Shown here: positions 1-64,000 of the stretch, piece after piece
Layout of the letters: each line of letters starts with the position of its first letter
Numbering within the stretch: the stretch's first letter is position 1
NCBI GenBank assembly: GCA_965206645.1
Contig: CBDBKE010000003.1
Coordinates: 64,001 to 128,000 of the forward strand
Reading direction: 5' to 3'
Source of the DNA: Terriglobia bacterium
GTDB taxonomy: Bacteria; Acidobacteriota; Terriglobia; JAJPHL01; JAPKYU01
Length of the DNA stretch: 64,000 nucleotides
Program-made: the position numbers and the translations under genes
The notes under the pieces: model-generated
Databases searched by the model: none
The model's input: only the letters and a program-made list of their open reading frames with translations
Told to the model about the DNA's origin: nothing

Positions 1-1305
1 CGACGGCAATTTTGGTCGCGGTTTTGCGATGTGCCAGAGATCACTGTTGACACGGCAGCGATCGTGCGCGATTGGCGATTTGCACGTGAAGCCGTCGCGG
101 CGGCGCTGACTGGGAAGAAAGCCGCACCGCTGGAGCGCATGACGCTCGCGCAGGGGGCGCGGGATGCCGTCGCGGCATATGAAGCGCACCGGCATGGGAT
201 CGCGGAGCTTAGCGCTGCTCTTCAGCACGCAAACGCGGCGATCCGGGTGACCAAGGAACAGGCGGCAGCGGGCAACCCGGCGGCGATCGCCGCCGATCTC
301 TCGCGGCTCAAGGCCGTGAAGGCGCGGCACTCTGTTAGGATCGCGGCACTTTGCCATAGCTATCTGGCTGAGAAGGCCGCCAAGACGGAAACGGAGCAGC
401 AGCGGGACCAAACCCGAGCCACGCTCGACCAGCACAGAACGACCGTGTTCGCTGGCTACGAGACCGCAGTGAATCTGTACCTGCGGCGATTCAACGCGGG
501 CTTCCGGCTGGGCAGCGTGACTTACGCGCAGACAAGGGGGGGGGCGAGTTGCACCTATAATGTGGTCATCAACAACACGGCTGTGGCCGTGGGGGCGGTA
601 GCACCGCCGGGGGAGCCTTCGTTCCGCAACACCCTGAGCTCGGGAGATCGCAAGGCGCTCGCCCTTGCATTCTTCTTCGCGTCTCTTGACCAGGACCCTG
701 CGCTGGGCAACAAGGTTGTAGCGATCGATGACCCGATATCGAGCCTCGACGACCATCGCTCCTTGACCACGGTACAAGAGATACGACGCCTTGCGGAGCG
801 GGCTGACCAAGTGGTTGTGCTCTCTCACAACAAGCTGTTCCTATGCCGCATCTGGGAGGGGACCGATCATACGATCCGCGCCGCACTCCAGGTGGTGCGC
901 GACGGAGCGGGATCGACCATGCACTCGTGGAATGTCGACCAGGACTGCGTCACCGAACATGATCGGCGCCACGCGATGTTGCGCGAGTACCTTGCCGGCG
1001 GCACACCCAACAATCGCGAAATCGCGAAGGCCATCCGTCCTTTGCTGGAAGCGTTTCTCCGCGTGGCATGCCCGGAGTATTTCCCTCCAGGAAGGCTACT
1101 TGGCCCGTTCTGTAATCTGTGCTCCCACCGAGTCGGCACGCCGCAGCAGATTCTGGATGCACAGGCCACTCAGGAGCTACGTGACCTAATCGAGTACGCG
1201 AATAGATTTCATCACGACACGAACGCGGCTTGGGAGACGGAGCAAATTAACGACACCGAACTTCAGGGCTTCGTACGGCGAGCGCTTAACTTTGCGAAAC
1301 CGTAA
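1..1305 (+). CDS. AAA_13/RloC-like ABC ATPase with C-terminal HEPN-like domain (5' partial); probable defence anticodon-nuclease-type protein
   Basis: Frame is open from base 1. Coiled coil, then ABC signature LSSGDR, Walker B VVAIDDPISSLD and H-loop LSHN, then HEPN-like IRPLLEAF...NRFHH. Confidence 0.75.
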   Translation, partial: RRQFWSRFCDVPEITVDTAAIVRDWRFAREAVAAALTGKKAAPLERMTLAQGARDAVAAYEAHRHGIAELSAALQHANAAIRVTKEQAAAGNPAAIAADLSRLKAVKARHSVRIAALCHSYLAEKAAKTETEQQRDQTRATLDQHRTTVFAGYETAVNLYLRRFNAGFRLGSVTYAQTRGGASCTYNVVINNTAVAVGAVAPPGEPSFRNTLSSGDRKALALAFFFASLDQDPALGNKVVAIDDPISSLDDHRSLTTVQEIRRLAERADQVVVLSHNKLFLCRIWEGTDHTIRAALQVVRDGAGSTMHSWNVDQDCVTEHDRRHAMLREYLAGGTPNNREIAKAIRPLLEAFLRVACPEYFPPGRLLGPFCNLCSHRVGTPQQILDAQATQELRDLIEYANRFHHDTNAAWETEQINDTELQGFVRRALNFAKP

Positions 1306-1468
1306 GGTTATGAGAGCAGGTCGCGTCACAGAATTCATGCTCGGAAGAAGGTGCGCGATTCGCCTGTGATGTTCGCGGATCGGCCCAATCTTGTCGGCAA
1401 GAGTTCAGGAACGCGGTCTCCAGTGGAAGGTCTGCCCACTTGGCCGTAAAACGCCCATCCCGTCCTTT

Positions 1469-2748
1469 TGACCTGCCGGCTTTCTTCGGACCACCGATTA
1501 CTGGAGAACAGCGCCAGTCGGCATGGTTAAGTCGCTCTCGTGTTCTTCTTGGTCAGCGTGAGCCGGCATCGCCGGCGAGCGCCTACCGTCATCCGAGCCA
1601 GCAGGGAGCTGCGCTTTGAACTCGGCTGGCGTCAGATAGCCAAGGCTCGAGTGCGGTCGCACGTCGTTGTAGTGCCGTCGCCATTGCTCGATCCCCACCT
1701 TCGCGTCCACGCGGTTCCGAAACCACTGCAGGCTCAGATACTCGTCGCGGAACTTCCCGTTGAACGATTCGTCGGTCGCATTCTGCCACGGCTTCCCCGG
1801 CTCGATGAGCGCGGTTTCGATCTGCGCCTGGAGCAGCCACCGGAGAATCGCACCCGCGACAAACTCGGGGCCGTTGTCGGACCGGAGGTAACGTGGGGCT
1901 CCGTGGAGGCTCACGAGCTGCGTGAGCACCTCGATAACGCGCCCGGACCGAATGCCGCCGGCCACGTCGATCGCGAGTGACTCGCGGGTCCATTCGTCGA
2001 CGACGGTGAGGCACTTGAGCGTCTGCCCATTCGCGCAGGTGTCGAACACGAAGTCGTACGCCCAGACGTGATTGACCGCAGTGGCGGGCACCGGGCGGGG
2101 CCGGCTCAGGGCGACCCGGCGCCGCGGCCGCCGCCGAGGCACCTGCAACCCCGCCTGGCGCCAGAGGCGATGGGTCCGGTCCGTGCTCATCGTGTGCCCT
2201 TCGCGTTTTAGGAAAATCCGAATCCGGCGATAGCCGTACCGCGGATACTGCGCCGCCAGACGACGCATCGCGGCCAGCGCCGGGGCATCCCGGTCGACCA
2301 GCCGCGACTGGTAGCCCAGCGTGGACCGTGCGACGGAGAGCAAGGCGCACGCGCGGCGACCCGACAGACCGCGTGCACGTGCATACGCGACCTGCGGCCG
2401 GCGCACGCGTGCGCCTACCATTTTTTTCGGGTGATCTCCTTGAGCACGTCGATCTCCAGATCCCGATCGGCCACCATCTTTTTCAGCCGGCCGTTCTCCT
2501 GCTCGAGCTGCCGCAGCCGCTTCACATCGGCGGGCTCCAACGTGCCGAAGTGTTTCCGCCAGGCGTAGAGCGTCTGGGCGCTGACGCCGTTCTTTTTGGC
2601 CACCTCCGGAACGGGCCGCTGATCGGCCTCGCGGAGGATCGTCACCATCTGCTCTTCGGTAAACCGGGTCTTCTTCATGGCTCCCTCGTTTCTCCGAGGG
2701 CGCCATTCTCTCAGGCTTCAGCTGGTCCGGAAATCGCCAGGCAGGTCA
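1469..2748 (-). mobile_element. IS3-family element (1280 bp), copy 1; orfA 2415-2678, orfB to 1498 via -1 frameshift
   Basis: TG...CA ends with imperfect IRs (TGACCTGCCGGCTTTCTTCGGACCA / TGGTCCGGAAATCGCCAGGCAGGTCA). DDE motifs WAYDF, SDNGPEF, ESFNG. A7 slippery site. No target-site duplication (CTTT/ACCC). Confidence 0.95.
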
Positions 2749-3062
2749 ACCCCATATTGGCCGCTTCGGCTGCACCTGTTGTCACCCGCGTTGCGGCTGC
2801 TTTACCGCCATCCTGTCACTCTCGCCCGGCCTAACCATCGGCTTTCGGTTGTTTGCCCTTCTCCGCTTCCCGTCACCCTCTACGGCCCGCTACGCTGCAT
2901 CCCTTCCGCCAGATGCGGCGCCTGTCAGTCGGGTTGCTTGCCGCTTCGCTGGACCGCGCTGGGAGACGGGGGCGCTGATCCTCCCGGCCAGGGTTCATCC
3001 ATTCCCGCCTGTATGGGTGAGCGGAAATGCTCTAAACCCTAACCTCGAAGGAGAAAAAACAC

Positions 3063-3314
3063 ATGGCAAACCACAGGCCAATTAATGAAATCCGGATCGG
3101 GCGAATCAAGGCAACAATATGGCTCAACGGCACCGAAGATCAGCCGCGCCACAACGTCTCTTTCGGTCGAGTCTACAAAGACGGCGAGACCTGGAAGACC
3201 ACGCACAGCTTCGGGCGCAATGACCTGTTGGTGCTTGCGAAAGTTGCCGACGTGGCTCACACGCTCATCTTGGAGATGGAGAACAAAGACACCGAAACCG
3301 GTGCCGGGTTCTAG
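3063..3314 (+). CDS. Small PC4/Whirly-like putative ssDNA-binding protein typical of mobile elements
   Basis: GAAGGAG RBS. Pattern EIRIGRIKATIWxN...NVSFGRVYKDGETWKTTHSFGRNDLLVLAKV. Followed by a hairpin. Confidence 0.6.
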   Translation: MANHRPINEIRIGRIKATIWLNGTEDQPRHNVSFGRVYKDGETWKTTHSFGRNDLLVLAKVADVAHTLILEMENKDTETGAGF

Positions 3315-3324
3315 TAACCTTCCG

Positions 3325-3350
3325 GGGACGGCGGGGATTCCCGCCGTCCC
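3325..3350 (+). terminator. GC-rich hairpin downstream of the small SSB-like gene
   Basis: GGGACGGCGGG-GATT-CCCGCCGTCCC, perfect 11-bp stem; weak U-tract. Confidence 0.5.
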
Positions 3351-3884
3351 TTACGGGAGGAAAAATATATGAACCAGAAACCTATCCTCAAAACAAACCA
3401 TCTAGGCCGCGATCATGGGCTACTTGCGGGAGCTAGTTGTGCTTCCCGGCTGGCCGCAGTATTGCGACCCCCGGAGAGTTCTGTATCGTCTGGCAGACAA
3501 TGCCCCGGCATCCGGTGGGATGGCGCGCCGGGAGAAGAGCTAGTTTATCGCCTGTATTCCCGTTGCCGGTCCGGAGCCGGTAGAGGTGGACTACCACGAG
3601 GCGTTAACTCAGGTTTGCCAAGGGTTTGGATAACTTCTCTCATATCAACAGCCTACGTTGTCGAGAATCCGCGTAAGGCACTACAAACGCGCGGCAACCG
3701 TTTTTTCTCGGGCTCAAACGATCATCTTCCTCGTCCCGCCGGCCGCTCCCCTCCCACAATGCCCATAAATCAATCACTTACGATGACAAAATCCGGCACT
3801 TGGGGCCAAATTACCCACGATCTTGGTAAAGATGGGTTAAACTGATCGTCAATAAAGCCAGACAGCGAGGACTGGGCTTTCACC

Positions 3885-4337
3885 ATGTTGAACTCTCAGG
3901 AGTCAACGCAAGGAATGAGGATGGCGTTCTATCGATTGTTTTTGTACGTCCCGGAAGAATCATGCTTCGCGTTTCGGATTCGCCTCTGTCCTGATCGGGA
4001 GCAGCTTGGCACTGTTGCGGCACCAACCGCCGTCATTTCGCTATCGAGTGACGAGGCGCTGAGCCTCTGTCTCGCCGAACTCGGCGTCACAGGCTATTCC
4101 CGATTTCGTGACGATACGCTCGCCGGGCCGCGTTTCGACTACATCCAGAACACACCGGAGGATATTGTTGCCGCTATCAGAGCAAAGCCGTTCTCAAGCG
4201 TCAGTCATGTAACCTTAATCGCGAAAGACACACCGCCCAGTGAGATGCGCCGTCGCCTCGACTCCCTACGCGAGAAGATACCCGACACCGTTGAAATCGT
4301 TGAGCCCGCTGAGACAAGTTCGGTTAGGCTCTTATGA
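3885..4337 (+). CDS. Hypothetical protein
   Basis: 150-aa ORF with normal composition; no recognised motif. Confidence 0.45.
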   Translation: MLNSQESTQGMRMAFYRLFLYVPEESCFAFRIRLCPDREQLGTVAAPTAVISLSSDEALSLCLAELGVTGYSRFRDDTLAGPRFDYIQNTPEDIVAAIRAKPFSSVSHVTLIAKDTPPSEMRRRLDSLREKIPDTVEIVEPAETSSVRLL

Positions 4338-4494
4338 AAGGGGATTATAAAGAACGCTTGACGAGGATGGAATCAGCTATGACTTCGCCCAAAAAGCGCG
4401 TAGAGCTTGCAAGGAGCTGACGGCGTGAGTGCAACGAAGTTCTTGTTGGGAAAGAGTCTCGGAAGGATACTACTAAATCGGAGAGAAACCCTAA

Positions 4495-4536
4495 TTATCG
4501 GGTTTCAATTGGAAAGTCGGGGCGTCCTGTTTCCAT
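4495..4536 (-). CDS. Putative micropeptide METGRPDFPIETR
   Basis: AAGGAGGT 6 nt before ATG; TAA stop; paralogous to the next two ORFs. Confidence 0.55.
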   Translation of the reverse strand: METGRPDFPIETR

Positions 4537-4691
4537 TCCATCACCTCCTTTTTTAGTTGTACCCAGGGGGTCGTGTAGCCCTCTGAGCCAGCCTTCCGAG
4601 ACTCATTCCCTACAAGACTGCACCTACCATGATCCGTTGTTCTTGTAGGGGAGAGACCCCGAAAGGATACTAAATGGGGGAGAAACTTTAA

Positions 4692-4736
4692 TTATCGGGT
4701 TTCAATCGTAAAGTTTGCGTATTCCGGTTCGTGCAT
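4692..4736 (-). CDS. Putative micropeptide MHEPEYANFTIETR
   Basis: AAGGAGGT 6 nt before ATG; TAA stop. Confidence 0.55.
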   Translation of the reverse strand: MHEPEYANFTIETR

Positions 4737-4899
4737 TTCCGTACCTCCTTTTTAGTTGTACTCAGGTCGTTCTGTCCGGCCTGAGCCAAGCTTTCGGGGT
4801 CTCTCCCTTGCAAGACTGTACGATACTCTGATCTATTATTGTTCTTGTAGGGAAAGAGTTCGGGAAGGGATTCTGAATTGGAGAGAAACTCACATTTAC

Positions 4900-4938
4900 T
4901 TATCGGGTTTCAATTGGACAGTTAGGTCGTGGTTCCAT
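4900..4938 (-). CDS. Putative micropeptide MEPRPNCPIETR
   Basis: AAGGAGGT 7 nt before ATG; TAA stop; alternative in-frame ATG at 4944. Confidence 0.55.
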   Translation of the reverse strand: MEPRPNCPIETR

Positions 4939-5018
4939 TTCCATCACCTCCTTTTGTAGAGTACTCGGGTCTTATTCACCCGAGTCATACTTTCGAGGTC
5001 TCTCCACTACAAGATCGC

Positions 5019-5024
5019 ATTATA
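5019..5024 (-). promoter_or_regulatory. Candidate -10 box (TATAAT) reading into the hairpin/micropeptide array
   Basis: Perfect TATAAT 4 nt outside the arm of unit 3. TATCGT lies at the same offset outside unit 2. No clear -35. Confidence 0.4.
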
Positions 5025-5147
5025 TCGGCTATCCAATTTATACCTTGCCGTTAGCGAGCTGTCTGCATTAGGCTGAAGCCTGCTGCAACGAGTCCGCTGA
5101 GTGCTTAAACGCCCAGTGGCCTTAATTTAATAAGGACGATTAATGCC

Positions 5148-5678
5148 ATGCAACGTGAGAATCTGAAGGGAGTCTTGCCGGTAGTCTCGCTGTTACTTTT
5201 TTTGGGTGTGTTGGGATATCTAACCAGAGACCCTTCGGCAAGAGTCCGGCAGCAGTCTACCCAAGAGGAACGAGCCTATCAAGAGAAGTTGAAAGCGATT
5301 CAGGAGCAAGTGCAAGCTCGCGTAAAGAAATACGGGGAACAGCATGAAGCTGAAGAAGCGGCGAAACGGAAGGCTGAAATACGTCGTCGTTTGGAACTGA
5401 TGAATGCCGATCTTTCGGGTATATGGAATACGGGTGTTGGGTGGGCGTACATGTACCCGAATGGAAAGGTAACACTGTACAGTCGTGATTGCACCGTGAA
5501 ACGACAAGCCACATGGAAGTATGAGTACGGGGCTCTGACAATACACCAGAGGCATCTGAACAGGAACTTTCAAATCTCTTTTGCAAACGTCATAGGGTTC
5601 GAGGGGGTTGGCTTGACTTTTGATACGGGTGGGGAATGGATTCGCCTTAGCAAGAAAATGGACGAACGGCTCTGTTGA
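5148..5678 (+). CDS. Hypothetical membrane-anchored protein (N-terminal TM, coiled coil, beta-rich C-terminal domain)
   Basis: Hydrophobic VLPVVSLLLFLGVLGYL; AAGGA RBS. Confidence 0.65.
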   Translation: MQRENLKGVLPVVSLLLFLGVLGYLTRDPSARVRQQSTQEERAYQEKLKAIQEQVQARVKKYGEQHEAEEAAKRKAEIRRRLELMNADLSGIWNTGVGWAYMYPNGKVTLYSRDCTVKRQATWKYEYGALTIHQRHLNRNFQISFANVIGFEGVGLTFDTGGEWIRLSKKMDERLC

Positions 5679-5727
5679 GGCTAGATCTTATTTCCGACAT
5701 TAGGAATTATTTAAACAGGGAGGCGTA

Positions 5728-6051
5728 ATGTCACAAGACGAACGAGATGCCATCATTGGAAAGACTGGTCGACTGTACCAGGCGGAAACGAAAAGGCGGG
5801 CTTGCCTGAAGACGAAGATATCCTCTATAGCTGACGCTCTTAAAATCGTTCAGGAGGCGCTTGACGGCTGCTTCGACTCCGATTCCGATTATGAGTATTC
5901 TGATAAGAAGAGGCTCATCCAGCGCCGTTACGGTGGTCGGCAAGTTGAGTTACCGGCAAGCGAGGAGTTACACCAGGTGTTTCTCGACGTTGCCGCTACA
6001 GAACGTAGGATCGAGGAGCTTAGGCAGCACCCGAGAAAACGGTTCCGATAG
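5728..6051 (+). CDS. Hypothetical helical protein
   Basis: GGGAGG RBS; 107-aa ORF. Confidence 0.6.
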   Translation: MSQDERDAIIGKTGRLYQAETKRRACLKTKISSIADALKIVQEALDGCFDSDSDYEYSDKKRLIQRRYGGRQVELPASEELHQVFLDVAATERRIEELRQHPRKRFR

Positions 6052-6334
6052 CCCCCAGGAATGGAGAGGTGTCTGAAAAAGCTGGTTCTGGAAGCCGAGC
6101 GACGGGCTTTCAGGACCCGGCGAGGACCGCTCGGAGCCCCCAGAGAGAAGAACTGTGCTGGAAGGGCTCAGTTGGAGGCCAATGGTTGTATACTCACGAG
6201 TGCCGGAGGGCCAAAAAACTAATTCCGGCTGAATGAAGTGGATACCCCATTCGCGTGATATAATGGAGCCGGTTTCTATGCCTGCTTCGCTTTTGCGTTT
6301 TGTCAAGACCTGAGCCGAAACCGGACATAGTTCT

Positions 6335-6622
6335 ATGAAGACTGGGCTCATCGGTTTCGCCGTCCGACTGCTCGCCGCGGCTGCGGTCTTTGCATTCTGT
6401 GTCATTACTACGGCCGCAGCAACACCCGGTCTGTTCCACGGTGACGATCTGGACCACTGTTGTGAGTTCTGTCACCTCGGTCACCTCCCCATACTGAAGC
6501 CGGGCGTGGGCGTCACCTATCAGCCGCCGCCGAGATTGGCTGTCCCATTCCGATTCCAAGCCGCTCCGCAGGAGAGCCATTTCTCGCTGAGCGTCCACCA
6601 CTCCCGCGCTCCCCCTGCGTAG
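6335..6622 (+). CDS. DUF2946/CruR/CutF-like leader protein (signal sequence, CxxC, C-terminal RAPP)
   Basis: Hydrophobic N-terminus, DHCCEFCH, ends HHSRAPPA-stop; directly upstream of a TonB-dependent receptor. Confidence 0.8.
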   Translation: MKTGLIGFAVRLLAAAAVFAFCVITTAAATPGLFHGDDLDHCCEFCHLGHLPILKPGVGVTYQPPPRLAVPFRFQAAPQESHFSLSVHHSRAPPA

Positions 6623-6842
6623 ACTCTCCTCACCCAATCTCAAGGGTCGCTTGAAAGTTAGGGGGCCTTTGTCGTAACCAGATTGCCGCTCCAGAGGCTA
6701 TCCGGGCGCTGGCACACTGCCAGTTCCGGTAACACGGGAAGGGCCGCCGTGTTGACTTAAGCGAAGTCGATCAGCTGCCGCCTTGCGATATGGGTCTAAG
6801 CGTTCTTCAACATGAACAAATTCGCAAAAGAGAAGCTCTACC

Positions 6843-9239
6843 ATGCTATTGAATACTATCGCGCGTTGCTTCTTTCTGTCCGCCCTGCTGATGTTGGTTG
6901 CCTTAAAGGCCTGGGGTCAGCAGAGTGGGCAGATCTCAGGGAAGGTCTCGATGAAGGAGACGGGCGGACCGCTCCACGGGGCGCGCGTCTTGATTGTTGA
7001 GCTGGGACGAAGCACGCTCAGCGATGACGATGGCTCGTACGAATTCAATCGCGTCCCCCCAGGCAATTATCACGTGGTCGCCCATCTGGAAGGTATCTTC
7101 ACCGAAGCAGCCAGTGTTGTAAGCGTTGCAGAGGGGGGCAAAACGACCGTCGATTTCCTTCTGAAGCTGGCGACGCTACGAGATACGATCACTGTCACGG
7201 CTGGCGAGAAAAGTGAGCCCGTTTTCGAAGCGTTTCAGAATGTCGAATCGATAGGAGCGTTGGAACTTGCGAGAACCCCTGATGTCTCCCTCGGCGAGAT
7301 GCTTGACCATAGGGTCGGGACTGGGATCGCGAAGCGCAGTTTCGGACCGGCAGCGGCCAGGCCGATCATCCGCGGATTTGACGGCGACCGTGTGCTCATC
7401 ATGGAAGATGGCATTCGGACCGGGACGTTGTCATCGCAATCGGGAGACCACGGCGAACTCATCAACACCGCCCAACTCGAACGGCTGGAGATCGTCAAGG
7501 GCCCGGCCACACTTCTGTACAGCGGCAACGCCATGGGCGGCACCGTGAATGCTGTGAGTCGACACCATGATATGCACAGCCACGCGCATCAGGGATTGCG
7601 GGGTTTCCTCCTGGGTTCCGGAGGGTCCAACAATAGCCTGGGTGGCGCAAGCGCCGGTTTTGAATACGGTGTCGGGAAATGGATGATCTGGGGACAAAGC
7701 GGCGGCGTACGCAGCAGCGACTACACTGCGCCGGATCAGGGCGAGATCTACAACAGCCGTTCCCGCACAACCAATGGCGGTGGGGGATTTGGCTGGTATG
7801 GCAGCAAGACATTCTTCAGCCTTGAGGCCCGGTACGCCGAGGGTTCCTACGGCGTGCCATTCGTTGCGGATTTCCATGGTCGCCATGATGACGAGCACGA
7901 CGAAGATCATGGGGGGGTGGACGAAGATGAAGAACATGACAAGGATGAGAACGGACATGAGGAAGAGGAGGAACTCGATCGCGTTTCGCTAGACTCCGCT
8001 CGTACGCACTTTCGCTTCAACTGGGGCCTGAGAGATCTCGGCGCGGCCATCAACAGCTTCACATTGAAGCTGGGCTACACCGACTGGATACACGACGAGG
8101 TCGAGTTCTTCGAGGACGGCAATTTCGAAGTCGGCACGACGTTTAGCCAGCAGCAGGTCATCTACAGGGGGGTCTTTGAGCAAGGCCATGTCGGTAAGTG
8201 GAGCGGCCGTTTCGGTTTCTGGGGAATTGATCGCGATTACGAGGCTGTGGGCGAGGAAGCCCTTTCGCCGCCGGTCAGCCAATCCGGCTTTGCGGTCTTT
8301 GCTCTGGAAGAAGTGGACTTTGAAACGGTGAAGTTTCAGTTCGGCGGCAGGCTGGAAACCCAAAAGTACACGCCGGCATTCGCAGAACGTGAAATGGACG
8401 AAGGGGGGGATCATCACGAAGAAGAGGGTCATGACGAAGAAGAGGGGGAACAGTACGAGCCGCCAGATGCGATTCAGCGGACTCTGACAGGAGTCTCAAT
8501 ATCTGCGGGTCTTCACGCCAATACGTGGAAGGACGGTGCGCTCGTGATGAACTACGCACACTCGTATCGCGCGCCGGCTCTGGAAGAGCTCTACAATTTT
8601 GGACCGCACGCAGGCACACTGTCGTTTGAAATCGGTGATCCGCAGCTCGAAGCGGAAACGGGCAACGGCGTGGACCTCTCCCTTCGCCACAAAGGCGGCC
8701 TTATACGAGGAGAGCTCAACCTTTTCTACTACGATTTCGACAATTTTATCTTTCCTTTCGCACCCGGCGGGGAGGAAGATGGGCTGCCAGTGATCGAGTT
8801 CACCCAGCGCGACGCACGATTCATGGGAACCGAAGCCGGTCTGGATGTCTCCATTCACCCCAACCTATGGCTGAATCTGGGTGCGGACTTTGTCGATGCG
8901 CAAGAAACCAACCTGAACACTCCTCTGCCCCGCATACCACCGTTGCGGGGCAAGATCGGTTTCGATGTCGACTACAGCGGCTTCCGCTTCACACCGCAAC
9001 TGATCCTCGCGAGCCAGCAGCATCAGACCTATACCAGAGAAACACGCACTCCCGGCTATGCCGTTGTAAACCTGAAGGCTTCCTATACGATTGTTCGGCA
9101 GCACTTGGTGCATCAATTCTCTGTGAATGTCTTCAACATCGGCGACCGCCTTTACCGCAACCACTCGTCGTTCATCAAAGACCTCGCGCCGGAAATTGGC
9201 CGTGGTGTGCGGTTCACCTACACCATGCGTTTCTTCTAG
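6843..9239 (+). CDS. TonB-dependent receptor with His/Glu-rich loops (ZnuD-like metal uptake)
   Basis: CarboxypepD-like N-domain. Plug RPIIRGFDGDRV and LEIVKGPATLLYSGNAMGG. Two H/E/D-rich loops. C-terminal F. Confidence 0.9.
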   Translation: MLLNTIARCFFLSALLMLVALKAWGQQSGQISGKVSMKETGGPLHGARVLIVELGRSTLSDDDGSYEFNRVPPGNYHVVAHLEGIFTEAASVVSVAEGGKTTVDFLLKLATLRDTITVTAGEKSEPVFEAFQNVESIGALELARTPDVSLGEMLDHRVGTGIAKRSFGPAAARPIIRGFDGDRVLIMEDGIRTGTLSSQSGDHGELINTAQLERLEIVKGPATLLYSGNAMGGTVNAVSRHHDMHSHAHQGLRGFLLGSGGSNNSLGGASAGFEYGVGKWMIWGQSGGVRSSDYTAPDQGEIYNSRSRTTNGGGGFGWYGSKTFFSLEARYAEGSYGVPFVADFHGRHDDEHDEDHGGVDEDEEHDKDENGHEEEEELDRVSLDSARTHFRFNWGLRDLGAAINSFTLKLGYTDWIHDEVEFFEDGNFEVGTTFSQQQVIYRGVFEQGHVGKWSGRFGFWGIDRDYEAVGEEALSPPVSQSGFAVFALEEVDFETVKFQFGGRLETQKYTPAFAEREMDEGGDHHEEEGHDEEEGEQYEPPDAIQRTLTGVSISAGLHANTWKDGALVMNYAHSYRAPALEELYNFGPHAGTLSFEIGDPQLEAETGNGVDLSLRHKGGLIRGELNLFYYDFDNFIFPFAPGGEEDGLPVIEFTQRDARFMGTEAGLDVSIHPNLWLNLGADFVDAQETNLNTPLPRIPPLRGKIGFDVDYSGFRFTPQLILASQQHQTYTRETRTPGYAVVNLKASYTIVRQHLVHQFSVNVFNIGDRLYRNHSSFIKDLAPEIGRGVRFTYTMRFF

Positions 9240-9276
9240 AGGCGCACCCGATCCTGACTGACCGGCGAGACTGTGG

Positions 9277-9705
9277 GTGCATTCCATCCCCGGCAGGTCA
9301 AGGAAGGTATCTCGCAGCTCGAAAATGTCGGTCCACCGTCGGTTGCCGCTGGGGGCGGTCACGCTGAGCTTCTCCGGGAGGACTGCCAAGACGACCGCCG
9401 AGGGAGCGTGGCAATCGACCGCGGTTGGACGCCTTTGGCGTCTGAAGACAACCTCCCCCGGCGCTCGCGCGATGCGCATTCATTTTCGGGACTTCGCCAT
9501 CGGGGCGGGCAGCCTCTGGCTCCACTCGGCGAGCGGGCAGGTCGCCGGGCCTTACAGCGGCTCGGGTCTGTACGGGGACGGAGACTTCTGGAGCGGTATT
9601 GTTTTCGGCGACAGCCTGACGATCAAGTATCTGCCCGATGGAGAGTCGGCGGAAGAAGCCGTGCCGTTCCGAATCGTGGCGATCAGCCTGTCCATTGCGA
9701 ATTGA
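9277..9705 (+). pseudogene. Fragment of a lysyl-endopeptidase/trypsin-like protease N-terminal domain
   Basis: LWRL...SPGARAMRIHFRDF...GPYSG.G...FWS...GDSLTIKY; no signal peptide or catalytic domain. Confidence 0.55.
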
Positions 9706-9900
9706 TATGTTGAGCGATTCTACCCGTGACCGCTGCCCCAGTGAGGCGAGTGCACACTGGCGGAGTACCCTCGGTAGCAGCGAAACAATCAGATCAGACA
9801 ACCGCTCCGCGTTGACAAGCTCAAACAGCGAATGGTTTCGTAGGAAGTGCCCGCCTGCCGATGTCCGCCGGTTACACAGGGAGCACCAGTCTTTGGAGAA

Positions 9901-10989
9901 TCAGGCAGTCATTGGGGTGTGATAGAGGCCTCTGCAGTGGCGTTGCCATCCATAGGAATGGAGCCTGGCGACTGGTCGTGGTATAGGCGTGACTGGATCA
10001 GGCGTTCTCCCTTCCAGTCCAGTGTGCAAGCGATACGCATTGAAATATGTCCTGAAATCGAGCAGCTTGTTCTCCAGGTCCGCCGTCGTCCAGAACAACC
10101 TGCGATCCAAATGCTCGCGTCGAATCGTGCCGATCAACCGTTCCACAAAGGGATGGGACAGGGGAACATAGGGGACGGTTTTGATTTCGATTACCTCCAG
10201 GATCCGCAGATTGGCTTGCCACTGCCCAAACCGATACAGGGGATCATGGTCGGAGCTGAGGTAGTTGGGCATACAGGGTTGCCATCGAATGGCGCGGTTG
10301 AACATGCGGCAAAGTGCCACGCCATTGACGGTTCCGGCGTGGACGCCGAACCCAATGATCCGACGGGTGTATTGATCCATGACGACCAAGACCCAGCGGG
10401 TCCGCAACGTGGCCGATTCGCACCGGAACAGATCTATACTCCAGAGGCTGTCCTTCATGTGGCCAATGAAGGTCAGCCAGGATGGACCACCGGAGTCCTT
10501 TTTCGGCCGATAGTGGCTGGCGAGAATCCTTCGAACAACGTCTTTGTCGATGAGGATGTCGAAAGCCAAGGCAATCTGCTGAGCGATTCGCGGGCAGCCC
10601 CAGGTGGGATTGCGCTGCTTCATCTGGACAACAGCGTCGATGAGTTCTTTGTTGGGTCCGTTTGGTCCGGGCTTACGCCGGTGCTTGGATGAAAAGAGCA
10701 GGCAATATTTTCGGTTCCTCAGAGCCCGGTGGAGACCCAAAAGAGTCGAAGGCTTCAGCACGATTGCTGAGCGGATCAGGCGGGCGGGGCGGATGAAGAG
10801 AGCACATAAACCGGCGACAAGGCGATCTGAGGTGCGTAGATTGGGTGACCGCTGTCGCGAACGATTGAGAATCAGGAGTTGTTGCTTGACATGAACGGAC
10901 TCAGCCACCACAGAACGGAAGCAACCCGGACCTGCAAGTCGCGCAAGAGTAACGATTAAATGAACGAAAAGGATGACAAGATCACGCAT
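9901..10989 (-). mobile_element. rve (integrase core) DDE transposase, IS481/IS3-superfamily-like
   Basis: NPTWGCPRI HTH, WSIDLF, LSSDHD, FVERLIGTIRRE...YFNAYRLH. Confidence 0.85.
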
Positions 10990-11072
10990 CTTGGCATTCT
11001 ATCAAATCTTGATAATGGCAGAATATTGGCCCGTTTTAGCAATTCGCCAGGGACAGGCATGTCCGATTCTCG

Positions 11073-11711
11073 ATGAACGATCACTTCGCGACCGAACAGG
11101 ATGCACGCAACGCGGTCGACGATTACATTCGAGGTTGGGAACTCGACGCAGCTCTAGTACGGGGCCCGAACGCGTTCAAGCTCCGTTTCGACCGAGCAGA
11201 GATCGAGGATCGAAACCCGACGCAGGGCGTTATGTACGCACAAGCGGGATCTGTTCGTTTCAACTTTACCGTAAGCGCGGCACAGGCCACCGTCTCGCCG
11301 CGTACTTATCCGAGGCCGCCGTCGGCACGCCTCAAGCGAACTCCCGATGTCGAGAGCATGTTCTACCGTTACGTCGGGCATCGTGAGGGCAAGGAGCCGC
11401 TCACGGCCATGGCGTATTTCTGTCTGACCGTCCTGGAGGCCTCTACCGGAAAGCGCCAAGGCCAACGCGCGGCGGCGGCGAAGCAATACCACATCAACAG
11501 ATGGGTCCTAAATCAGCTCGCAGAACTGAGCACGACCAAAGGTGGTGCCCACGCCAGAAAAGCAGAAGGCGTCCATCGAGACTTGACCCAGCAGGAAAGA
11601 CAGTTCCTAGAAGCGGCTGTCGAGAAGATCATCCGCAGGGCGGCAGAGGCAGGTGACGATCCGACCGCGTCTCTCGAGGAAATCACGATGCTCAACTTTC
11701 CACTTAAATAG
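11073..11711 (+). CDS. Hypothetical protein (possibly 5'-truncated by the adjacent transposase)
   Basis: 212-aa ORF with coding-like composition. Confidence 0.55.
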   Translation: MNDHFATEQDARNAVDDYIRGWELDAALVRGPNAFKLRFDRAEIEDRNPTQGVMYAQAGSVRFNFTVSAAQATVSPRTYPRPPSARLKRTPDVESMFYRYVGHREGKEPLTAMAYFCLTVLEASTGKRQGQRAAAAKQYHINRWVLNQLAELSTTKGGAHARKAEGVHRDLTQQERQFLEAAVEKIIRRAAEAGDDPTASLEEITMLNFPLK

Positions 11712-11794
11712 GGAACACTGCCAGCTTTAAGATGTGAGCGGGGCTGCTCCAACTGAGTCAACTGACATGAGTTTCCAGAAACCACAGTCCCACA

Positions 11795-11926
11795 GGTACT
11801 GTCAAGTTGAGCAGAATTTGCCCCGTTTTGCGGAAGGATTCTGCTGGATCAGAGACTGAGAATCAATGACTTAGCAGTGGCGGCGGGCGGCGAGAATGCC
11901 GCCAAACTGCTTAACTTGACAGTACC
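11795..11926 (+). mobile_element. MITE copy 1 (IS6-type ends)
   Basis: TIR GGTACTGTCAAGTT/AACTTGACAGTACC; near-identical to 14122-14252 and 26243-26373. Confidence 0.9.
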
Positions 11927-12240
11927 TTTAACAGAGCTCATTCGTTGATCCACGGCGAAGCCGAGCAGAAGCGGAAGGCAGGGAACCCGTGGGACCGCGT
12001 TGAGGGTCGAATTGAGAGCCTTATCCAAGGCAGAGTGCGCAGCCGTGACCGTGGTGGGCCTGATCGATAACGAGGATTGAGTAAACAGAGAAGCAATGGA
12101 ATGAAAACGAGACGGCTTGGTCTCGGTGTTGCGCTTCTGGTGGGCGGGATGATCCCCTCTCAGAGTGCCACCGGAACCGGAATTACCGCTATCCAACCAC
12201 AGCCGAACGAACTCGAAGCACGGGGTGTCTGTGCGGGAGA

Positions 12241-12669
12241 ATGGCCATGACGATCACTGGGAAAGCAACAACCAACTATTGCAAGAACTGTCATTTTCTG
12301 GCGAAAACCAGCATTGATTGTGGTGGCGGCACACATCGATCTTCATGGGATAAAGAAGAGCGCGATAACTATCATTCGCCCGATCATCATAGTGCAGAAT
12401 GTGCCAAAGGTATTTGGAGCACAAGAATCGATCCGCGCTTGGAAGAATCCCTTAGTAGCATTTTGTTAGAAAATAGAAAGGACAATTGTTTTTATATCGA
12501 AACTCACGACGGAATGTCGTTTGAAGCAGCCAGTGAGCTTCATCGGCTCAGGAACGACAATCGCCAGCTAAAGCGCAGCTATCGATACACGCAAATTGGA
12601 TTGTGGATCGCGGCTGGTAGCTTGCTTGCGAATCTCCTGATGAAAGTTTTTAAGGAAATCACTGGCTGA
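12241..12669 (+). CDS. Hypothetical Cys-containing protein with C-terminal TM helix
   Basis: CKNCHF, further Cys residues, hydrophobic C-terminus; lower GC. Confidence 0.6.
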   Translation: MAMTITGKATTNYCKNCHFLAKTSIDCGGGTHRSSWDKEERDNYHSPDHHSAECAKGIWSTRIDPRLEESLSSILLENRKDNCFYIETHDGMSFEAASELHRLRNDNRQLKRSYRYTQIGLWIAAGSLLANLLMKVFKEITG

Positions 12670-12676
12670 TCTGCAT

Positions 12677-13738
12677 GGCGTTGTTGCAGAAATCTGACTC
12701 CATCCCCAACGCTCTCCCTCCTGATAGGCTAGGGGATGGGCAAAAGCGACTACACCTTCCGATATAAGGTTCGCAACTGGCCGGAGCACAACCGGGCTCT
12801 GGTGAAACGTGGGCAGCTGACACTGTGGTTCGACACGGAGGCAGTCGCTGCCTGGCGTCATCCAGGACCCTTCGAAGGGCGAGGCCGGCCCAAGGTCTAC
12901 GCAGATGCGGCGATCCAATGTGCGCTGGTCCTGAATTCGGTGTTTCACCTCAACCTACGGACCACTCAAGGGTTCCTTCAATCCATCGTGGCGCTCATGG
13001 CTCTCGACCTCCCAGTGCCCAACTACAGCACGGTGAGCCGAAGGCAAAGCGCCGTCGACGTCCGACTGAGTGTAGGGCCCACGGATCGACCACGACATGT
13101 CGTCATCGATTCGACGGGCCTGAAGATCTACGGAGCCGGTGAGTGGCACATCAGAAAACACCGAACCCTCCGCCGTAGGACATGGCGAAAGCTCCACCTA
13201 GGCATCGATGAGACGACGAAAGAGATCGTTGCGATGGACCTGACTGCGAGCAACGTCCACGACGCCCGAAGGCTCTCTTCGTTGCTGTCTAAGACTCCTG
13301 GTTCGATCGGGCAAGTCTCCGCAGACCGGGCCTACGACACGGGTTCCTGCTACGAGGCCGTACTCCAGCACGACGCTATCGTGACGATCTTGCCGCGACG
13401 CAATGCACGATGCAGCCGAGACTCTCATCCGCCTCCGTGGCGTGCGATGCGTGATACCCATCTCCGGCGTATTAGGACGCAGGGCCGTTATGAGTGGCGG
13501 AAGTCGAGTGGCTGCACTCGCCAGAGCGTGGCGGAGAATGCGGTCTCACGGTACAAGGCGATACTCGGGGTAAGCCTCTCGGCCCGCACGGTCAAGAACC
13601 AAAAAGTCGAAGCCGCGATCAAGTGCGCTGTGCTGAACCGGATGGCGGAGCTTGGAATGCCACGATCGGAGCGCGTGTACTGAGGCGGATGAGCTTCTCG
13701 GCCCGGTTCGCCGCGAGCGCGAATTACGCAACAACGCC
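12677..13738 (+). mobile_element. IS5-family (IS903 group) element; transposase 12736-13683
   Basis: TIR GGCGTTGTTGC/GCAACAACGCC. YKVRNWxxxNxALxxRG, IDSTGLK, WRKLH, ADRAYD. No TSD seen. Confidence 0.92.
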
Positions 13739-14121
13739 GCCTTCAAGATCACCTGAAGTGGACTCGATGAACTTGGCAACTTCTTCGTCGATCGATTCAA
13801 TTTCCTCGTCGATTAATTCTTCTCGGCGTTTCAGTGTCATCGTGGCAATCAACCTTTAGCCAGTATCATCTGAGAGATTTTAGATGTAGCTTAGCGTCCA
13901 CCATCAAGTAATGCGGTGATGTAGAGTATGTCCTGCGATTGTCCCGCCAGCGTTCGCCAACGTCTGTTCCCATTGCTGCTGATAGCCTATTCCTTCTTGC
14001 GAAAGCAGGCCGAGCTTCTCCTCCTTTTCCGTTAAGGCACGGAACTTGTCGACACCCGGATAGGATGGGAGCACGAAAGTTTCTTTACGATGCAGAATCG
14101 GTGGATTCAAAGAGTCCGAAT

Positions 14122-14252
14122 GGTACTGTCAAGTTAAGCAGTTTGGCGGCATTCTCGCCGCCCGCCGCCACCGCTAAGTCATTGATTCTCAGTCTCTGAT
14201 CCAGCAGAATCCTTCCGCAAAACGGGCAGATTCTGCTCAACTTGACAGTACC
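14122..14252 (-). mobile_element. MITE copy 2 (inverted)
   Basis: Reverse complement of copies 1 and 3, with the same TIRs. Confidence 0.9.
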
Positions 14253-14310
14253 TTACGGGATCGAGCTGACCCGCGACGAGGTGGACCGCATCGAGTCGAT
14301 CGCGGGTTGA

Positions 14311-14679
14311 CAGCCTGTCGTGAAGTTGCCTGAAGCTGTAGGGCGCTCGATGAGCGCCCCTGGGCCGTCGCAGACCCCCAAGGATGGTCTGACTTCCACC
14401 GCAGGCTGCTGACCGCTCGTGGCCGGCCGGACCGTCGGCGGCCCGGCTCCCCGGCTCCCCGGGCTCGATCGAGCCCAGCGGGCCGTGGCAGAATGAATGG
14501 ATCAGGAACTTCAGCGCTCGGAAGCCCCGTGGGCGCCCAGAGGGTTACGGCGGCATCGCGCCATCTGCGGTGTTGCCGCTCCTCACGGATGGAAGAGCAT
14601 CGCCCTCGTCGCGGCGCCTAACATCCGGCGCGATGGCGCTCGTAACGCGACCCCGCAGACTTCCACCACGGGCTGTTAG
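14311..14679. repeat. Small palindromic MITE-like elements with CAGCC...GGCTG-type ends
   Basis: CAGCCTGTCGTGAAGT pairs imperfectly with GACTTCCACCGCAGGCTG (~14391) and GACTTCCACCACGGGCTG (~14658); internal hairpins. Confidence 0.4.
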
Positions 14680-14680
14680 G

Positions 14681-14775
14681 CTCTCGCCAGTCCTCATGTC
14701 CCTTCCTCCGTCATGCGTTGCTCTCGAACTGAGGTCCCTTCCCTCCACCGGCATTACCCGGCTTCCTTGGTATTG
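14681..14775 (-). mobile_element. Group II intron remnant (domain III to start of domain IV)
   Basis: Minus strand ACC-AAGGAAGCCGGGTAATGCCGGTGGAGGGAAGGGACCTCAGTTC matches the typical DIII motif; no RT ORF. Confidence 0.7.
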
Positions 14776-14948
14776 CGGAGACAGGCCTACTGCGGGGATG
14801 GCTGCCGGAAGAGAGCGCAACTGCAACAACATCGCAACGCCAACCGGAAACACCAGGACAGCCCGGAAGGACGGCTCGATCACCGGGACCGGCAGCGGGC
14901 CTACCGGAAACGGCTCCGCCGCCGCGTGACGGATGCAACTTCCCCCGG
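14776..14948 (+). pseudogene. Fragment of an IS21-associated accessory ORF
   Basis: YCGDGCR...ANRKHQDSPEGRLDHRDRQRAYR motif, as recalled from small ORFs preceding istA. Confidence 0.5.
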
Positions 14949-15081
14949 TATGAACGCCGGAGCAATAATAGACCAGGGAGCGCCGCGTAAGCGGCGGTTT
15001 CTGGCGGTGCAAAATTAGACCAGCGCAGTTCGATTCCATCAAACATTGTGATTCTGATGTGTTTTGTGAAACACCGGAGGT

Positions 15082-16581
15082 GTGCACACAGTGGAACTCT
15101 ATGCGCGTGTTCGACGAGCAGTTCAGGCTGAGGGGATCAGTGAACGGGAGGCGGCGCGGCAGTTCGGGCTAGCCCGCGAGACGGTCCGCAAGATGCTGCG
15201 GTACTCGATCCCTCCGGGCTATCGGCGGCAGCAGCCGGCGCGGCGGCCGAAGCTGGATGCCTGGGTGGGGATCATCGACCAGATCCTGGAGCAAGATAAG
15301 GCCCAGAGCAAGAAGCAACGCCACACGGCCAAGCGGGTTTTTGAGCGGCTGCGGGAGGAGCACGGATTCCCGGGCGGCTACACCATCGTGAAGGACTACG
15401 TGCGGCTGCGGAAGCTGAGCCAGCGGGAGATGTTCGTGCCGCTGGAGCATCCACCGGGGGAGGCCCAGGCCGACTTTGGCGAAGCGCAAGTGGTGATCGG
15501 CGGGGTGGAGCGCAAGGCGCACTATTTCGTGATGGAGCTGCCGCAATCGGACGACTGCTTCGTGATGGCGTTTCCGGCTGAGACGACCGAAGCGTTCTTA
15601 GAAGGGCACAACCAGGCGTTCGGCTACTTCGGCGGAGTGCCTCGCACGATCCTGTACGACAACACCAAGCTGGCGGTGAGGCAGATCCTGGGTGACGGAA
15701 CACGGAACAAGACGCGGGCGTTCTCCGAACTGCAGAGTCACTACCTGTTTGCGGAGAAGTTCGGACGACCGGGCAAGGGCAATGACAAAGGGAAAGTGGA
15801 AGGACTAGTGGGTTACGTGCGGCGGAACTTCCTGGTGCCGGTGCCGCGGTGTGCCAGCTGGGAGGAGTTGCACGCGAAGCTGCGGGAACAGTGCACCCGG
15901 CGGCGAGAGCGGCGTCTGCGAGGACATCAAGAGACGATCGGCGAGCGGTTCGCGAAGGATCAACAGAGGCTGCTGCCCCTGCCGGCGACGCCCTATGAGG
16001 CCTGCGACAAACGGACCACACGGGTGACGTCACTGTCGCTGGTGCGGTATCGATCCAACGACTATTCGGTGCCGGTGGCTTGGGGGCACCGGGAGGTGCT
16101 GGTGAAGGGATTCGTCGAGGAAGTGGTGATCTGTGCAGCGAGCGAAGTGATCGCACGCCATGTCCGGAGCTAGGAACGGGAAGAGATGATCTTCGATCCG
16201 TTGCACTATCTGGCGCTGCTGGAGCAGAAGCCGAACGCGTTGAACCAGGCCGCCCCCCTGGCCGGCTGGGAGTTGCCGGAAGGCTTCGCGCAACTGCGGC
16301 GGCTGATGGAGGCGCGGTTAGGCAAGAAGGGCAAGCGGGAGTATGTGCAGGTCCTGCGACGGCTGGAGACGTTCCGTTGGACGGAAGTGTCGCTGGCCGT
16401 CGAGGACGCCTTGCGGCTGGGGGCGATCTGGTCTGACGCGGTCAAGCATCTGCTGCTGGGCCGGATCGAGCAGCGGCCGGCGCGGCTGGACCTGGAGCAC
16501 TATCCGCACCTGCCGGCGACGCAGGTGGCCACCACAGCCGCCGCCGACTATCTGACCCTGCTCCGGGAAGGAGTCTGCTGA
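15082..16581 (+). pseudogene. istA: IS21 transposase with in-frame amber stop at 16171-16173
   Basis: AQADFG, ILYDN, KGKVE; the frame continues after TAG into ORF 16186-16581. Confidence 0.85.
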
Positions 16582-17345
16582 TGGACACGCCCCAGGTGTT
16601 GCTGGAACACCATCTGAAGGCCCTGCAATTACCCACCTTTTTGCGTGAGTACGACAAGGTGGCGCAGCAGTGCGCTGCCGAGGGCGTGGACTTCCCGCGC
16701 TACCTGCTGCGGTTGACGGAGCTGGAGCTGCTGGACCGGGAACGGCGCGCCACCGAGCGGCGCATTCACCAAGCCAGGTTCGACGTGGTGAAGAGCCTCG
16801 ACAGTTTCGATTTCCTGGCCCTTCCGTCGCTGAATAAGGCCTTGGTGCTCGAGCTGGCCCGAGGCGAGTTCATCGAACGCAAGGAGAACATCCTGGCTTT
16901 AGGGAACTCGGGCACGGGAAAAACCCACATTGCGTTGGCGCTGGGACTGGCCGCCTGTCAGAAAGGGTTCCGGGTCCGGTTCACTACGGCGGCCTCCCTG
17001 GCGCATGAGCTGATCGAGGCCAAGGACGAGCGGCGCCTGATGCGGTTCCAGAAGATGCTCTCCAGTTTCGAGCTGTTGATCATTGACGAGCTGGGTTTCG
17101 TGCCGCTATCCAAGACTGGGGCGGAGTTGCTGTTTGAGGTCTTCAGCCGGCGCTACGAACGCAGCGCCACCGTGGTGACCAGCAACCTGCCGTTCAACGA
17201 ATGGACGGAGGCCTTCGGATCGGAGCGGCTGACCGGAGCCCTGCTGGATCGTCTCACCCACCATGTCCACATCCTGGAGATGAACGGGGAAAGTTGCCGG
17301 CTCAAGGACAGCAAACGAAGGCGTTCCGGAAAGCCTCGCGCCTGA
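16581..17345 (+). CDS. istB: IS21 helper ATPase
   Basis: Walker A GNSGTGKT, LLIIDELG, TSN, LLDRLTHH. Confidence 0.95.
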   Translation: MDTPQVLLEHHLKALQLPTFLREYDKVAQQCAAEGVDFPRYLLRLTELELLDRERRATERRIHQARFDVVKSLDSFDFLALPSLNKALVLELARGEFIERKENILALGNSGTGKTHIALALGLAACQKGFRVRFTTAASLAHELIEAKDERRLMRFQKMLSSFELLIIDELGFVPLSKTGAELLFEVFSRRYERSATVVTSNLPFNEWTEAFGSERLTGALLDRLTHHVHILEMNGESCRLKDSKRRRSGKPRA

Positions 17346-17670
17346 TCTCACCCAATACTGGGCGACGAGTTGCGAGGGCGGCTTCCACTCCAGCCTAACC
17401 GCGCCGCCCTGCGGGCGTCGCAGGCCTCCGCTCCAACCGCCCCCGCAACTCCCTCTCAAATCAAAGCTTCCACCACCCCTGAACTGGTCTACTTTCTCTC
17501 CGCCGGAGTGGTCTAGTTTTACTCCGCCCTTGACAAAGCGCCGCCGTCGATGCGATCAACGGCCGCTATGGCCGCACCGTCATCGGCTACGGCCAGTGTG
17601 GCGATCCGGGTGGCTATACCGGAGCCAAGATCGCCTATGGCCGTATTCCCGATTGGGAGGACTTTCAGTA

Positions 17671-17925
17671 ATGCCGCTCCAGTTAGGAGATTATGCCGAC
17701 GTGGGAGACTGGTATTTCATCGCCGTATGCGGGGCCTGCGGCCGTGAAGCAATCTTGGAGCCGGTCGATATCCTGGCCCATGCGGGGACAGGAAAAGTGC
17801 ATCGCGGTATGAACCTGAGTGACCTTGAGGCTCTCTTGCGTTGTCGGGACTGCCAGTGCAGAATGGCGCGTCTCGAAGCGGTCGCCAGAATTCCTAAGCA
17901 GGCCTTCGTCGCAGGGATGCTCTGA
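17671..17925 (+). CDS. Small Zn-ribbon hypothetical protein
   Basis: GGAGG RBS; CGAC...CRDC. Confidence 0.65.
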   Translation: MPLQLGDYADVGDWYFIAVCGACGREAILEPVDILAHAGTGKVHRGMNLSDLEALLRCRDCQCRMARLEAVARIPKQAFVAGML

Positions 17926-17972
17926 GGCAATGGCTTCCTGAAGAATAGATTCTCTCTCACTTTCGCTGGCAC

Positions 17973-18014
17973 AAAAATCCCCGGCCGGGTCAGGTGACCT
18001 GACCGGCCCTTTTT
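17973..18014. terminator. Probable bidirectional terminator hairpin
   Basis: AAAAA...GGCCGGGTCAGG-TGA-CCTGACCGGCC-CTTTTT. Confidence 0.5.
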
Positions 18015-18240
18015 GTACCAAGTGGAAAGAGAGAGAATCCACTTGAGGAGGAAGTCAGGTCAGCTGCCCGGGGCCTGTGAGGTTTTTATTTGCAACTGCT
18101 GTGATCAGCCCGAAGATCAATGCGATTGCGGCCGTTCTTGCGCCCTCTGCCACTCGTTTTATGGAAATCGGCTCTGTGAGGACGGCTTATACTATTGTAA
18201 CGATTGCCGCGACGCCAGTGATTATCGTACCCAGGATTAG
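18013..18240 (+). CDS. Cys-rich small protein or remnant (possible Zn finger)
   Basis: CNCC...CDC..SCALCH...RLCEDGLYYCNDC; start codon uncertain. Confidence 0.4.
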   Translation: MYQVERERIHLRRKSGQLPGACEVFICNCCDQPEDQCDCGRSCALCHSFYGNRLCEDGLYYCNDCRDASDYRTQD

Positions 18241-18398
18241 GTGTGACGGTTCGGGGATTGAACCGGTGTTCCTTGCTTCTACGGGTGACGCCGAGATGAG
18301 AAGTATCCGCGGATGCCGAAGGAAACAGATTTTTCGGCTCGTTATGTGTAGCCTAGCGGAACGAAAACGACGTTCCGATGTTTTTCTTCCTAACGTCC

Positions 18399-21300
18399 TC
18401 AGAAAGGAATCGAGATTCCTAGCATCATGCCTAGATCGATCATGCGGTTGGGGGTTTCCCGCCTGATCCATTCCAATTGGAACTTCGCGGGCTGCGCTGG
18501 CAGCCCGCGAGAAAGCAGGCTGAATTCGGTGCCCACGCGCAGATCGCGCCCATAGTCGGCAAGTTGCAGGCGGCTGTAGGGCGTCAGCAAACCCCGTCCG
18601 CCGAAGATGTCCATCCCGTAGGCCACCTCGCTGCTCGTGCTGGTCTGGGAGGCGTTGGACATGTAGCCCGAGCCCATGGGACGGGTGACCAGGGCCGAGT
18701 TGTTCCACAACGTCGTCCTGCCACCCCCATCGTTTCCGCGCGAAGACATCATCGACAGTTGCAGACCCCGACGTTTCTCCCCCGAGTCCCAGCTTACCTG
18801 CATTCCCAGTCCTAAGTCGCGGTAGTCACTTTCACGCACCAGCAGCATCCGGCCGTGCGACGCGATGCCCAGACCGCCGGCCGCATCCAGATAGCCTAGA
18901 CGGAAGCCGGCTTCGGCTCCAGAACCCCGATCCGCGTCGCCCGCGTCGTGGCGGTACCCAAGTTCTGCCTTAATGCTTAGCGATCTCTCCGCTTCCAGAG
19001 GCTTGTCGTGGACCATTTCCAGCATCATCCGGGTCCGGCTGGCTTGGCCACTTACATTTTCGATGTCCTTCCAAGCTTTGGTTCCGAGGCGTGCAGTGAA
19101 AGAATCTAAAACAACGCCCACCTCCGTGTTGCCCCGCTTGGCCAGCACCGAGCGCATCCCGCCCGAGAACATACGAAAGTCGGAAGCTAAGTCGTGAGCC
19201 CGGCGCGGCTCATTGACATCAACTTCACCTCTTCCCAAGCCTCCAATGACCCACGTACTGAAGCGCTCGTTGGGCTGCCAGTACAGATACGGATGAGCAG
19301 TGTTCATACCATTCCTAAACATCCCATGGACCCCATCGGCGTTGTAATTGATACGAGCAAAGCTTCGCATGAAGGAGAGGCCGACGAGCATCTGTTCGCT
19401 GTTGTAGAAGTCCAGTCCAACGTGAGCGGCCCCCATGACACCGCGATAGTCCATCCCGCCCCGGGTGATATTCCCGTTGAAGTTTTGCAGGTCGCCCTGA
19501 ACCCACAGAGCTACACTCCCACTCCCGTCGTTGCCCCTGGTGCTTTCTCCCATTTGGAGGTTGAAGGAAGCCTGGGAAAAGATCGGTTGTCGAGCCCTTA
19601 TCCCGGAGAACTGGCGAGCCACAAGCGTTGTGTCGGCCGTGGATGTCCTTTGGAGCGTAACGTGCCCGTAGGCCGCTTGGGTGGGCGCGATGCCATAGTC
19701 GGGAGCCAAGGAGTTATGCAAGCTGCCTGGTCGGATCGAGCCCATCGACGGACCAGCGCCCTCGGCCAGCCTGGGGGGTGCGAAGCCGAATCTATCGGCC
19801 TCTGGCATGTGATTTAAAGCACCGGCCCTGCTGAGACCCGAACCGTTGCTGCCGGTCTGGCCGGCAGACAGGCTTCCCCCCGTGTTCGGACCGCGTGCGG
19901 ACAGCCTGTTCCGCATCAACTGGCGCTTGTGCTGGAATCGAGACTGGATCGCCGTCTGCGCGCTATCTCCCACCGAACGGGCAGTTACCGCCAGCAGGAT
20001 CTTCAGCGATGCCGAAAACTGCTCTGCGCTGCGTTGCTGGGTGAACTTCACCGTGGTCTCTGAGGGGTCGCCTTCGCTGACCGCCTCCGGCAGATCCCCG
20101 AATCCAAGGACAATACTCTCGCCCGGATCATCCTCCTGATCCGCCGGCGCGGTCACCTGGAAAGTGACCACGGTCGCGCCGACCTCGAATACGATCGACG
20201 CCGGCACCCCGCCGTAGTCCTGGCTCGTCGCACCTCCTTGCGGCGTCACTACTAGCGGCACTTCCACCCGGCGGTCCGCAGCCGGGGAGATGTTCACATT
20301 GATGCTGGCCGGATCGCCACCTTCGGCAATTGTGTGCTCGGCCCGCGCAAAGCTTACCGCCAGCTCCGGCAGGTCAGCGTCCACGATGGTGAGGGTGGCC
20401 GTGGCCGTCTCACCTTTACTGACCCCCTCCGGCAGCGTCCCGAAGCCCAACTCTATCGTCTCATCGTCGCTGTCGGTGTCCTCGTTGGCCACGATCATGA
20501 AGGTCTTGGAGAGGTCTCCAGGAGCAAAATTCAACGTTCCATCGGTGAGACCGGAAACCGTGTAATCGTCCGCCTCGGTCGCGCCTTGCGGCATCAGCGT
20601 GATCGGAATCGTGAGGTCCTGGTCGGAGGTCCGGTTCAGCATCACCTTCAGCGTCACCGGATCGCCACCTTCGGTCGTGCTGTAGCTCGCCAAGTCGAAC
20701 GCCACCGTCAGGGCCGGCGGAACGTCGTCGTCGGTGATGGTAAGGGTGGCCGTGGCTGTCTCACCTTGGCTGACCCCCTCCGGCAGCGTCCCGAAGCCCA
20801 ACTCTATCGTCTCATCGTCGCTGTCAGTGTCCTCGTTGGCCGCGATCATGAAGGTCTTGGAAAGGTCTCCGGGAGCAAAACTCAACGTCCCATCGGTGAG
20901 ACCGGAAACCGTGTAGTCGTCCGCCTCCGTTGCGCCTTGCGGCATCACCGTGATCGGAATCGTGATGTCCCGGTCGGACGCACGGTTCAGCGACACCTTC
21001 ACCGTCACCGGATCGCCACCTTCCGTCGTGCTGTAGCTCGCCGGGTCGAACGCCACCGTCAGGGCCTGCCTGGGTAGGGTAACCGCATCCCTGACCGCGG
21101 CGGTCGGCTGGCTGGTCACGGCTTCCTCGGTGCCGATGCCGTCGGTGAAGCTCACCGTGACCGTGATCCGCTTGCCGACCTCATTGTTGGTCAGCCTGTA
21201 GCTTAAATCCATTGCCCCGGCAATATTCGTTCCGTCGGCCTTCCACTGATACACGAAGTCGCCCAGGCCGTCGGCATCTTGAATGTCGGTCGTCACTGCC

Positions 21301-24050
21301 GTCAGGGTCTGGCCCACCTGCGGCGCACCGGTAATCCTCGGCTGCCCCGTCGGCGGATTGTTCGGTGTATCGTCGTCGGTGATGGTGAGGGTGGCCGGGT
21401 TGATAGTGGTGATGCCCGAGACTGTGGTGGTCCCGCTCACCGTCACCGTCTCGGAACCTTCCATGGAGGTGTCGTCGTTGGGCGTAAACTGAAAGGTTGC
21501 CGTCCCGCTACCGGCGCTGGCGGGGATGGTGACGTTGAAGGGCTGCACCGGGGTGAAGTCGGCAGTCTGGGCGGTCGCTGCCGCCAAGGTAACGTTCACC
21601 ACCGTGGGCGATGACAGGGTGGCGCTCCCCTGCGGGAAAGCTGCCGTCACCATGATGTCTGTCTCCCCGGCGTTCTCGGCGACGCTGTCGGGACTCACAC
21701 TCAGCTCGATGGTGTCCGGCGGGGCGTCGTCGTCGATGATGGTGAGGGTGGCCGTGGCCATCACACCTTGGCTGACCCCCTCCAGCAGCGTGCCGAAGCC
21801 CAACTCTATCGTCTCATCGTCACTGTCGGTGTCCTCGTTGGCCACGATCATGAACGTCTTGGAGAGGTCTCCGGGAGCAAAACTCAAGGTTCCATCGGTG
21901 AGACCGGAAACCGTGTAATCGTCCGCCTCCGTTGTGCCTTGCGGCATCACCGTGATCGGAATCGTGAGGTTCTGGTTGGACGTCCGGTTCAGCGTCACCC
22001 TCAGCGTCACCGGATCGCCACCTTCCGTCGTGCTGTAGCTCGCCAAGTCGAACGCCACCGTCAGGACCGGCGGGGGTGGAGGTGGGGGCGGGGTAACCGC
22101 CTCCCTGACCGCGTCGGTCGGCAGGCTGGTCACGGTTTCCTCGGTGCCGATGCCGTCGGTGAAGCTCACCGTGACCGTGATCCGCTTACCGACCTCATTG
22201 TTGGTCAGCCTGTAGCTTGAATCCATTGCCCCGGCGATATTCGTTCCGTCGGCCTTCCACTGATAGGCGAAGTCGCCCAGGCCGTCGGCGTCTTGAATGT
22301 CGGTCGTCACCGCCGTCAGGGTCTGGCCCACCCGCGCCGTACCGGTAATCCTTGGCTGCCCCGTCGGCGGATTGTTCGGTGTGTCGTCGTCGATGATGGT
22401 GAGGGTGGCCGGGTTGATGGTGGTGATGCCCGAGGTGGTCCCGCTCACCGTCACCGTCTCGGAACCTTCCATGGAGGTATCGTCGTTGGGCGTGAACTGA
22501 AAGGTTGCCGTCCCGCTACGGGCGCTGGCGGGGATGGTGAGGTTGAAGGGCTGCACCGGGGTAAAATCGGCGGTCTGAGCGGTCGCTGCCGTCAAGGTAA
22601 CGTTCACCACCGTGGGCGTTGACAGGATGGCGCTCCCCTGCGGGAAAGCTGCCGTCACCATGATGCCTGTCGCCCCGGCGTTCTCGGCGACTCTGTCGGG
22701 ATTCACGCTCAGCTCGATGGTGTCCGGCGGGGCGTCGTTGTCGATGATGGTGAGGGTGGCCGGGTTGATAGTGGTGATGCCCGAGGTGGTCCCGCTCACC
22801 GTCACCGTCTCGGAACCTTCCATGGAGGTGTCGTCGTTGGGCGTGAACTGAAAGGTTGCCGTCCCGCTACGGGCGCTGGCGGGGATGGTGAGGTTGAAGG
22901 GCTGCACCGGGGTGAAGTCGGCGGTCTGGGCGGTGGCTGCCGCCAAGGTAACGTTCACCACCGTGGGCGTTGACAGGGTGGCGCTCCCCTGCGGGAAAGC
23001 TGCCGTCACCATGATGCCTGTCGCCCCGGCGTTCTCGGCGACGCTGTCGGGACTCACCCTCAGCTCGATGGTGTCCGGCGGAACGTCGTCGTCGGTGATG
23101 GTGAGGGTGGCCGGGTTGACAGTGGTGATGCCCGAGGCGGCGGTGGTCCCGCTCACGGTGACCGTCTTGTCGCTCTCGACGACGACGTCGTCGGTCGGCG
23201 TCAACGTGAACCTCTCCGTCGCACTCGTCAATCCCTCGGGAATCGTCACCGTCAGGTCATCGACCGTCTCGTAGTCCGTCCCCTCCGTCGCGCTGTCTCC
23301 CGCCTTGCCCACCGCCACCTTCACCGGCGTCGATCCCAACCGCGCCGCTCCGTTCAGCGCCGCCCTCACCGTCACCGTCGTTCCGCCCGCCCCTTCGCTC
23401 ACCGTCATCGGATTCACCGACAACGCCACCCCCGTCGACGCCGTCTCGTCGTCCGTGACTTGCACCTCCACAGGGGCCACACCGTGCAGGGACGGTGGGC
23501 AATTGCTCTTCTCGTCCCACACCTCGTGGGTGATGGTCACAAACTCATCCTTATCATCGTCGTCTTGGAATGCTGTAATATGAACGTTTCGCCATTGTGT
23601 TGGACCCGGGTTGTCAACCGGGTCTCTATCCTGATTGAATTCCCAGCCGACGGACGGCACCCAACGAATGCCTATTCCCTCGCTGTTGTCGTGGTTGCCG
23701 GCGTAGTACACCACTCCGTTGACATGGATCCGTACCCACCAGCCGTCGGCGGCCGGTTGCTCACTGAGCCTAATGTTGTAGGAGAGGGTTTCTCCCTCCC
23801 TGATCGTCAACGTGGACGTCGACACTTGCACTTCCCCTTGCCAGTTGAAGATCGGGGCGTTGTTCTGGGCGTGGACTTGGTGCATGGCGACGCCGGACAG
23901 GAGCGCCAACAGCATGATGGTGGAGGCGACGAGACGCGAGGATCCAAGGACCGGACTCTCTTCCAGTCCAGGAACGGACCTGAAGCAGACAAGTGAGCTA
24001 AACATTTTGGTCAGCCGAATCAATGGATTGGAAACGCTGGGCGCAGGCAT
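18399..24050 (-). CDS. Large repeat adhesin/autotransporter (Calx-beta/Ig-like repeats plus C-terminal barrel)
   Basis: Signal peptide. Repeats ending ATLTIxDDD. Barrel with ALWVQGD, AHPYLYW, LTPYSRL; terminal F. Confidence 0.88.
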   Translation of the reverse strand: MPAPSVSNPLIRLTKMFSSLVCFRSVPGLEESPVLGSSRLVASTIMLLALLSGVAMHQVHAQNNAPIFNWQGEVQVSTSTLTIREGETLSYNIRLSEQPAADGWWVRIHVNGVVYYAGNHDNSEGIGIRWVPSVGWEFNQDRDPVDNPGPTQWRNVHITAFQDDDDKDEFVTITHEVWDEKSNCPPSLHGVAPVEVQVTDDETASTGVALSVNPMTVSEGAGGTTVTVRAALNGAARLGSTPVKVAVGKAGDSATEGTDYETVDDLTVTIPEGLTSATERFTLTPTDDVVVESDKTVTVSGTTAASGITTVNPATLTITDDDVPPDTIELRVSPDSVAENAGATGIMVTAAFPQGSATLSTPTVVNVTLAAATAQTADFTPVQPFNLTIPASARSGTATFQFTPNDDTSMEGSETVTVSGTTSGITTINPATLTIIDNDAPPDTIELSVNPDRVAENAGATGIMVTAAFPQGSAILSTPTVVNVTLTAATAQTADFTPVQPFNLTIPASARSGTATFQFTPNDDTSMEGSETVTVSGTTSGITTINPATLTIIDDDTPNNPPTGQPRITGTARVGQTLTAVTTDIQDADGLGDFAYQWKADGTNIAGAMDSSYRLTNNEVGKRITVTVSFTDGIGTEETVTSLPTDAVREAVTPPPPPPPPVLTVAFDLASYSTTEGGDPVTLRVTLNRTSNQNLTIPITVMPQGTTEADDYTVSGLTDGTLSFAPGDLSKTFMIVANEDTDSDDETIELGFGTLLEGVSQGVMATATLTIIDDDAPPDTIELSVSPDSVAENAGETDIMVTAAFPQGSATLSSPTVVNVTLAAATAQTADFTPVQPFNVTIPASAGSGTATFQFTPNDDTSMEGSETVTVSGTTTVSGITTINPATLTITDDDTPNNPPTGQPRITGAPQVGQTLTAVTTDIQDADGLGDFVYQWKADGTNIAGAMDLSYRLTNNEVGKRITVTVSFTDGIGTEEAVTSQPTAAVRDAVTLPRQALTVAFDPASYSTTEGGDPVTVKVSLNRASDRDITIPITVMPQGATEADDYTVSGLTDGTLSFAPGDLSKTFMIAANEDTDSDDETIELGFGTLPEGVSQGETATATLTITDDDVPPALTVAFDLASYSTTEGGDPVTLKVMLNRTSDQDLTIPITLMPQGATEADDYTVSGLTDGTLNFAPGDLSKTFMIVANEDTDSDDETIELGFGTLPEGVSKGETATATLTIVDADLPELAVSFARAEHTIAEGGDPASINVNISPAADRRVEVPLVVTPQGGATSQDYGGVPASIVFEVGATVVTFQVTAPADQEDDPGESIVLGFGDLPEAVSEGDPSETTVKFTQQRSAEQFSASLKILLAVTARSVGDSAQTAIQSRFQHKRQLMRNRLSARGPNTGGSLSAGQTGSNGSGLSRAGALNHMPEADRFGFAPPRLAEGAGPSMGSIRPGSLHNSLAPDYGIAPTQAAYGHVTLQRTSTADTTLVARQFSGIRARQPIFSQASFNLQMGESTRGNDGSGSVALWVQGDLQNFNGNITRGGMDYRGVMGAAHVGLDFYNSEQMLVGLSFMRSFARINYNADGVHGMFRNGMNTAHPYLYWQPNERFSTWVIGGLGRGEVDVNEPRRAHDLASDFRMFSGGMRSVLAKRGNTEVGVVLDSFTARLGTKAWKDIENVSGQASRTRMMLEMVHDKPLEAERSLSIKAELGYRHDAGDADRGSGAEAGFRLGYLDAAGGLGIASHGRMLLVRESDYRDLGLGMQVSWDSGEKRRGLQLSMMSSRGNDGGGRTTLWNNSALVTRPMGSGYMSNASQTSTSSEVAYGMDIFGGRGLLTPYSRLQLADYGRDLRVGTEFSLLSRGLPAQPAKFQLEWIRRETPNRMIDLGMMLGISIPF

Positions 24051-24082
24051 CGTTGTGGAAGACCAGACGCATGCGTCTCCAC

Positions 24083-24887
24083 GGTACTGTCAAAGTTAGC
24101 GTTCGTCGAGCGAGCCGGTACTCGGGATCGTGATCTCAGTTCGAGTCAGGCGGCGATCGTGACTGCATCCCAAATGAGAAAAGAGCGTCCTCGTAGCTCC
24201 CGATGATGCACCGCTCGCACCAGGTGACGGCCAACGCGGAAGAGGTTGCGGACGAGCCCATGCACGGACAAGAATCGTTGTGCCTGCCCGGGAGATTTGA
24301 ACCGGCGCATTTGTCGCTCGCGTTGCCGTGTGGGCTGGTGGGAGACTTCGGCGCGATTGTTCTCGTATCGGTCCGTGCGATGGGCGACGGACGGCATGAC
24401 CGCTCGGTGCGCAGCCCTGTAGCTGCTCAGCTTGTCGGTGACCAACCGCCCAGGCGTACGCTCCTGGCCCTTCAACAGCTTGCGGGAAAAGAGTGTAGCC
24501 GCCCGACAGTCGCGATGCGACTGGACGAGGATATCGATGACGTCACCATCTTGACCGACGGCACGCCAGAGATAGCGCCGCTGTCCCTGGATGGTGACGA
24601 AGACCTCGTCCAGGTGCCAGATGTCGCCCAGCCGGCCCTGTCGACGCTTGAGCCGGCGAGCGTATACTGAACCGATCGTGAGGCACCACAGCCGGATCGC
24701 TTCGTAGGACACCGTAATGCCGCGTTGGGCCAGGAGATCTTCGACATCGCGAAAGCTCACACCGAAGCGGTGATACAGCCAGACGGCGTGGCTGATAATG
24801 TCGGGTGGGAATCGATATCCATGGTAGCTCAGCGTGTCGCGTTTCATCGGCCAAGTCTGCCACGCTCCCACTGAACTTGACAGTACC
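24083..24887 (-). mobile_element. IS6-family element; transposase 24146-24847
   Basis: TIR GGTACTGTCAA(A)GTT. YRFPPDII, WHLDE, LVTDK, NNRAEVSH. Confidence 0.95.
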
Positions 24888-24893
24888 ATAAAT

Positions 24894-25700
24894 ATGGCAC
24901 TATCCCCGATGAATAACCAGAATGGTTGTGGTGGGCGGCTCGCAGCTAACCGGAGCACATCTCGGCATAACCATCAGATCGTAACAGGCCTATTTTGGTG
25001 TGCTGTTCTTTGTCTTGTTGCGGTGAGCGCCGATGCGCAGTTGCTTTCTTTCGGGGTCAAGGGCGGCATTCCGCTAAACGACGCATTCCTATTCACCAGC
25101 TTAGGCACGATTCCCCCGAGGGTAGCCGTTACCCGCGAATCGCACTTCTGTAAAACAAGGAGATATGTCGTGGGCCCGACGGTGCAAGTCCATCTGCCGT
25201 TGCGCCTTGCCCTCGAGTTCAATGTTCTCTACAGGCGGCTGAACTACGACAGGAATTTCTATGCTCGCACGCCATCGTCAGGGGAGCATTTCGTCAACAC
25301 GCATAATGTAGCCAACAAGTGGGAATTTCCTCTTCTGATGAAATATCGTTTTTCGGGTGCCACCGTACGTCCCTTTGTGGCGGCAGGCGTGAGCGTGAAC
25401 CGGATCAACGGAACCAGGCAAGTTAGAGATACAGGTAGTCGAACCTTCACCGAGTGGTACTATACGCGCAATGTCAGCCAGTCAGGGTTCGCTTTGGAGG
25501 AGCTTGCGCGTTTCTCCACCGGAGGATTTGTGCTTGGAGGCGGCGTGGAGATGCCGTTGAGTTTTATCCGTATTACCGCGGAAATGCGCTATACCCGCTG
25601 GGCACACGAGAATTTCCGCGAGGGGACGAAGTGGTTTGGGACACCCTTCGGTTCCAACCTTAATCAGGCGGACTTTCTGCTGGGAATATCATTCCGATAG
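24894..25700 (+). CDS. Outer-membrane beta-barrel protein (PorT-like)
   Basis: Signal peptide, SFGVKGGIP, WEFPLLMKYRF, EMRYTRW, NQADFLLGISF. Confidence 0.75.
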   Translation: MALSPMNNQNGCGGRLAANRSTSRHNHQIVTGLFWCAVLCLVAVSADAQLLSFGVKGGIPLNDAFLFTSLGTIPPRVAVTRESHFCKTRRYVVGPTVQVHLPLRLALEFNVLYRRLNYDRNFYARTPSSGEHFVNTHNVANKWEFPLLMKYRFSGATVRPFVAAGVSVNRINGTRQVRDTGSRTFTEWYYTRNVSQSGFALEELARFSTGGFVLGGGVEMPLSFIRITAEMRYTRWAHENFREGTKWFGTPFGSNLNQADFLLGISFR

Positions 25701-26242
25701 TGCCTAGTCGGCAGACGTACCGGAAGCTTTGCGGCGAGATTCTGGAGAAACTTCAAGAGGGTACGGACCCCTACAAGATTCAAAATGAAGAAATCTATAC
25801 AGCACTGCCGTAGGCCGTCGCAAAGCCTTCGGCGGAGCGACGCGGTGATTGTTTGAACCCGCATCAATATTGACGTTGGAGATTAGCAGAAGGATGCCGC
25901 CGACCATTCATGAAGAGAATCCGGGTTAATTTTGTTTGTAACAGCTGCGAAGCGACCAATGTATTGCCGATGGAATCCTTTGAGAGAGAGACTGGGGTAT
26001 GCTCTTCCTGCGGCTCCACGGTTCGCAACCGGAGCGTTATCCATCTTCTAACGAAATACCTTTTAGATTGATTGTAGAATCAGCCGCAATTGCCAGTCGA
26101 ATGTTCTGGCAGATCACGGCGCGGCGGCATCCAGTTCCCCCGGAGGCAAGGAGGAGAATACGGGAGCGGCTTCGAAGTTGAGCGACAGACTGACGATGGG
26201 CGCCGTGGAGGTGATTTTGAGCGATCCGGCAAAACTGCTGAG

Positions 26243-26373
26243 GGTACTGTCAAGTTGAGCAGAATCTGCCCGTTTTGCGGAAGGATTCTGCTGGATCAGA
26301 GACTGAGAATCAATGACTTAGCGGTGGCGGCGGGCGGCGAGAATGCCGCCAAACTGCTTAACTTGACAGTACC
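26243..26373 (+). mobile_element. MITE copy 3; truncates the adjacent glycosyltransferase
   Basis: Same TIRs and core as copies 1 and 2. Confidence 0.9.
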
Positions 26374-26848
26374 TTTCCATGTCCGTCAGGTTCAGGTTGG
26401 TGGCGAGGTTGGAAAGCAGCGTCAGGAACCGGTTTCCCTGCGTGTGCCAGAACCGAGTCACACGGCGGGTAGAGCCGGCGAAGCGCGAGCCGTAAACCAC
26501 GTCGGCCTTCCCTTCCAGGATCGGCGCAATCAGGCGCGGGTATTCAGCCGGATCGTATTCCAGGTCCGCATCCTGGATCAAAATGATCTGGCCCGAAGCG
26601 CGCTCAATGCCGGCCCGCACAGCCGCCCCTTTACCCCCGTTGCGGGGCTGGTGAATCACCCGGAGACGAGGGTCAGTGGCGGCCAACTCGTCCAGCAGCT
26701 CTCGACTGCCGTCGGTAGAGCAATCGTCCACCGCGAGGATCTCTTTTTCGATCGGCACCTGGTGCACGCGGCGCAGAACTTCGTGAAGCGTCCGCCGCTC
26801 GTTATAGACTGGCAGGATCACCGATAGCAGCGGACCACCTTCGGCCAT
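26374..26848 (-). pseudogene. GT2 (DPM1-like) glycosyltransferase, 3'-truncated
   Basis: [39 protein letters not shown], then runs into the MITE. Confidence 0.85.
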
Positions 26849-26989
26849 GCGACTAACTCTAGACTCCGGCCCAGCCCGCGTCAAGGCCGCCAGCTTTTGT
26901 TTCTTTGGTGTTTCTTGGCGTTTCTTGACGCCGCCCAGATCTAAGCACAGCACCCTTGCGCGGCGCGCAACTTTGGGGTAGCATTCCTC

Positions 26990-27180
26990 CGAACATTGGG
27001 TTCCCGGTGTCCGCCGGATGGTCCGGCGGCATGGGAAGCTGGTGCAAATCCAGCACGGCCCCGCCACTGTGATTGCCGAGGACGTGCCCCGAACGCCACT
27101 GTCCGCAAGGATGGGAAGGCGGGCACGGCCGTTCCCGAGAAAATCGGGAGTCAGGCATAAGTCAGGAGACCGGCCGGGAA
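26990..27180 (+). ncRNA. Cobalamin riboswitch
   Basis: GGGAAGCTGGTGCAAATCCAGCACGGCCCCGCCACTGTGA...GCCACTG...GGGAAGGC...AGTCAGGAGACCGGCC (B12 box); upstream of a btuB-like gene. Confidence 0.93.
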
Positions 27181-27216
27181 TCTCACTCGTTCCCCTGTCG
27201 AGGGATAGGAGGAGAG

Positions 27217-29415
27217 ATGACTCGCCGGTTTTCAATTTCCCTGCCCTTAGTTTCGACAGTTTCGACCCTACTGTTGCTTCTGCCTTCGGCTCTCTTTGCC
27301 CAGATCACTGGGACAGTCCTGGACCCGCAAGGCGCGGCGATCCCGCGCGCGGTCGTGTATCTGTCGGGAGCCGCCTCTTCGCGCACCGTCGGCGCCGACG
27401 CCGACGGGCGCTTTCGTTTTGAGTCGCCAGCCGACGGCACCTACACGCTGCTGGCCTCGGCCCCGGGACTCAGCGGCGCGCCGCAAAAAATTCGCGTGAA
27501 GGGCGGTGCGGTGCACGCCGATCTCCGCCTGCAACTAGCCGCACGCAGCGAGGTCCTGGTCGTGACCGCTGAGCGCGCCGAGTTGCCGACCTCGGCAGTA
27601 GCCTCCTCGACCACCGTCCTGACCCGGGACCAACTGGAGGAGATGCACGCTGGAAACGTGGCCCAGGCGCTGCGCCACGTTCCCGGTCTGGCTGTAGTGC
27701 AGACAGGCCGGCGAGGCAGCGTCACCAGCGTTTTCGCGCGTGGTGGCGACTCCAATTTCAACTTGGTGATGGTGGATGGCGTTCGGGTCAACGATTTTGG
27801 TGGCGCATTCAACTTTGCCCACCTGCCTGTGGAGATCATCGACCGCATCGAGGTCGTGCGCGGCCCGCAGAGCGCGCTCTACGGGCTGAACGCTATCGGC
27901 TCGGTCGTCCACATCATTACCCGCCGGGCCACAAGCCCGTTCCAGTTTCACGGCGAGGCCGAGGGCGGCAGCTTCGCGACCGCCCGCGGCTCGTTCGGCG
28001 CCGGAGGCCGAGCGGGCCGCTTCGGCTGGAATTTTGACTTGGTGCGCCACTCCAGCGACGGTGTGGTCCCCAACGATGACTACCTTAACCGGGCTGGCTC
28101 GCTGAATCTGGAATACGAGCCGACCGCTGCCAGCCGCATCCGCTACACGCTGGTGGCCGGCGCCAACGAGTCCGGCGTCCCCGGTCCGTTTCGTGTCGCC
28201 CCGGTGAACCGGGTCAGCCGCCTCCGGGAGAACTCCCTCGTCAACGGCCTGGAGTTCGAGTTCACGCGCGGGCGCTTCCACCAGAAGCTGACCGGCAGCT
28301 TCTACACCGATCGCCGGGACTTCACCTCGTCGTTCGGCACTTCTCTCTCCCGCCAGTTTCACGGCGGCTTCGGAACCGAGACGCGCGTGGCGCTGGCGGA
28401 AGACGATACGCTCAGCTTTGGCTTCGATTACCAGCGCGAGCGATTCCGCAACACCTTCATCACGGATGAACGAGGCAGCGACTTTCCCCTGTTCCGCAAC
28501 AACTTCGGATGGTTCGTGGAAAACCTCTACGAGCACGACGGGCGCCTGTTCCTCAGCACGGGGTTCCGCCTGGAAAATATCCGCACCTCGGCGCTGCCCG
28601 CCGACGCCTTTGGCATCCGTCCGGCGATTGACGCCCACAGCAGGCTAGCGCTGAGCCCGAAGGTCTCAGTGGCGTATCTGCTCGGACCGGGCCCCGCCAC
28701 CAAGCTCCACGGCAGCGCGGGGACCGGGCTGCGTGCTCCGGGTGGTTTCGAACTGACTTTCACCAACAATCCGGAGTTGGCCCCGGAACGTACCACCAGC
28801 TTCGACCTGGGAATCCAGCAGGAACTGGCTCAGCGCCGGGTGGTGCTGGACCTGACCTACTTCTACAACCGCTATCACGACCTGATTGTCACCCTGCGGG
28901 GCGACCTTAGCGAGCTGAGCAGCTGGCAGTCAGACAACCTGGCCAACTCACGCGCGCAGGGGCTGGAGCTTTCCGGCGCCTTTCGTCCCACCGGGTGGAT
29001 CAACTTCAGCGGCCATTACACCTGGCTAAAGAGCGAGGTGCTTTCGCTGGATGGGGCTCCCGGGCGCGGGCCAACGCCGTTCCGCGTGGGACAGCGCCTG
29101 CTGCGCCGACCCGCACATTCGGGCGCCTATCTGGCCACCTGGCGCATTAAGCGCCTGCGCCTCAAGCTGAACACCGGCGCCTTTTGGCGCTCCGAAACCC
29201 TCGACGCCGACCCCATCCTGGGCCCGAGCGGTGGCCTGCTGATCAACCCCGGCTACGTTCGCCCGGACCTTGGCGCGGAGATCGCCTTGAGCCCGGAGGT
29301 TGCCCTGTGCGGGCGCCTATACAACTTCAGCGACAGCCGCTACGAGGAGGCGCTGGGCTTCCCCGCCCTGCGGCGCAATTTCGTCGCTGGCCTAAAATTC
29401 CGCTGGCGGAAGTAA
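27217..29415 (+). CDS. btuB: TonB-dependent cobalamin receptor
   Basis: AGGAGG RBS. Plug VFARGG...[13 protein letters not shown]. Under a B12 riboswitch. Confidence 0.85.
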
Positions 29416-29464
29416 CCGGGTCCCGCTGGCCCTATGACACACCTCCAATGGAAGGAGACGAGAG

Positions 29465-30053
29465 ATGTTGCCCACCTACTCAAGCAAATCGAGCCAATCC
29501 CTGAGACCACTGACGCTCTCGCTGTGCCTCCTGAGTGCCGTAGCGCGGTTGATGCCGCATCCGCCCAACGTCACTCCGGTGGGCGGTCTGAGCCTCTTTG
29601 GCGGGGCACGGTTGCCAGGCTGGCAGGCTTACCTGATGCCGCTGCTCGTCATGTCCGTGACCAATCCGATCCTGGCCGTGCTGCACGGATACCCCGTGTA
29701 TCCGAAGACCACCTTGTTCGTGTACGCCAGGCTTCCTGGTCAACGTGTGGATTGGGCGCCGACTGCGCCGTTCGGAAAACGCGCTGTGGATCGGGGGAGC
29801 GGTCTTTCTATGCAGCCTGCAGTTCTTCCTGCTGACCAACTTTGGCTGGTGGCTAACGAGCGCGGCCTACCCGAAGACATGGGCCGGACTGCTGTGGTGC
29901 TATTGGGTCGCCCTTCCGTTCTTCGGCCATACCCTGGGAGGTGATCTGCTCTACTCGGCAATCCTGTTCGGGCTCCACTCCTGGTTGAGCCGGACCATGT
30001 TTCCACGCGAGAAGGTAGCCAAGGTATCCAGGGAAGCGACTGGCGCTGCCTGA
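29465..30053 (+). pseudogene. DUF6580-like putative cobalamin membrane transporter, +1 frameshift near 29730
   Basis: RLMPHPPNVTPVG..LFGGA in one frame and FFLLTNF...YPKTWAGL..CY..ALPFF in another. Removing one G restores VYASFLVNVWIG. Confidence 0.7.
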
Positions 30054-30072
30054 GACAGGCAAGGAGGCCTGC

Positions 30073-30729
30073 GTGAAGAAGGCTCTTGTTTCCTGGAGCA
30101 GCGGCAAAGACAGCGCCTGGGTGCTGCACGCGCTCCGGGACCGCGACGTTGAAGTCGTGGGCCTGCTGACGACGCTGAACCAGGCGTTTGACCGGGTGGC
30201 CATGCATGCCGTCCGGCGGACTCTGCTGGAAGCCCAGGCGAAATCGCTAGAGATACCGCTGTGGACTGTGCCTCTGCCCTGGCCCTGCTCAAACCAGCAG
30301 TACGAAGAAATCATGGCTGAGGTGTGCCAGCGCGCTGTGGGAAAGGGAATTGAGGCCGTAGCCTTCGGCGATTTGTACCTCGTGGACGTCAGGCAGTACC
30401 GGGAGCGCCAGCTGCAGGGAACCGGTCTGTCGCCGCTGTTCCCACTTTGGGGAATCCCCACCGACGCCCTGGCCCGCGAAATGATCGCTAGCAGCCTCAA
30501 AGCCAAGATCACCTGCGTGGACCCAAAGGTTCTGCCCGGCCGCTTCGCGGGCCGCGACTTCGACGAAGCTTTCCTCGCGGAGCTGCCGGATGGCACCGAT
30601 CCCTGCGGAGAAAAAGGTGAGTTTCATTCCTTCGTCTATGACGGACCTATGTTTCAAGAACCGATCCCTGTGACGGTGGGAGAGATCTGCGAGCGGGACG
30701 GCTTCGTCTTTGCCGATCTGCTAGGCTGA
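30073..30729 (+). CDS. Adenine nucleotide alpha-hydrolase / diphthine-ammonia-ligase-like ATP-binding protein
   Basis: SWSSGKDS PP-loop, FGD, DPCGExGEFHSFV. Confidence 0.88.
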   Translation: MKKALVSWSSGKDSAWVLHALRDRDVEVVGLLTTLNQAFDRVAMHAVRRTLLEAQAKSLEIPLWTVPLPWPCSNQQYEEIMAEVCQRAVGKGIEAVAFGDLYLVDVRQYRERQLQGTGLSPLFPLWGIPTDALAREMIASSLKAKITCVDPKVLPGRFAGRDFDEAFLAELPDGTDPCGEKGEFHSFVYDGPMFQEPIPVTVGEICERDGFVFADLLG

Positions 30730-30786
30730 TCTGCTGGCTAGTCGCTGAGCGCCGACGGTGCCAAACATCTGCTCGGTGGTATAGGA

Positions 30787-31134
30787 ATGACAGCTTCCGA
30801 ACAGAACCCTGAGGAGAAGCGCCGAGCCGCAGAGCGGGCCGTCCTGCGGGCCATGTGCCAGGGTACTGAGGAAGGGCCGGTGTGGGATGAGGGCATGCGC
30901 CTGCTTCGCTCCTACCGCTTCTGCGACATCCACCATCAGGTGGTCTTCGAGGCGCTTCAGAAAATCTCCTCCGCAGAGCCGCCACTCATTCGCGAGCAAT
31001 TGCAGCAACGGGTGGTGCTGGCAGGTTTTCCCGACCTCGACGCGCAGGAATTTTTTGTACCGCACCAGCTAGACCGTCAGCAAGCCCTGGATCTGATCCA
31101 GTGGCTGGCCCAAGCGGGCCAGCAAGACCGGTAG
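30787..31134 (+). CDS. Hypothetical protein
   Basis: 115-aa ORF with coding-like composition. Confidence 0.55.
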   Translation: MTASEQNPEEKRRAAERAVLRAMCQGTEEGPVWDEGMRLLRSYRFCDIHHQVVFEALQKISSAEPPLIREQLQQRVVLAGFPDLDAQEFFVPHQLDRQQALDLIQWLAQAGQQDR

Positions 31135-31293
31135 CAGGAGTGAGGCTCTTGTGGCGCTGGGTCAGGCCTTGACTGGCTTCAAAGCTGAGAGGCAGCTTGC
31201 CGAGGTGACCTGCCTGCTTATTGCCCGCCGAGGCGGTGGCCTTCTGTAGGAGCCGGATAGCGGCTGACCATTTGGATATAGGGACTAGGTCAG

Positions 31294-32448
31294 TTAGGGG
31301 CCCTTAGCCCGTTGCCTGCTCGGGCCTATGGTTCTGTGGCCACTGAAGGACGGCGGCCTTGGTGGCCGAGATGTCGCCCGGGGCCGAGATGTCGCCCGGG
31401 GCCGAGATACCGCCGGGGGGGCAGCCTGGGTGGTCCGACCTCCCCTGGAGGACCATCCCCTAGGGTAGGAAGGGTTCTTACGCACAGATTTCGGGCCTTT
31501 GGTCCATTGCTTGCTCGGGCCTATGGTTTTGCGGCCACCGAAGGACGGCGGCCTTGGTGACCAAGATGTCGCTGGTGGCCGAGATGTCGGTGGTGGCCGA
31601 GGTATCGCCGGGGGGCCAGCCTGGGTGGTCCGACCTCCCTCGGAGGGCCGCACCTCAGGGTGGGAAGGGTTCCGACGCCCATAGTTCGGACGAGGGCAAC
31701 GGTAGACGTAACCAAAGGGCGATCGGATTGGGTAGCCGTACGGCAGGAAGGTGTAGTAGCCCAAGCCGGAATGGAAGAACCACTGGCTGGACCAGAAGGA
31801 GGAGCGTTGATTTCGGAAACTATTGACCGCGGCATAGGAGGCGGTGGCCAATTCCGAGGACCGGACCCGATTCCAATGGTCAAACTCATCCAGGTCCTTC
31901 CGGTTGTACTTGACTGCCCCGCTGGCAGTTCCTGCCGCGGCCAACTCCACGAACCTCCCCCCCTTGAGGGGACCCTTCTTCCCGGGCACTTGCAACTTGC
32001 CTTTTTCGACATGGACGCGCAAGGAGTCCCGAGCAGCTTCAAAGCGGTATAGCCCGGTGCGCTTGATGGGAATCGTGTGTTCCCGCCATAGCATCACAAT
32101 GGAAGTTCCCTTCCGAGTTTCGTTCACTTCCAGCATGGCGGTGCCCGAAACCAGCTCGACGCGAACGTCTGTGAGCCGCGAGGAGAGCAGCCGGACTGTG
32201 GAGTGGCGGTCCAGGCGCAGAAAACTGCCCGGAGTCAGAAGCAGTTCCAGGCGTCCCCGCCAGGTTGTTACGGTCTGGCCTTCGGCGATTTGCCGCTCGA
32301 CCTTCCCGTCCGGGCTGCTGGGCAGCGTCACCGCGCCCTGCCAGTAATTCACGTAACCGGCACGCGCCGAGATGACGTGTTGCGCAGCCACGGGCGCTGG
32401 GCCAGTGAACCATCCCAAAAGAACCAATGCAAAGACTAGCCTTCTCAT
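31294..32448 (-). CDS. Secreted FecR-domain protein with duplicated Pro/Arg-rich tail
   Basis: Signal peptide, ISARAGYVNY, GRLELLLTPGSFLRL, DEFDHWNRVRS. Confidence 0.75.
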   Translation of the reverse strand: MRRLVFALVLLGWFTGPAPVAAQHVISARAGYVNYWQGAVTLPSSPDGKVERQIAEGQTVTTWRGRLELLLTPGSFLRLDRHSTVRLLSSRLTDVRVELVSGTAMLEVNETRKGTSIVMLWREHTIPIKRTGLYRFEAARDSLRVHVEKGKLQVPGKKGPLKGGRFVELAAAGTASGAVKYNRKDLDEFDHWNRVRSSELATASYAAVNSFRNQRSSFWSSQWFFHSGLGYYTFLPYGYPIRSPFGYVYRCPRPNYGRRNPSHPEVRPSEGGRTTQAGPPAIPRPPPTSRPPATSWSPRPPSFGGRKTIGPSKQWTKGPKSVRKNPSYPRGWSSRGGRTTQAAPPAVSRPRATSRPRATSRPPRPPSFSGHRTIGPSRQRAKGP

Positions 32449-32625
32449 TGCACCCCCCTTTGGGTCTTCGCCTCTGCTAGCTGTTAGACGTGCACCACCC
32501 CGCCGGGGTTGCCTCATCACTTGCGTCATCACCAAGACAACTGAAGCCATCCGGCCTTGTGAATCGGAGTATCATTCTCCAAAGGGGAGAATCAGCTGCC
32601 CTACCGTTTGCCGTAGGAGTCCTAG

Positions 32626-34437
32626 ATGACGAAAGCCAAAACTGGCTGGCTGCTGCTGGGAATCTTGTGTGTTGTCTATTTCCTCGTATTCCGCGATACA
32701 GGTTGGGATAAGTACAACGCAGCCGGAGAGAAGGCTTACCAGCAAGGTCAGTATGACCTGCCTGGCGATTTCCGGACCAGCTGAAGCCTGAGAGAATGGC
32801 GCCCTCGGAGAAACGAGGGAGCCATGAAGAAGACCCGGTTTACCGAAGAGCAGATGGTGACGATCCTCCGCGAGGCCGATCAGCGGCCCGTTCCGGAGGT
32901 GGCCAAAAAGAACGGCGTCAGCGCCCAGACGCTCTACGCCTGGCGGAAACACTTCGGCACGTTGGAGCCCGCCGATGTGAAGCGGCTGCGGCAGCTCGAG
33001 CAGGAGAACGGCCGGCTGAAAAAGATGGTGGCCGATCGAGATCTGGAGATCGACGTGCTCAAGGAGATCACCCGAAAAAAATGGTAGGCGCACGCGTGCG
33101 CCGGCCGCAGGTCGCGTATGCACGTGCACGCGGTCTGTCGGGTCGCCGCGCGTGCGCCTTGCTCTCCGTCGCACGGTCCACGCTGGGCTACCAGTCGCGG
33201 CTGGTCGACCGGGATGCCCCGGCGCTGGCCGCGATGCGTCGTCTGGCGGCGCAGTATCCGCGGTACGGCTATCGCCGGATTCGGATTTTCCTAAAACGCG
33301 AAGGGCACACGATGAGCACGGACCGGACCCATCGCCTCTGGCGCCAGGCGGGGTTGCAGGTGCCTCGGCGGCGGCCGCGGCGCCGGGTCGCCCTGAGCCG
33401 GCCCCGCCCGGTGCCCGCCACTGCGGTCAATCACGTCTGGGCGTACGACTTCGTGTTCGACACCTGCGCGAATGGGCAGACGCTCAAGTGCCTCACCGTC
33501 GTCGACGAATGGACCCGCGAGTCACTCGCGATCGACGTGGCCGGCGGCATTCGGTCCGGGCGCGTTATCGAGGTGCTCACGCAGCTCGTGAGCGTCCACG
33601 GAGCCCCACGTTACCTCCGGTCCGACAACGGCCCCGAGTTTGTCGCGGGTGCGATTCTCCGGTGGCTGCTCCAGGCGCAGATCGAAACCGCGCTCATCGA
33701 GCCGGGCAAGCCGTGGCAGAATGCGACCGACGAATCGTTCAACGGGAAGTTCCGCGACGAGTATCTGAGCCTGCAGTGGTTTCGGAACCGCGTGGACGCG
33801 AAGGTGGGGATCGAGCAATGGCGACGGCACTACAACGACGTGCGACCGCACTCGAGCCTTGGCTATCTGACGCCAGCCGAGTTCAAAGCGCAGCTCCGTG
33901 CTGGCTCGGATGACGGTGGGCGCTCGCCGGCGATGCCGGCTCACGCTGACCAAGAAGAACACGAGAGCGACTTAACCATGCCGACTGGCGCTGTTCTCCA
34001 GTAATCGGTGGTCCGAAGAAAGCCGGCAGGTCAAGTACGCTGAGGCCCAGACACAGTGGATGTCCGCGCTCAAGGAGGCAGGAAAGTTCGGCCAGGAAGA
34101 CCCCCGCCTGGCCGCAAGCCTGAACAACCTGGCGGTGCTCCGCCAGGCTCAGGCAAAAGCGGGAGGAGGCGTCAGCTCCCCCCAGTTGATTCGCCGTGTC
34201 GAGCCCAAATACACCAAGGAAGCCAGAACAGCCCGCGTGGAGGGCACTGCAATTCTGTACTGCGTCGTGGACACAATTGGCCAGGTCCGAAACATTAGAG
34301 TAATTCGACCTTTGGGAATGGGGCTGGACGATAGGGCGGTAGAGGCAGTCCGGCAGTGGAGATGCAAGCCGGGACTCCAGAAGGGCAAACCAGTGGCGGT
34401 GAAGGCTGCGGTTGAAGTTACGTTTCGAATTCGTTGA
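32626..34437 (+). pseudogene. TM-TPR-TonB C-terminal fusion gene interrupted by IS3
   Basis: AGGAG RBS and ATG at 32626. Removing the IS and one AGTA joins AYQQGQ-Y-AEAQTQW in frame to LAASLNNLA and the TonB-C domain PKYTKEAR...GLDDRAVEAVRQW. Confidence 0.85.
32754..34033 (+). mobile_element. IS3-family element copy 2; orfA 32824-33087, orfB to 34004
   Basis: Near-identical to 1469-2748. 4-bp TSD AGTA (32750-53 and 34034-37). A7 frameshift site at 33075-81. Confidence 0.97.
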
Positions 34438-34591
34438 GAAGGCCTGGGGAACGGAGCAGCCAAACGTGGCGACGACCCTAGGGAACCTTGCTGCTTTGCT
34501 ACGGAAAACGAACCGGGAGGCTGAGGCAGCCAAACTGGAGGCCCGCGCCCAGGCCATCCGCGCCAAGCACGCCCAAAAGAACCCCCAGTAA
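34433..34591 (+). pseudogene. Orphan C-terminus of a kinesin-light-chain-like TPR protein
   Basis: VEKAWGTEQPNVATTLGNLAALLRKTNREAEAAKLEARAQAIRAKH, with no start codon of its own. Confidence 0.65.
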
Positions 34592-34697
34592 GTGATTGCG
34601 GTGCTTGCGGGAATACCAACTGCCAACACAAAGCCACAAAGGTACAAGCCCGCACGCAATCTGGACACTCGCAGACTTGCCAGCATAAGCTTGGGCC

Positions 34698-34940
34698 ATG
34701 CATAAATGCCCCCATTGCGGCGAGCCTGGAATATCAACGATCAGAAAGTTGTGCCTGGGACCTGGGATGCCAGCAATCTGCAAAAACTGTCGGAAGAAAG
34801 TTGGCGTGCCATGGCGAACTATGTGGTTTATGGTTCCGTTCTTGGTTCTCTATCTCCTAGGACAAGCTGGGTTGGCTTTCGTCTGTTTCTTGCTGGCGTG
34901 CTACATCCACCTGAAGTGGATTCCCTTGATCCGAAAGTGA
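34698..34940 (+). CDS. Small Zn-ribbon membrane protein
   Basis: CPHC...CKNC plus two hydrophobic segments. Confidence 0.65.
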   Translation: MHKCPHCGEPGISTIRKLCLGPGMPAICKNCRKKVGVPWRTMWFMVPFLVLYLLGQAGLAFVCFLLACYIHLKWIPLIRK

Positions 34941-35295
34941 GAGCAACACAGATTCAGGACACTACCAGTAGCGCTCCCCCGGGACTGCGCATGGCTATTC
35001 CCTTCCGGGAAACGATTGGCCAAGGGCACAGCCTGCGGGGTCGCATGTCTTCTGCTTCCGGCGAATCTATCGGGACTGAAGCTGCTCCCGGTGTTGGGCA
35101 CTCGCCACTGAGGATTTCGGGAAATGGAGTTCGGCCACCTTGCCGGTCTTGCCGGTTTTTGACAGGCACTGGCGACGCGCGCTAGGCTCAGGTTGGCGGA
35201 AACAGCAATGGGCTCTTCTGTCCTCAGCGTGGCCACTTCCCAGTTGGGGGCATGGGCTATGGTTTACAATAGGGCAAGCCGCTGCCGGTGTTTGG

Positions 35296-36189
35296 ATGGA
35301 CTTCGATCAGCTACGTATCTTTCTGGAAATTGTCCGGCTGGGCAGCTTCTCGCGCGCCGCCGAGAGCTGTTTCCGCTCGCAGCCGGCGGTGAGCGCGCAG
35401 ATCCGCCAGATGGAGGAGGAACTGGGCACCAAGCTGTTCGACCGCGTCGCCAGCCGCGTGCAGCTTACCGCTGCCGGGAAGCGCTTCAGCGAATACGCGC
35501 GCGACATGCTCGAGCTGCGGCGGCGCGCCTCGCAGGAAATGGCCGAGATGAATACGGTGCCCCGCGGCGAGCTGGTGATCGGCGCCAACGAGGCCACCTG
35601 CCTGTACATCCTGCCGGGGGTCTTCGCCGAGTTCAAGAAAACGTATCCGGAGGTGCAGATCAGCATCTTCCGCACGCACGGGGCAGCGGTGGTGCAGCGA
35701 GTGCTGGAAAACGCGCTGGATTTCGGAATCGCGCAGCTACCGCTGCAGGACCGGCGTTTGGAACGAGTCTCGATCCACACCGATGAGCTTTGCCTGGTGC
35801 TTCCCCCATCTCATCCGCTGGCGCGCTCCGGGCCGGTCGAACCGGAGGCGCTGGCGCCTTTCCCCCTACTGCTGCCCAAGAGCGGCCGCACCCGTTCGCT
35901 GCTCGATGAATACCTGTTCCCGGTGCGCGAGCGGATGCTGATTTCCATGGAGTTGGAATCCAGCGAGATGATCAAACGCTTTGTGCAGGCCGGCTTGGGA
36001 ATCTCCTTCATTGCCCGAACCTACGCCCAGGCCGACGCGCGCGCCGGAAGCCTGAAGCTGGTGAGCCTTCGCGGCCGTCCCAGCATCCAGCTCGGCTTGA
36101 TCTACCGGAAGGACAAGCCGCTGTCGCGCGCCGCCCTGGCCTTCATTGAGGTAGCCACCCACCACACGGCCGCCAAAGCCCGCGCCTAG
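35296..36189 (+). CDS. LysR-family transcriptional regulator
   Basis: MDFDQLRIF...SFSRAAE..FRSQPAVSAQI HTH plus substrate-binding domain. Confidence 0.93.
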   Translation: MDFDQLRIFLEIVRLGSFSRAAESCFRSQPAVSAQIRQMEEELGTKLFDRVASRVQLTAAGKRFSEYARDMLELRRRASQEMAEMNTVPRGELVIGANEATCLYILPGVFAEFKKTYPEVQISIFRTHGAAVVQRVLENALDFGIAQLPLQDRRLERVSIHTDELCLVLPPSHPLARSGPVEPEALAPFPLLLPKSGRTRSLLDEYLFPVRERMLISMELESSEMIKRFVQAGLGISFIARTYAQADARAGSLKLVSLRGRPSIQLGLIYRKDKPLSRAALAFIEVATHHTAAKARA

Positions 36190-36402
36190 CACCGGCCCCT
36201 CCAACTCTGCAGCTTCTCGAACAAGGCAGCGGTGCCGGCGAGTACGCTCCATTCGCTTGCTGGTTTGGAACTTTCACTGAGTTCGTAGAACGGTTCCGCA
36301 CGGAAATTTGCAGGTGGAGCGGGGTCTTGCTGTAGTATAATTTGCGTCCTTAGCTAGAGAAATTACAGCGCCGGGGGCAGTTCCAACTAGGTCGAAACGG
36401 GC

Positions 36403-37365
36403 ATGAAGAAAGTTCTCCTGCTGCGCCCACGCGGCTTTTGCGCCGGGGTGGTTCGCGCCATTGACATTGTCAACATTGCACTGGACGCTTTCGGACCGCC
36501 CATTTACGTTCGCAAGGAAATCGTCCATAACCGATACGTGGTGGAGGAGCTCTCAGCCCGTGGAGCCATCTTTGTGGACTGCTGCCTGGAGGTGCCTTCT
36601 GGCGGCCGCATTATCTTTAGCGCGCACGGGGTATCTCCTCAAGTTAGGCAGGAGGCGCGAGACCGCCAGTTGCAGGTGATTGACGCCACCTGCCCGCTGG
36701 TGACCAAGGTGCATCTGGAGGCGGTGAAGTTCGCACGCAGGGGCTACACCATCCTGCTGATTGGCCACAGGGATCACGACGAGGTCGCCGGCACGCTGGG
36801 AGAGGCTCCGGGCCGGACGATCTTGATCAGCTCCGATCAAGACGCCGAGAACGTCCGCGTGCCTGACCCGGAACGCGTTGTCTACCTGACGCAGACCACA
36901 CTGAGCCTCGATGAGACCACCGGGATGATCCAGCGCCTGCGACGCCGGTTTCCGGCCATCCAGGGACCGCCGGCGCAAGATATCTGCTACGCGACTGAAA
37001 ACCGGCAGCACGCCGTCAAGGTGATCGCGAGACGGTGCGACCTGTTGCTGGTAGTCGGCTCGCAGAACAGCTCCAATTCCAATCGCCTGGTCGAAGTGGC
37101 CGCCAACGCGAAGCTGCCAGCTCACCTGATCGAAGATGAACAGTCTATTGACCCCCAGTGGTTGGAAGCAGCGGAAACCATTGGCGTCACCGCCGGCGCT
37201 TCGGCTCCCGAGCGCCTGGTTCAGCAGGTCATTCTGTCCCTGCGGAACTGCGGATTTTCTACCGTAGAGGAAGTGGAAGTCATAGAGGAGGATGTGCGCT
37301 TTGCCCTGCCTCCGGAGCTGATTGCTGTGGGCGAGAGGCAGACAGCCAAACCAGCCGGAGTATGA
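36403..37365 (+). CDS. ispH: 4-hydroxy-3-methylbut-2-enyl diphosphate reductase
   Basis: PRGFCAGV, IVHN, DATCPLV, ICYATENRQ, SSNS, TAGASAP. Confidence 0.97.
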   Translation: MKKVLLLRPRGFCAGVVRAIDIVNIALDAFGPPIYVRKEIVHNRYVVEELSARGAIFVDCCLEVPSGGRIIFSAHGVSPQVRQEARDRQLQVIDATCPLVTKVHLEAVKFARRGYTILLIGHRDHDEVAGTLGEAPGRTILISSDQDAENVRVPDPERVVYLTQTTLSLDETTGMIQRLRRRFPAIQGPPAQDICYATENRQHAVKVIARRCDLLLVVGSQNSSNSNRLVEVAANAKLPAHLIEDEQSIDPQWLEAAETIGVTAGASAPERLVQQVILSLRNCGFSTVEEVEVIEEDVRFALPPELIAVGERQTAKPAGV

Positions 37366-37533
37366 ATTCCATCAACCGCTGCCGCCGCCAGGACGGCAGC
37401 TTCGCTCTGGCCCCGCTTTGTGCACAGCTTGTGCGCAAACCGCAGGGTGTGGCGGAAATTCGGCAACTCTGGTACGCTTCGCGGATAGCTTCCCGGAGCT
37501 TGGGCGATTTTCTCAGGACACTGTTGGGAAGCA

Positions 37534-38619
37534 ATGGAACGTTTGCAGTCGGACGGCAAACTGCCTGAGCAGATGCAGGCTGCCGTCTATCGTGGGGAAG
37601 GACGTGTGCTTTTGGAGCAGGTGCCGCGCCCGAAGATCGGCCCCGGCGAGGTGTTGGTGCGCGTGGCCGTCTGCGGCGTTTGCAACACAGACATAAAGAA
37701 GATCACTGCCGACTTGCTGCCTCCGCCGCGCATCTTCGGACACGAGACCGCCGGCACCGTCGTAGCCGCGGGCACCGGTGTAGACCACCTTCGGGTCGGT
37801 GACCGCGTGGTGGTTTTTCATCACATCCCGTGCGGTGACTGCTTCTACTGCCGCAGGCGCCTTTATGCTCAATGCCCCACCTACAGAAAGGTGGGCGTCA
37901 CCGCCGGCTTTGAGCCCAGCGGCGGCGGCTTCGCCCAATACGTGCGGGTCATGGACTGGATTGCAACCCAGGGCACGGAGAAAATCCCGGACGGCGTCAG
38001 CTTCGAGGAAGCGTCATTCGTCGAGCCGATCAACACCTGCCTGAAGGCGCTGAAGACCGCCGGCCTCAGCGAGGGGGAGTGCGTGCTGATCCAGGGCCAG
38101 GGGCCGATCGGCGTGCTACTGCTTTTACTGGCGCGACGCCAGGGGGCCGAGGTGTTCGTCTCGGACCCGTTAGACGAGCGGTTGAAACGGGCCTCGGAAC
38201 TGGGAGCCGCGGCCATTTTCAATCCGCGGCGGCTGGAGGTGTCGGCGGCAGTGCTCCCCTTGACTGGAGGGCGGGGGGTGGACTTGGCAATTGTCGCTGC
38301 TCCCGCCCCCGATCTGCTGTCGGAGGCCCTGCGCGCGGTTCGGCCGGGTGGCCGCGTCTTGCTGTTCGCCCAGACAGCGCCAGCCGAGCAGGTGCCCGTG
38401 CCCACTGCCGCGATTTGCGTGGAAGAGAAACAGATTCTGGGCAGTTACAGCGCCGATTGGGATTTGCAAGCCGAGTCGGCGCGGCTGGTGTTTGAGCGGG
38501 AGCTATCGGTGCAGGAATTGATCACGCACCGTTTCTCGCTGTCGGAAATTGATTCCGCGATCCGGTTGGCGTCCGATCCCCAACCCGACTCGCTCAAGAT
38601 CGTCGTCAAATGCGTCTGA
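37534..38619 (+). CDS. Zn-dependent alcohol/polyol dehydrogenase
   Basis: CNTD, GHE, CGDCFYC, GQGPIG. Confidence 0.92.
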   Translation: MERLQSDGKLPEQMQAAVYRGEGRVLLEQVPRPKIGPGEVLVRVAVCGVCNTDIKKITADLLPPPRIFGHETAGTVVAAGTGVDHLRVGDRVVVFHHIPCGDCFYCRRRLYAQCPTYRKVGVTAGFEPSGGGFAQYVRVMDWIATQGTEKIPDGVSFEEASFVEPINTCLKALKTAGLSEGECVLIQGQGPIGVLLLLLARRQGAEVFVSDPLDERLKRASELGAAAIFNPRRLEVSAAVLPLTGGRGVDLAIVAAPAPDLLSEALRAVRPGGRVLLFAQTAPAEQVPVPTAAICVEEKQILGSYSADWDLQAESARLVFERELSVQELITHRFSLSEIDSAIRLASDPQPDSLKIVVKCV

Positions 38620-38632
38620 GGCAGCTACCACC

Positions 38633-39670
38633 GTGACGAAACGAATGATGGCCGCCATCCTGTACGGCAAGGAAAACCTCCGCATCGAGGAGGTAAACGT
38701 GCCGCGGATCGGCCCGGATGAAGTGCTGGTGAAGATTGAGACGGCACTCACCTGCGGGACCGATCTGAAAGTCTATCGTCAGGGCTACCACGCCCGTATG
38801 ATCGTGCCCCCGGCTATTTTCGGGCACGAATTAGCTGGGGTCGTCCAGGAAGTGGGCGAGCAGGTGGAACACTTCCGGGAAGGCATGCGGGTCGTCGCCG
38901 CGAATTCCGCCCCGTGCAACGACTGTCTGTATTGCGGCAAAGGCCTGGAAAACCTCTGCGAGCGGCTTCTGTTCAATAACGGCGCCTACGCCGAATTTAT
39001 CCGCATCCCCGCACCGATAGTACGGAAGAGCCTGCTGCGGATCCCGGACCACATCAGCTACCGGGATGCCGCGCTGCTGGAACCGCTGGCCTGCGTGTTG
39101 CGCGGCCTGGAGGAAACTGGGCTGCGGCAGGGCGATTCGCTGGCAATCATCGGCCTGGGGCCGATCGGGCTGATGTTCGTGCGGTTGGCCAAGCTGCGAG
39201 GCGCTTCCGTCGTAGCTGTGGGCAAGCGTCCCACCCAAAGGCAGGCCGCGCTGCGCATGGGAGCGGATGAGGTGATTGACGTCAGCCAGACCGACGATCC
39301 GGTGGGCGCCGTCCACCGCCTCCACTCCGAGGGCGTGGACGTGGCGATCGAGGCCGTAGGTAGCTCTCTCACCTGGCAGTGGGCTGCCGGCATGGTTCGT
39401 CGCGGGGGTACGGTGAACTTGTTTGGCGGTTGTCCCAGCGGCACCACCGTCGAGTTCGACACTTCGCTGCTCCACTACTCGGAAATCACCCTGCTCGCCA
39501 GCTTTCACCACACACCGTATTACATCCGGCGCGCCCTGGACTCCATTGCTGCCGGCGAGATTTGCGGCCAGGATCTGGTCACCGGCGAAGCGCCCCTGCA
39601 GGAGTTGCCCCGCGTTTTACGCCACATGATGAATCGCAACGGCGACCTGAAAACCGCCATTCTGCCCTAG
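38633..39670 (+). CDS. Zn-dependent alcohol/polyol dehydrogenase
   Basis: CGTD, GHE, CNDCLYC, GLGPIG; GTG start inferred. Confidence 0.92.
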   Translation: MTKRMMAAILYGKENLRIEEVNVPRIGPDEVLVKIETALTCGTDLKVYRQGYHARMIVPPAIFGHELAGVVQEVGEQVEHFREGMRVVAANSAPCNDCLYCGKGLENLCERLLFNNGAYAEFIRIPAPIVRKSLLRIPDHISYRDAALLEPLACVLRGLEETGLRQGDSLAIIGLGPIGLMFVRLAKLRGASVVAVGKRPTQRQAALRMGADEVIDVSQTDDPVGAVHRLHSEGVDVAIEAVGSSLTWQWAAGMVRRGGTVNLFGGCPSGTTVEFDTSLLHYSEITLLASFHHTPYYIRRALDSIAAGEICGQDLVTGEAPLQELPRVLRHMMNRNGDLKTAILP

Positions 39671-39763
39671 CTGAGCTGCCGAGTTCCGAATATCAGGCAG
39701 GTGCCAAGCACCGTTCTATAAGCCCGCAGGATGCTAGCAGGCTTGCCCAGATCAGCATTTTAA

Positions 39764-39997
39764 TTAATCCGAAAAGGTATAGACGGGTACTTGGACGGTC
39801 TTGAGCGCCGGAGGCGGCGTGGTCCGCAAATGATCCAGCTTCTTGCAGGTCTCTGCCTCGAAATAGGACTCACCACAGTTCCTACAGACCAAAGCCGGCA
39901 CATTCTCGACCAAGGCCAGAGTCTCGCCCCACCAATTTTCGGCCGTGACCCGGCGGGCCTCGATCTTGCCTCCACAAAAGTAACAACGCGTTAGCAT
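39764..39997 (-). CDS. YgiT-type zinc-finger (MqsA-like antitoxin N-domain) protein
   Basis: CYFCGG...VENVPALVCRNCGESYF. Confidence 0.85.
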   Translation of the reverse strand: MLTRCYFCGGKIEARRVTAENWWGETLALVENVPALVCRNCGESYFEAETCKKLDHLRTTPPPALKTVQVPVYTFSD

Positions 39998-40086
39998 GGG
40001 GGCTTCAGGTCTTTCGACTGCGCGTTGACTCATCGAGCCATTCTGGCACTTATCCTACCTCAGAGTCTTGCAGTACAATCGCTAGA

Positions 40087-41025
40087 GTGCAGCTTCCTTG
40101 GGAATGGGTGGATGCTCCACCGGCAATGACCGCAGAAGAGGCTCGCCGGTACTGCGCGCAACTGGCCCGCTCCCACTACGAGAACTTTAGCGTTGTCAGT
40201 TTCCTCCTCCCTGCCAAGCTGCACCAGGACTTCTACAATGTCTATTCCTATTGCCGTTGGGCCGACGACCTGGGCGATGAGATTGAGGATCCTGGCGAAT
40301 CCACCCGCCTGCTCGGGCTTTGGCGGCAGCAGCTAGACACTTGCTATACGGCCGGCGTGCCAACAGCAGGCCAGGAGAATGTAGAACCCCGTCACCCTGT
40401 CTTCCTGGCACTGGGCGACACCATCCGCCGCCACCAGATTCCCGCCGAGCCATTTCGCGATTTGATTGTCGCGTTTCTCCAGGACCAGCGTGTCAACCGC
40501 TATGCCACCTACGCCGAGTTGCTCGACTATTGCCAGTATTCCGCCAACCCGGTCGGCCGATTGGTGCTGTACGTTTGTGGCTACCGCGATCCGGAACGCC
40601 AGCGACTCTCCGACCTCACCTGCACCGCCCTGCAGCTTGCTAATTTCTGGCAGGACGTCCGCGTGGATCTGGAAAAAGGGCGGCTGTACATCCCGCTGGA
40701 CGACATGGCCCGCTTCGGGTGTTCCGAACAGCAACTGCTCGGGCATCAGTGCACGCCCGAATTCCGCAACTTGATGCGCTTTGAGGTAGAGCGGACGCGC
40801 GAGCTGTTTCGCGCCGGCCAGCCGCTGGCCGAGCAGGTTGATCGCCGACTCGCTACGGACATCGAATTGTTTACCCGTGGCGGGCTGGAGATCCTGTGGA
40901 TGATCGAGCAGCAGAACTACGACGTGTTGTCGCGGCGCCCGGAGCTCGGCCGAGGCCGCAAGCTGCGGCTCCTGGCTGGAACCGTATTGCGCCGGGTTTC
41001 CCATAGGACAAGAGGGCCGGCATGA
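40087..41025 (+). CDS. hpnC: Squalene synthase HpnC
   Basis: SHYENFSV, YCRWADDLGDE, SANPVGRLVL, LQLANFWQD. Confidence 0.95.
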   Translation: MQLPWEWVDAPPAMTAEEARRYCAQLARSHYENFSVVSFLLPAKLHQDFYNVYSYCRWADDLGDEIEDPGESTRLLGLWRQQLDTCYTAGVPTAGQENVEPRHPVFLALGDTIRRHQIPAEPFRDLIVAFLQDQRVNRYATYAELLDYCQYSANPVGRLVLYVCGYRDPERQRLSDLTCTALQLANFWQDVRVDLEKGRLYIPLDDMARFGCSEQQLLGHQCTPEFRNLMRFEVERTRELFRAGQPLAEQVDRRLATDIELFTRGGLEILWMIEQQNYDVLSRRPELGRGRKLRLLAGTVLRRVSHRTRGPA

Positions 41026-41954
41026 ACCTGCCCGGAGAAACACGGCCCTCACTGGCCTACTCCTACAGGTATTGCGCCCGCGTAGCCCGCCGGGAGGCGC
41101 GCAACTTCTATTACGCGTTCCTGGTGCTTCCGCACCAGAAGCGCCGCGCTTTCTGCGCCGTCTATGCCTTCCTCCGCCACAGCGATGACATCCCCGACAA
41201 CAACGATCCTCACCAAGACCTCGCGTCGCGCCGCGGCTTGCTGGAAGCCTGGCGGAAACGTCTGGAAGCGGCTCTGGAAGGCGACTACGGCGACAACCCC
41301 TTGCTGCCCGCCTGGCATGACACCGTACGCCGCTACCGCTTGCCGCCCCAGTACTTCTTCGAGCTGATCAAGGGTGCGGAGATGGACCTGGACGGTGTGC
41401 GCTTCCAGACCTTTTCAGAGCTGTACCAGTACTGCTACCGCGTGGCCGGAGTGGTAGGTTTGATTTGCCTGCACGTCTTCGGCTTTAAGACAGCAGACCG
41501 GAAGGAAGCCTGCCGGCTGGCCGAAGCCTGCGGCATCGGCTTCCAGTTGACCAACATCCTGCGCGACCTGCGCGAGGACGCGGCCCGCGGCCGCGTCTAC
41601 CTGCCTGAAGAAGACCTGGCGCGCTTCGGCTATTCCCGCCAGCAGCTGGGGGCCGGGGTGAACAGCGAGGCCTACTACCGTCTGATGCGTTTCGAAGCAG
41701 AGCGAGCCCGCCAGTACTACCGTCAGGCGGCGGCCCTATTGGAAATGATTTGCCTCGATTCCCGGCCCGCGCTGTGGGCCATGATGGCGCTCTACTCTGG
41801 CATCCTGCGACGCATGGAAACCTTGGGTTTCCCGATGCTCCAGCGGCGGGTCGAACTGAGCGCGATGGACAAGCTCGAAATCCTGGCGCGGGCCTCGTGG
41901 ATGCGCCTGAATCACGGGGGCAGGGGTCCGTTTCCGGCGCCGCTTCTGGGATGA
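41022..41954 (+). CDS. hpnD: Presqualene diphosphate synthase HpnD
   Basis: NFYYAF, YCYRVAGVVG, FQLTNILRD...GRVYLP. Confidence 0.92.
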   Translation: MNLPGETRPSLAYSYRYCARVARREARNFYYAFLVLPHQKRRAFCAVYAFLRHSDDIPDNNDPHQDLASRRGLLEAWRKRLEAALEGDYGDNPLLPAWHDTVRRYRLPPQYFFELIKGAEMDLDGVRFQTFSELYQYCYRVAGVVGLICLHVFGFKTADRKEACRLAEACGIGFQLTNILRDLREDAARGRVYLPEEDLARFGYSRQQLGAGVNSEAYYRLMRFEAERARQYYRQAAALLEMICLDSRPALWAMMALYSGILRRMETLGFPMLQRRVELSAMDKLEILARASWMRLNHGGRGPFPAPLLG

Positions 41955-43318
41955 CGCCGTCGGAAACTTCGCCGGACGTGGTGGTTGTCGGCGGCGGCCT
42001 GGCAGGCCTGGCGGCAGCCGCGGCGCTGAGTAGTGTCGGCTTTCAGGTGGATCTGTTTGAACGCCGACCCTACCTGGGCGGCCGGGCCGCTTCTTACGAG
42101 CTCCCGGGTACCCAGGAAACCATTGATAACTGCCAGCACGTGCTGCTGGGCTGCTGCACCAACCTGCTCAACTTCTACACACACCTGGGAGTGCGCCACC
42201 TCATCGGGTTCCACGACCACATCCGGTTTGTCACTCCTGGCGGTCAGGCTTCAGTGGTGGCGGCCGACCACCGCCCGCCGCCGCTGCACCTGCTGCATTC
42301 GCTGCGCGCCTTTCATGCGCTCACCTGGTTGGACAAGCTCGCCATCTGCGCGGCGATGGCGGCGCTCTCGTTCGAGCTGGGCATGGTCCCTCGCCAGCGC
42401 CTGGACTCGGAAACCATGCTGAGCTGGCTCCAGCGCCACTGGCAGACCCGCCGCGCTATTGACTTCTTCTGGCGAGTGGTGCTGACCAGCGCCCTCAACG
42501 AAGACCTGGAGCGGGTCTCAGCCTGGCACGGCCTGCAGGTTTTCTGGAGGGGTTTTCTGGTGAATCGCCGCTCTTACCGCGTGGGCATCCCGGTGGCGCC
42601 GCTCAGCGAACTCTACCGGCTCGAGCTGCCTGGCGCGCACGTTCGTCTGCGAGCCGACGTCCACTCGCTTGAAACCTCCAACCGTCGAGTCAATGGGGTG
42701 CACCTCGGCGACGGGCGCCGCGCTCCTGCCCGCTGGTTTGTCGTCGCCCTGCCATTTGAGATCGCGCAGGAACTGCTCCCTGGCGACTACTCCGCTTTCA
42801 GCCATTCCCCCATCGTTGGCATCCACCTTTGGTTTGATCGCCCAGTGACGGAAGAGCCCTTTGCCGCGTTGCTCGGCCGCACCATCCAGTGGGCTTTCCG
42901 CAAGCCGGGCGACGCCGGTTACGTTCAGTGCGTGGTCAGCGCCGCTCGCGCCCTGCTGCCCCTGGGGCGCAAGGAAATCGTGGAGATGGCGGTGCGCGAG
43001 CTGGCCGAATTTTTCCCCCTGCGGGGAGCACAACTGCGCAAATGGGCCGTGGTGAAAGAAGTCCGCGCCACCTACTCGCCGGCTACCGGAGTGGACCGGC
43101 TGCGCCCCGCCAATGTGACCCGCTTTGAGAACTGTTTTCTGGCCGGCGATTGGGTCGAGACCGGCTGGCCGCCCACGATGGAAGGCGCTGTGCGCAGCGG
43201 CTACCGCGCCGCCGAGCTTGTAACTATCCGCGCCGGGCACCCACGCCGCTTCCTGCAGCCGGACCTGGAGCCTGAGGGATTGGCACGATGGACACCCGCC
43301 GCTAGATCGCGTTCCTGA
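41951..43318 (+). CDS. hpnE: Hydroxysqualene dehydroxylase HpnE
   Basis: GGGLAG FAD motif, IDNCQHVLLGCC, LAGDW...TMEGAVRSG. Confidence 0.93.
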   Translation: MTPSETSPDVVVVGGGLAGLAAAAALSSVGFQVDLFERRPYLGGRAASYELPGTQETIDNCQHVLLGCCTNLLNFYTHLGVRHLIGFHDHIRFVTPGGQASVVAADHRPPPLHLLHSLRAFHALTWLDKLAICAAMAALSFELGMVPRQRLDSETMLSWLQRHWQTRRAIDFFWRVVLTSALNEDLERVSAWHGLQVFWRGFLVNRRSYRVGIPVAPLSELYRLELPGAHVRLRADVHSLETSNRRVNGVHLGDGRRAPARWFVVALPFEIAQELLPGDYSAFSHSPIVGIHLWFDRPVTEEPFAALLGRTIQWAFRKPGDAGYVQCVVSAARALLPLGRKEIVEMAVRELAEFFPLRGAQLRKWAVVKEVRATYSPATGVDRLRPANVTRFENCFLAGDWVETGWPPTMEGAVRSGYRAAELVTIRAGHPRRFLQPDLEPEGLARWTPAARSRS

Positions 43319-43334
43319 TTGCGCTTGCCTTGGC

Positions 43335-43544
43335 TATCCCTATCTTCCTCTAAGAAACCGGCCCAGGTCATTGCCGCCGCCGCCGCGCCCGGCGATAGGG
43401 TCGTGATCAATGGAGAATACAAGAACGGCTCAACGCTCAACTTTTACACCCGGCGACGAGCAAAGGCCCCGACTGGAGCGACGGGTGGGGCGCACCCGGA
43501 TCTTTGCGAGCTCTGGGGGCAAACTTGTGCTGGTGAACCGCTAG
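43335..43544 (+). pseudogene. Probable remnant of an ArnT/GT39-like membrane glycosyltransferase C-terminus
   Basis: LSSKK...VINGEYKNGSTLNFYT and out-of-frame GKLVLVNR; no TM core. Confidence 0.45.
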
Positions 43545-43583
43545 TTCGGCTTGTGGCCTGTAGCTACTGCCTACTGCCTTCTA

Positions 43584-44249
43584 CTACTGGCCCTCTGAAC
43601 TTGCAACGCGGCGCAGCCGGGTCGCCAGATTGATCACCACCCAGGCCACGACGATGCTGGTGGCCACCGCGAGTGTCAGAAGCGCGCCTCGGCCGGTTAT
43701 GAAATGCCAAACGGCCACTCCGTAATGCACCGCCAGAAAGGCTTCGGAAAAGTAGCGGATGGTGCGCCCGATGAGCAAAGCCAGAAGAAATTTCCCCACC
43801 CGCACCTCCACGACGCCCGCGGTGATGATGAAGGCCTTGAAGGGGGTGGGAGGAGGCATGAAAGCGGGCACCGTGACGGTGAGGAACTCGTACTTCTCGA
43901 ACCAGCTGCGAATGCGGGACATTCGTTCCTTGCCAACTTTACGCTCGGCGGCGGCGTGGCCACCCCGGCGGGCTGCGTAATAGAGGACCAAGCAACCAGC
44001 CACCGAACCCACCGTGGCCACCGAGGCGTAGAGCAGCATGGACTGCGGATCGCGGATACAGAGGGTGATCACCCACAGGTCAATGGCGGTGGGCAGCGGC
44101 AGAAAGGCCGAGTCCACGAAGGCGATGGCGACCAACCCCCAGACGCCGAACGGCATCAGGAACCCCTCCAGCGCGGAAGCGATCTTGAACAGGAAGCTTT
44201 TCAAAGGAGCAAATCCAACCGCAAGGGTTCGACCACCTCGGCAGGGCAT
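43584..44249 (-). CDS. YqaA/DedA (VTT) family membrane protein; start uncertain
   Basis: AFVDSAFLPLP, PPPTPFKAF, GRTIRY. Confidence 0.85.
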   Translation of the reverse strand: MPCRGGRTLAVGFAPLKSFLFKIASALEGFLMPFGVWGLVAIAFVDSAFLPLPTAIDLWVITLCIRDPQSMLLYASVATVGSVAGCLVLYYAARRGGHAAAERKVGKERMSRIRSWFEKYEFLTVTVPAFMPPPTPFKAFIITAGVVEVRVGKFLLALLIGRTIRYFSEAFLAVHYGVAVWHFITGRGALLTLAVATSIVVAWVVINLATRLRRVASSEGQ

Positions 44250-44493
44250 CTCAAGGAGGCGCGACCAGGAGCCGTGGCCCCGTCTGGATTCATTTCGGCC
44301 ACAAATAGAATCTTATTATCGTTGCAGGAAATCCGGCAACGCCGATTTGCAATCTCTGACACTGCGTGGCCCTCGGTGGAAGGCAGCACGCGAAAACGGC
44401 CACGGGCTCACGACCAAGGGTCACCCAAGGCCAAGCGGTAACCGGGCACGACATTCAACCCGACGTTGGCTGCCAGCCGGCCGGCGTACCGGA

Positions 44494-44973
44494 TCATACG
44501 GCGGGGGCGGCGCTGTTACACTGCCTGCAATAACCGCCGATTTCCACGCGGGCGAACGCGATGTGAAAGTGGCGCTCCCGCTGGATCTGGCCCTTGATCT
44601 TGTCGAACAACGGGCTGGTGTATTCCTCGACCGTGCCGCAGCGCAGGCAGGCCAAATGCATGTGCTGGCGCAGGGGCCGCTGTTCGTAGAAGTGGCCGCC
44701 GCCGCTGAGGTGCAGCAGATCCAGTTCGTCCACCAGACCGTGCCGCTTCAGCAACCCCAGCGTGCGGTAGACCGTCACCCGGTCAATGTCCTGGTCTTCC
44801 TTGCGCGCGAAACGCAGAATGGTGGCAGCGTCCAGATGGCGGCGGGCATTCTCGATGACCCGCAGGATGACCCTGCGCTGGCGGGTCAGGCGCACGCCGC
44901 GTGCCACCAGCTGGTTTTCCAGGTATCCGGGGGGCAACAACTTGCCTGCCGGCTGGGTTTCATTTTGCAACAT
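44494..44973 (-). CDS. Fur-family transcriptional regulator
   Basis: RLTRQRRVIL, TVYRTL, HMHLACLRCG, GYCRQC. Confidence 0.93.
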   Translation of the reverse strand: MLQNETQPAGKLLPPGYLENQLVARGVRLTRQRRVILRVIENARRHLDAATILRFARKEDQDIDRVTVYRTLGLLKRHGLVDELDLLHLSGGGHFYEQRPLRQHMHLACLRCGTVEEYTSPLFDKIKGQIQRERHFHIAFARVEIGGYCRQCNSAAPAV

Positions 44974-44988
44974 GTTGCAACTATACCA
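44965..44988 (-). promoter_or_regulatory. Extended -10 (TGgTATAGT) plus palindromic operator TTGCAACATGTTGCAA over the fur start codon
   Basis: Perfect 16-bp palindrome at 44965-44980; -10 lies 6 nt before ATG. Confidence 0.6.
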
Positions 44989-45097
44989 TGGGACCGGGCT
45001 CGAGTGACTCTGGTCCTGCAGCGGATAGCGGTAGACGATACCGGCCGGTTGTGGTAGGCTGCCGGGGTCTACAAACTAAGGAATCAGGAGCATTTTT

Positions 45098-45430
45098 ATG
45101 AAAAAGACAGTGTTTGCCTTGGGCTTGGTTTTGGTGCTGTTGGCAGCCCTACCCGCCGCTGCCGGCGAAAAGGGCAGTTGGAAAGGATGGATTGCCGACG
45201 CGAAGTGTGCAGGCGCGAGGGATGACAAGGGGGCCAGCGCCGATCACGCCGGCTGCGCCGCGAATTGCATCAAAGGCGGGGAAAAGGCCGTGTTCGTCTC
45301 CCACGACGGTACCGTCTACCAGGTCAAGAACCAGGAAAAAGTCACTGACCACGCCGGGCACCATGTGGAGGTTTCCGGGACTGTGCACAAAGATAAGACG
45401 TTGACCGTGGACGAAGTCAAAATGCTCTAG
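45098..45430 (+). CDS. Small secreted Cys/His protein (OB-fold-like)
   Basis: Signal peptide; GWIADAKC...HAGCAANCIKGG. Confidence 0.8.
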   Translation: MKKTVFALGLVLVLLAALPAAAGEKGSWKGWIADAKCAGARDDKGASADHAGCAANCIKGGEKAVFVSHDGTVYQVKNQEKVTDHAGHHVEVSGTVHKDKTLTVDEVKML

Positions 45431-45827
45431 GAATAACGGGAAGGCATTGCCATTTCTAGACCCGCGAGGACTTGCTCGCTGAGGCGAGTCCTCGGGGGTC
45501 TGTCTCCTAGGGGGCTCAGCCAGTCGACCGCAGGGGTCGGAGGCCACCCAAGCAAGCAAAACGGGCCATTCTGTGGGCCTCGCGTCATGTCGGCAACACC
45601 TTTCCCCTGCAGTTGACACCTACTACGCCATCCGTCGCCGGCGACGTCAAGCCTGTCCGCACTGCTGAATTAGCGTCACACGACGGAGTAGCAAGTCCAG
45701 GGATTCGGTTGGCCAAAGCTTCGCGGCTCGGCTACGGGTGGGGCGCGGCTGGACCTTGTCCCGGGTAGCGCGCGGTTGCGAGAATCTGCTAATATGCTTC
45801 GTTTTTGGACGTCGCAATGGAGGAGGA

Positions 45828-46991
45828 ATGCCCAAAGTTACACTCTCAGTGATTAAGGCTGATGTAGGCTCGATCGGTGGACATACCAGACCTTCTAGCA
45901 AGATGCTGGAAGCCGTTCAAGCCCGGGTGCGTAGCAGCGTTCAGCAGGGGCTTTTGCTGGACGGCCTGCTCACGCACACCGGTGATGATCTAGCCATCAT
46001 CATGAGCCATACCCGGGGTGTAGGTGATAAGGAGATTCATGGCTTCGCCTGGGAGTCCTTCCTCACGGCCACCGAGTCAGCCAAGAGCACGGGCCTTTAC
46101 GGGGCAGGGCAAGATCTGCTGGTGGACGCGCCCTCAGGCAACGTTCGCGGAGCAGGTCCGGCAGTCGCAGAGATCGAGTTTGTTCGGGATCCGAAGAGCA
46201 AGGAGCGGCCCGCGGAGGCGTTCATGGTTTTCGCCGCCGATAAATGTGGGCCCGGCGCCTATAACTACCCCCTCTACAGTGTCTTCTGCGACCCCATGCA
46301 TAACGGGGGACTGCTGCTAAGTCCCAAACTCCACCAAGGATTTGCGATCACCGTCATTGACATGGATCACAAGGGCAAAGACAGCGACCGCGTCATTTCC
46401 CTGAACGTGCCGGAACGAGTTTGGGACGTCGCCTGCCTGTTGCAAGACCCGGACCGGTTCGCGATCGAGGCCGTCCATTCGCGCTACCAGCCCGAGGAGC
46501 AGATTGTCTCTGCCTCGGCCACACGACTGCACAATATCGCCGGCAAATACACCGGCAAGGACGATCCGGTAGCCCTTGTCCGCACCCAGGGGATCTTTCC
46601 CGCACCCGAAGAGGTTGTCGAACCGTATACCTTGGGACATTTCATCACCGGCGACTGTCGCGGCTCGCACGTGATGCCGCTGATGCCTGTGGCCATCAAC
46701 GAGTCAGTCTCCGGACCCTTCTGTCTGCCGCTGGTTTCCTGCCTGGCTTTCTCCATGGACGCCGAGGGCAAGTTTACCGACGACTACGTAGACCTGTTCG
46801 GCAACACAGCCTGGGAGGCGACTCGCCTGAAGGTCCAGCAGAAAGCCGATGAGTGGCGCCGCCAAGGCTTTATCGGTCCCACCATGGCCTCGCGTGCCGA
46901 GTTGGCCTATACCGGCATTGTGGACACACTCGGACAGCTCCAGAAGGAGTTCAGCCTGCGCGAGGAATTGGTCGCGGCTACGAAAAGCTAG
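45828..46991 (+). CDS. fbp: Bifunctional fructose-1,6-bisphosphate aldolase/phosphatase (class V FBPase)
   Basis: TLSVIKADVGSIGGH, GLYGAGQDLL, GNVRGAGP, AGKYTGKDDP. Confidence 0.95.
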   Translation: MPKVTLSVIKADVGSIGGHTRPSSKMLEAVQARVRSSVQQGLLLDGLLTHTGDDLAIIMSHTRGVGDKEIHGFAWESFLTATESAKSTGLYGAGQDLLVDAPSGNVRGAGPAVAEIEFVRDPKSKERPAEAFMVFAADKCGPGAYNYPLYSVFCDPMHNGGLLLSPKLHQGFAITVIDMDHKGKDSDRVISLNVPERVWDVACLLQDPDRFAIEAVHSRYQPEEQIVSASATRLHNIAGKYTGKDDPVALVRTQGIFPAPEEVVEPYTLGHFITGDCRGSHVMPLMPVAINESVSGPFCLPLVSCLAFSMDAEGKFTDDYVDLFGNTAWEATRLKVQQKADEWRRQGFIGPTMASRAELAYTGIVDTLGQLQKEFSLREELVAATKS

Positions 46992-47320
46992 CGCCCAGGT
47001 GCACCAGCGAGTGCAATGGAGGCATAATGGCAACCCTGCCTCCCGAAGCGTCCCCATTAAATGACTTCCGAGCAGCTAGATTGCGAAAGACGCTCCCCGT
47101 ATTGGGCGCGGCAGTATATGAGAGCGCAATCTACCGGGCTTCGTCATGGGTCGGAGTTGCAGGTGCCTTTCTCCGTCTGTCCCTAACTACCTGATACGCT
47201 GCAACTTCGTCCTGACGGGCTAACGCTACAGGTCAGATGCTGCAACCAAGCGCCTACGAAAAGCGTTATCATAATATAGGGGGCAGTTTGGATGGTACGA
47301 TACCCATGGCGGAGGCTTCT

Positions 47321-48487
47321 ATGCGCAAGCGTCTTTTTCCACTCCTGATCTTGGTGGTCGTTTTCCTTGGGGGCTGGGCGCTCCAGGCACAGACGGAGGC
47401 GCCTCCGCAAGAGCCTGCCGAGGAGAAGTCCTCAGTGAAGGTTGGCGGTCCCAAGCGTCCGGTAGGCGCAACGGTGGCGGTGCCCCGGCGGCCTCCTCCC
47501 CTGAAGACCAAGCGGCGCATGCCGGCTGCTGCCGCCAAACCCGACGAGCAGCCGTTCAATATCGCCGTCAACGTGGACCTGGTGACGGTGGACGTGTTGG
47601 TCCGGAACCGCAAGGGGCGCTTCCTGCTCGGGCTGACCAAGAAGAACTTCCGCATCCTGGAGGACGGCGTCCCGCAGCAAATCCAGACCTTCGAGCACAC
47701 CGAGGCGCCGATGACGGTGGTTTTGGTGATCGAGTTCACCAACCTTTTCCAGCGGACCTGGTCCCAAACCTGGCACGAGACCCTGACGGCCGCCTACGGC
47801 TTCCTGAACACTCTGCGACCCGAGGACTGGGTGGCGGTGGTGGCTTACGACCTGAAGGCGGAGATTCTCCAGGACTTCACACAGAACAAGCAGGCGGCCT
47901 ACGGCTCCATGAAGCGCCTGCGGTTTCCCGGCTACCGCGAAGCCAACCTGTTTGACACCCTGGACGAGGTGCTGAGTCGCCTGAACGATGTGCCTGGCAA
48001 GAAAGGGATTGTGCTGATCTCAACCGGCGTTGACACCTTCAGCAAGATCACCTACCAGGACGCCCTGAAAAAGGTGCGGTCCAGCAAGGTACCCATCTAT
48101 CCCGTTGGGATAATGCAGGCGATGCGCATCCTGCTGGACAGTTACGGCTACATGAGCCCCATCGACAACGCGACCTTCCTGCAGGCCGACACCGCCCTCC
48201 GTTACTTCGCCAAGTATTCGGGTGGCCGCGCGTTTTTTCCGCGCTTCTACGGGGAGTTCCGCAGCATCTTCGCCAACATCTCCCACCACATGCGCAACCA
48301 GTACACGCTGGGCTACGCCTCCAGCAACCCGGCGCGCGACGGGAAATTCCGCAAGCTCAAGATCCAACTGGTGGACGAGAACGGCCAGAAGCTGAAGAGG
48401 GTGAACCGGAAAGGCAAGGAAGTAAAGTACAAGATTCAAGCTCGCGCCGGCTACATCGCTCCGAAAGGTGAGATGATCGTCGATTAG
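47321..48487 (+). CDS. VWA domain protein (acidobacterial VWFA-related)
   Basis: VDLVTVDVLV, FRILEDGVPQ, LISTGVDT, SGGRAFFP, NQYTLGY...DGKFRK. Confidence 0.9.
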   Translation: MRKRLFPLLILVVVFLGGWALQAQTEAPPQEPAEEKSSVKVGGPKRPVGATVAVPRRPPPLKTKRRMPAAAAKPDEQPFNIAVNVDLVTVDVLVRNRKGRFLLGLTKKNFRILEDGVPQQIQTFEHTEAPMTVVLVIEFTNLFQRTWSQTWHETLTAAYGFLNTLRPEDWVAVVAYDLKAEILQDFTQNKQAAYGSMKRLRFPGYREANLFDTLDEVLSRLNDVPGKKGIVLISTGVDTFSKITYQDALKKVRSSKVPIYPVGIMQAMRILLDSYGYMSPIDNATFLQADTALRYFAKYSGGRAFFPRFYGEFRSIFANISHHMRNQYTLGYASSNPARDGKFRKLKIQLVDENGQKLKRVNRKGKEVKYKIQARAGYIAPKGEMIVD

Positions 48488-48652
48488 CAGCTCCCGCCGC
48501 GCTGTTGGAACACAACCTCTGCGTGCATCTGCCGCGCCGTTCGCGTTCCGCTGGCGCAAACGGCTGGCACAAGCCGCACTCCAGTCTCCTCAGGTTGACA
48601 GCTCTTTTTCCCATCTGTTACCATCCGTTTGCCTCACGAGGAACCCTTATTC

Positions 48653-49075
48653 ATGCCGCGTCTCCTTTGCATCGACGATAATCGTCACGGCTGTTTCGCC
48701 CGGCAATCCGTACTGGAGGAGCACGGCTATCAGGTGGTGGTGGCCCATAGCGGGAAAGAGGGCCTGGGAAAGTTCCGGACGGAAAAGATCGACCTGGTCA
48801 TCGTGGACTACATCATGCCGGAGATGAACGGCGCCGAAGTGATCCGCCGCATTCGCCAGGCGAATCCTCGAGTCCCCATCATTTTGCACTCCGGTTATGC
48901 CGAGCGGCTGGCGCTGGACGAAAAAGTGGACCAGGCTGACGCGGTGTTGCAAAAAGGCCCAAGGGAGATCAAGGAGTTGGTCGAAACGGTGAAGGAACTG
49001 CTGCGGAAGCGATTTAAGAAGCCTGCCGCCAGCCTCCGCACCAAAGGGCGCAGGAAGCGCGCACCGCGGCGCTAG
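48653..49075 (+). CDS. Single-domain response regulator
   Basis: LCIDDN, VDYIMPEMNG, QK. Confidence 0.9.
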   Translation: MPRLLCIDDNRHGCFARQSVLEEHGYQVVVAHSGKEGLGKFRTEKIDLVIVDYIMPEMNGAEVIRRIRQANPRVPIILHSGYAERLALDEKVDQADAVLQKGPREIKELVETVKELLRKRFKKPAASLRTKGRRKRAPRR

Positions 49076-49101
49076 TATTCCCCGTCGGGAGGCGCGTCCC
49101 G

Positions 49102-51015
49102 CTACGGTAACGAAGCGGTCAGGCTCTTCATTGCCGCTTCATCCACTCGCAGCTTTCCCTCGGCTTCCAGGCGCGCCTTCAAGTGGTCGGCGAACAACCG
49201 GTAGGCCAGATTACGCTTGGCCTCTAGCAGTTCTCGGCGCAACGCATCGCTGCTGCTGGCCAGCTCTTCGGCCGGGGCCGGCTGCTGTTCCAGGAGGCGG
49301 AAGACGACCTGCCCGTCGGCGACCGCCAATGGTCCGCCGATCTCCCCTACGCTCAAAGACGATGCAGCTTCCCACAGACCACCGGGGACACCCAAATCGG
49401 GCAGGCCATCTTGGCTGGTGAACGCCTCGCTGGTCTTCACGGTAAGTTTGCGGGAGGCTGCCGCCCTCTTCAGATTCTTTCGCTTGCGAGCCCGCTCGGC
49501 CAGATCCTGCATCCGGGAAAGCACTTGCTGCGCGGCTTGTACAAGGCGCAGATCGTTTCCCACTCGCTCACGGACTTCTGCCAATTCGGCCGGATGCGCC
49601 GGGTTGATGCGCACCAGGAAACCCACCACGAAGCCGTCGCGAACCGGAACCACGGGCGTGATCTTGTTCGGCTGGAGGGTCGTCGAGTACAACGCGTCCT
49701 CCAGCGCTGGCGACACGCCGATGTTGGGCAGGGGTTCGCCGCGTTTCAACAGGTTCGTCTCGAGCACGGGCACGCCCAGTTGCTCCGCCACGGCCTGGAA
49801 GGTGCCGGGATTTTCCCGAAGGTCCCTCTGCGTCTTCTGCGCCAGATCTTCGACGGCGCGAGCCGCCTTTTCCTGGGTGACTAACGGCAGGATCTCGTCG
49901 CGCACCTCCTTGAGCGTCTGCTGATGAGCGCGCTGGCGTTCCTGCACCTTCACGATGTGAAAGCCGTATTGTGTCTTGATGACACCGCTGAGAGCGCCCG
50001 GCTCCAGCGAAAAGGCCTCCTCCTCAAATTCAGGTACGGTCTGGCCGCGCACGATCCAGCCCAGGTCGCCTCCCTTGGGTGTGGTGGCCGCGTCGTCGGA
50101 ATACTGCCTGGCGAGCTTTGCGAAATCTTCCTTCTTGCGCAACCGGTCCAGGATTTTCTCGGCGCGCTTGCGCACTGCCTCGATTTCGTCCGGCTCTTTC
50201 CCCACGGTCTTCAGCAGGATGTGGCTAGCCCGCACCCGGTTTTCGACGCGGTAGCGGTCCCGATTCTGCTTGTAATAGCGGAGTAGTTCCTGCTCGCTAA
50301 CCGAAACGGTGTCCTTGACCCTGGCGGTTTGCAAGTACAGCAGCCTGAACTGCCGACGCTCGGGCACCTGGTAGCGGCCCGAGTTCTTTTTGAAGAACTC
50401 AGCGACTTCGGCTCCGGTGACGCGCAGCGTGCTTCTCACATCAGCTGTCTTGAGCAGCGCGTACTCGATGCGCAGCTTGTCATTACGGCGGTGGAACTCG
50501 TGAGCTACCTCCCGGTCGCTCACCGTGACGCCGGCGGTAACGACGTGGCGCAGCTTTAGCTCCAGCAAGGAGTCGCGCAATCTCTCCTGAAAGCGCTCCA
50601 AGCTCATCCTGTACTGGGTCTCAACGACGTCGCGGCCAATAAATTTCCCATCGGGGAAAAGCTGGAGGTTCAGTCGCGCCTGGCCAAGCAGCTCCTCGGT
50701 CGAGACCGCCAGGCCCAGCCGCCGAGCTTCCTGTAGAATCGCTTTCTCCGTTACCAGCCGCTCCAAGATCTGTGGCGCATACAGGGGGAGTAGGTCAGAG
50801 GGCAGCCGGTTGCCCCTCGTGACCTGCTCGAGCTGGCGAAGCAAATCTGTGCCGGTAACCTTCTCGCCGCCGATCCTGGCCACTACCAGCTCATCGGAAG
50901 TCTCGCTCCCGATCCCGGGAATCAAAGTCACCACCAGCATGATGCAGACCAGCAGCAGTAGCGCCGCTAAGAAGACCCGCACCCATGTGTCTTTGCGTCG
51001 GAAAAACTGGAACAT
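49102..51015 (-). CDS. ppiD: PpiD-like peptidyl-prolyl isomerase (SurA N-domain plus parvulin)
   Basis: N-terminal TM, ASHILLK, GGDLGW, TQYGFHIVKV. Confidence 0.88.
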   Translation of the reverse strand: MFQFFRRKDTWVRVFLAALLLLVCIMLVVTLIPGIGSETSDELVVARIGGEKVTGTDLLRQLEQVTRGNRLPSDLLPLYAPQILERLVTEKAILQEARRLGLAVSTEELLGQARLNLQLFPDGKFIGRDVVETQYRMSLERFQERLRDSLLELKLRHVVTAGVTVSDREVAHEFHRRNDKLRIEYALLKTADVRSTLRVTGAEVAEFFKKNSGRYQVPERRQFRLLYLQTARVKDTVSVSEQELLRYYKQNRDRYRVENRVRASHILLKTVGKEPDEIEAVRKRAEKILDRLRKKEDFAKLARQYSDDAATTPKGGDLGWIVRGQTVPEFEEEAFSLEPGALSGVIKTQYGFHIVKVQERQRAHQQTLKEVRDEILPLVTQEKAARAVEDLAQKTQRDLRENPGTFQAVAEQLGVPVLETNLLKRGEPLPNIGVSPALEDALYSTTLQPNKITPVVPVRDGFVVGFLVRINPAHPAELAEVRERVGNDLRLVQAAQQVLSRMQDLAERARKRKNLKRAAASRKLTVKTSEAFTSQDGLPDLGVPGGLWEAASSLSVGEIGGPLAVADGQVVFRLLEQQPAPAEELASSSDALRRELLEAKRNLAYRLFADHLKARLEAEGKLRVDEAAMKSLTASLP

Positions 51016-51100
51016 GCCTCGAGTCGCTCCAAAAAGTGAAACTCGCTTCGCCACACCGCCCGGCCGGCGAGCGCGAAGAGTCTGCACACAGACTACTCCA

Positions 51101-51143
51101 AATTGTATAAGGCCCTATTGTATAAGGCTCAATTGTATAAGGC
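51101..51143. repeat. Three tandem 15-bp units with core ATTGTATAAGGC
   Basis: AATTGTATAAGGCCC TATTGTATAAGGCTC AATTGTATAAGGC. Confidence 0.85.
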
Positions 51144-51401
51144 ATAGAAGCCGTCTGGCAAGCGATGGAGCACATCCGCCGGCCGCTGGACCGGGACACG
51201 CCCCCAGAGCCGCGTGTCGCACGTCCAAACAAGAAGACGCGCCTGCCACGCAGGGCGCTCACCCACCTGCCCCAAATTCTCCTGGGTCCTCGTTGACAGA
51301 ATTGCACCTCAAGGTTACTATCGCAGAAGGTGCACGGGAGAAGCTGAGGCGGGTACCCGAGACCGCAAGGGGACAATGCTACCGAGAGAAGGATTGTCAA
51401 C

Positions 51402-51686
51402 TTGGACGAGCAGCTAAAGCAACTGATAAAGGAGCTGGGCGACGCGATCGACGAATCGCTGTCGGAATCCGAGCGGATTGCCGAAGTCATCGGCAACATC
51501 AAGCACGCCGGCTACGACGTCTTTCTGGTGCTGGAAGCTACGATCGGATTTAACCGGCGGGAAGAAAGCATCAAGAAAGAGCCACTGAAGAGCGCGATGA
51601 GTCCTCCGGGACGGGTGCGGTTCACCACCCAGGACACGAAATTCCTCAAGGCGTTGAAGATTTCAGTTGACGAAGAGAGGCGCTAA
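51402..51686 (+). CDS. Conserved hypothetical protein
   Basis: LGDAIDESLSES...LVLEATIGF...DTKFLKALKI. Confidence 0.75.
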   Translation: MDEQLKQLIKELGDAIDESLSESERIAEVIGNIKHAGYDVFLVLEATIGFNRREESIKKEPLKSAMSPPGRVRFTTQDTKFLKALKISVDEERR

Positions 51687-51914
51687 CCTCACAGGCACCC
51701 AAAGACTCTCCCCGGATTCTCCAGCGTACGTTCCTGATCACAGGCAACCTTTTCCGCAGCTCGGCTCGCCAGTCTCACCGGAACTGAAGGCGTGCAAGAC
51801 CCAATCCCCTTCGAGCCGACTAGGACCCGCGGGGCGCGGCAGGGCGCTGGCACCGGCGGATTCCATCCGCTAGAATGGAACCATTCTCGAAGGAGGTCTT
51901 GAGGGAGGCAGGTC

Positions 51915-52738
51915 ATGCTTCGATCGCCCGCGGTGGCCGGACGCTTCTATCCGGCCAACCCGGAAACCCTGCGCCGGGATCTGGACCGCTACATCGTCCC
52001 AGCCACGGAACCCTTGCGGGCACTGGGTTGTGTCGTTCCTCACGCCGGCTACATGTACTCCGGCCACGTTGCCGGAGCCGTCTGCGGCGCTTTGCAGATT
52101 CCACGACTGCTGGTGATTCTCTGCCCCAATCACTCCGGGCGCGGCCGACCGCTGGCCCTCTACGGGTCCGGAGAGTGGCTGACGCCGTTGGGTCGGGCCG
52201 AGGTGGACATAGAAATGGCAGCGCTGTTGAAGCGCGAATGCGCGCTGATCAGCGAGGATTCCGAAGCCCACGCCGCTGAACATGCCCTCGAGGTGCAGTT
52301 GCCTTTTGTTCAGCGCCTGGTGCCCAGCTTTACCTTTGTGCCCATCGCGGTCGGCGTGGGCGACTTTACCCGGCTGGAAGAATTGGGACAGGCGCTGGGC
52401 CGATCGGCGGCCTTAGCTGCTCGGCCGCTACTGATCATCGCTTCCAGCGACATGAACCACTACGAGCCGGACGGCATGACACGCGCCAAGGATCGCCAAG
52501 CGATCGACGCCATCTTGGAGTTGAATCCCCGCCGCCTCTTCGAAGTGCTCCGGCGTGAGAAGAACACGATGTGCGGCTACGGGCCGGTCATCGCCATGCT
52601 GACTGCCGCTCTGCAGCTCGGTGCCAACCCGCCTCCCTGGTGCGCTACGCGACCAGCGCCGACGCTGGGGCTGGCCGCGACTCGGTGGTGGGCTACGCCG
52701 GCATTGTGATCTATCGCGAGGAGGCAGGCCAAGCCTGA
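51915..52738 (+). pseudogene. amrB: AmmeMemoRadiSam system protein B (MEMO1 family), frameshift near 52630
   Basis: PAVAGRFYP, PHAGYMYSG, EHALEVQLP, SSDMNH, MCG. The canonical tail LVRYATS...VVGYAGI is in another frame. Confidence 0.85.
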
Positions 52739-52790
52739 ATGCGGCTGTTCGTCTCTGAAGGTCGGAATCGCCCGTTGTAAACTTCTGCTG

Positions 52791-53672
52791 ATGGTGTTCG
52801 GTGCGCTGCTGTTGTGTCTGCTGCTGGCCCTTTCGCCGGGGGACTCATGGACCCTTCTGGTGGAGCCCAGGCAAATCCGTCAGGGCGGGCTGGTGTTCCT
52901 AGAGCTGGAAAGCCCGACGTCGTTGGGCCACCCCACCTGTCAGTGGCTGGGGCGCACGTATCGCCTGTACCCGGTCCCTGGCGGTTATCGTACTCTGCTC
53001 CCGGTGGATCGGCTCCAGAAGACAGGGACAGCCGAGCTTGTGATACAGGTTGAGGGCAGCGGTGCACCCCTGGCGCGCCGGCGGTTGTCCATCGTCGAGC
53101 TGGACACCGGCCCTGTCCAGACCATCCGGCTGAAGCCGGACCGCATGGCGTTACAGAAGGACCCGCGGATCAAGGAACAGTCCAAGCGAATCCGCCGGAT
53201 CCTTCGCACCAAGTCTGCGGTCCAACTGTGGAAAGGCAACTTTCGGCCACCGAGCAGCAAGGCAGGACGCGGTTTCGGCCGGCAGCGGCGTTACGTCGAG
53301 GCCCAGAGTAGCCGCCAGCGCGGCTCCAGCTTCCGCGGGTACCACCGCGGCCTGGATTTTTCGCTGCAGCCCGGCACTCCGGTTTACGCGGCAAACGCCG
53401 GCAGGGTCCTAGCCGCAGAGCCGTTCGTGTTGACGGGAAATTCGGTCTTTCTGGATCACGGCCACGGTGTGATCAGCGCCTACTTTCACCTGAAAGAAAT
53501 CCGGGTGAAACCCGGTGACAGGATTGCCCAGAGGCAGGTGGTGGGAACAGTCGGCAATACGGGACGCAGCACCGGCCCGCATCTGCACTGGGCAGTCTAC
53601 GCGCAGGGGCAGGCGGTGAACCCGGTGGCGATCACTCGCCTTCCCGAACGGTTCTGGGCCACGCCGCCGTAG
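52791..53672 (+). CDS. M23 metallopeptidase
   Basis: HRGLD, YFHL, TGRSTGPHLHW. Confidence 0.92.
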   Translation: MVFGALLLCLLLALSPGDSWTLLVEPRQIRQGGLVFLELESPTSLGHPTCQWLGRTYRLYPVPGGYRTLLPVDRLQKTGTAELVIQVEGSGAPLARRRLSIVELDTGPVQTIRLKPDRMALQKDPRIKEQSKRIRRILRTKSAVQLWKGNFRPPSSKAGRGFGRQRRYVEAQSSRQRGSSFRGYHRGLDFSLQPGTPVYAANAGRVLAAEPFVLTGNSVFLDHGHGVISAYFHLKEIRVKPGDRIAQRQVVGTVGNTGRSTGPHLHWAVYAQGQAVNPVAITRLPERFWATPP

Positions 53673-53785
53673 CTCCTTCCAGGCCAGGGAACCATATCGA
53701 AAAGATTGTAGTTCGCAGCTCGTGCAGATGGCAGAGAGTGGCAACCCGGGCCAGGGGACAGCGGATCAGCCCAACGGCGCGCGCC

Positions 53786-54505
53786 TCAGGCATTTCCCGG
53801 TGTAAGGAACTCGGCGATCTGTTCGCTGGGAATAGCACCCTCGCGGATCAGCCGCCAGCCTTCGCGGTTCACCTCGACAATGGTGGAGGACACCTGTATC
53901 TTCGACTCGCCGCCATCCAAAATCAGCGGCAGTCGCTCGCCCAGGCAATGTTGCACTTCCTGAGCATTGCTGCATTCCTTCGTTCCCGCCAGGTTGGCGC
54001 TGGTCCCAGTGAGCGGCATGCCCATCAGGCGGGTCAGGGAAACCGGGACCTGGGCATCGGGCAAGCGCACGGCTACTTTGCCGGTGTTGCCGGTGATCTT
54101 CAGCGGTACCCGGCGCGACGCCTCGATCACCAGCGTCAGCGGTCCAGGCCAAAAGCGACGTGCCAAGGCATAAAAGCGATCCGGCAGGTTACCCGAGGAA
54201 AGCTCCTCGGCCTGCTCGATCGAGGCAACTAACAACAAGAGGGGCTTGTGGCTTGGGCGGCCCTTGATCTGGAAAATTTCCTCCACCGCGTAGAGATTGA
54301 AGGGGTCCGTAGAGAGGGCATAGAAGGTCTCGGTGGGAACGGAAATCACCCGACCGCCACGCACCAATTCAGCCGCGTACTCGATACGCGGCGGCTCGGG
54401 AAATTGGGGGCTAACCTTGACTACTTCTGCCAAGTCCACCTCAACATAGTGAGCCGCGGCGGGTGAAATCGCGTCAACGTAACACGCGCCTTCGCCAGAA
54501 GTCAA
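53786..54505 (-). CDS. tsaC: L-threonylcarbamoyladenylate synthase (true start probably ~54439)
   Basis: PTETFYAL, KGRP, FWPGPLT, TSAN, SSTIV. Confidence 0.92.
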   Translation of the reverse strand: MTSGEGACYVDAISPAAAHYVEVDLAEVVKVSPQFPEPPRIEYAAELVRGGRVISVPTETFYALSTDPFNLYAVEEIFQIKGRPSHKPLLLLVASIEQAEELSSGNLPDRFYALARRFWPGPLTLVIEASRRVPLKITGNTGKVAVRLPDAQVPVSLTRLMGMPLTGTSANLAGTKECSNAQEVQHCLGERLPLILDGGESKIQVSSTIVEVNREGWRLIREGAIPSEQIAEFLTPGNA

Positions 54506-54935
54506 CTGAGGCAGCGCTTAAAAACAGACCCGCGCTTCCTGGCATCCGACCGGTGTCCACTGCCGACGGTGCGCGGCGAGTTGGCACACTACCCCGGCTG
54601 CCACGGAGTCGCTCCACGCCCTCCATGCAAACCAAGCCTCCATGCAAACCAAGAAGGATCGACGCGGCAGTGGTGAACCATGCCTCGTTACGTGACGGCG
54701 CATACTATGGTTTGCATGACCCGCCAGGGTGCCAGCAACTGGCCGCCTCCCTGGCGGGCGCAACCGAGCTGCGCTTCCTTAGGTTTCTGGTCGATATGAC
54801 CGGGGGCCGGTTGTTCGGCGAATTCGAAGCCCTGGGTCGCGAGCAACTCCCGGCCTGGTTTCAGGTCCGAAGAATCCATTGCGACTGGGTGGCCCGGGTG
54901 GACCTGGAGGCAACCGCTGAGGGAGTTCGTGATCT

Positions 54936-55086
54936 GTAGGGCCGCCCTTTGTGGGCGGCTCGCCCCGGCGCCCAGCGCAAAGCGGAAAAGCATGGCGCGG
55001 CCCTGCGTCGCCGCAAGCGACGTCCTGTGTGTAGTGCCAGCCTTTGTGGCCGCCAAGGCCGAGCCCGGCGCAAGGTCAGGCATTAC
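54936..55086. repeat. GTAG-type REP-like palindromes
   Basis: GTAGGGCCGCCC-TTTGT-GGGCGGC, and GTAGTGCC...GGCATTAC as an inverted pair. Confidence 0.45.
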
Positions 55087-55101
55087 AGCTGGCGAAGACC
55101 G

Positions 55102-55611
55102 CTAGTTGCGAGAAAAAAAGCCGCGGCTGGCGTCGCCACCTTCTTCTTCCTCTTCCTCTTCACCGATGGGGAGCAAGGTTTCCAGGTCCTCGAGGGCGGA
55201 ACAGAAGTCTTCGTACCAGGATGCGGTGTGCTCATAGGCAAGCCAGCGGCCGCCCTGCTCGAAAGCGAGGCGAACCCAGGCGGTCTGCCCGACGCGTTTC
55301 CGCAGCGCCTCAAACTGCTTCATGTAGTAGACCCGGTCTTCCGAGTTCATCTCGCACTCGCCGAGCTTCTCAAAAACCCGCTCCAGCTCAGCATCGGCGA
55401 AGGTGTCCGAGCTGAACAACAACAGGCGCGCGCCGCACTCTTTACCCACATCCACAAACTGGCGCCAATCGGGGAAGGCGCGAACGTCCCAGAAGGTGTA
55501 GTCCTCCTCGTCGGGGTCGCCCAGCCCATAGAAGATGGGAAGCCCCGTTTGGCGCACGTAGTCCATCATCTCTGAGCGGAGGCGATCTAGGTTGACTTCG
55601 GTCTGCGGCAT
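55102..55611 (-). CDS. Conserved hypothetical acidic protein
   Basis: 169-aa ORF with poly-Glu tail, ending GFFSRN. Confidence 0.75.
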   Translation of the reverse strand: MPQTEVNLDRLRSEMMDYVRQTGLPIFYGLGDPDEEDYTFWDVRAFPDWRQFVDVGKECGARLLLFSSDTFADAELERVFEKLGECEMNSEDRVYYMKQFEALRKRVGQTAWVRLAFEQGGRWLAYEHTASWYEDFCSALEDLETLLPIGEEEEEEEGGDASRGFFSRN

Positions 55612-55647
55612 GGCAGTCGTCGGCAGGCCTGCTCCTCCAAACCGCGC

Positions 55648-57474
55648 TCAGGCCTTGCGGCGACGGAACCCGTCCTGGCTCATCACCAGCACGTCGTTTT
55701 CCGCGGCTAGATCGCGGGCGGAGGGTGTCACGATGGCGCGCGGCCCAACGTGAATCTTTTCGTTCCGGTTCAGAGCCGCGCGCACGTCACTCTCACATAC
55801 GAAGTCTACCACCTTTACAGGAGCTGGGGCGGTCGATTCCTGCGGGGCCATGGGCGGTGAGTTCGACGCCACGACTGGAGCCGATGCTGGAGGCGACGAG
55901 GGCAGCGGCTCCGATCCGCTTCCGCCTGTGCCCGTCGAAGCCGGCTGCGCCCGCGTAGCAATCCCCTTCGCCGCGAGAAAACGCTCGACCACCCGCGCGA
56001 TCGTCTGCCGATCCGGCACCAACGCGCTTGTCGCCGCCGGGGTCGGCGCCAGCCCCGATGAGGGTGGCGCGGCAGCGCGAGCCGGCGCGGCTGGGTGCGG
56101 CTGATGCGGCCGGGTTTGACTCACCGGGCGGATCTCGTAGGCGATTCGCTTGATGTTGATCAGGTGCAGCGGCGAGATGTTGTCCCCGGTCGTATTCCCC
56201 CCCAGGGCTCCGCAGCCCAGCGTCATCGAAGGAAACAGGCTGGTACTGTAGCCAACGGACCCATGCGTAGCCGGCGAGTTCACCACCACTCGGAAGGCCG
56301 GCATGCGCAGCCCGAACTGGCGGATCAACCCCTCGTCTCGCGAGTGAATGGACACGGTATGGCCCAGACCTCCAAAGCGCAAAACGCTTTCGCACAGGCG
56401 GCAGCCTTCTTCGAAGTCGTTGACGAAGAAGAGTGCCAGCACCGGCGAAAGCTTCTCGGCCGAAAGCGGATACTCTCGGCCGACGCCGCCGAGCGGAGCC
56501 ACCAGCAGGCGCGTCTCCGCCGGCACGGAAAACCCTGCAATCTGCGCTACCACAGGGGCCGGCTTGCCCACGCACTGCGGGTTGACCGTCCATTGCGGCG
56601 TCAGCAGGACGCGGGCCAGCGCCTGAATCTCGCTGTCGTTCAGCAGGTAGGCGCCCTGGGCGCGCAGCTCGGCCAGCACCTGCTCTCGCAGCGACTCCTC
56701 CGCCACCAGCGCCTGCTCGCTGGAGCAGATGGTGCCGTGGTCGAAGCACTTGCCGCTCACGATATCGGCCACCGCCTTGCGGACGTCGGCGCTGCGCTCG
56801 ACGAACGCAGGCACGTTGCCCGGGCCGACACCGAAGGCGGGCTTGCCGCTGGTGTAGGCGGCCCTCACGACACCCGCACCTCCGGTTGAGAGCACGACGC
56901 CAGTCCGCCGGTGCCTCATCAACTCCTGCGTGCCGGCCAGCGTTGGGGCGCGCATGCAGCCGATCACGTTCTCCGGCGCTCCCGCTTGCCTCGCCGCCTG
57001 GGACAACAGATCGGCCGTGCGACAGATGCAACGGATCGCGTTCGGGTGCGGGCTCAACACGATCGCATTGCGGCCCTTCAGGGCAATCAGAACTTTGCAG
57101 ATGGCCGTGGAAGTTGGATTGGTAGTGGGCAGCACAGCAGCTACCACGCCCACGGGAACGGCGACTTCGAGGACCCGCGCCTCCAGATCCTCACGCACGA
57201 TCCCTACCGTCTTCATCGGACGGATGGCGCGGTAGGTGTCGCGCGAGGAGAACAGGTTCTTCTCCACCTTGTCGGCTACGTTGCCATAGCCGGTCTCTTC
57301 CACAGCCAGGCGGGCCAGTTCCTCCGCGGCGCCGATAGCCGCCTGTGCTATTGCATCAATGATGGTGTCTACTTGCTCTTGAGAGTGGGCGAGGAACTTC
57401 TGTGAAGCCTCGTAGGCCTTTCCCGCCAGGTCCCGCGCTTCCTGAACAGAAACCAGATCCGCGTCGCGCAACAT
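55648..57474 (-). CDS. Microcompartment-type acylating aldehyde dehydrogenase (EutE/PduP-like) with C-terminal extension
   Basis: [31 protein letters not shown]. Pro/Ala linker, amphipathic helix [11 protein letters not shown], and terminal [10 protein letters not shown] domain. Confidence 0.9.
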
Positions 57475-57596
57475 AACGCCAGATGTCGGATTTCAAATAC
57501 CAGGTTTCATGTGTCCGGTGTCAGCTTTCCGCGGAAGCGGGTCCGGGTGCAGGATCGCTTTCCCCTAACACCTGAAACCTGACACCTGGCACCTGC

Positions 57597-57893
57597 CTAT
57601 TTGCTTTTGGCCCCGCTGGGCGCTGTCGCACCGGGAAGGAATTTCTCCACTTCGGCATGGAGTCGCGGGATGACGTGGACGCTCACCAATTCCCCCACCC
57701 GGCGGGCAGCCGCTGCTCCCGCATCCGTGGCCGCCTTCACCGCGCCGACATCGCCCCGGACCATCACGGTGACGTAGCCCGCCCCGATATACTCGCGCCC
57801 GATCAGCACCACGTTGGCCGCTTTCACCATAGCGTCCGCTGCCTCGATGGAGCCAACCAGGCCGCGGGTTTCGATCATGCCTAAAGCTTCCAT
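57597..57893 (-). CDS. BMC-H shell protein (EutM/PduA-like)
   Basis: ALGMIETRG...AADAMVKAA...GDVGAVKAA...HVIPR. Confidence 0.96.
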
Positions 57894-58095
57894 GCTGCTC
57901 CTCGCTTGCCTAGGGGGTCGCTCGCAGAAGCGTCCACACTAGCATTGTGATGTGGAAAATTCAAACACTACGCCACTGAACTCGGAGGCAGGCCCGCATC
58001 CAGCGTCTGTTAGAAACGCGGGCCTGGCCGCGGCAGGGAAGTGCCGGCGCAGCCTAAACGGCGAGGCGCTGCCAGGGGCCTGAATCTTGCGGAAA

Positions 58096-58890
58096 TTACG
58101 CGCGGGCTGTCGCCGCGGCGCGCGTATGCTCGCGCAACTTGCTGGTGAGCTGGTCAACCGCCTGCGCCAACAGCATGTAATCGGCTCCCAGGGCCAAAAA
58201 GTTCACTCCCTTGTCAATCAACTGGCTGACCTGCTGGGGATCGCAGCCGGTGCCGATTCCCATCACGCGCCCGGTGTTTCGGACCTTCTGGATGACGGTG
58301 TCCATGGCCTGGATCACCTCCGGATGTTGCACCTCGCCCAGTTGCCCCATCGAGCCGGACAAATCGTATGGGCCAAGGACGACCCCGCTGAGGCCCGGGA
58401 CGGCGAGAATTTCGTCAATGTTCTGGACCGCCTCGATGTGCTCGACCTGCACCAGCACAATCATTGACTCGTTCGCCAGCCGGCAAAACTCCGGCCCTCC
58501 CGCGCGGCCGTAGTTGGTGGGGCGGCGCGGCCCGTAGCCGCGAATCCCCTTGGGTGGATAAAGGCACCCGGCGACGGCCCGGCGTGTCTCCTCGGCGTTG
58601 CGAACCATGGGCAAGATCATGCCGGCGGCGCCGAGGTCCAGCACGGGCTTGATCAGCACCGGATCATTCCAGGGCACGCGGACCAGCGGTGTCGCCTGGG
58701 TTCCCCGGGTCGCCATGACGTGTCCCTGCACCTTTTCCAGCGAAAGGGCGCCGTGTTCCGTGTCGATCCAGATAAAGTCCAGCGCGCCGGCCAGCGTCTC
58801 GGTGACAGCCGGGTCCGTGAAGCTGACGCAGGTCCCCAGGCAGGCCTGCCCTTCCCGGATCTTCTGTAAGAGGTTCGGAGTTTCTCCCAT
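58096..58890 (-). CDS. HpcH/HpaI (GarL-like) class II pyruvate aldolase
   Basis: IDTEHG, VRVP, YPPKGIRG, QVE, GPYDLS. Confidence 0.9.
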   Translation of the reverse strand: MGETPNLLQKIREGQACLGTCVSFTDPAVTETLAGALDFIWIDTEHGALSLEKVQGHVMATRGTQATPLVRVPWNDPVLIKPVLDLGAAGMILPMVRNAEETRRAVAGCLYPPKGIRGYGPRRPTNYGRAGGPEFCRLANESMIVLVQVEHIEAVQNIDEILAVPGLSGVVLGPYDLSGSMGQLGEVQHPEVIQAMDTVIQKVRNTGRVMGIGTGCDPQQVSQLIDKGVNFLALGADYMLLAQAVDQLTSKLREHTRAAATARA

Positions 58891-58944
58891 ATGCTTTCCT
58901 TCCTGCACCTTTCCGGGCAGTAAGCCCGGGCGCACCAGTATCTG

Positions 58945-60840
58945 TCAGTAATAGAAGCGCTGCCACTGGTCTCGCGCCTGCTCGTACTGCTGCCGAAGCT
59001 TCTTAGTCACTGGATCCTCGCTTACCTCTGCCGCGGCCACATCCCACCAGACACCGGACCAGGGCACGTAGCGATAGGGTTCCGTCGCGGCCACGATCAC
59101 GCAGGGGCGGCTTTCCTTCCGGGCCTCCCGCAGCGCCTGGCATACCTCGTCTGGTGTTTTCACATGCCAGGCGCGCGCCCCCATGCTTTCCGCGTTCTTC
59201 TTGAAGTCGAGAGGGACGAACTCGCCAGTGAGCCGATTGGTTTTTTTCTCGCGGGCACGGTATTCGTTGCCGAAGTCCCGACCAGTGGTGCCCATCTGGA
59301 GCTGGCGAATGCACTGGAATCCGTGATTGTCCGAGAGGACCACGGTGACCTTCAGGTTTTCCTGCGCGGCGGTTACCAGCTCGGTGGGGTTCATCAGGTA
59401 CGTGCCATCGCCAATATACACGAAGACCTCCCCCTTCGGCTGGGCCATGCGCACGCCTAAGGCGGCTGGGATTTCATACGCCATGCAGGAGTAACCGAAC
59501 TCCAGGTGACACTTCCGCCCGCGGCTTGTATCCCAGAGCCGAAGCAGATCCCCCGGAGGGCTGCCCGCTGCCGCAATAACGGTATCGCCGTCCTGGGCGG
59601 ATTCATTGAGCGCTCCGATCAACTGCCCCTGGCTCATCCCTTCCCCGGGCACCTGCTGGTAGATCTCCTCGTTCACCTGCTTTAGCCAAGTGCGCTTGGC
59701 GGCCAATACCTCTTCGGCATACGAAGCGCTGGGTTGGATCCCGGCTTCCCGGGCAGCCGCCAGCAAGGCGCGCAGGCCTTCGCGGGCGTCGGCCAGGATC
59801 GGCAGGGCGCCCAGCTTGTAGGCATCGTGACCGCACACGTTCAGGCTAATGAACTTCACGTCCGGATGCTGGAAGACCGAATGGGAGCCCGTGCTGAAAT
59901 CGGTGAGCCGCGTGCCGAGGCACAGGATGAGGTCGGCCTGGGATGCGATCTTGTGTGCCGCTGGGGTCCCGGTGACCGCGAATCCGCCCAGCAGCAGATC
60001 GGAGTCCGCTCGAATTGAGCCCTTGCCAGCGAAGGTTTCGACTACGGGAATCCCCAGCGCTTGCGAAAACTCCTGCAGCTCTTTCCAAGCCTCCGCATAT
60101 TGGACGCCGCCCCCGGCGATGATCAGCGGGCGGCGAGCCTGCTTCAGTATGCCGACCGCCTCCTGGACGCGCTGCGGGTTCGGAAGCCGTCGCTCGATGT
60201 TCCACACTCGCTTTTCAAAAAAGTGCGCGGGGTAGTCATAGGCGTGCGCCTGGAGGTCCTGCGGCAAGGCAAGGGTGACCGTACCGGTCTCAGCCGGGTC
60301 CGTCAGGACCCGCATGGCCTCTGGCAGGGCGGTCAGCAGCTGCTCCGGACGGCTGATCCGGTCAAAGAACCGGCTGACGGGGCGAAAGCAATCATTGACA
60401 CTGACATCAGCCGAAATCGGATGCTCCAGTTGCTGCAGTACCGGCCCCTGATGCCGCGTGACGAAGTAGTCGGAGGGGAACAGGAGAACGGGCAGGCGGT
60501 TAATGGTGGCGGTGGCCGCACCGGTGATCATGTTGGTCGCGCCCGGACCAATCGAGGAGGTGCAGGCCATTGCGGCCAGCCGAAGGTTGGCCTTGGCGAA
60601 ACCAGCGGCCGTGTGCACCATGGACTGCTCATTCTTCGGCTGGTAGTAGGGCAGCTCCTGCCCGTACTCCTCCATGGCCTGTCCCAGGCCGGCCACGTTC
60701 CCGTGCCCGAAGATCCCGAAGATGGCTGGGATGAACCGCCGGACCCGGTCGTCACGCTCGCTGTACTGGAGGGACAGGTATTTGATCACCGCCTGTCCCA
60801 TCGTCAGACGAATCGTTTTCTTTCCCGTGCTTCCGCTCAT
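58945..60840 (-). CDS. iolD: ThDP-dependent trihydroxycyclohexane-1,2-dione acylhydrolase
   Basis: FGIFGHGNVAG, NEQSM, TSSIGPG, LQQLE, EFGYSCMAYE, GDGTYLM. Confidence 0.9.
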   Translation of the reverse strand: MSGSTGKKTIRLTMGQAVIKYLSLQYSERDDRVRRFIPAIFGIFGHGNVAGLGQAMEEYGQELPYYQPKNEQSMVHTAAGFAKANLRLAAMACTSSIGPGATNMITGAATATINRLPVLLFPSDYFVTRHQGPVLQQLEHPISADVSVNDCFRPVSRFFDRISRPEQLLTALPEAMRVLTDPAETGTVTLALPQDLQAHAYDYPAHFFEKRVWNIERRLPNPQRVQEAVGILKQARRPLIIAGGGVQYAEAWKELQEFSQALGIPVVETFAGKGSIRADSDLLLGGFAVTGTPAAHKIASQADLILCLGTRLTDFSTGSHSVFQHPDVKFISLNVCGHDAYKLGALPILADAREGLRALLAAAREAGIQPSASYAEEVLAAKRTWLKQVNEEIYQQVPGEGMSQGQLIGALNESAQDGDTVIAAAGSPPGDLLRLWDTSRGRKCHLEFGYSCMAYEIPAALGVRMAQPKGEVFVYIGDGTYLMNPTELVTAAQENLKVTVVLSDNHGFQCIRQLQMGTTGRDFGNEYRAREKKTNRLTGEFVPLDFKKNAESMGARAWHVKTPDEVCQALREARKESRPCVIVAATEPYRYVPWSGVWWDVAAAEVSEDPVTKKLRQQYEQARDQWQRFYY

Positions 60841-60911
60841 GGTGTCTCCTTCCGCGGCTGTCTGCCCGCGGCTATCTGCCGCGCTCGGTCGGCCGCGCGG
60901 CTATTGGCGCG

Positions 60912-62333
60912 TCAACTGTCGAGGCCGTGCAACACGACGGTCTTGATCTCCGTCATCTCATCGACTGCATAGCGCGGGCCTTCCCTTCCGAACCCGCTCT
61001 GCTTGAATCCACCATAAGGCATCAGGTCAGCACGCCACAGGCAAGTCCAATTGACCATCACCGTACCGGTGTGCACCTCCTGGGCAAACCGCAACGCGTG
61101 GTTGATGTCGCGGGTGAAGACTCCGGCTCCCAGGCCGAAGGAGCTGTCGTTGGCCAGCTCGATTGCCTCGTCGATGTTTTCGATGGGAGTGACGGCCACA
61201 GCCGGCCCGAACAGCTCATCGCTGGAGACGCGCATTTTGGGGGCCACGTCGGCGACAATGGTTGGAGCAAACTTGGCCCCGTCCCGCTGGCCTCCGGTTA
61301 CAACCCGGGCCCCTGCCTGCACAGCCTGGTCAACCCAGGCGCCGACCCGCTCGGCGTCGCCCTCGGAAATCAAGGCGCTCAATCGGGTGTCCTCTTGCAT
61401 GGGATCGCCCACCTTGATCGCTTCCACCTTTGGTTTCAGTGCGTCGAGAAAGTCCGTATAGGAGGAGCGTTGCACCAGCACGCGCTGCACCGAGATGCAG
61501 ACCTGGCCGGCATTGATGTAGCCTCCAATGGCAGTCGCCGCTGCCACCGCGTCCATGTCGGCATCCTTGAGAACCACCACCGGGGAGTTGGCTCCGAGCT
61601 CAAGCGACAGCTTCTTCGCTCCGGCCGCTTTTGCCAGTTGCTCTCCCACCTCGGCGCTGCCGGTGAAACTGATTTTGCGAACCCGCGGGTCACCGCACAG
61701 AGCCGGACCGATTCGGCTACCAGAACCGGTAATGCACTGCAATCCGTGCTCCGGCAGCCCGGCCTTCAGGAACACCTCAGTCAGTTTCAGGGCGATCAAG
61801 GGAGTGTAAGTAGCCGGCTTCAGGATCACAGCGTTGCCGGAGGCCAGCGCTGGAGCGATCTTATGAAGTACCAGCAAGAGCGGGAAGTTGAACGGGCTGA
61901 TGGCAACGACTATCCCGCAGGGCACCCGGACAGTAAAGCCGAACTTGCCCCGGACGCCTGCCTGCGAATCGAGCGGCAGAGTCTCGCCCCGGAGTTGCGC
62001 GCCCTCGTAGGCAGAGAGGCGCATGAGGTCCGGCATCCGGCCCACCTCGCCACGCGACTCGACCAGCGGCTTTCCCTCCTCCAGGCTGATGGTTTGCGCG
62101 AAGTCCTCGACGGAGGCCTGTAGCAAGTCGGCGGCACGGAGCATGATCTGGCTGCGCTCGTACGCGGTCAACTGAGCCATCGCCGCTGCCCCTTTTTCCG
62201 CCGCCGCCAGGGCCTGGTCAATCTGCTGGGAAGTCGCATCGGGAACGCGGTCAACGACCTGCCCCGAATAGGGCGCCTTCACGGACAACATCTGGGGCGA
62301 GTCCACCCACTTGCCGGCAATGTACATTTTCAT
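60912..62333 (-). CDS. NAD(P)-dependent aldehyde dehydrogenase
   Basis: PFNFP, FTGS, LELG, GQVCIS, ELFGP. Confidence 0.93.
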   Translation of the reverse strand: MKMYIAGKWVDSPQMLSVKAPYSGQVVDRVPDATSQQIDQALAAAEKGAAAMAQLTAYERSQIMLRAADLLQASVEDFAQTISLEEGKPLVESRGEVGRMPDLMRLSAYEGAQLRGETLPLDSQAGVRGKFGFTVRVPCGIVVAISPFNFPLLLVLHKIAPALASGNAVILKPATYTPLIALKLTEVFLKAGLPEHGLQCITGSGSRIGPALCGDPRVRKISFTGSAEVGEQLAKAAGAKKLSLELGANSPVVVLKDADMDAVAAATAIGGYINAGQVCISVQRVLVQRSSYTDFLDALKPKVEAIKVGDPMQEDTRLSALISEGDAERVGAWVDQAVQAGARVVTGGQRDGAKFAPTIVADVAPKMRVSSDELFGPAVAVTPIENIDEAIELANDSSFGLGAGVFTRDINHALRFAQEVHTGTVMVNWTCLWRADLMPYGGFKQSGFGREGPRYAVDEMTEIKTVVLHGLDS

Positions 62334-62405
62334 GATTTATCTGGCCTCCGTGCTGTTCCCTCTGAGTCCCTGCCACTCTGGCGACAGGTGGCGACAGTTG
62401 GCGAG

Positions 62406-63191
62406 TCAATACATTAGCATGCCCCCACAAACGTTGAACCCCTGTCCAGTAATAGCCACCGACTCGTCGCTGGCGAGGAGCACGGCGAGCGGAACCATTT
62501 CGTCAGGTTCCAAGCGGCGGCCGATGGGCGTCACGCGTGACTCCAGCTCTTCCACGCTCAGGCCGAGGCGGTCCGCATCGTACTGCATGCGAAGGTCGTT
62601 CATCACCGTGCGCACGGGCCCCGGACAAATGGCGTTCACCGTGATGCCCTCGCTGGCCACCTCCAGGGCGAGCACTCGCGTCATGCCCAGCAGCCCGTGC
62701 TTGGAAGCTGTATACGCCACTCCATGCAGAGTGGGCTTCTTCGAGGCTATCGAGGCCACGTTGATGATCCGGCCTCTCTTTTTCTTCAGCAGAATGGGTA
62801 GCACCGCCTTCGACAACAGGTACGGCGCGGTGAGGTTGAGCGCCAGGGTGAGATGCCAGAAGTCGTCGTTGAACTCGACCATGGGCCGGGGATCGGCGCT
62901 GCTGCCCACTCCGGCGTTGTTGACCAGAATGTCGATGGTTCCAAACTCCGCTTGAGTCTGTTCGACGATCCGCTGGGGCGCCTCCGTTTGGGCAAGGTCG
63001 GCGGGAATCCCAATTGCTTGGCCCCCCATTCCCCGGATCTGCTCCACCAGAGACTTCAAGGCGCTCTCGGTGCGCGCTGTCACCGCGACGGCCGCTCCTT
63101 CGCAGGCGAAGCCGAGGGCAATTGCCTGGCCGATGCCGCGGCTGGCTCCGGTGACCACCGCTACGCGGCTTTCCAGCTTTCGCGCCGGCAT
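62406..63191 (-). CDS. SDR-family oxidoreductase
   Basis: TGASRGIG, NNAG, YTASK. Confidence 0.92.
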   Translation of the reverse strand: MPARKLESRVAVVTGASRGIGQAIALGFACEGAAVAVTARTESALKSLVEQIRGMGGQAIGIPADLAQTEAPQRIVEQTQAEFGTIDILVNNAGVGSSADPRPMVEFNDDFWHLTLALNLTAPYLLSKAVLPILLKKKRGRIINVASIASKKPTLHGVAYTASKHGLLGMTRVLALEVASEGITVNAICPGPVRTVMNDLRMQYDADRLGLSVEELESRVTPIGRRLEPDEMVPLAVLLASDESVAITGQGFNVCGGMLMY

Positions 63192-63296
63192 AAAAGTATG
63201 TTTCGAACCGCGGCGTACTATACTGTATCCCCATTTTGCTGGCAAGAGGCCGGGGGTTGTTTGCCGAGCAGAGCAACCTCCTAGGAGGAGGAGTTG

Positions 63297-64000
63297 ATGC
63301 AGACGGTTGGATTCATCGGTCTGGGGCGCATGGGCCGCCCGATGGCCAAGAACTTGCTTAAGAAAGGATTCTCCCTGGTGGTGCACAGCCGCAGCCGGCC
63401 ACCCGTAGAGGACCTTGTGGCGGCGGGAGCCAAGGCGGCCGGCAGCCCGGCCGAGGTGGCGCGGCACTGCGAGGTGCTCATCACCATGCTGCCCGACTCC
63501 TCCGACGTCACTCTGGTGCTGTCCGGGCCACAGGGCGTGTTTGAAGGTTTGCGGCCCGGAATGGTGATCGTGGACATGAGCACGATTTCATCCGTGGTCG
63601 CGTGGCAACTGGCCGAGCAGGCGGCAGCACGTGGCGCGAGCATGCTGGACGCGCCGGTCAGCGGCGGCGAGATCGGAGCCATCAATGCGACCCTGGTCAC
63701 TATGGTAGGCGGCGACCCCGCTGTGCTGGAACGAGTGCGCCCCATCTTTGCTGCCATGGGGAATCCAGAGCGGATTGTTCACATTGGCCCATCCGGGGCG
63801 GGGCAATTGTGCAAGACCTGCAACCAACTGGTCATCGGTGGAACCCTGGCGGCCGTAGGCGAGGCGTTTGCCCTGGCGCGCAAAGCTGGAGTGGATGCGG
63901 CAAAAGTGCGGGAGGCCCTGCTGGGCGGATTTGCCTCCAGCCGGGTGCTGGAAGTTCACGGCGAGCGTATTCTTCAGCGCAACTATGTCCCCGGCTTTGA
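63297..64000 (+). CDS. garR: 2-hydroxy-3-oxopropionate reductase / beta-hydroxyacid dehydrogenase (3' partial)
   Basis: AGGAGG RBS. MQTVGFIGLGRMG, DAPVSGG, CKTCNQ. Absent from the ORF track because it runs off the window. Confidence 0.85.
   Translation, partial: MQTVGFIGLGRMGRPMAKNLLKKGFSLVVHSRSRPPVEDLVAAGAKAAGSPAEVARHCEVLITMLPDSSDVTLVLSGPQGVFEGLRPGMVIVDMSTISSVVAWQLAEQAAARGASMLDAPVSGGEIGAINATLVTMVGGDPAVLERVRPIFAAMGNPERIVHIGPSGAGQLCKTCNQLVIGGTLAAVGEAFALARKAGVDAAKVREALLGGFASSRVLEVHGERILQRNYVPGF

Follow-up and report, generated by a model that had tools for sequence, protein, structure and literature searches.

A tandem array of three self-complementary ~200-bp units with putative minus-strand micro-ORFs in a Terriglobia genome

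The window (the whole 64,000-nt stretch that was analysed, from contig CBDBKE010000003.1 of Terriglobia bacterium assembly GCA_965206645.1) contains an array of three homologous units located inside a strain-specific, low-GC island, between two plus-strand genes. The genome is 4.4 Mb and 97.9% complete, and the array is a single locus of this one strain. Positions below are those of the window; units and stem arms are listed with strand open.

3921-4337, plus strand: upstream neighbour, a real gene of 138 aa (the ORF can start at 3885); from protein collection and model
4439-4619, strand open: unit 1 (type A), closing stem P1 and inner hairpins; CM score 182.9 bits
4441-4466, strand open: unit 1 P1 5' arm, 26 nt, 92% complementary to its partner arm at 4592-4617
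4592-4617, strand open: unit 1 P1 3' arm; from inverted-repeat search and duplex energy
4639-4817, strand open: unit 2 (type B), closing stem P1 and inner hairpins; CM score 187 bits
4641-4665, strand open: unit 2 P1 5' arm, 25 nt, 92% complementary to its partner arm at 4791-4815
4791-4815, strand open: unit 2 P1 3' arm; from inverted-repeat search and duplex energy
4841-5016, strand open: unit 3, judged from its arms an old A/B chimera, with a weak stem of its own and intact inner conserved blocks; CM score 151.6 bits
4843-4868, strand open: unit 3 P1 5' arm, type A; best partner is the unit 1 3' arm
4987-5014, strand open: unit 3 P1 3' arm, type B; best partner is the unit 2 5' arm
4495-4509, 4692-4706 and 4900-4914, strand open: invariant 15-nt core TTATCGGGTTTCAAT; 3 exact copies in the genome, all within the array
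4495-4536, minus strand: putative micro-ORF 1, METGRPDFPIETR plus stop; from translation
4692-4736, minus strand: putative micro-ORF 2, MHEPEYANFTIETR plus stop; from translation
4900-4938, minus strand: putative micro-ORF 3, MEPRPNCPIETR plus stop; from translation
4543-4550, minus strand: SD-like AAGGAGGT of unit 1, 6 nt ahead of the ATG; from sequence and motif count
4743-4750, minus strand: SD-like AAGGAGGT of unit 2, 6 nt ahead of the ATG; from sequence
4946-4953, minus strand: SD-like AAGGAGGT of unit 3, 7 nt ahead of the ATG; from sequence
5019-5024, minus strand: TATAAT, 4 nt ahead of the first base of the unit 3 stem; from sequence
5148-5678, plus strand: downstream neighbour, a real gene of 176 aa; from protein collection and model

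Each flanking gene has 2 relatives in the protein collection, and one of those of the 176-aa protein is 90% identical to it. Searches of 100 relatives, 400 phylum genomes and viral contigs did not find either gene. Neither belongs to a Pfam, PHROG or PADLOC family, and comparison with the Atlas gave no usable match. For the model of the 138-aa protein (pLDDT 74.5), none of the 489 PDB matches listed reached E <= 0.001 (best E 0.27, TM <= 0.34). The model of the 176-aa protein (pLDDT 52.9), which predicts a hydrophobic N-terminal helix, a long helix and a beta-rich C-terminus, was too poor for a fold search. An IS3-family element adjacent to the array is present in ~35 copies in the genome, and a repeat at 6027-6230 in ~25 copies. 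An 83-aa gene at 3063-3314 has 226 related proteins, and 74 loci around such relatives were taken from genome contigs; tandem repeats near these relatives and near another copy in the same genome proved to be unrelated or protein repeats.

An earlier note on this DNA had described three units at a ~200-bp period, each closed by a ~25-bp stem. The period was borne out by the repeat search, in which every block is present three times at a spacing of 197-208 bp, with inverted arms of 25-28 nt. Overall identity between the units is 69-73%, and the inter-unit spacers are homologous too, which indicates that a ~200-bp unit was duplicated in tandem to give the array. The closing stems of units 1 and 2 are near-perfect over 25 bp; their inner halves differ in sequence yet pair, and the P1 duplex energies are -42.6 kcal/mol on the plus strand and -42.3 on the minus strand for unit 1, and -50.0 and -41.2 for unit 2. 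All units share a conserved outer part of P1 (10-12 bp), and the inner part is variable. The claim of a strong closing stem does not extend to unit 3, which is a mosaic: its 5' arm pairs with the unit 1 3' arm at -38.8 kcal/mol and its 3' arm with the unit 2 5' arm at -39.0 kcal/mol, while its own stem reaches only -27.0 kcal/mol (compared with -42.6 and -50.0 kcal/mol in units 1 and 2). These energies identify unit 3 as an old chimera of units 1 and 2.

Units 1 and 2 fold far below their shuffles (z = -7.4 and -7.7 on the plus strand, -7.0 and -6.6 on the minus strand), and unit 3 is only moderately more stable than its shuffles (z = -2.8/-4.0). In the three-unit alignment 90.5% of 168 cells are paired, compared to 36-56% in slid controls. 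Two-sided changes occur in 12 of 56 pairs (shuffle mean 6.9, with 1 of 500 shuffles reaching 12; 0-4 such pairs in the slid controls), a covariation signal that is essentially one independent comparison, unit 1 against unit 2, given that unit 3 is a mosaic. The compensatory changes in these 12 pairs indicate that the structure is under constraint. That stem sequence changes while pairing is kept, as the earlier note had it, stands for unit 1 versus unit 2.

On the minus strand, AAGGAGGT, a very strong Shine-Dalgarno (SD) sequence, lies 6, 6 and 7 nt ahead of an ATG in units 1, 2 and 3, and the ORF readings given in the earlier note (METGRPDFPIETR, MHEPEYANFTIETR and MEPRPNCPIETR) are exact, with a variable N-terminus and a fixed IETR end. 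The micro-ORFs are 12-14 codons long, all ending in IETR, and are the sole ATG ORF common to all three units when both strands are considered. SD, spacer and ATG make up one conserved block; past the ATG conservation is lost, and it returns at the last five codons. Length differences in multiples of 3, which the earlier note had pointed out, are real but automatic for any ORF; the informative part is that in 3/3 units the aligned ATG shares its frame with the conserved TAA and no stop intervenes (estimated at ~0.03 by chance for frame and absence of stops). Alignment by eye places indels of 3 and 3 nt inside the ORF, and indels of 3, 2, 5, 1, 5, 1 and 1 nt outside it, of which 1/7 is a multiple of 3.

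The start signals fit the habits of the host. Core SD motifs in this genome peak at -12 ahead of long-ORF starts and an SD motif is found at 27.6% of 2191 starts vs. 14.3% in a control stretch, indicating that the host genome uses SD sequences; the GGAG of the units, at -12, sits at the genome's own SD optimum. The 8-mer AAGGAGGT has 137 occurrences on both strands of the 4.4-Mb genome, and 19/27 of the other sites that combine it with an ATG precede ORFs of at least 60 codons (1115/3000 for random ATGs). In unit 1 the 8-mer reads ACCUCCUU on the plus strand, within a 12-nt stretch that matches the 16S 3' tail; this 12-mer, shared by units 1 and 3, has 3 occurrences in the genome, namely the 16S gene end and those two units. 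The TATAAT reported just outside unit 3 is indeed at 5019-5024 on the minus strand; it has no good -35 and was not called in the promoter scan. The hexamers homologous to it are TATCGT in unit 2 and GTAGGT in unit 1, so that unit 1 is without a -10-like hexamer. No terminator was found on either strand in a scan of the array.

The peptides themselves give a different picture. No position of the four IETR codons or the stop differs among the three units, and there is zero synonymous change (the earlier note had proposed looking for such change across homologues, of which none were found). This points to conservation at the nucleotide rather than the amino-acid level; the core TTATCGGGTTTCAAT is both the IETR codons plus stop of the minus strand and one arm plus the loop of hairpin P3. 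By hand count, differences in the variable codons fall 2/2/2 over the three codon positions between units 1 and 3 and 5/2/3 between units 1 and 2, an even spread, so that there is no purifying selection on the peptide. The peptides (12-14 residues) are hydrophilic, carry several charged residues, lack any hydrophobic stretch and match no known family; the view that these short, charged products are not type I toxins was thus upheld. The sequence supports a putative minus-strand micro-ORF reading beyond chance. It is favoured because of the start-site block, the in-frame indels and the SD spacing, although the locus was picked from a very large scan, so that some coincidence is expected. For the regulated micropeptide proposed earlier, these three features and the sole shared ATG ORF speak in favour, while the N-terminal codons, the invariance of IETR, the lean of G-U pairs and raw energies described below and the plus-strand neighbours speak against. 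The roles suggested in that note (action on the ribosome or termination, signalling, anti-defence), like cutting by RNase III, are conjectural.

In Rfam 15 nothing matched 4439-5016 at E up to 10, and the only gathering-score match in the window is a cobalamin riboswitch outside the array. A covariance model of the units (R1), as the earlier note had suggested building, recovers them at 151.6-187 bits and found no homologue beyond the array. Within the genome itself, blastn and R1 found only the three tandem units, and the 12-mer at the unit ends gave elsewhere only chance-level matches with 1 mismatch. Blastn matched 0/60 relatives. R1 matched 1/100 relatives at 28.8 bits (genome G053), on a long hairpin with perfect pairing that lies between two converging ORFs and extends partly into them; this was judged a chance match. 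Among 400 phylum genomes, 34 had only 18-35-nt blastn matches (E 8e-4 to 0.1), none spanning a unit; several of these are suspected to lie on the anti-SD block, and R1 gave 3 matches of <=13.6 bits on 19 of their loci. Of 150 phylum genomes searched with R1, 2 had matches, both plain palindromes of 76-81 nt (the two phylum samples overlap, with ~650 related genomes in all). R1 had 0 matches over the 74 loci (1.07 Mb) around relatives of the 83-aa gene. Exact-pattern scans gave 0 hits in GTDB species representatives, 0, 0 and 0 in viral contigs, and 3 stretches in metagenome contigs, none matched by R1 and hence due to chance; the phage and plasmid collections gave no match, and a limited literature search, over abstracts, returned no comparable array. 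These results support the view that the array is undescribed within Rfam and the related-genome, phage, plasmid, viral and metagenome collections searched, as the earlier note had supposed. Sequencing runs that contain the stretch come from the probable source sample and from one other study, in which its sequence is identical and the depth low; no RNA run was listed among them, and they yielded no variants and no strand information.

Several known classes were considered and rejected. A bacterial Y RNA/Ro system and a CsrB/RsmZ-type GGA sponge were set aside on 0 matches to PF05731 (TROVE) and 0 to PF02599 (CsrA/RsmA), respectively, in the 97.9%-complete genome, with controls matched in both cases. 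The sole RVT_1 match lies on another contig (retron), a tRNA or tmRNA identity was rejected after a search, the stem ends, judged by eye, misfit the integron attC core sites, and no known ribozyme core was seen by eye or matched in Rfam. Like a type III toxin-antitoxin (TA) locus such as ToxIN, the array (4439-5016) is followed directly by a ~170-aa gene (5148-5678) on the same strand. ToxIN repeats are ~36-45 nt, however, whereas the array repeats are ~200 nt, and the 176-aa protein, with its hydrophobic N-terminus and long helix, has no ToxN, Pfam or PADLOC match; this class was rejected on unit length and on the lack of a Pfam, PHROG or PADLOC family for either neighbour. CcsR1-4 or 'cuckoo' RNAs are tandem sibling sRNAs with anti-SD motifs in alpha-proteobacteria. 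The array resembles them in its homologous structured tandem units, every one of which has a C/U-rich, anti-SD-like plus-strand motif. In the cuckoo RNAs, by contrast, hairpin loops carry the motif and every sRNA ends in a terminator of its own; in the array CCUCC is paired in cis in predicted folds, there are no terminator-like sites and a 25-bp stem surrounds each unit, and an anti-SD sRNA of this type was rejected accordingly.

Our tentative interpretation, to which we give slightly less than even weight, is that each unit is a small self-locking translation cassette on the minus strand, whose micro-ORF would be held by a downstream anti-SD. The last codons and stop (AUU GAA ACC CGA UAA) supply the loop of P3 and one of its arms; the other P3 arm leads directly into a UCUCC anti-SD. 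In the predicted minus-strand folds (MFE and consensus) GGAGG is paired with UCUCC, the UG of the AUG lies in a short helix and the ~25-bp P1 stem joins the unit ends, so that the hiding of the SD by 5'-3' pairing foreseen in the earlier note is present in the models. A folded unit RNA would be translationally silent, and translation might occur only co-transcriptionally or after the lock is opened, with cleavage of the long stem, melting, or a ribosome already on the RNA as candidate openers. What counts may be translation as such, or the conserved C-terminus, rather than the variable N-terminal residues. Tandem duplication would have led to the two stem types (A and B) and the old A/B recombinant, within a strain-specific island that was probably acquired horizontally. 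Weighing against such a cassette, the genes on either side run on the plus strand, and the minus strand shows no partner gene. The further proposal that this is a previously unseen kind of gene seems to us possible though doubtful: an array of ~200-nt self-locking mini-mRNAs, whose ORF would be on only once the SD/anti-SD lock and the 25-bp stem are open, and whose product or translation would serve a function other than that of a membrane toxin (e.g., on the ribosome or termination, or on the flanking orphan genes).

A structured non-coding RNA on the plus strand, with the minus-strand ORFs as by-products, appears unlikely. Such an RNA might arise by read-through out of the 138-aa gene in the direction of the 176-aa gene, or from a start of its own; its units would be multi-helix domains with the long stems as RNase III-type processing or stabilising elements, and the ACCUCCUUUU block (the 12-nt 16S 3' tail match of units 1 and 3) would pair with GGAG in cis or, if opened, with SDs in trans. 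The MFE is lower on the plus strand in 3/3 units (plus/minus: unit 1, -83.4/-80.2; unit 2, -82.2/-68.1; unit 3, -58.4/-53.5), as are the consensus energy (-57.3 vs. -52.1) and the stem energy of unit 2 (-50.0 vs. -41.2 kcal/mol), but composition-corrected z-scores are roughly equal on both strands. Read on the plus strand, G-U exceeds A-C in 17 vs. 6 cells, or 10 vs. 2 after dropping the chimeric P1 of unit 3 and the poorly supported helix 6; as independent events the excess falls to ~6-8 vs. 2 (manual count), which alone is not significant. P3 retains 7 pairs on the plus strand by means of two G-U pairs in units 2 and 3, vs. only 5 on the minus strand. Taken together, G-U pairs and folding energies lean weakly to the plus strand. 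The three best-conserved blocks are mutually complementary and build the P2a/P3 core, the two neighbours are genuine plus-strand genes that no terminator separates, and, because the SD is complementary to its partner, any plus-strand helix of that sequence makes a minus-strand SD. Nevertheless, a plus-strand RNA would reduce to coincidence the optimal spacing of the aligned ATG, the in-frame indels and the absence of stops in the frame (estimated at ~0.003 jointly); its CCUCC is paired rather than exposed in the predicted plus-strand folds, the scans found neither per-unit terminators nor a recognisable plus-strand promoter, and no Rfam family was matched.

The array might also be a decayed, tandemly duplicated MITE-like palindrome, for instance an internal-deletion derivative of an IS that retains the terminal inverted repeats and the SD, ATG and last codons of a transposase, which we regard as fairly unlikely. 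Palindromy would then be upheld at the DNA level by co-evolving ends or hairpin-templated correction, and the element would today serve no purpose as RNA or peptide, or at most affect nearby genes incidentally. As in Correia (CREE), ERIC and bcr1 repeats, the units are of ~150-180 bp with ~25-bp inverted repeats and would form long hairpins once transcribed. The stems behave like terminal inverted repeats in that their outer 10-12 bp are conserved and the inner part varies, unit length (~180 bp) and arms (~25 bp) fit Correia/ERIC-type sizes, and an IS deletion derivative could be expected to leave an SD and a truncated ORF between inverted repeats; the genome is moreover rich in mobile DNA and the array lies within a low-GC island. 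A -10-like box at one end is a further likeness, and according to the abstract of PMC2649163 Correia/CREE elements can give rise to promoters at the ends and are able to bind RNase III. MITE-like repeats are dispersed elements, though, whereas the array consists of three head-to-tail copies at one locus with covarying inner stems. The checks for an Rfam family or a dispersed MITE with target-site duplications yielded neither: the core 15-mer is confined to the array (3/3), near-matches to the end 12-mer elsewhere are at chance level, the genome contains no IS with such ends, and the homologous spacers point to tandem duplication rather than separate insertions, with no target-site duplications seen. 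No copy was found in ~650 related genomes by blastn or covariance model, and a 22-nt core pattern was unmatched in GTDB species representatives. Nor would dead DNA at 69-73% identity be expected to keep its frame intact, its stems compensated and blocks of 10 and 15 nt invariant.

Both strands might work together, a minus-strand micro-ORF mRNA being controlled by an overlapping plus-strand transcript or the reverse, in a type-I-like module without a membrane toxin; we consider this highly improbable. Signals are present on both strands, and antisense control of tandemly repeated small-ORF loci is an established arrangement; the abstract of PMC2887945 describes small hydrophobic proteins repressed by sRNAs. 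Type I TA loci (ldr/rdl, ibs/sib, hok/sok) consist of tandem repeats, each a few hundred bp long and carrying a small ORF behind an SD, as here (see also the abstracts of PMC2887945 and PMC8309996), and the array mRNA is likewise predicted to be locked by end-to-end pairing with the SD sequestered. The array differs from them in its charged, non-hydrophobic peptides of 12-14 residues, and has no recognisable antisense RNA gene, sequence similarity or homologues.

If translated, the micro-ORFs would rank among the smallest genes that are led by an SD and carry an RNA lock of their own. Their hydrophilic product, with a variable N-terminus, a fixed C-terminus and an anti-SD right behind the stop, would fit no described small-ORF class and would add a case from an uncultured lineage to the poorly charted bacterial micropeptides. 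A plus-strand RNA would instead be an unclassified structured RNA bearing a 12-nt copy of the 16S 3' tail, and a decayed palindromic repeat would show how easily such repeats imitate small genes. The practical value is limited, with one locus in one strain, no homologues found and evidence at the sequence level.

The array consists of three units arranged head-to-tail, with each repeat block present three times at a spacing of 197-208 bp (window 4439-5016).

4439-4619, unit 1, closing stem of type A
4639-4817, unit 2, closing stem of type B
4841-5016, unit 3, closing stem an A/B chimera

Inverted arms of 25-26 nt (92% complementary) bracket unit 1 and unit 2 each; with the repeats and the folding described below, they confirm the three hairpin units of the earlier note. 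The inter-unit spacers (~22-27 bp) can be aligned with one another, and the array is thus a tandem duplication of a ~200-bp repeat, not three separate insertions. Pairwise unit identities are 128/176, 122/170 and 118/170, and two blocks are invariant in all units: a 15-nt core, TTATCGGGTTTCAAT, and the 10-nt ACCTCCTTTT, which continues via the spacer to CAT. Unit 3 has a mosaic sequence, matching unit 1 over its 5' two-thirds and unit 2 over its 3' third at positions that distinguish the two. Pairing of its own stem (-27.0 kcal/mol; unit 1, -42.6; unit 2, -50.0) is much weaker than that of its 5' arm with the unit 1 3' arm (-38.8) or of its 3' arm with the unit 2 5' arm (-39.0). The simplest history suggested by these sequences would be an A-B(-A-B) array in which an A and a B unit recombined long ago.

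Folding significance was judged against dinucleotide shuffles for both strands of each unit, and units 1 and 2 surpass the shuffles by a wide margin on either strand. Minimum free energies (kcal/mol) on the plus strand are -83.4 for unit 1 (z -7.4) and -82.2 for unit 2 (z -7.7), and on the minus strand -80.2 (z -7.0) and -68.1 (z -6.6); unit 3 folds more weakly (-58.4 plus, -53.5 minus; z -2.8/-4.0). The consensus fold has the following elements.

P1, closing stem of 24 pairs
P2, helix ACUAAA/UUUAGU
P2a, helix GGAG/CUCC
P3, hairpin GAAAC...GUUUC
Variable region
P5, terminal hairpin

In the three-unit alignment 90.5% of 168 cells are paired and both sides have changed in 12/56 pairs; shuffling gave a mean of 6.9 two-sided changes (≥12 in 1/500 shuffles), and slid controls gave 36-56% pairing and 0-4 such changes. 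Because both measures exceed these controls, the alignment indicates that the structure is real and constrained, with covariation support that is essentially one comparison, unit 3 being mosaic.

The best single reading, which we put forward tentatively and at somewhat less than even probability, is a self-locking micro-ORF cassette on the minus strand. The three minus-strand ORFs (12-14 codons; starts at 4536, 4736 and 4938) read as first reported, and the Shine-Dalgarno (SD) sequence AAGGAGGT does precede each ATG, by 6, 6 and 7 nt in units 1, 2 and 3. The micro-ORF is the sole ATG ORF common to all three units on either strand. The organism uses SD sequences: cores peak at -12 upstream of long-ORF starts, where the GGAG of all units also lies, and 27.6% of 2191 starts carry a core vs. 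14.3% in the control. The 16S rRNA of this genome ends in ...GGAUCACCUCCUUUCU, and units 1 and 3 are complementary to 12 nt of that 3' end, a 12-mer with 3 occurrences in 4.4 Mb (the 16S gene, unit 1 and unit 3). Among other genomic sites combining AAGGAGGT with an ATG, 19/27 precede ORFs of at least 60 codons (random ATGs, 37%). The conserved stretch takes in the SD, the spacer and the ATG, where it ends; conservation returns at the last five codons. As read by eye from the alignment, indels within the micro-ORF are 3 and 3 nt, and elsewhere 3, 2, 5, 1, 5, 1 and 1 nt; the joint chance that the frame is kept (1/9) and free of stops (about 0.25-0.3) is roughly estimated at ~0.03. In the predicted minus-strand fold the SD pairs with UCUCC immediately after P3, a hairpin that is built from the last micro-ORF codons and has the stop in its loop. 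On the same strand a perfect TATAAT hexamer stands 4 nt ahead of the unit 3 stem. The lock would be formed by this SD/anti-SD helix and the long end-to-end stem, as complementarity and predicted folds suggest; the cassette would presumably be transcribed, translated and processed, and its peptide may have a function.

Several observations count against coding and bear on the reading of the array as a plus-strand structured RNA, which is unlikely and ranks below the palindrome considered next. Synonymous changes in the IETR codons are absent, IETR-stop being identical at 15/15 positions across the units, so none indicates peptide selection; differences in variable codons fall evenly on first, second and third positions (hand count: 2/2/2, units 1 and 3; 5/2/3, units 1 and 2). 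G-U vs. A-C cells favor the plus strand, 17 vs. 6 raw and 10 vs. 2 after dropping the chimeric stem of unit 3 and helix 6, which has poor support; common descent accounts for several of these cells and brings the count down to ~6-8 vs. 2 independent events (manual count). Plus-strand energies are lower in 3/3 units, with z-scores about equal between strands, and a plus-strand GGAG/CUCC helix inevitably creates a minus-strand SD by complementarity. Both neighbors (138 aa, 3921-4337; 176 aa, 5148-5678) are real plus-strand genes with gene-like GC by codon position, again counting against minus-strand coding. The TATAAT noted just outside unit 3 has no -35, no call in the promoter scan and no equivalent before unit 1; the scan found no terminator on either strand at the array, and no sequencing run on record containing the locus is RNA.

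A tandemly duplicated MITE-like palindrome, as the bracketing arms might suggest, is unlikely but the foremost alternative to the micro-ORF cassette. A module using both strands is very unlikely, although each strand has the signals described; a small remainder of the probability is assigned to no reading. The earlier judgment that this is not a type I toxin holds, since the peptides are short and carry charged residues. Readings of the array as a Y RNA, a CsrB-like RNA, a retron, a type III TA or a tRNA-like element were each rejected on a defining test.

No Rfam family matches the array, and no homologues were found in its own genome, about 650 related genomes (two overlapping phylum samples), 74 anchor loci, or collections of phage, plasmid, viral and metagenome sequences. 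In the large collections, exact-pattern scans detect near-identical cores only, so their negative result applies just to the patterns used; the array is an orphan within the collections searched. GC content is 47-55% in the stretch around it and 61% in the genome as a whole. Region 3290-6016 is unique within the genome and is covered in metagenome contigs only at single-organism depth, that of this organism. Its neighbor genes have two relatives each in the protein collection, and Pfam, PHROG and PADLOC (plus a fold search for the 138-aa protein) gave no functional clue. Repeated elements lie on both sides.

1469-2748, minus strand, IS3-family element beside the island, with HTH_Tnp_1 (2415-2678) and rve (1498-2706) ORFs probably joined by frameshift
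2967-3314, plus strand, 83-aa gene (3063-3314) and ~96 bp of conserved upstream DNA; conserved family, no Pfam match
about 6017-6230, dispersed repeat on the other side of the array, ~110-210 bp, about 25 genome copies, 77-98% identity

The IS3-family element has about 35 copies (>99% identity) over four contigs. The 83-aa gene, probably tied to a mobile element, has 17 copies in the genome and 226 relatives in the protein collection; 74 loci were found in MAGs of Acidobacteriota and Planctomycetota, which frequently carry several each. A GC-rich hairpin (3324-3350, plus strand) lies directly 3' of it, before the unique island, with no terminator call. Upstream of its relatives in other MAGs, two loci carry non-coding-looking tandem repeats (L053, 6597-7119, 124 bp; L069, 5284-5723, 236 bp) unrelated in sequence to the array.

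Elsewhere, a cobalamin riboswitch aptamer (26988-27192, plus strand; 109.2 bits, E 1.9e-26) is the one feature of the window to reach an Rfam gathering score. Tandem repeats at 20385-21066, 22383-23137 and 31298-31672 (84-95% matches) have periods of 351, 351 and 195 bp, all multiples of 3, and are therefore probably protein repeats.

Follow-up and report, generated by a model that had tools for sequence, protein, structure and literature searches.

A tandem array of three folded repeats with putative minigenes and an inward-facing promoter-like site in a Terriglobia bacterium

Within the window, by which we mean the whole 64,000-nucleotide stretch of a Terriglobia bacterium contig that was analysed, positions 4441–5014 hold three direct repeats whose starts are spaced by ∼200 nt. 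The units are 172–177 nt long and share 72–77% identity with one another (BLAST), and the GC content of the array is 47%, compared with 61% for the genome. Every unit is bounded by an inverted repeat of 24–26 bp, P1, which shows compensatory changes. Unit 1 spans 4441–4617, with P1 formed by 4441–4466 and 4592–4617; unit 2 spans 4641–4815 (P1 4641–4665/4791–4815); and unit 3, the weakest fold of the three, spans 4843–5014 (P1 4843–4867/4990–5014, with two bulges). In the predicted fold of unit 1, P1 closes a three-way junction from which helix P2 and a side hairpin, P6, emerge; P3 comes next, and a multiloop bears hairpin P4 and a variable hairpin. When the array is folded as a whole, every unit still pairs within itself. 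RNAalifold gave 56 pairs on the plus strand, 12 of them changed on both sides, and 50 pairs on the minus strand, 10 of them changed on both sides.

The units thus folded present a conserved scaffold around a variable middle of 31–36 nt. One 15-mer is invariant (4495–4509, 4692–4706 and 4900–4914, plus strand), supplying the 3′ arm and the loop of hairpin P4; read on the minus strand it gives the codons I-E-T-R-stop, and no further copy of it was found in this genome. An assembly artefact was rejected because identical contig pieces in a second study confirm the array sequence. A MITE was also rejected, since there is one locus only and the spacers are conserved, as was an attC site, since the core-site order is missing when judged by eye.

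The minus strand of each unit contains a short open reading frame behind a strong Shine–Dalgarno (SD) sequence. Minigene 1 (4495–4536) encodes METGRPDFPIETR and a stop codon (13 aa, GRAVY −1.18), minigene 2 (4692–4736) encodes MHEPEYANFTIETR and a stop codon (14 aa, GRAVY −1.07), and minigene 3 (4900–4938) encodes MEPRPNCPIETR and a stop codon (12 aa, GRAVY −1.34), so that all three peptides are hydrophilic. Their SDs, at 4540–4551, 4743–4751 and 4943–4954 on the same strand, are complementary to the tail of the genome's own 16S rRNA over 12, 9 and 12 nt and lie 6, 6 and 7 nt from the ATG, and each frame ends at a TAA within the invariant 15-mer. The combination of SD, ATG and frame is kept in all three units despite length changes. 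It arises in 2.0, 1.7 and 3.0% of 20,000 shuffles of the variable stretch of the respective units, rates that are not independent because the units are related, and of the 137 SD octamers of this kind in the genome only 28 are followed by an ATG at such a spacing. Judged from the sequence, the three minigenes are likely to be genuine. Across the three sequences the final four codons do not differ even at silent positions, and they overlap hairpin P4, a hint that the constraint there is on the nucleotides. On the minus strand the SD is predicted to be closed in the full fold, with an opening cost of 5.0–6.7 kcal/mol, and partly closed in nascent pieces (2.5–6.7 kcal/mol).

An earlier note on this DNA, made from the letters alone, had read the same segment on the plus strand as an anti-SD mimic, identical to the 16S 3′ end and able to pair with an upstream G-rich motif. 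The identity is borne out against the host's own 16S over 12, 9 and 12 nt in the three units, and the pairing with GGAG or GGGGG corresponds to the predicted helix P3. As a feature in its own right, however, the mimic disappears: in all three units it is what a strong SD ahead of an in-frame ORF of 12–14 codons looks like on the opposite strand, and as the complement of a real-looking SD it needs no further cause. In addition, the anti-SD/SD core is predicted to be paired on both strands, with an unpaired probability of at most 0.06 at CTCC, which speaks against the suggestion that an anti-SD sRNA acts here in trans.

The new element in our analysis is that the 5′ arm of P1 carries the best conserved sigma70-like site in the array, a predicted TTGTWG-17/18-GATWCT that points into the unit. 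It reads TTGTTG-17-GATACT in unit 1 (4443–4471), TTGTAG-17-GATACT in unit 2 (4643–4671) and TTGTAG-18-GATTCT in unit 3 (4845–4874), where one spacer base is bulged in the fold; all three are on the plus strand. Scored with a sigma70 matrix, the site ranks top by summed score and second by minimum score among 376 aligned column/strand positions, a rank that is post hoc because the site was first spotted by eye. With 7, 7 and 6 matches of 12 in units 1–3 it is a moderate site, and a threshold scan of 4200–5300 called none of the P1-arm promoter-like sites and no terminator-like site. The host rRNA promoter is TTGACA-17-TATAAA, so that the sigma70 consensus is applicable to this host. The spacer sequence varies, with compensatory changes, yet its length stays at 17, 17 and 18 nt. 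P1 begins 2 nt ahead of the −35 and ends at −12, −13 or −14, leaving A(−11) outside P1 in all three units. The 376-position scoring revealed no conserved plus-strand promoter 5′ of P1, no conserved outward-facing promoter-like site was among the top-scored positions, and in units 1 and 2 a −10 is missing from the mirror arm of P1 as read on the minus strand.

From the plus-strand start predicted by this site, at about the 5′ arm of P3, to the T run is a stretch of 78, 78 and 76 nt that folds as a closed domain. The predicted short antisense RNAs would accordingly occupy 4477–4554, 4676–4753 and 4880–4955 on the plus strand (ends inferred), each a P3-closed domain ending in a U run. For the peptide mRNA, a candidate −10 is the perfect TATAAT at 5019–5024 on the minus strand, 4 nt upstream of the minus-strand start of unit 3, with neither a −35 nor an extended −10. 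Unit 2 has TATCGT at an equal distance upstream (4820–4825, minus strand, 4 nt), also with no −35, and no matching minus-strand hexamer lies upstream of unit 1.

The next question is which strand has been selected to fold. The earlier note had argued for the plus strand, on the grounds that most positions departing from Watson–Crick pairing are G.T there and would be A.C in the peptide mRNA. For the count, the five homologous helices P1, P2, P3, P4 and P6 were set by hand and the variable hairpin was left out, giving 157 cells, which on the plus strand comprise 136 Watson–Crick pairs, 12 G.T, 6 A.C and 3 others. The G.T share of the wobble and A.C cells is therefore 12/18 (two-sided p 0.24). 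At inner helix positions there are 10 G.T against 2 A.C (10/12, p 0.039), and the helix ends run opposite, with 2 against 4 (2/6). In P1, P2 and P6, the helices outside the predicted short RNA, the count is 8 G.T to 4 A.C, or 7 to 2 at inner positions. A different choice of columns, in which the side hairpin lost its base column, gave 13/17 (p 0.049); the two results, 13:4 and 12:6, mean that the bias depends on how helix ends are treated. In all of these counts some cells share a single mutation, so that there are fewer events than cells. The stems of tRNAs, with 58 G.T and no A.C, were not used as a calibration because ARAGORN brackets favour pairs.

The individual G.T pairs that had been quoted were all located: T4646.G4810 and G4648.T4808 in P1 of unit 2, two in GAAACTT/GGGTTTC, one in GAAACTC/GGGTTTC, and in the side hairpins G4567.T4582 (unit 1) and T4767.G4779 (unit 2). 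Left unmentioned were the A.C cells C4563.A4586 and A4561.C4588 of the unit 1 side hairpin, and four more at A4760.C4786, A4854.C5002, A4484.C4544 and A4884.C4947. The claimed predominance of G.T on the plus strand is thus correct in direction and borderline in strength, at 12:6 overall and 10:2 for inner positions.

Folding energies of the two strands, a comparison that the note had proposed, point the same way with similar reserve. The RNA minimum free energies for plus and minus are −81.8 and −79.1 in unit 1, −81.5 and −67.3 in unit 2, and −57.1 and −52.7 in unit 3, the plus strand being lower in all three. The gaps of −2.7, −14.2 and −4.4 compare with −0.9, −7.7 and −7.8 (sd ∼4) for dinucleotide shuffles, and only that of unit 2 goes beyond composition. 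Both strands fold better than their shuffles (RNA z −2.8 to −8.7). With the helix set forced, the plus strand is more stable in two of the three units as RNA and in one of three as DNA, the minus strand being the more stable as DNA in units 1 and 3. The RNAalifold covariation term is −0.65 for plus and +2.67 for minus. The plus strand as the selected fold is favoured over a minus-only fold by the inner count of 10:2, but it is not established, as a fold on both strands fits about equally well. The wobble bias, itself borderline, is better evidence against folding of the minus strand alone than for folding of the plus strand alone. All of these statistics rest on three related units of one locus, as no homologue was found.

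The array is a real, conserved and uncatalogued element with features on both strands. Our best explanation, to which we assign a probability of roughly 0.37, is that each unit is a gene for a small peptide that carries its own antisense off-switch, in the manner of a type I toxin–antitoxin locus. The sequence contains, on the minus strand, a strong SD, an ATG and 12–14 codons, together with a covarying stem and an SD core paired with a downstream CUCC. The minus strand would be transcribed from the −10 just outside the stem, unit by unit or through the whole array, and the resulting 175-nt mRNA would pair its 5′ and 3′ ends and so shut the SD. In duplex DNA, the site in the stem arm would drive a plus-strand RNA of 76–78 nt across the SD, the ORF and the stop hairpin, ending at the U run, and the variable middle would make every antisense RNA specific to its own unit. 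The harmful or regulatory product might be the peptide, or it might be the act of translating from a very strong SD into CGA-UAA within a hairpin.

This antisense arrangement needs only ordinary transcription and would account for both promoter candidates. Against it, the 7 to 2 excess of G.T among the inner wobbles of P1, P2 and P6, which belong to the long RNA only, runs in the wrong direction for a fold of the mRNA alone; the peptides are hydrophilic; the promoter-like site in P1 is only moderate and, like any terminator, went uncalled in the threshold scan; and the minus-strand −10 has no −35 and is absent ahead of unit 1. The extent of P1, which covers the antisense promoter from −37 to about −13, is also left without a reason. 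The suggestion of an antitoxin, made in the earlier note, gains from the predicted inward-pointing site in the P1 5′ arm.

Excerpts of the cited papers describe, for type I loci, tandem repeats, 5′–3′ pairing in which a distal anti-SD takes part, and an antisense RNA that lies within the span of the mRNA (PMC8594479, PMC4147584). The array resembles Ibs/Sib of Escherichia coli and AapA/IsoA of Helicobacter in its tandem copies and short ORF with an SD; its predicted antisense RNA lies inside the mRNA, spanning the SD and the entire ORF; its mRNA strand has predicted long-distance 5′–3′ pairing and a distal anti-SD; and its variable region could confer copy specificity (as far as those excerpts of PMC8594479 and PMC4147584 extend). 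In contrast to these systems, its peptides have 12–14 aa, are hydrophilic and end in a nucleotide-invariant IETR, whereas a type I toxin is described, in the part of the source available, as small and hydrophobic (PMC3919570); the wobbles of its outer helices favour the antisense strand, and there is no Rfam or sequence match. On this conservative reading the locus would be a peptide array under antisense control, with products that are not toxins of the membrane type, which would point to another target, such as a protein-binding motif or the trapping of ribosomes or tRNA as with CreT.

A serious rival, which we rate a little below the antisense pair, shares the short antisense RNA with it and differs in the origin of the mRNA, so that the two predict different 5′ ends; the probabilities for both were set by judgement and not calculated. 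Here the plus strand when single-stranded, either as DNA in transfer or as read-through RNA, would fold back, and P1 would rebuild the upstream duplex of the promoter with its 3′ arm as the template. Taken separately, a DNA template is unlikely and a 6S-like RNA template a shade less likely. RNA polymerase would start in or beside the T run and copy the anti-SD, the complement of the ORF, and P4 into an mRNA whose first bases are A(1–4)GGAGGU; in duplex DNA the P1 promoter would make the antisense RNA instead, so that peptide expression would be confined to the folded state of the strand. The limits of P1 agree with this: it starts 2 nt before the −35 in each unit and stops in the −12 to −14 region, which is where the open complex begins to melt, with A(−11) left outside, and ∼10 of the 376 scored positions would put −12 within 2 nt of the inner end of P1 (a post hoc count). 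The constant spacer length with its bulged base in unit 3, the mirror arm lacking a −10 in units 1 and 2, and the inner G.T bias are in agreement. Unit 1 fits closely: its +1/+2 bases face the T run across an internal loop, and P3 begins at +3. A conjugative element with a T4SS and ardC lies 43 kb away, and the template strand of ardC is likewise plus. On the other hand, in units 2 and 3 the +1 would normally lie within the anti-SD, so a fold-back start there must be 2–4 nt earlier; hairpin P6 would occupy the template strand within the bubble; mismatches fall inside the folded −35, at positions 4–6, in units 1 and 2; and the forced helix set, taken as DNA, has the minus strand as the more stable one in units 1 and 3, P1 of unit 3 being weak (−5.8 kcal/mol with loop cost). 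The conjugative element has no relaxase by PF03432 or PF08751 and no demonstrated tie to the array, the neighbouring small gene at 3063 uses the opposite strand, the TATAAT at 5019–5024 is left without explanation, and the literature searched held no precedent for an inward-facing fold-back promoter. The idea that the peptide is made only from the folded template draws support from the conserved inward sigma70-like site in P1. The canonical 6S and Frpo geometries that had been invoked do not apply, as both point out of the fold and the array site points in. In the accessible portions of three reports, Frpo drives downstream genes outside the hairpin, in the leading region (PMC9849209, PMC11541004, 10.64898/2026.01.09.698686). 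Likeness to Frpo/ssi/ssp (F, ColIb-P9), on the same partial texts, consists in a one-strand stem that would rebuild the −35/−10 boxes with the folded strand as template; the array promoter differs in facing into the fold, away from any gene outside the hairpin, with the minigene in the loop, the units in tandem and no oriT or relaxase link. Were fold-back templating true, each unit would amount to a self-contained inward-facing gene whose closing stem, in a folded single strand of DNA or RNA, supplies its sigma70 promoter. A single 30-bp promoter would then read one strand in duplex DNA and the other in folded DNA, with host RNA polymerase producing mRNA off a hairpin loop. Such an array would sense single-strandedness and answer with a peptide, or else be the first 6S-like RNA to yield an mRNA.

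Three further explanations were weighed. It is improbable that the product is the full-length 175-nt plus RNA, a Sib-like long antitoxin or other structured ncRNA cut from upstream-gene read-through, with the P1 promoter-like site arising by chance. The lower plus-strand energy in all three units, the better covariation term, the self-folding of units within the whole array and the lack of a terminator-like site from the upstream ORF to the array would suit such an RNA; yet there is no conserved plus promoter upstream of P1, no Rfam match, and the promoter-like site and its spacing are left to coincidence. We see a slim chance that the stems act as DNA with no strand preference, or that both strands fold, the G.T excess stemming from chance, from G/T-rich arms that became fixed on other grounds, or from strand-biased deamination. 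The overall count of 12:6 is not significant, composition explains most of the energy gap, and the G.T cells of P2 and P4 all face G/T-rich arms (the P4 arm being invariant), but this account is silent on the role of the SD, the ORF and the promoter-like site, and has the inner count of 10:2 against it. Very improbable, finally, is a trans-acting anti-SD sRNA, or a template array for a separate enzyme (a UG27-type reverse transcriptase, a retron or a CRISPR-like guide system). Its attraction is the conserved scaffold with a variable middle of 31–36 nt, in units close in size to the 149–167 nt of UG27 units given in the available part of that preprint (10.64898/2026.09.22.753630). The predicted pairing of the anti-SD core and the unexplained conservation of the reading frame both count against it. 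In the genome RVT_1 matches a single ORF, which is group II intron-like and lies on a different contig. CRISPR-like guides were rejected, as none of the variable parts is matched at length in the rest of the genome (the longest exact match is 15 nt) and the genome has no CRISPR array, only one cas1 fragment 364 kb away.

The array is not a member of the Rfam families, 6S, Frpo as described, CreTA or the UG27 arrays, as far as the portions of the papers at hand define these. Rfam gave no match at gathering score, and at E 10 only one chance snoRNA. In 6S RNA, according to a partly accessible account, the −35-like region is apical and the −10-like region lies in the 3′ bubble, with a 5′-side template and pRNAs of 13–14 nt (PMC8876501). 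The array shares with 6S (RF00013) a size of ∼175–200 nt, a closing stem, a central junction with a small 3′-side hairpin and possible RNA polymerase templating; in contrast, its geometry is reversed, the 5′ side of its junction is a few bases long, and its product would be an mRNA. It did not match RF00013. CreT, in the excerpt of its description, has a strong SD, a mini-ORF (33 bp in Acinetobacter) and a hairpin, and its function may reside in the RNA and not in the peptide (PMC10097628). The array likewise has a strong SD, a mini-ORF of comparable size and a hairpin but, unlike CreTA with its adjacent CRISPR-Cas locus and repeat-flanked creA, no neighbouring CRISPR array, cas operon or creA-like gene. 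UG27 ncRNA arrays have structurally conserved, sequence-diverse units of similar size, and the words 'peptide' and 'Shine-Dalgarno' occur 0 times in the available text of that report (10.64898/2026.09.22.753630); compared with UG27- and retron-type arrays as presented there, the array locus has no RT or accessory genes. No description of the element was found in the mostly open-access literature searched.

No homologue of the array was found in any collection searched. The host genome has no unit besides the three, and a DNA search detected none in 60 genomes of relatives; across 400 genomes of the phylum it gave matches in six, of 22–33 nt only. An RNA model gave one hit in 150 genomes of the class, which was discarded because it is a hairpin where two convergent genes meet, and none in 150 genomes of the phylum. 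A pattern search returned single matches in 15 of 400 genomes, against 13 control matches (a hand count of the table). The genome samples of these several searches overlap. Exact-pattern scans returned 10 matches from genome_contigs, one from metagenome_contigs, and 0, 6, at least 120, 0 and 13 from the viral collection; none was unit-like by nhmmer, folding or RNA model, each scan being of one exact pattern that diverged relatives would escape. Plasmids gave one short match and phages none.

The array sits in an IS-rich island near broken defence-type ATPase genes. Positions 31–1305 encode the C-terminal portion of a defence ATPase of the AAA/RloC-like kind (PDC-S06, E 6e-27), which an upstream IS seems to have severed. 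The flanking ORFs at 3885–4337 and 5148–5678 have two outside relatives each and gave no Pfam or PADLOC family, weak PHROGs rows only and no viral loci; the former also had no fold match. An 83-aa gene at 2967–3314, whose product may be SSB-like, belongs to no Pfam or PHROGs family and has 17 tblastn copies in the genome, most of them in a conserved 500–900-nt module with a long leader and a post-stop hairpin; the copy in the window has lost most of the leader. Positions 6027–6230 are the end of a multicopy insertion-sequence-like element without a transposase, presumably IS1380-like. An element of ∼135 bp with 20-bp terminal inverted repeats, at 11794–11927 (75794–75927 of the contig, C3), has ∼30 copies among the matches listed and is probably a miniature transposon.

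The conjugative element upstream of the array (C3 positions 8573–28000) lies beside a tRNA-Val fragment and encodes an integrase, a VirB11-type ATPase, VirB8, TrbL, TrbI and ardC; no relaxase was found in it with PF03432 or PF08751. Four more long copies, at 92–94% identity, are present on contig C4 and a partial copy on C1. RF00013, the 6S RNA model, had no match in this genome, which is 98% complete, nor in any of 10 further genomes of its order, but it matched 8 of 10 others of the class; the 6S RNA of the order may have diverged or been lost. A cobalamin riboswitch lies at 26988–27192 of the window, upstream of a TonB-dependent receptor-like ORF. Directly upstream of the rRNA promoter of the 16S gene, on contig C2, is a 12-bp tandem repeat of ∼13 copies.
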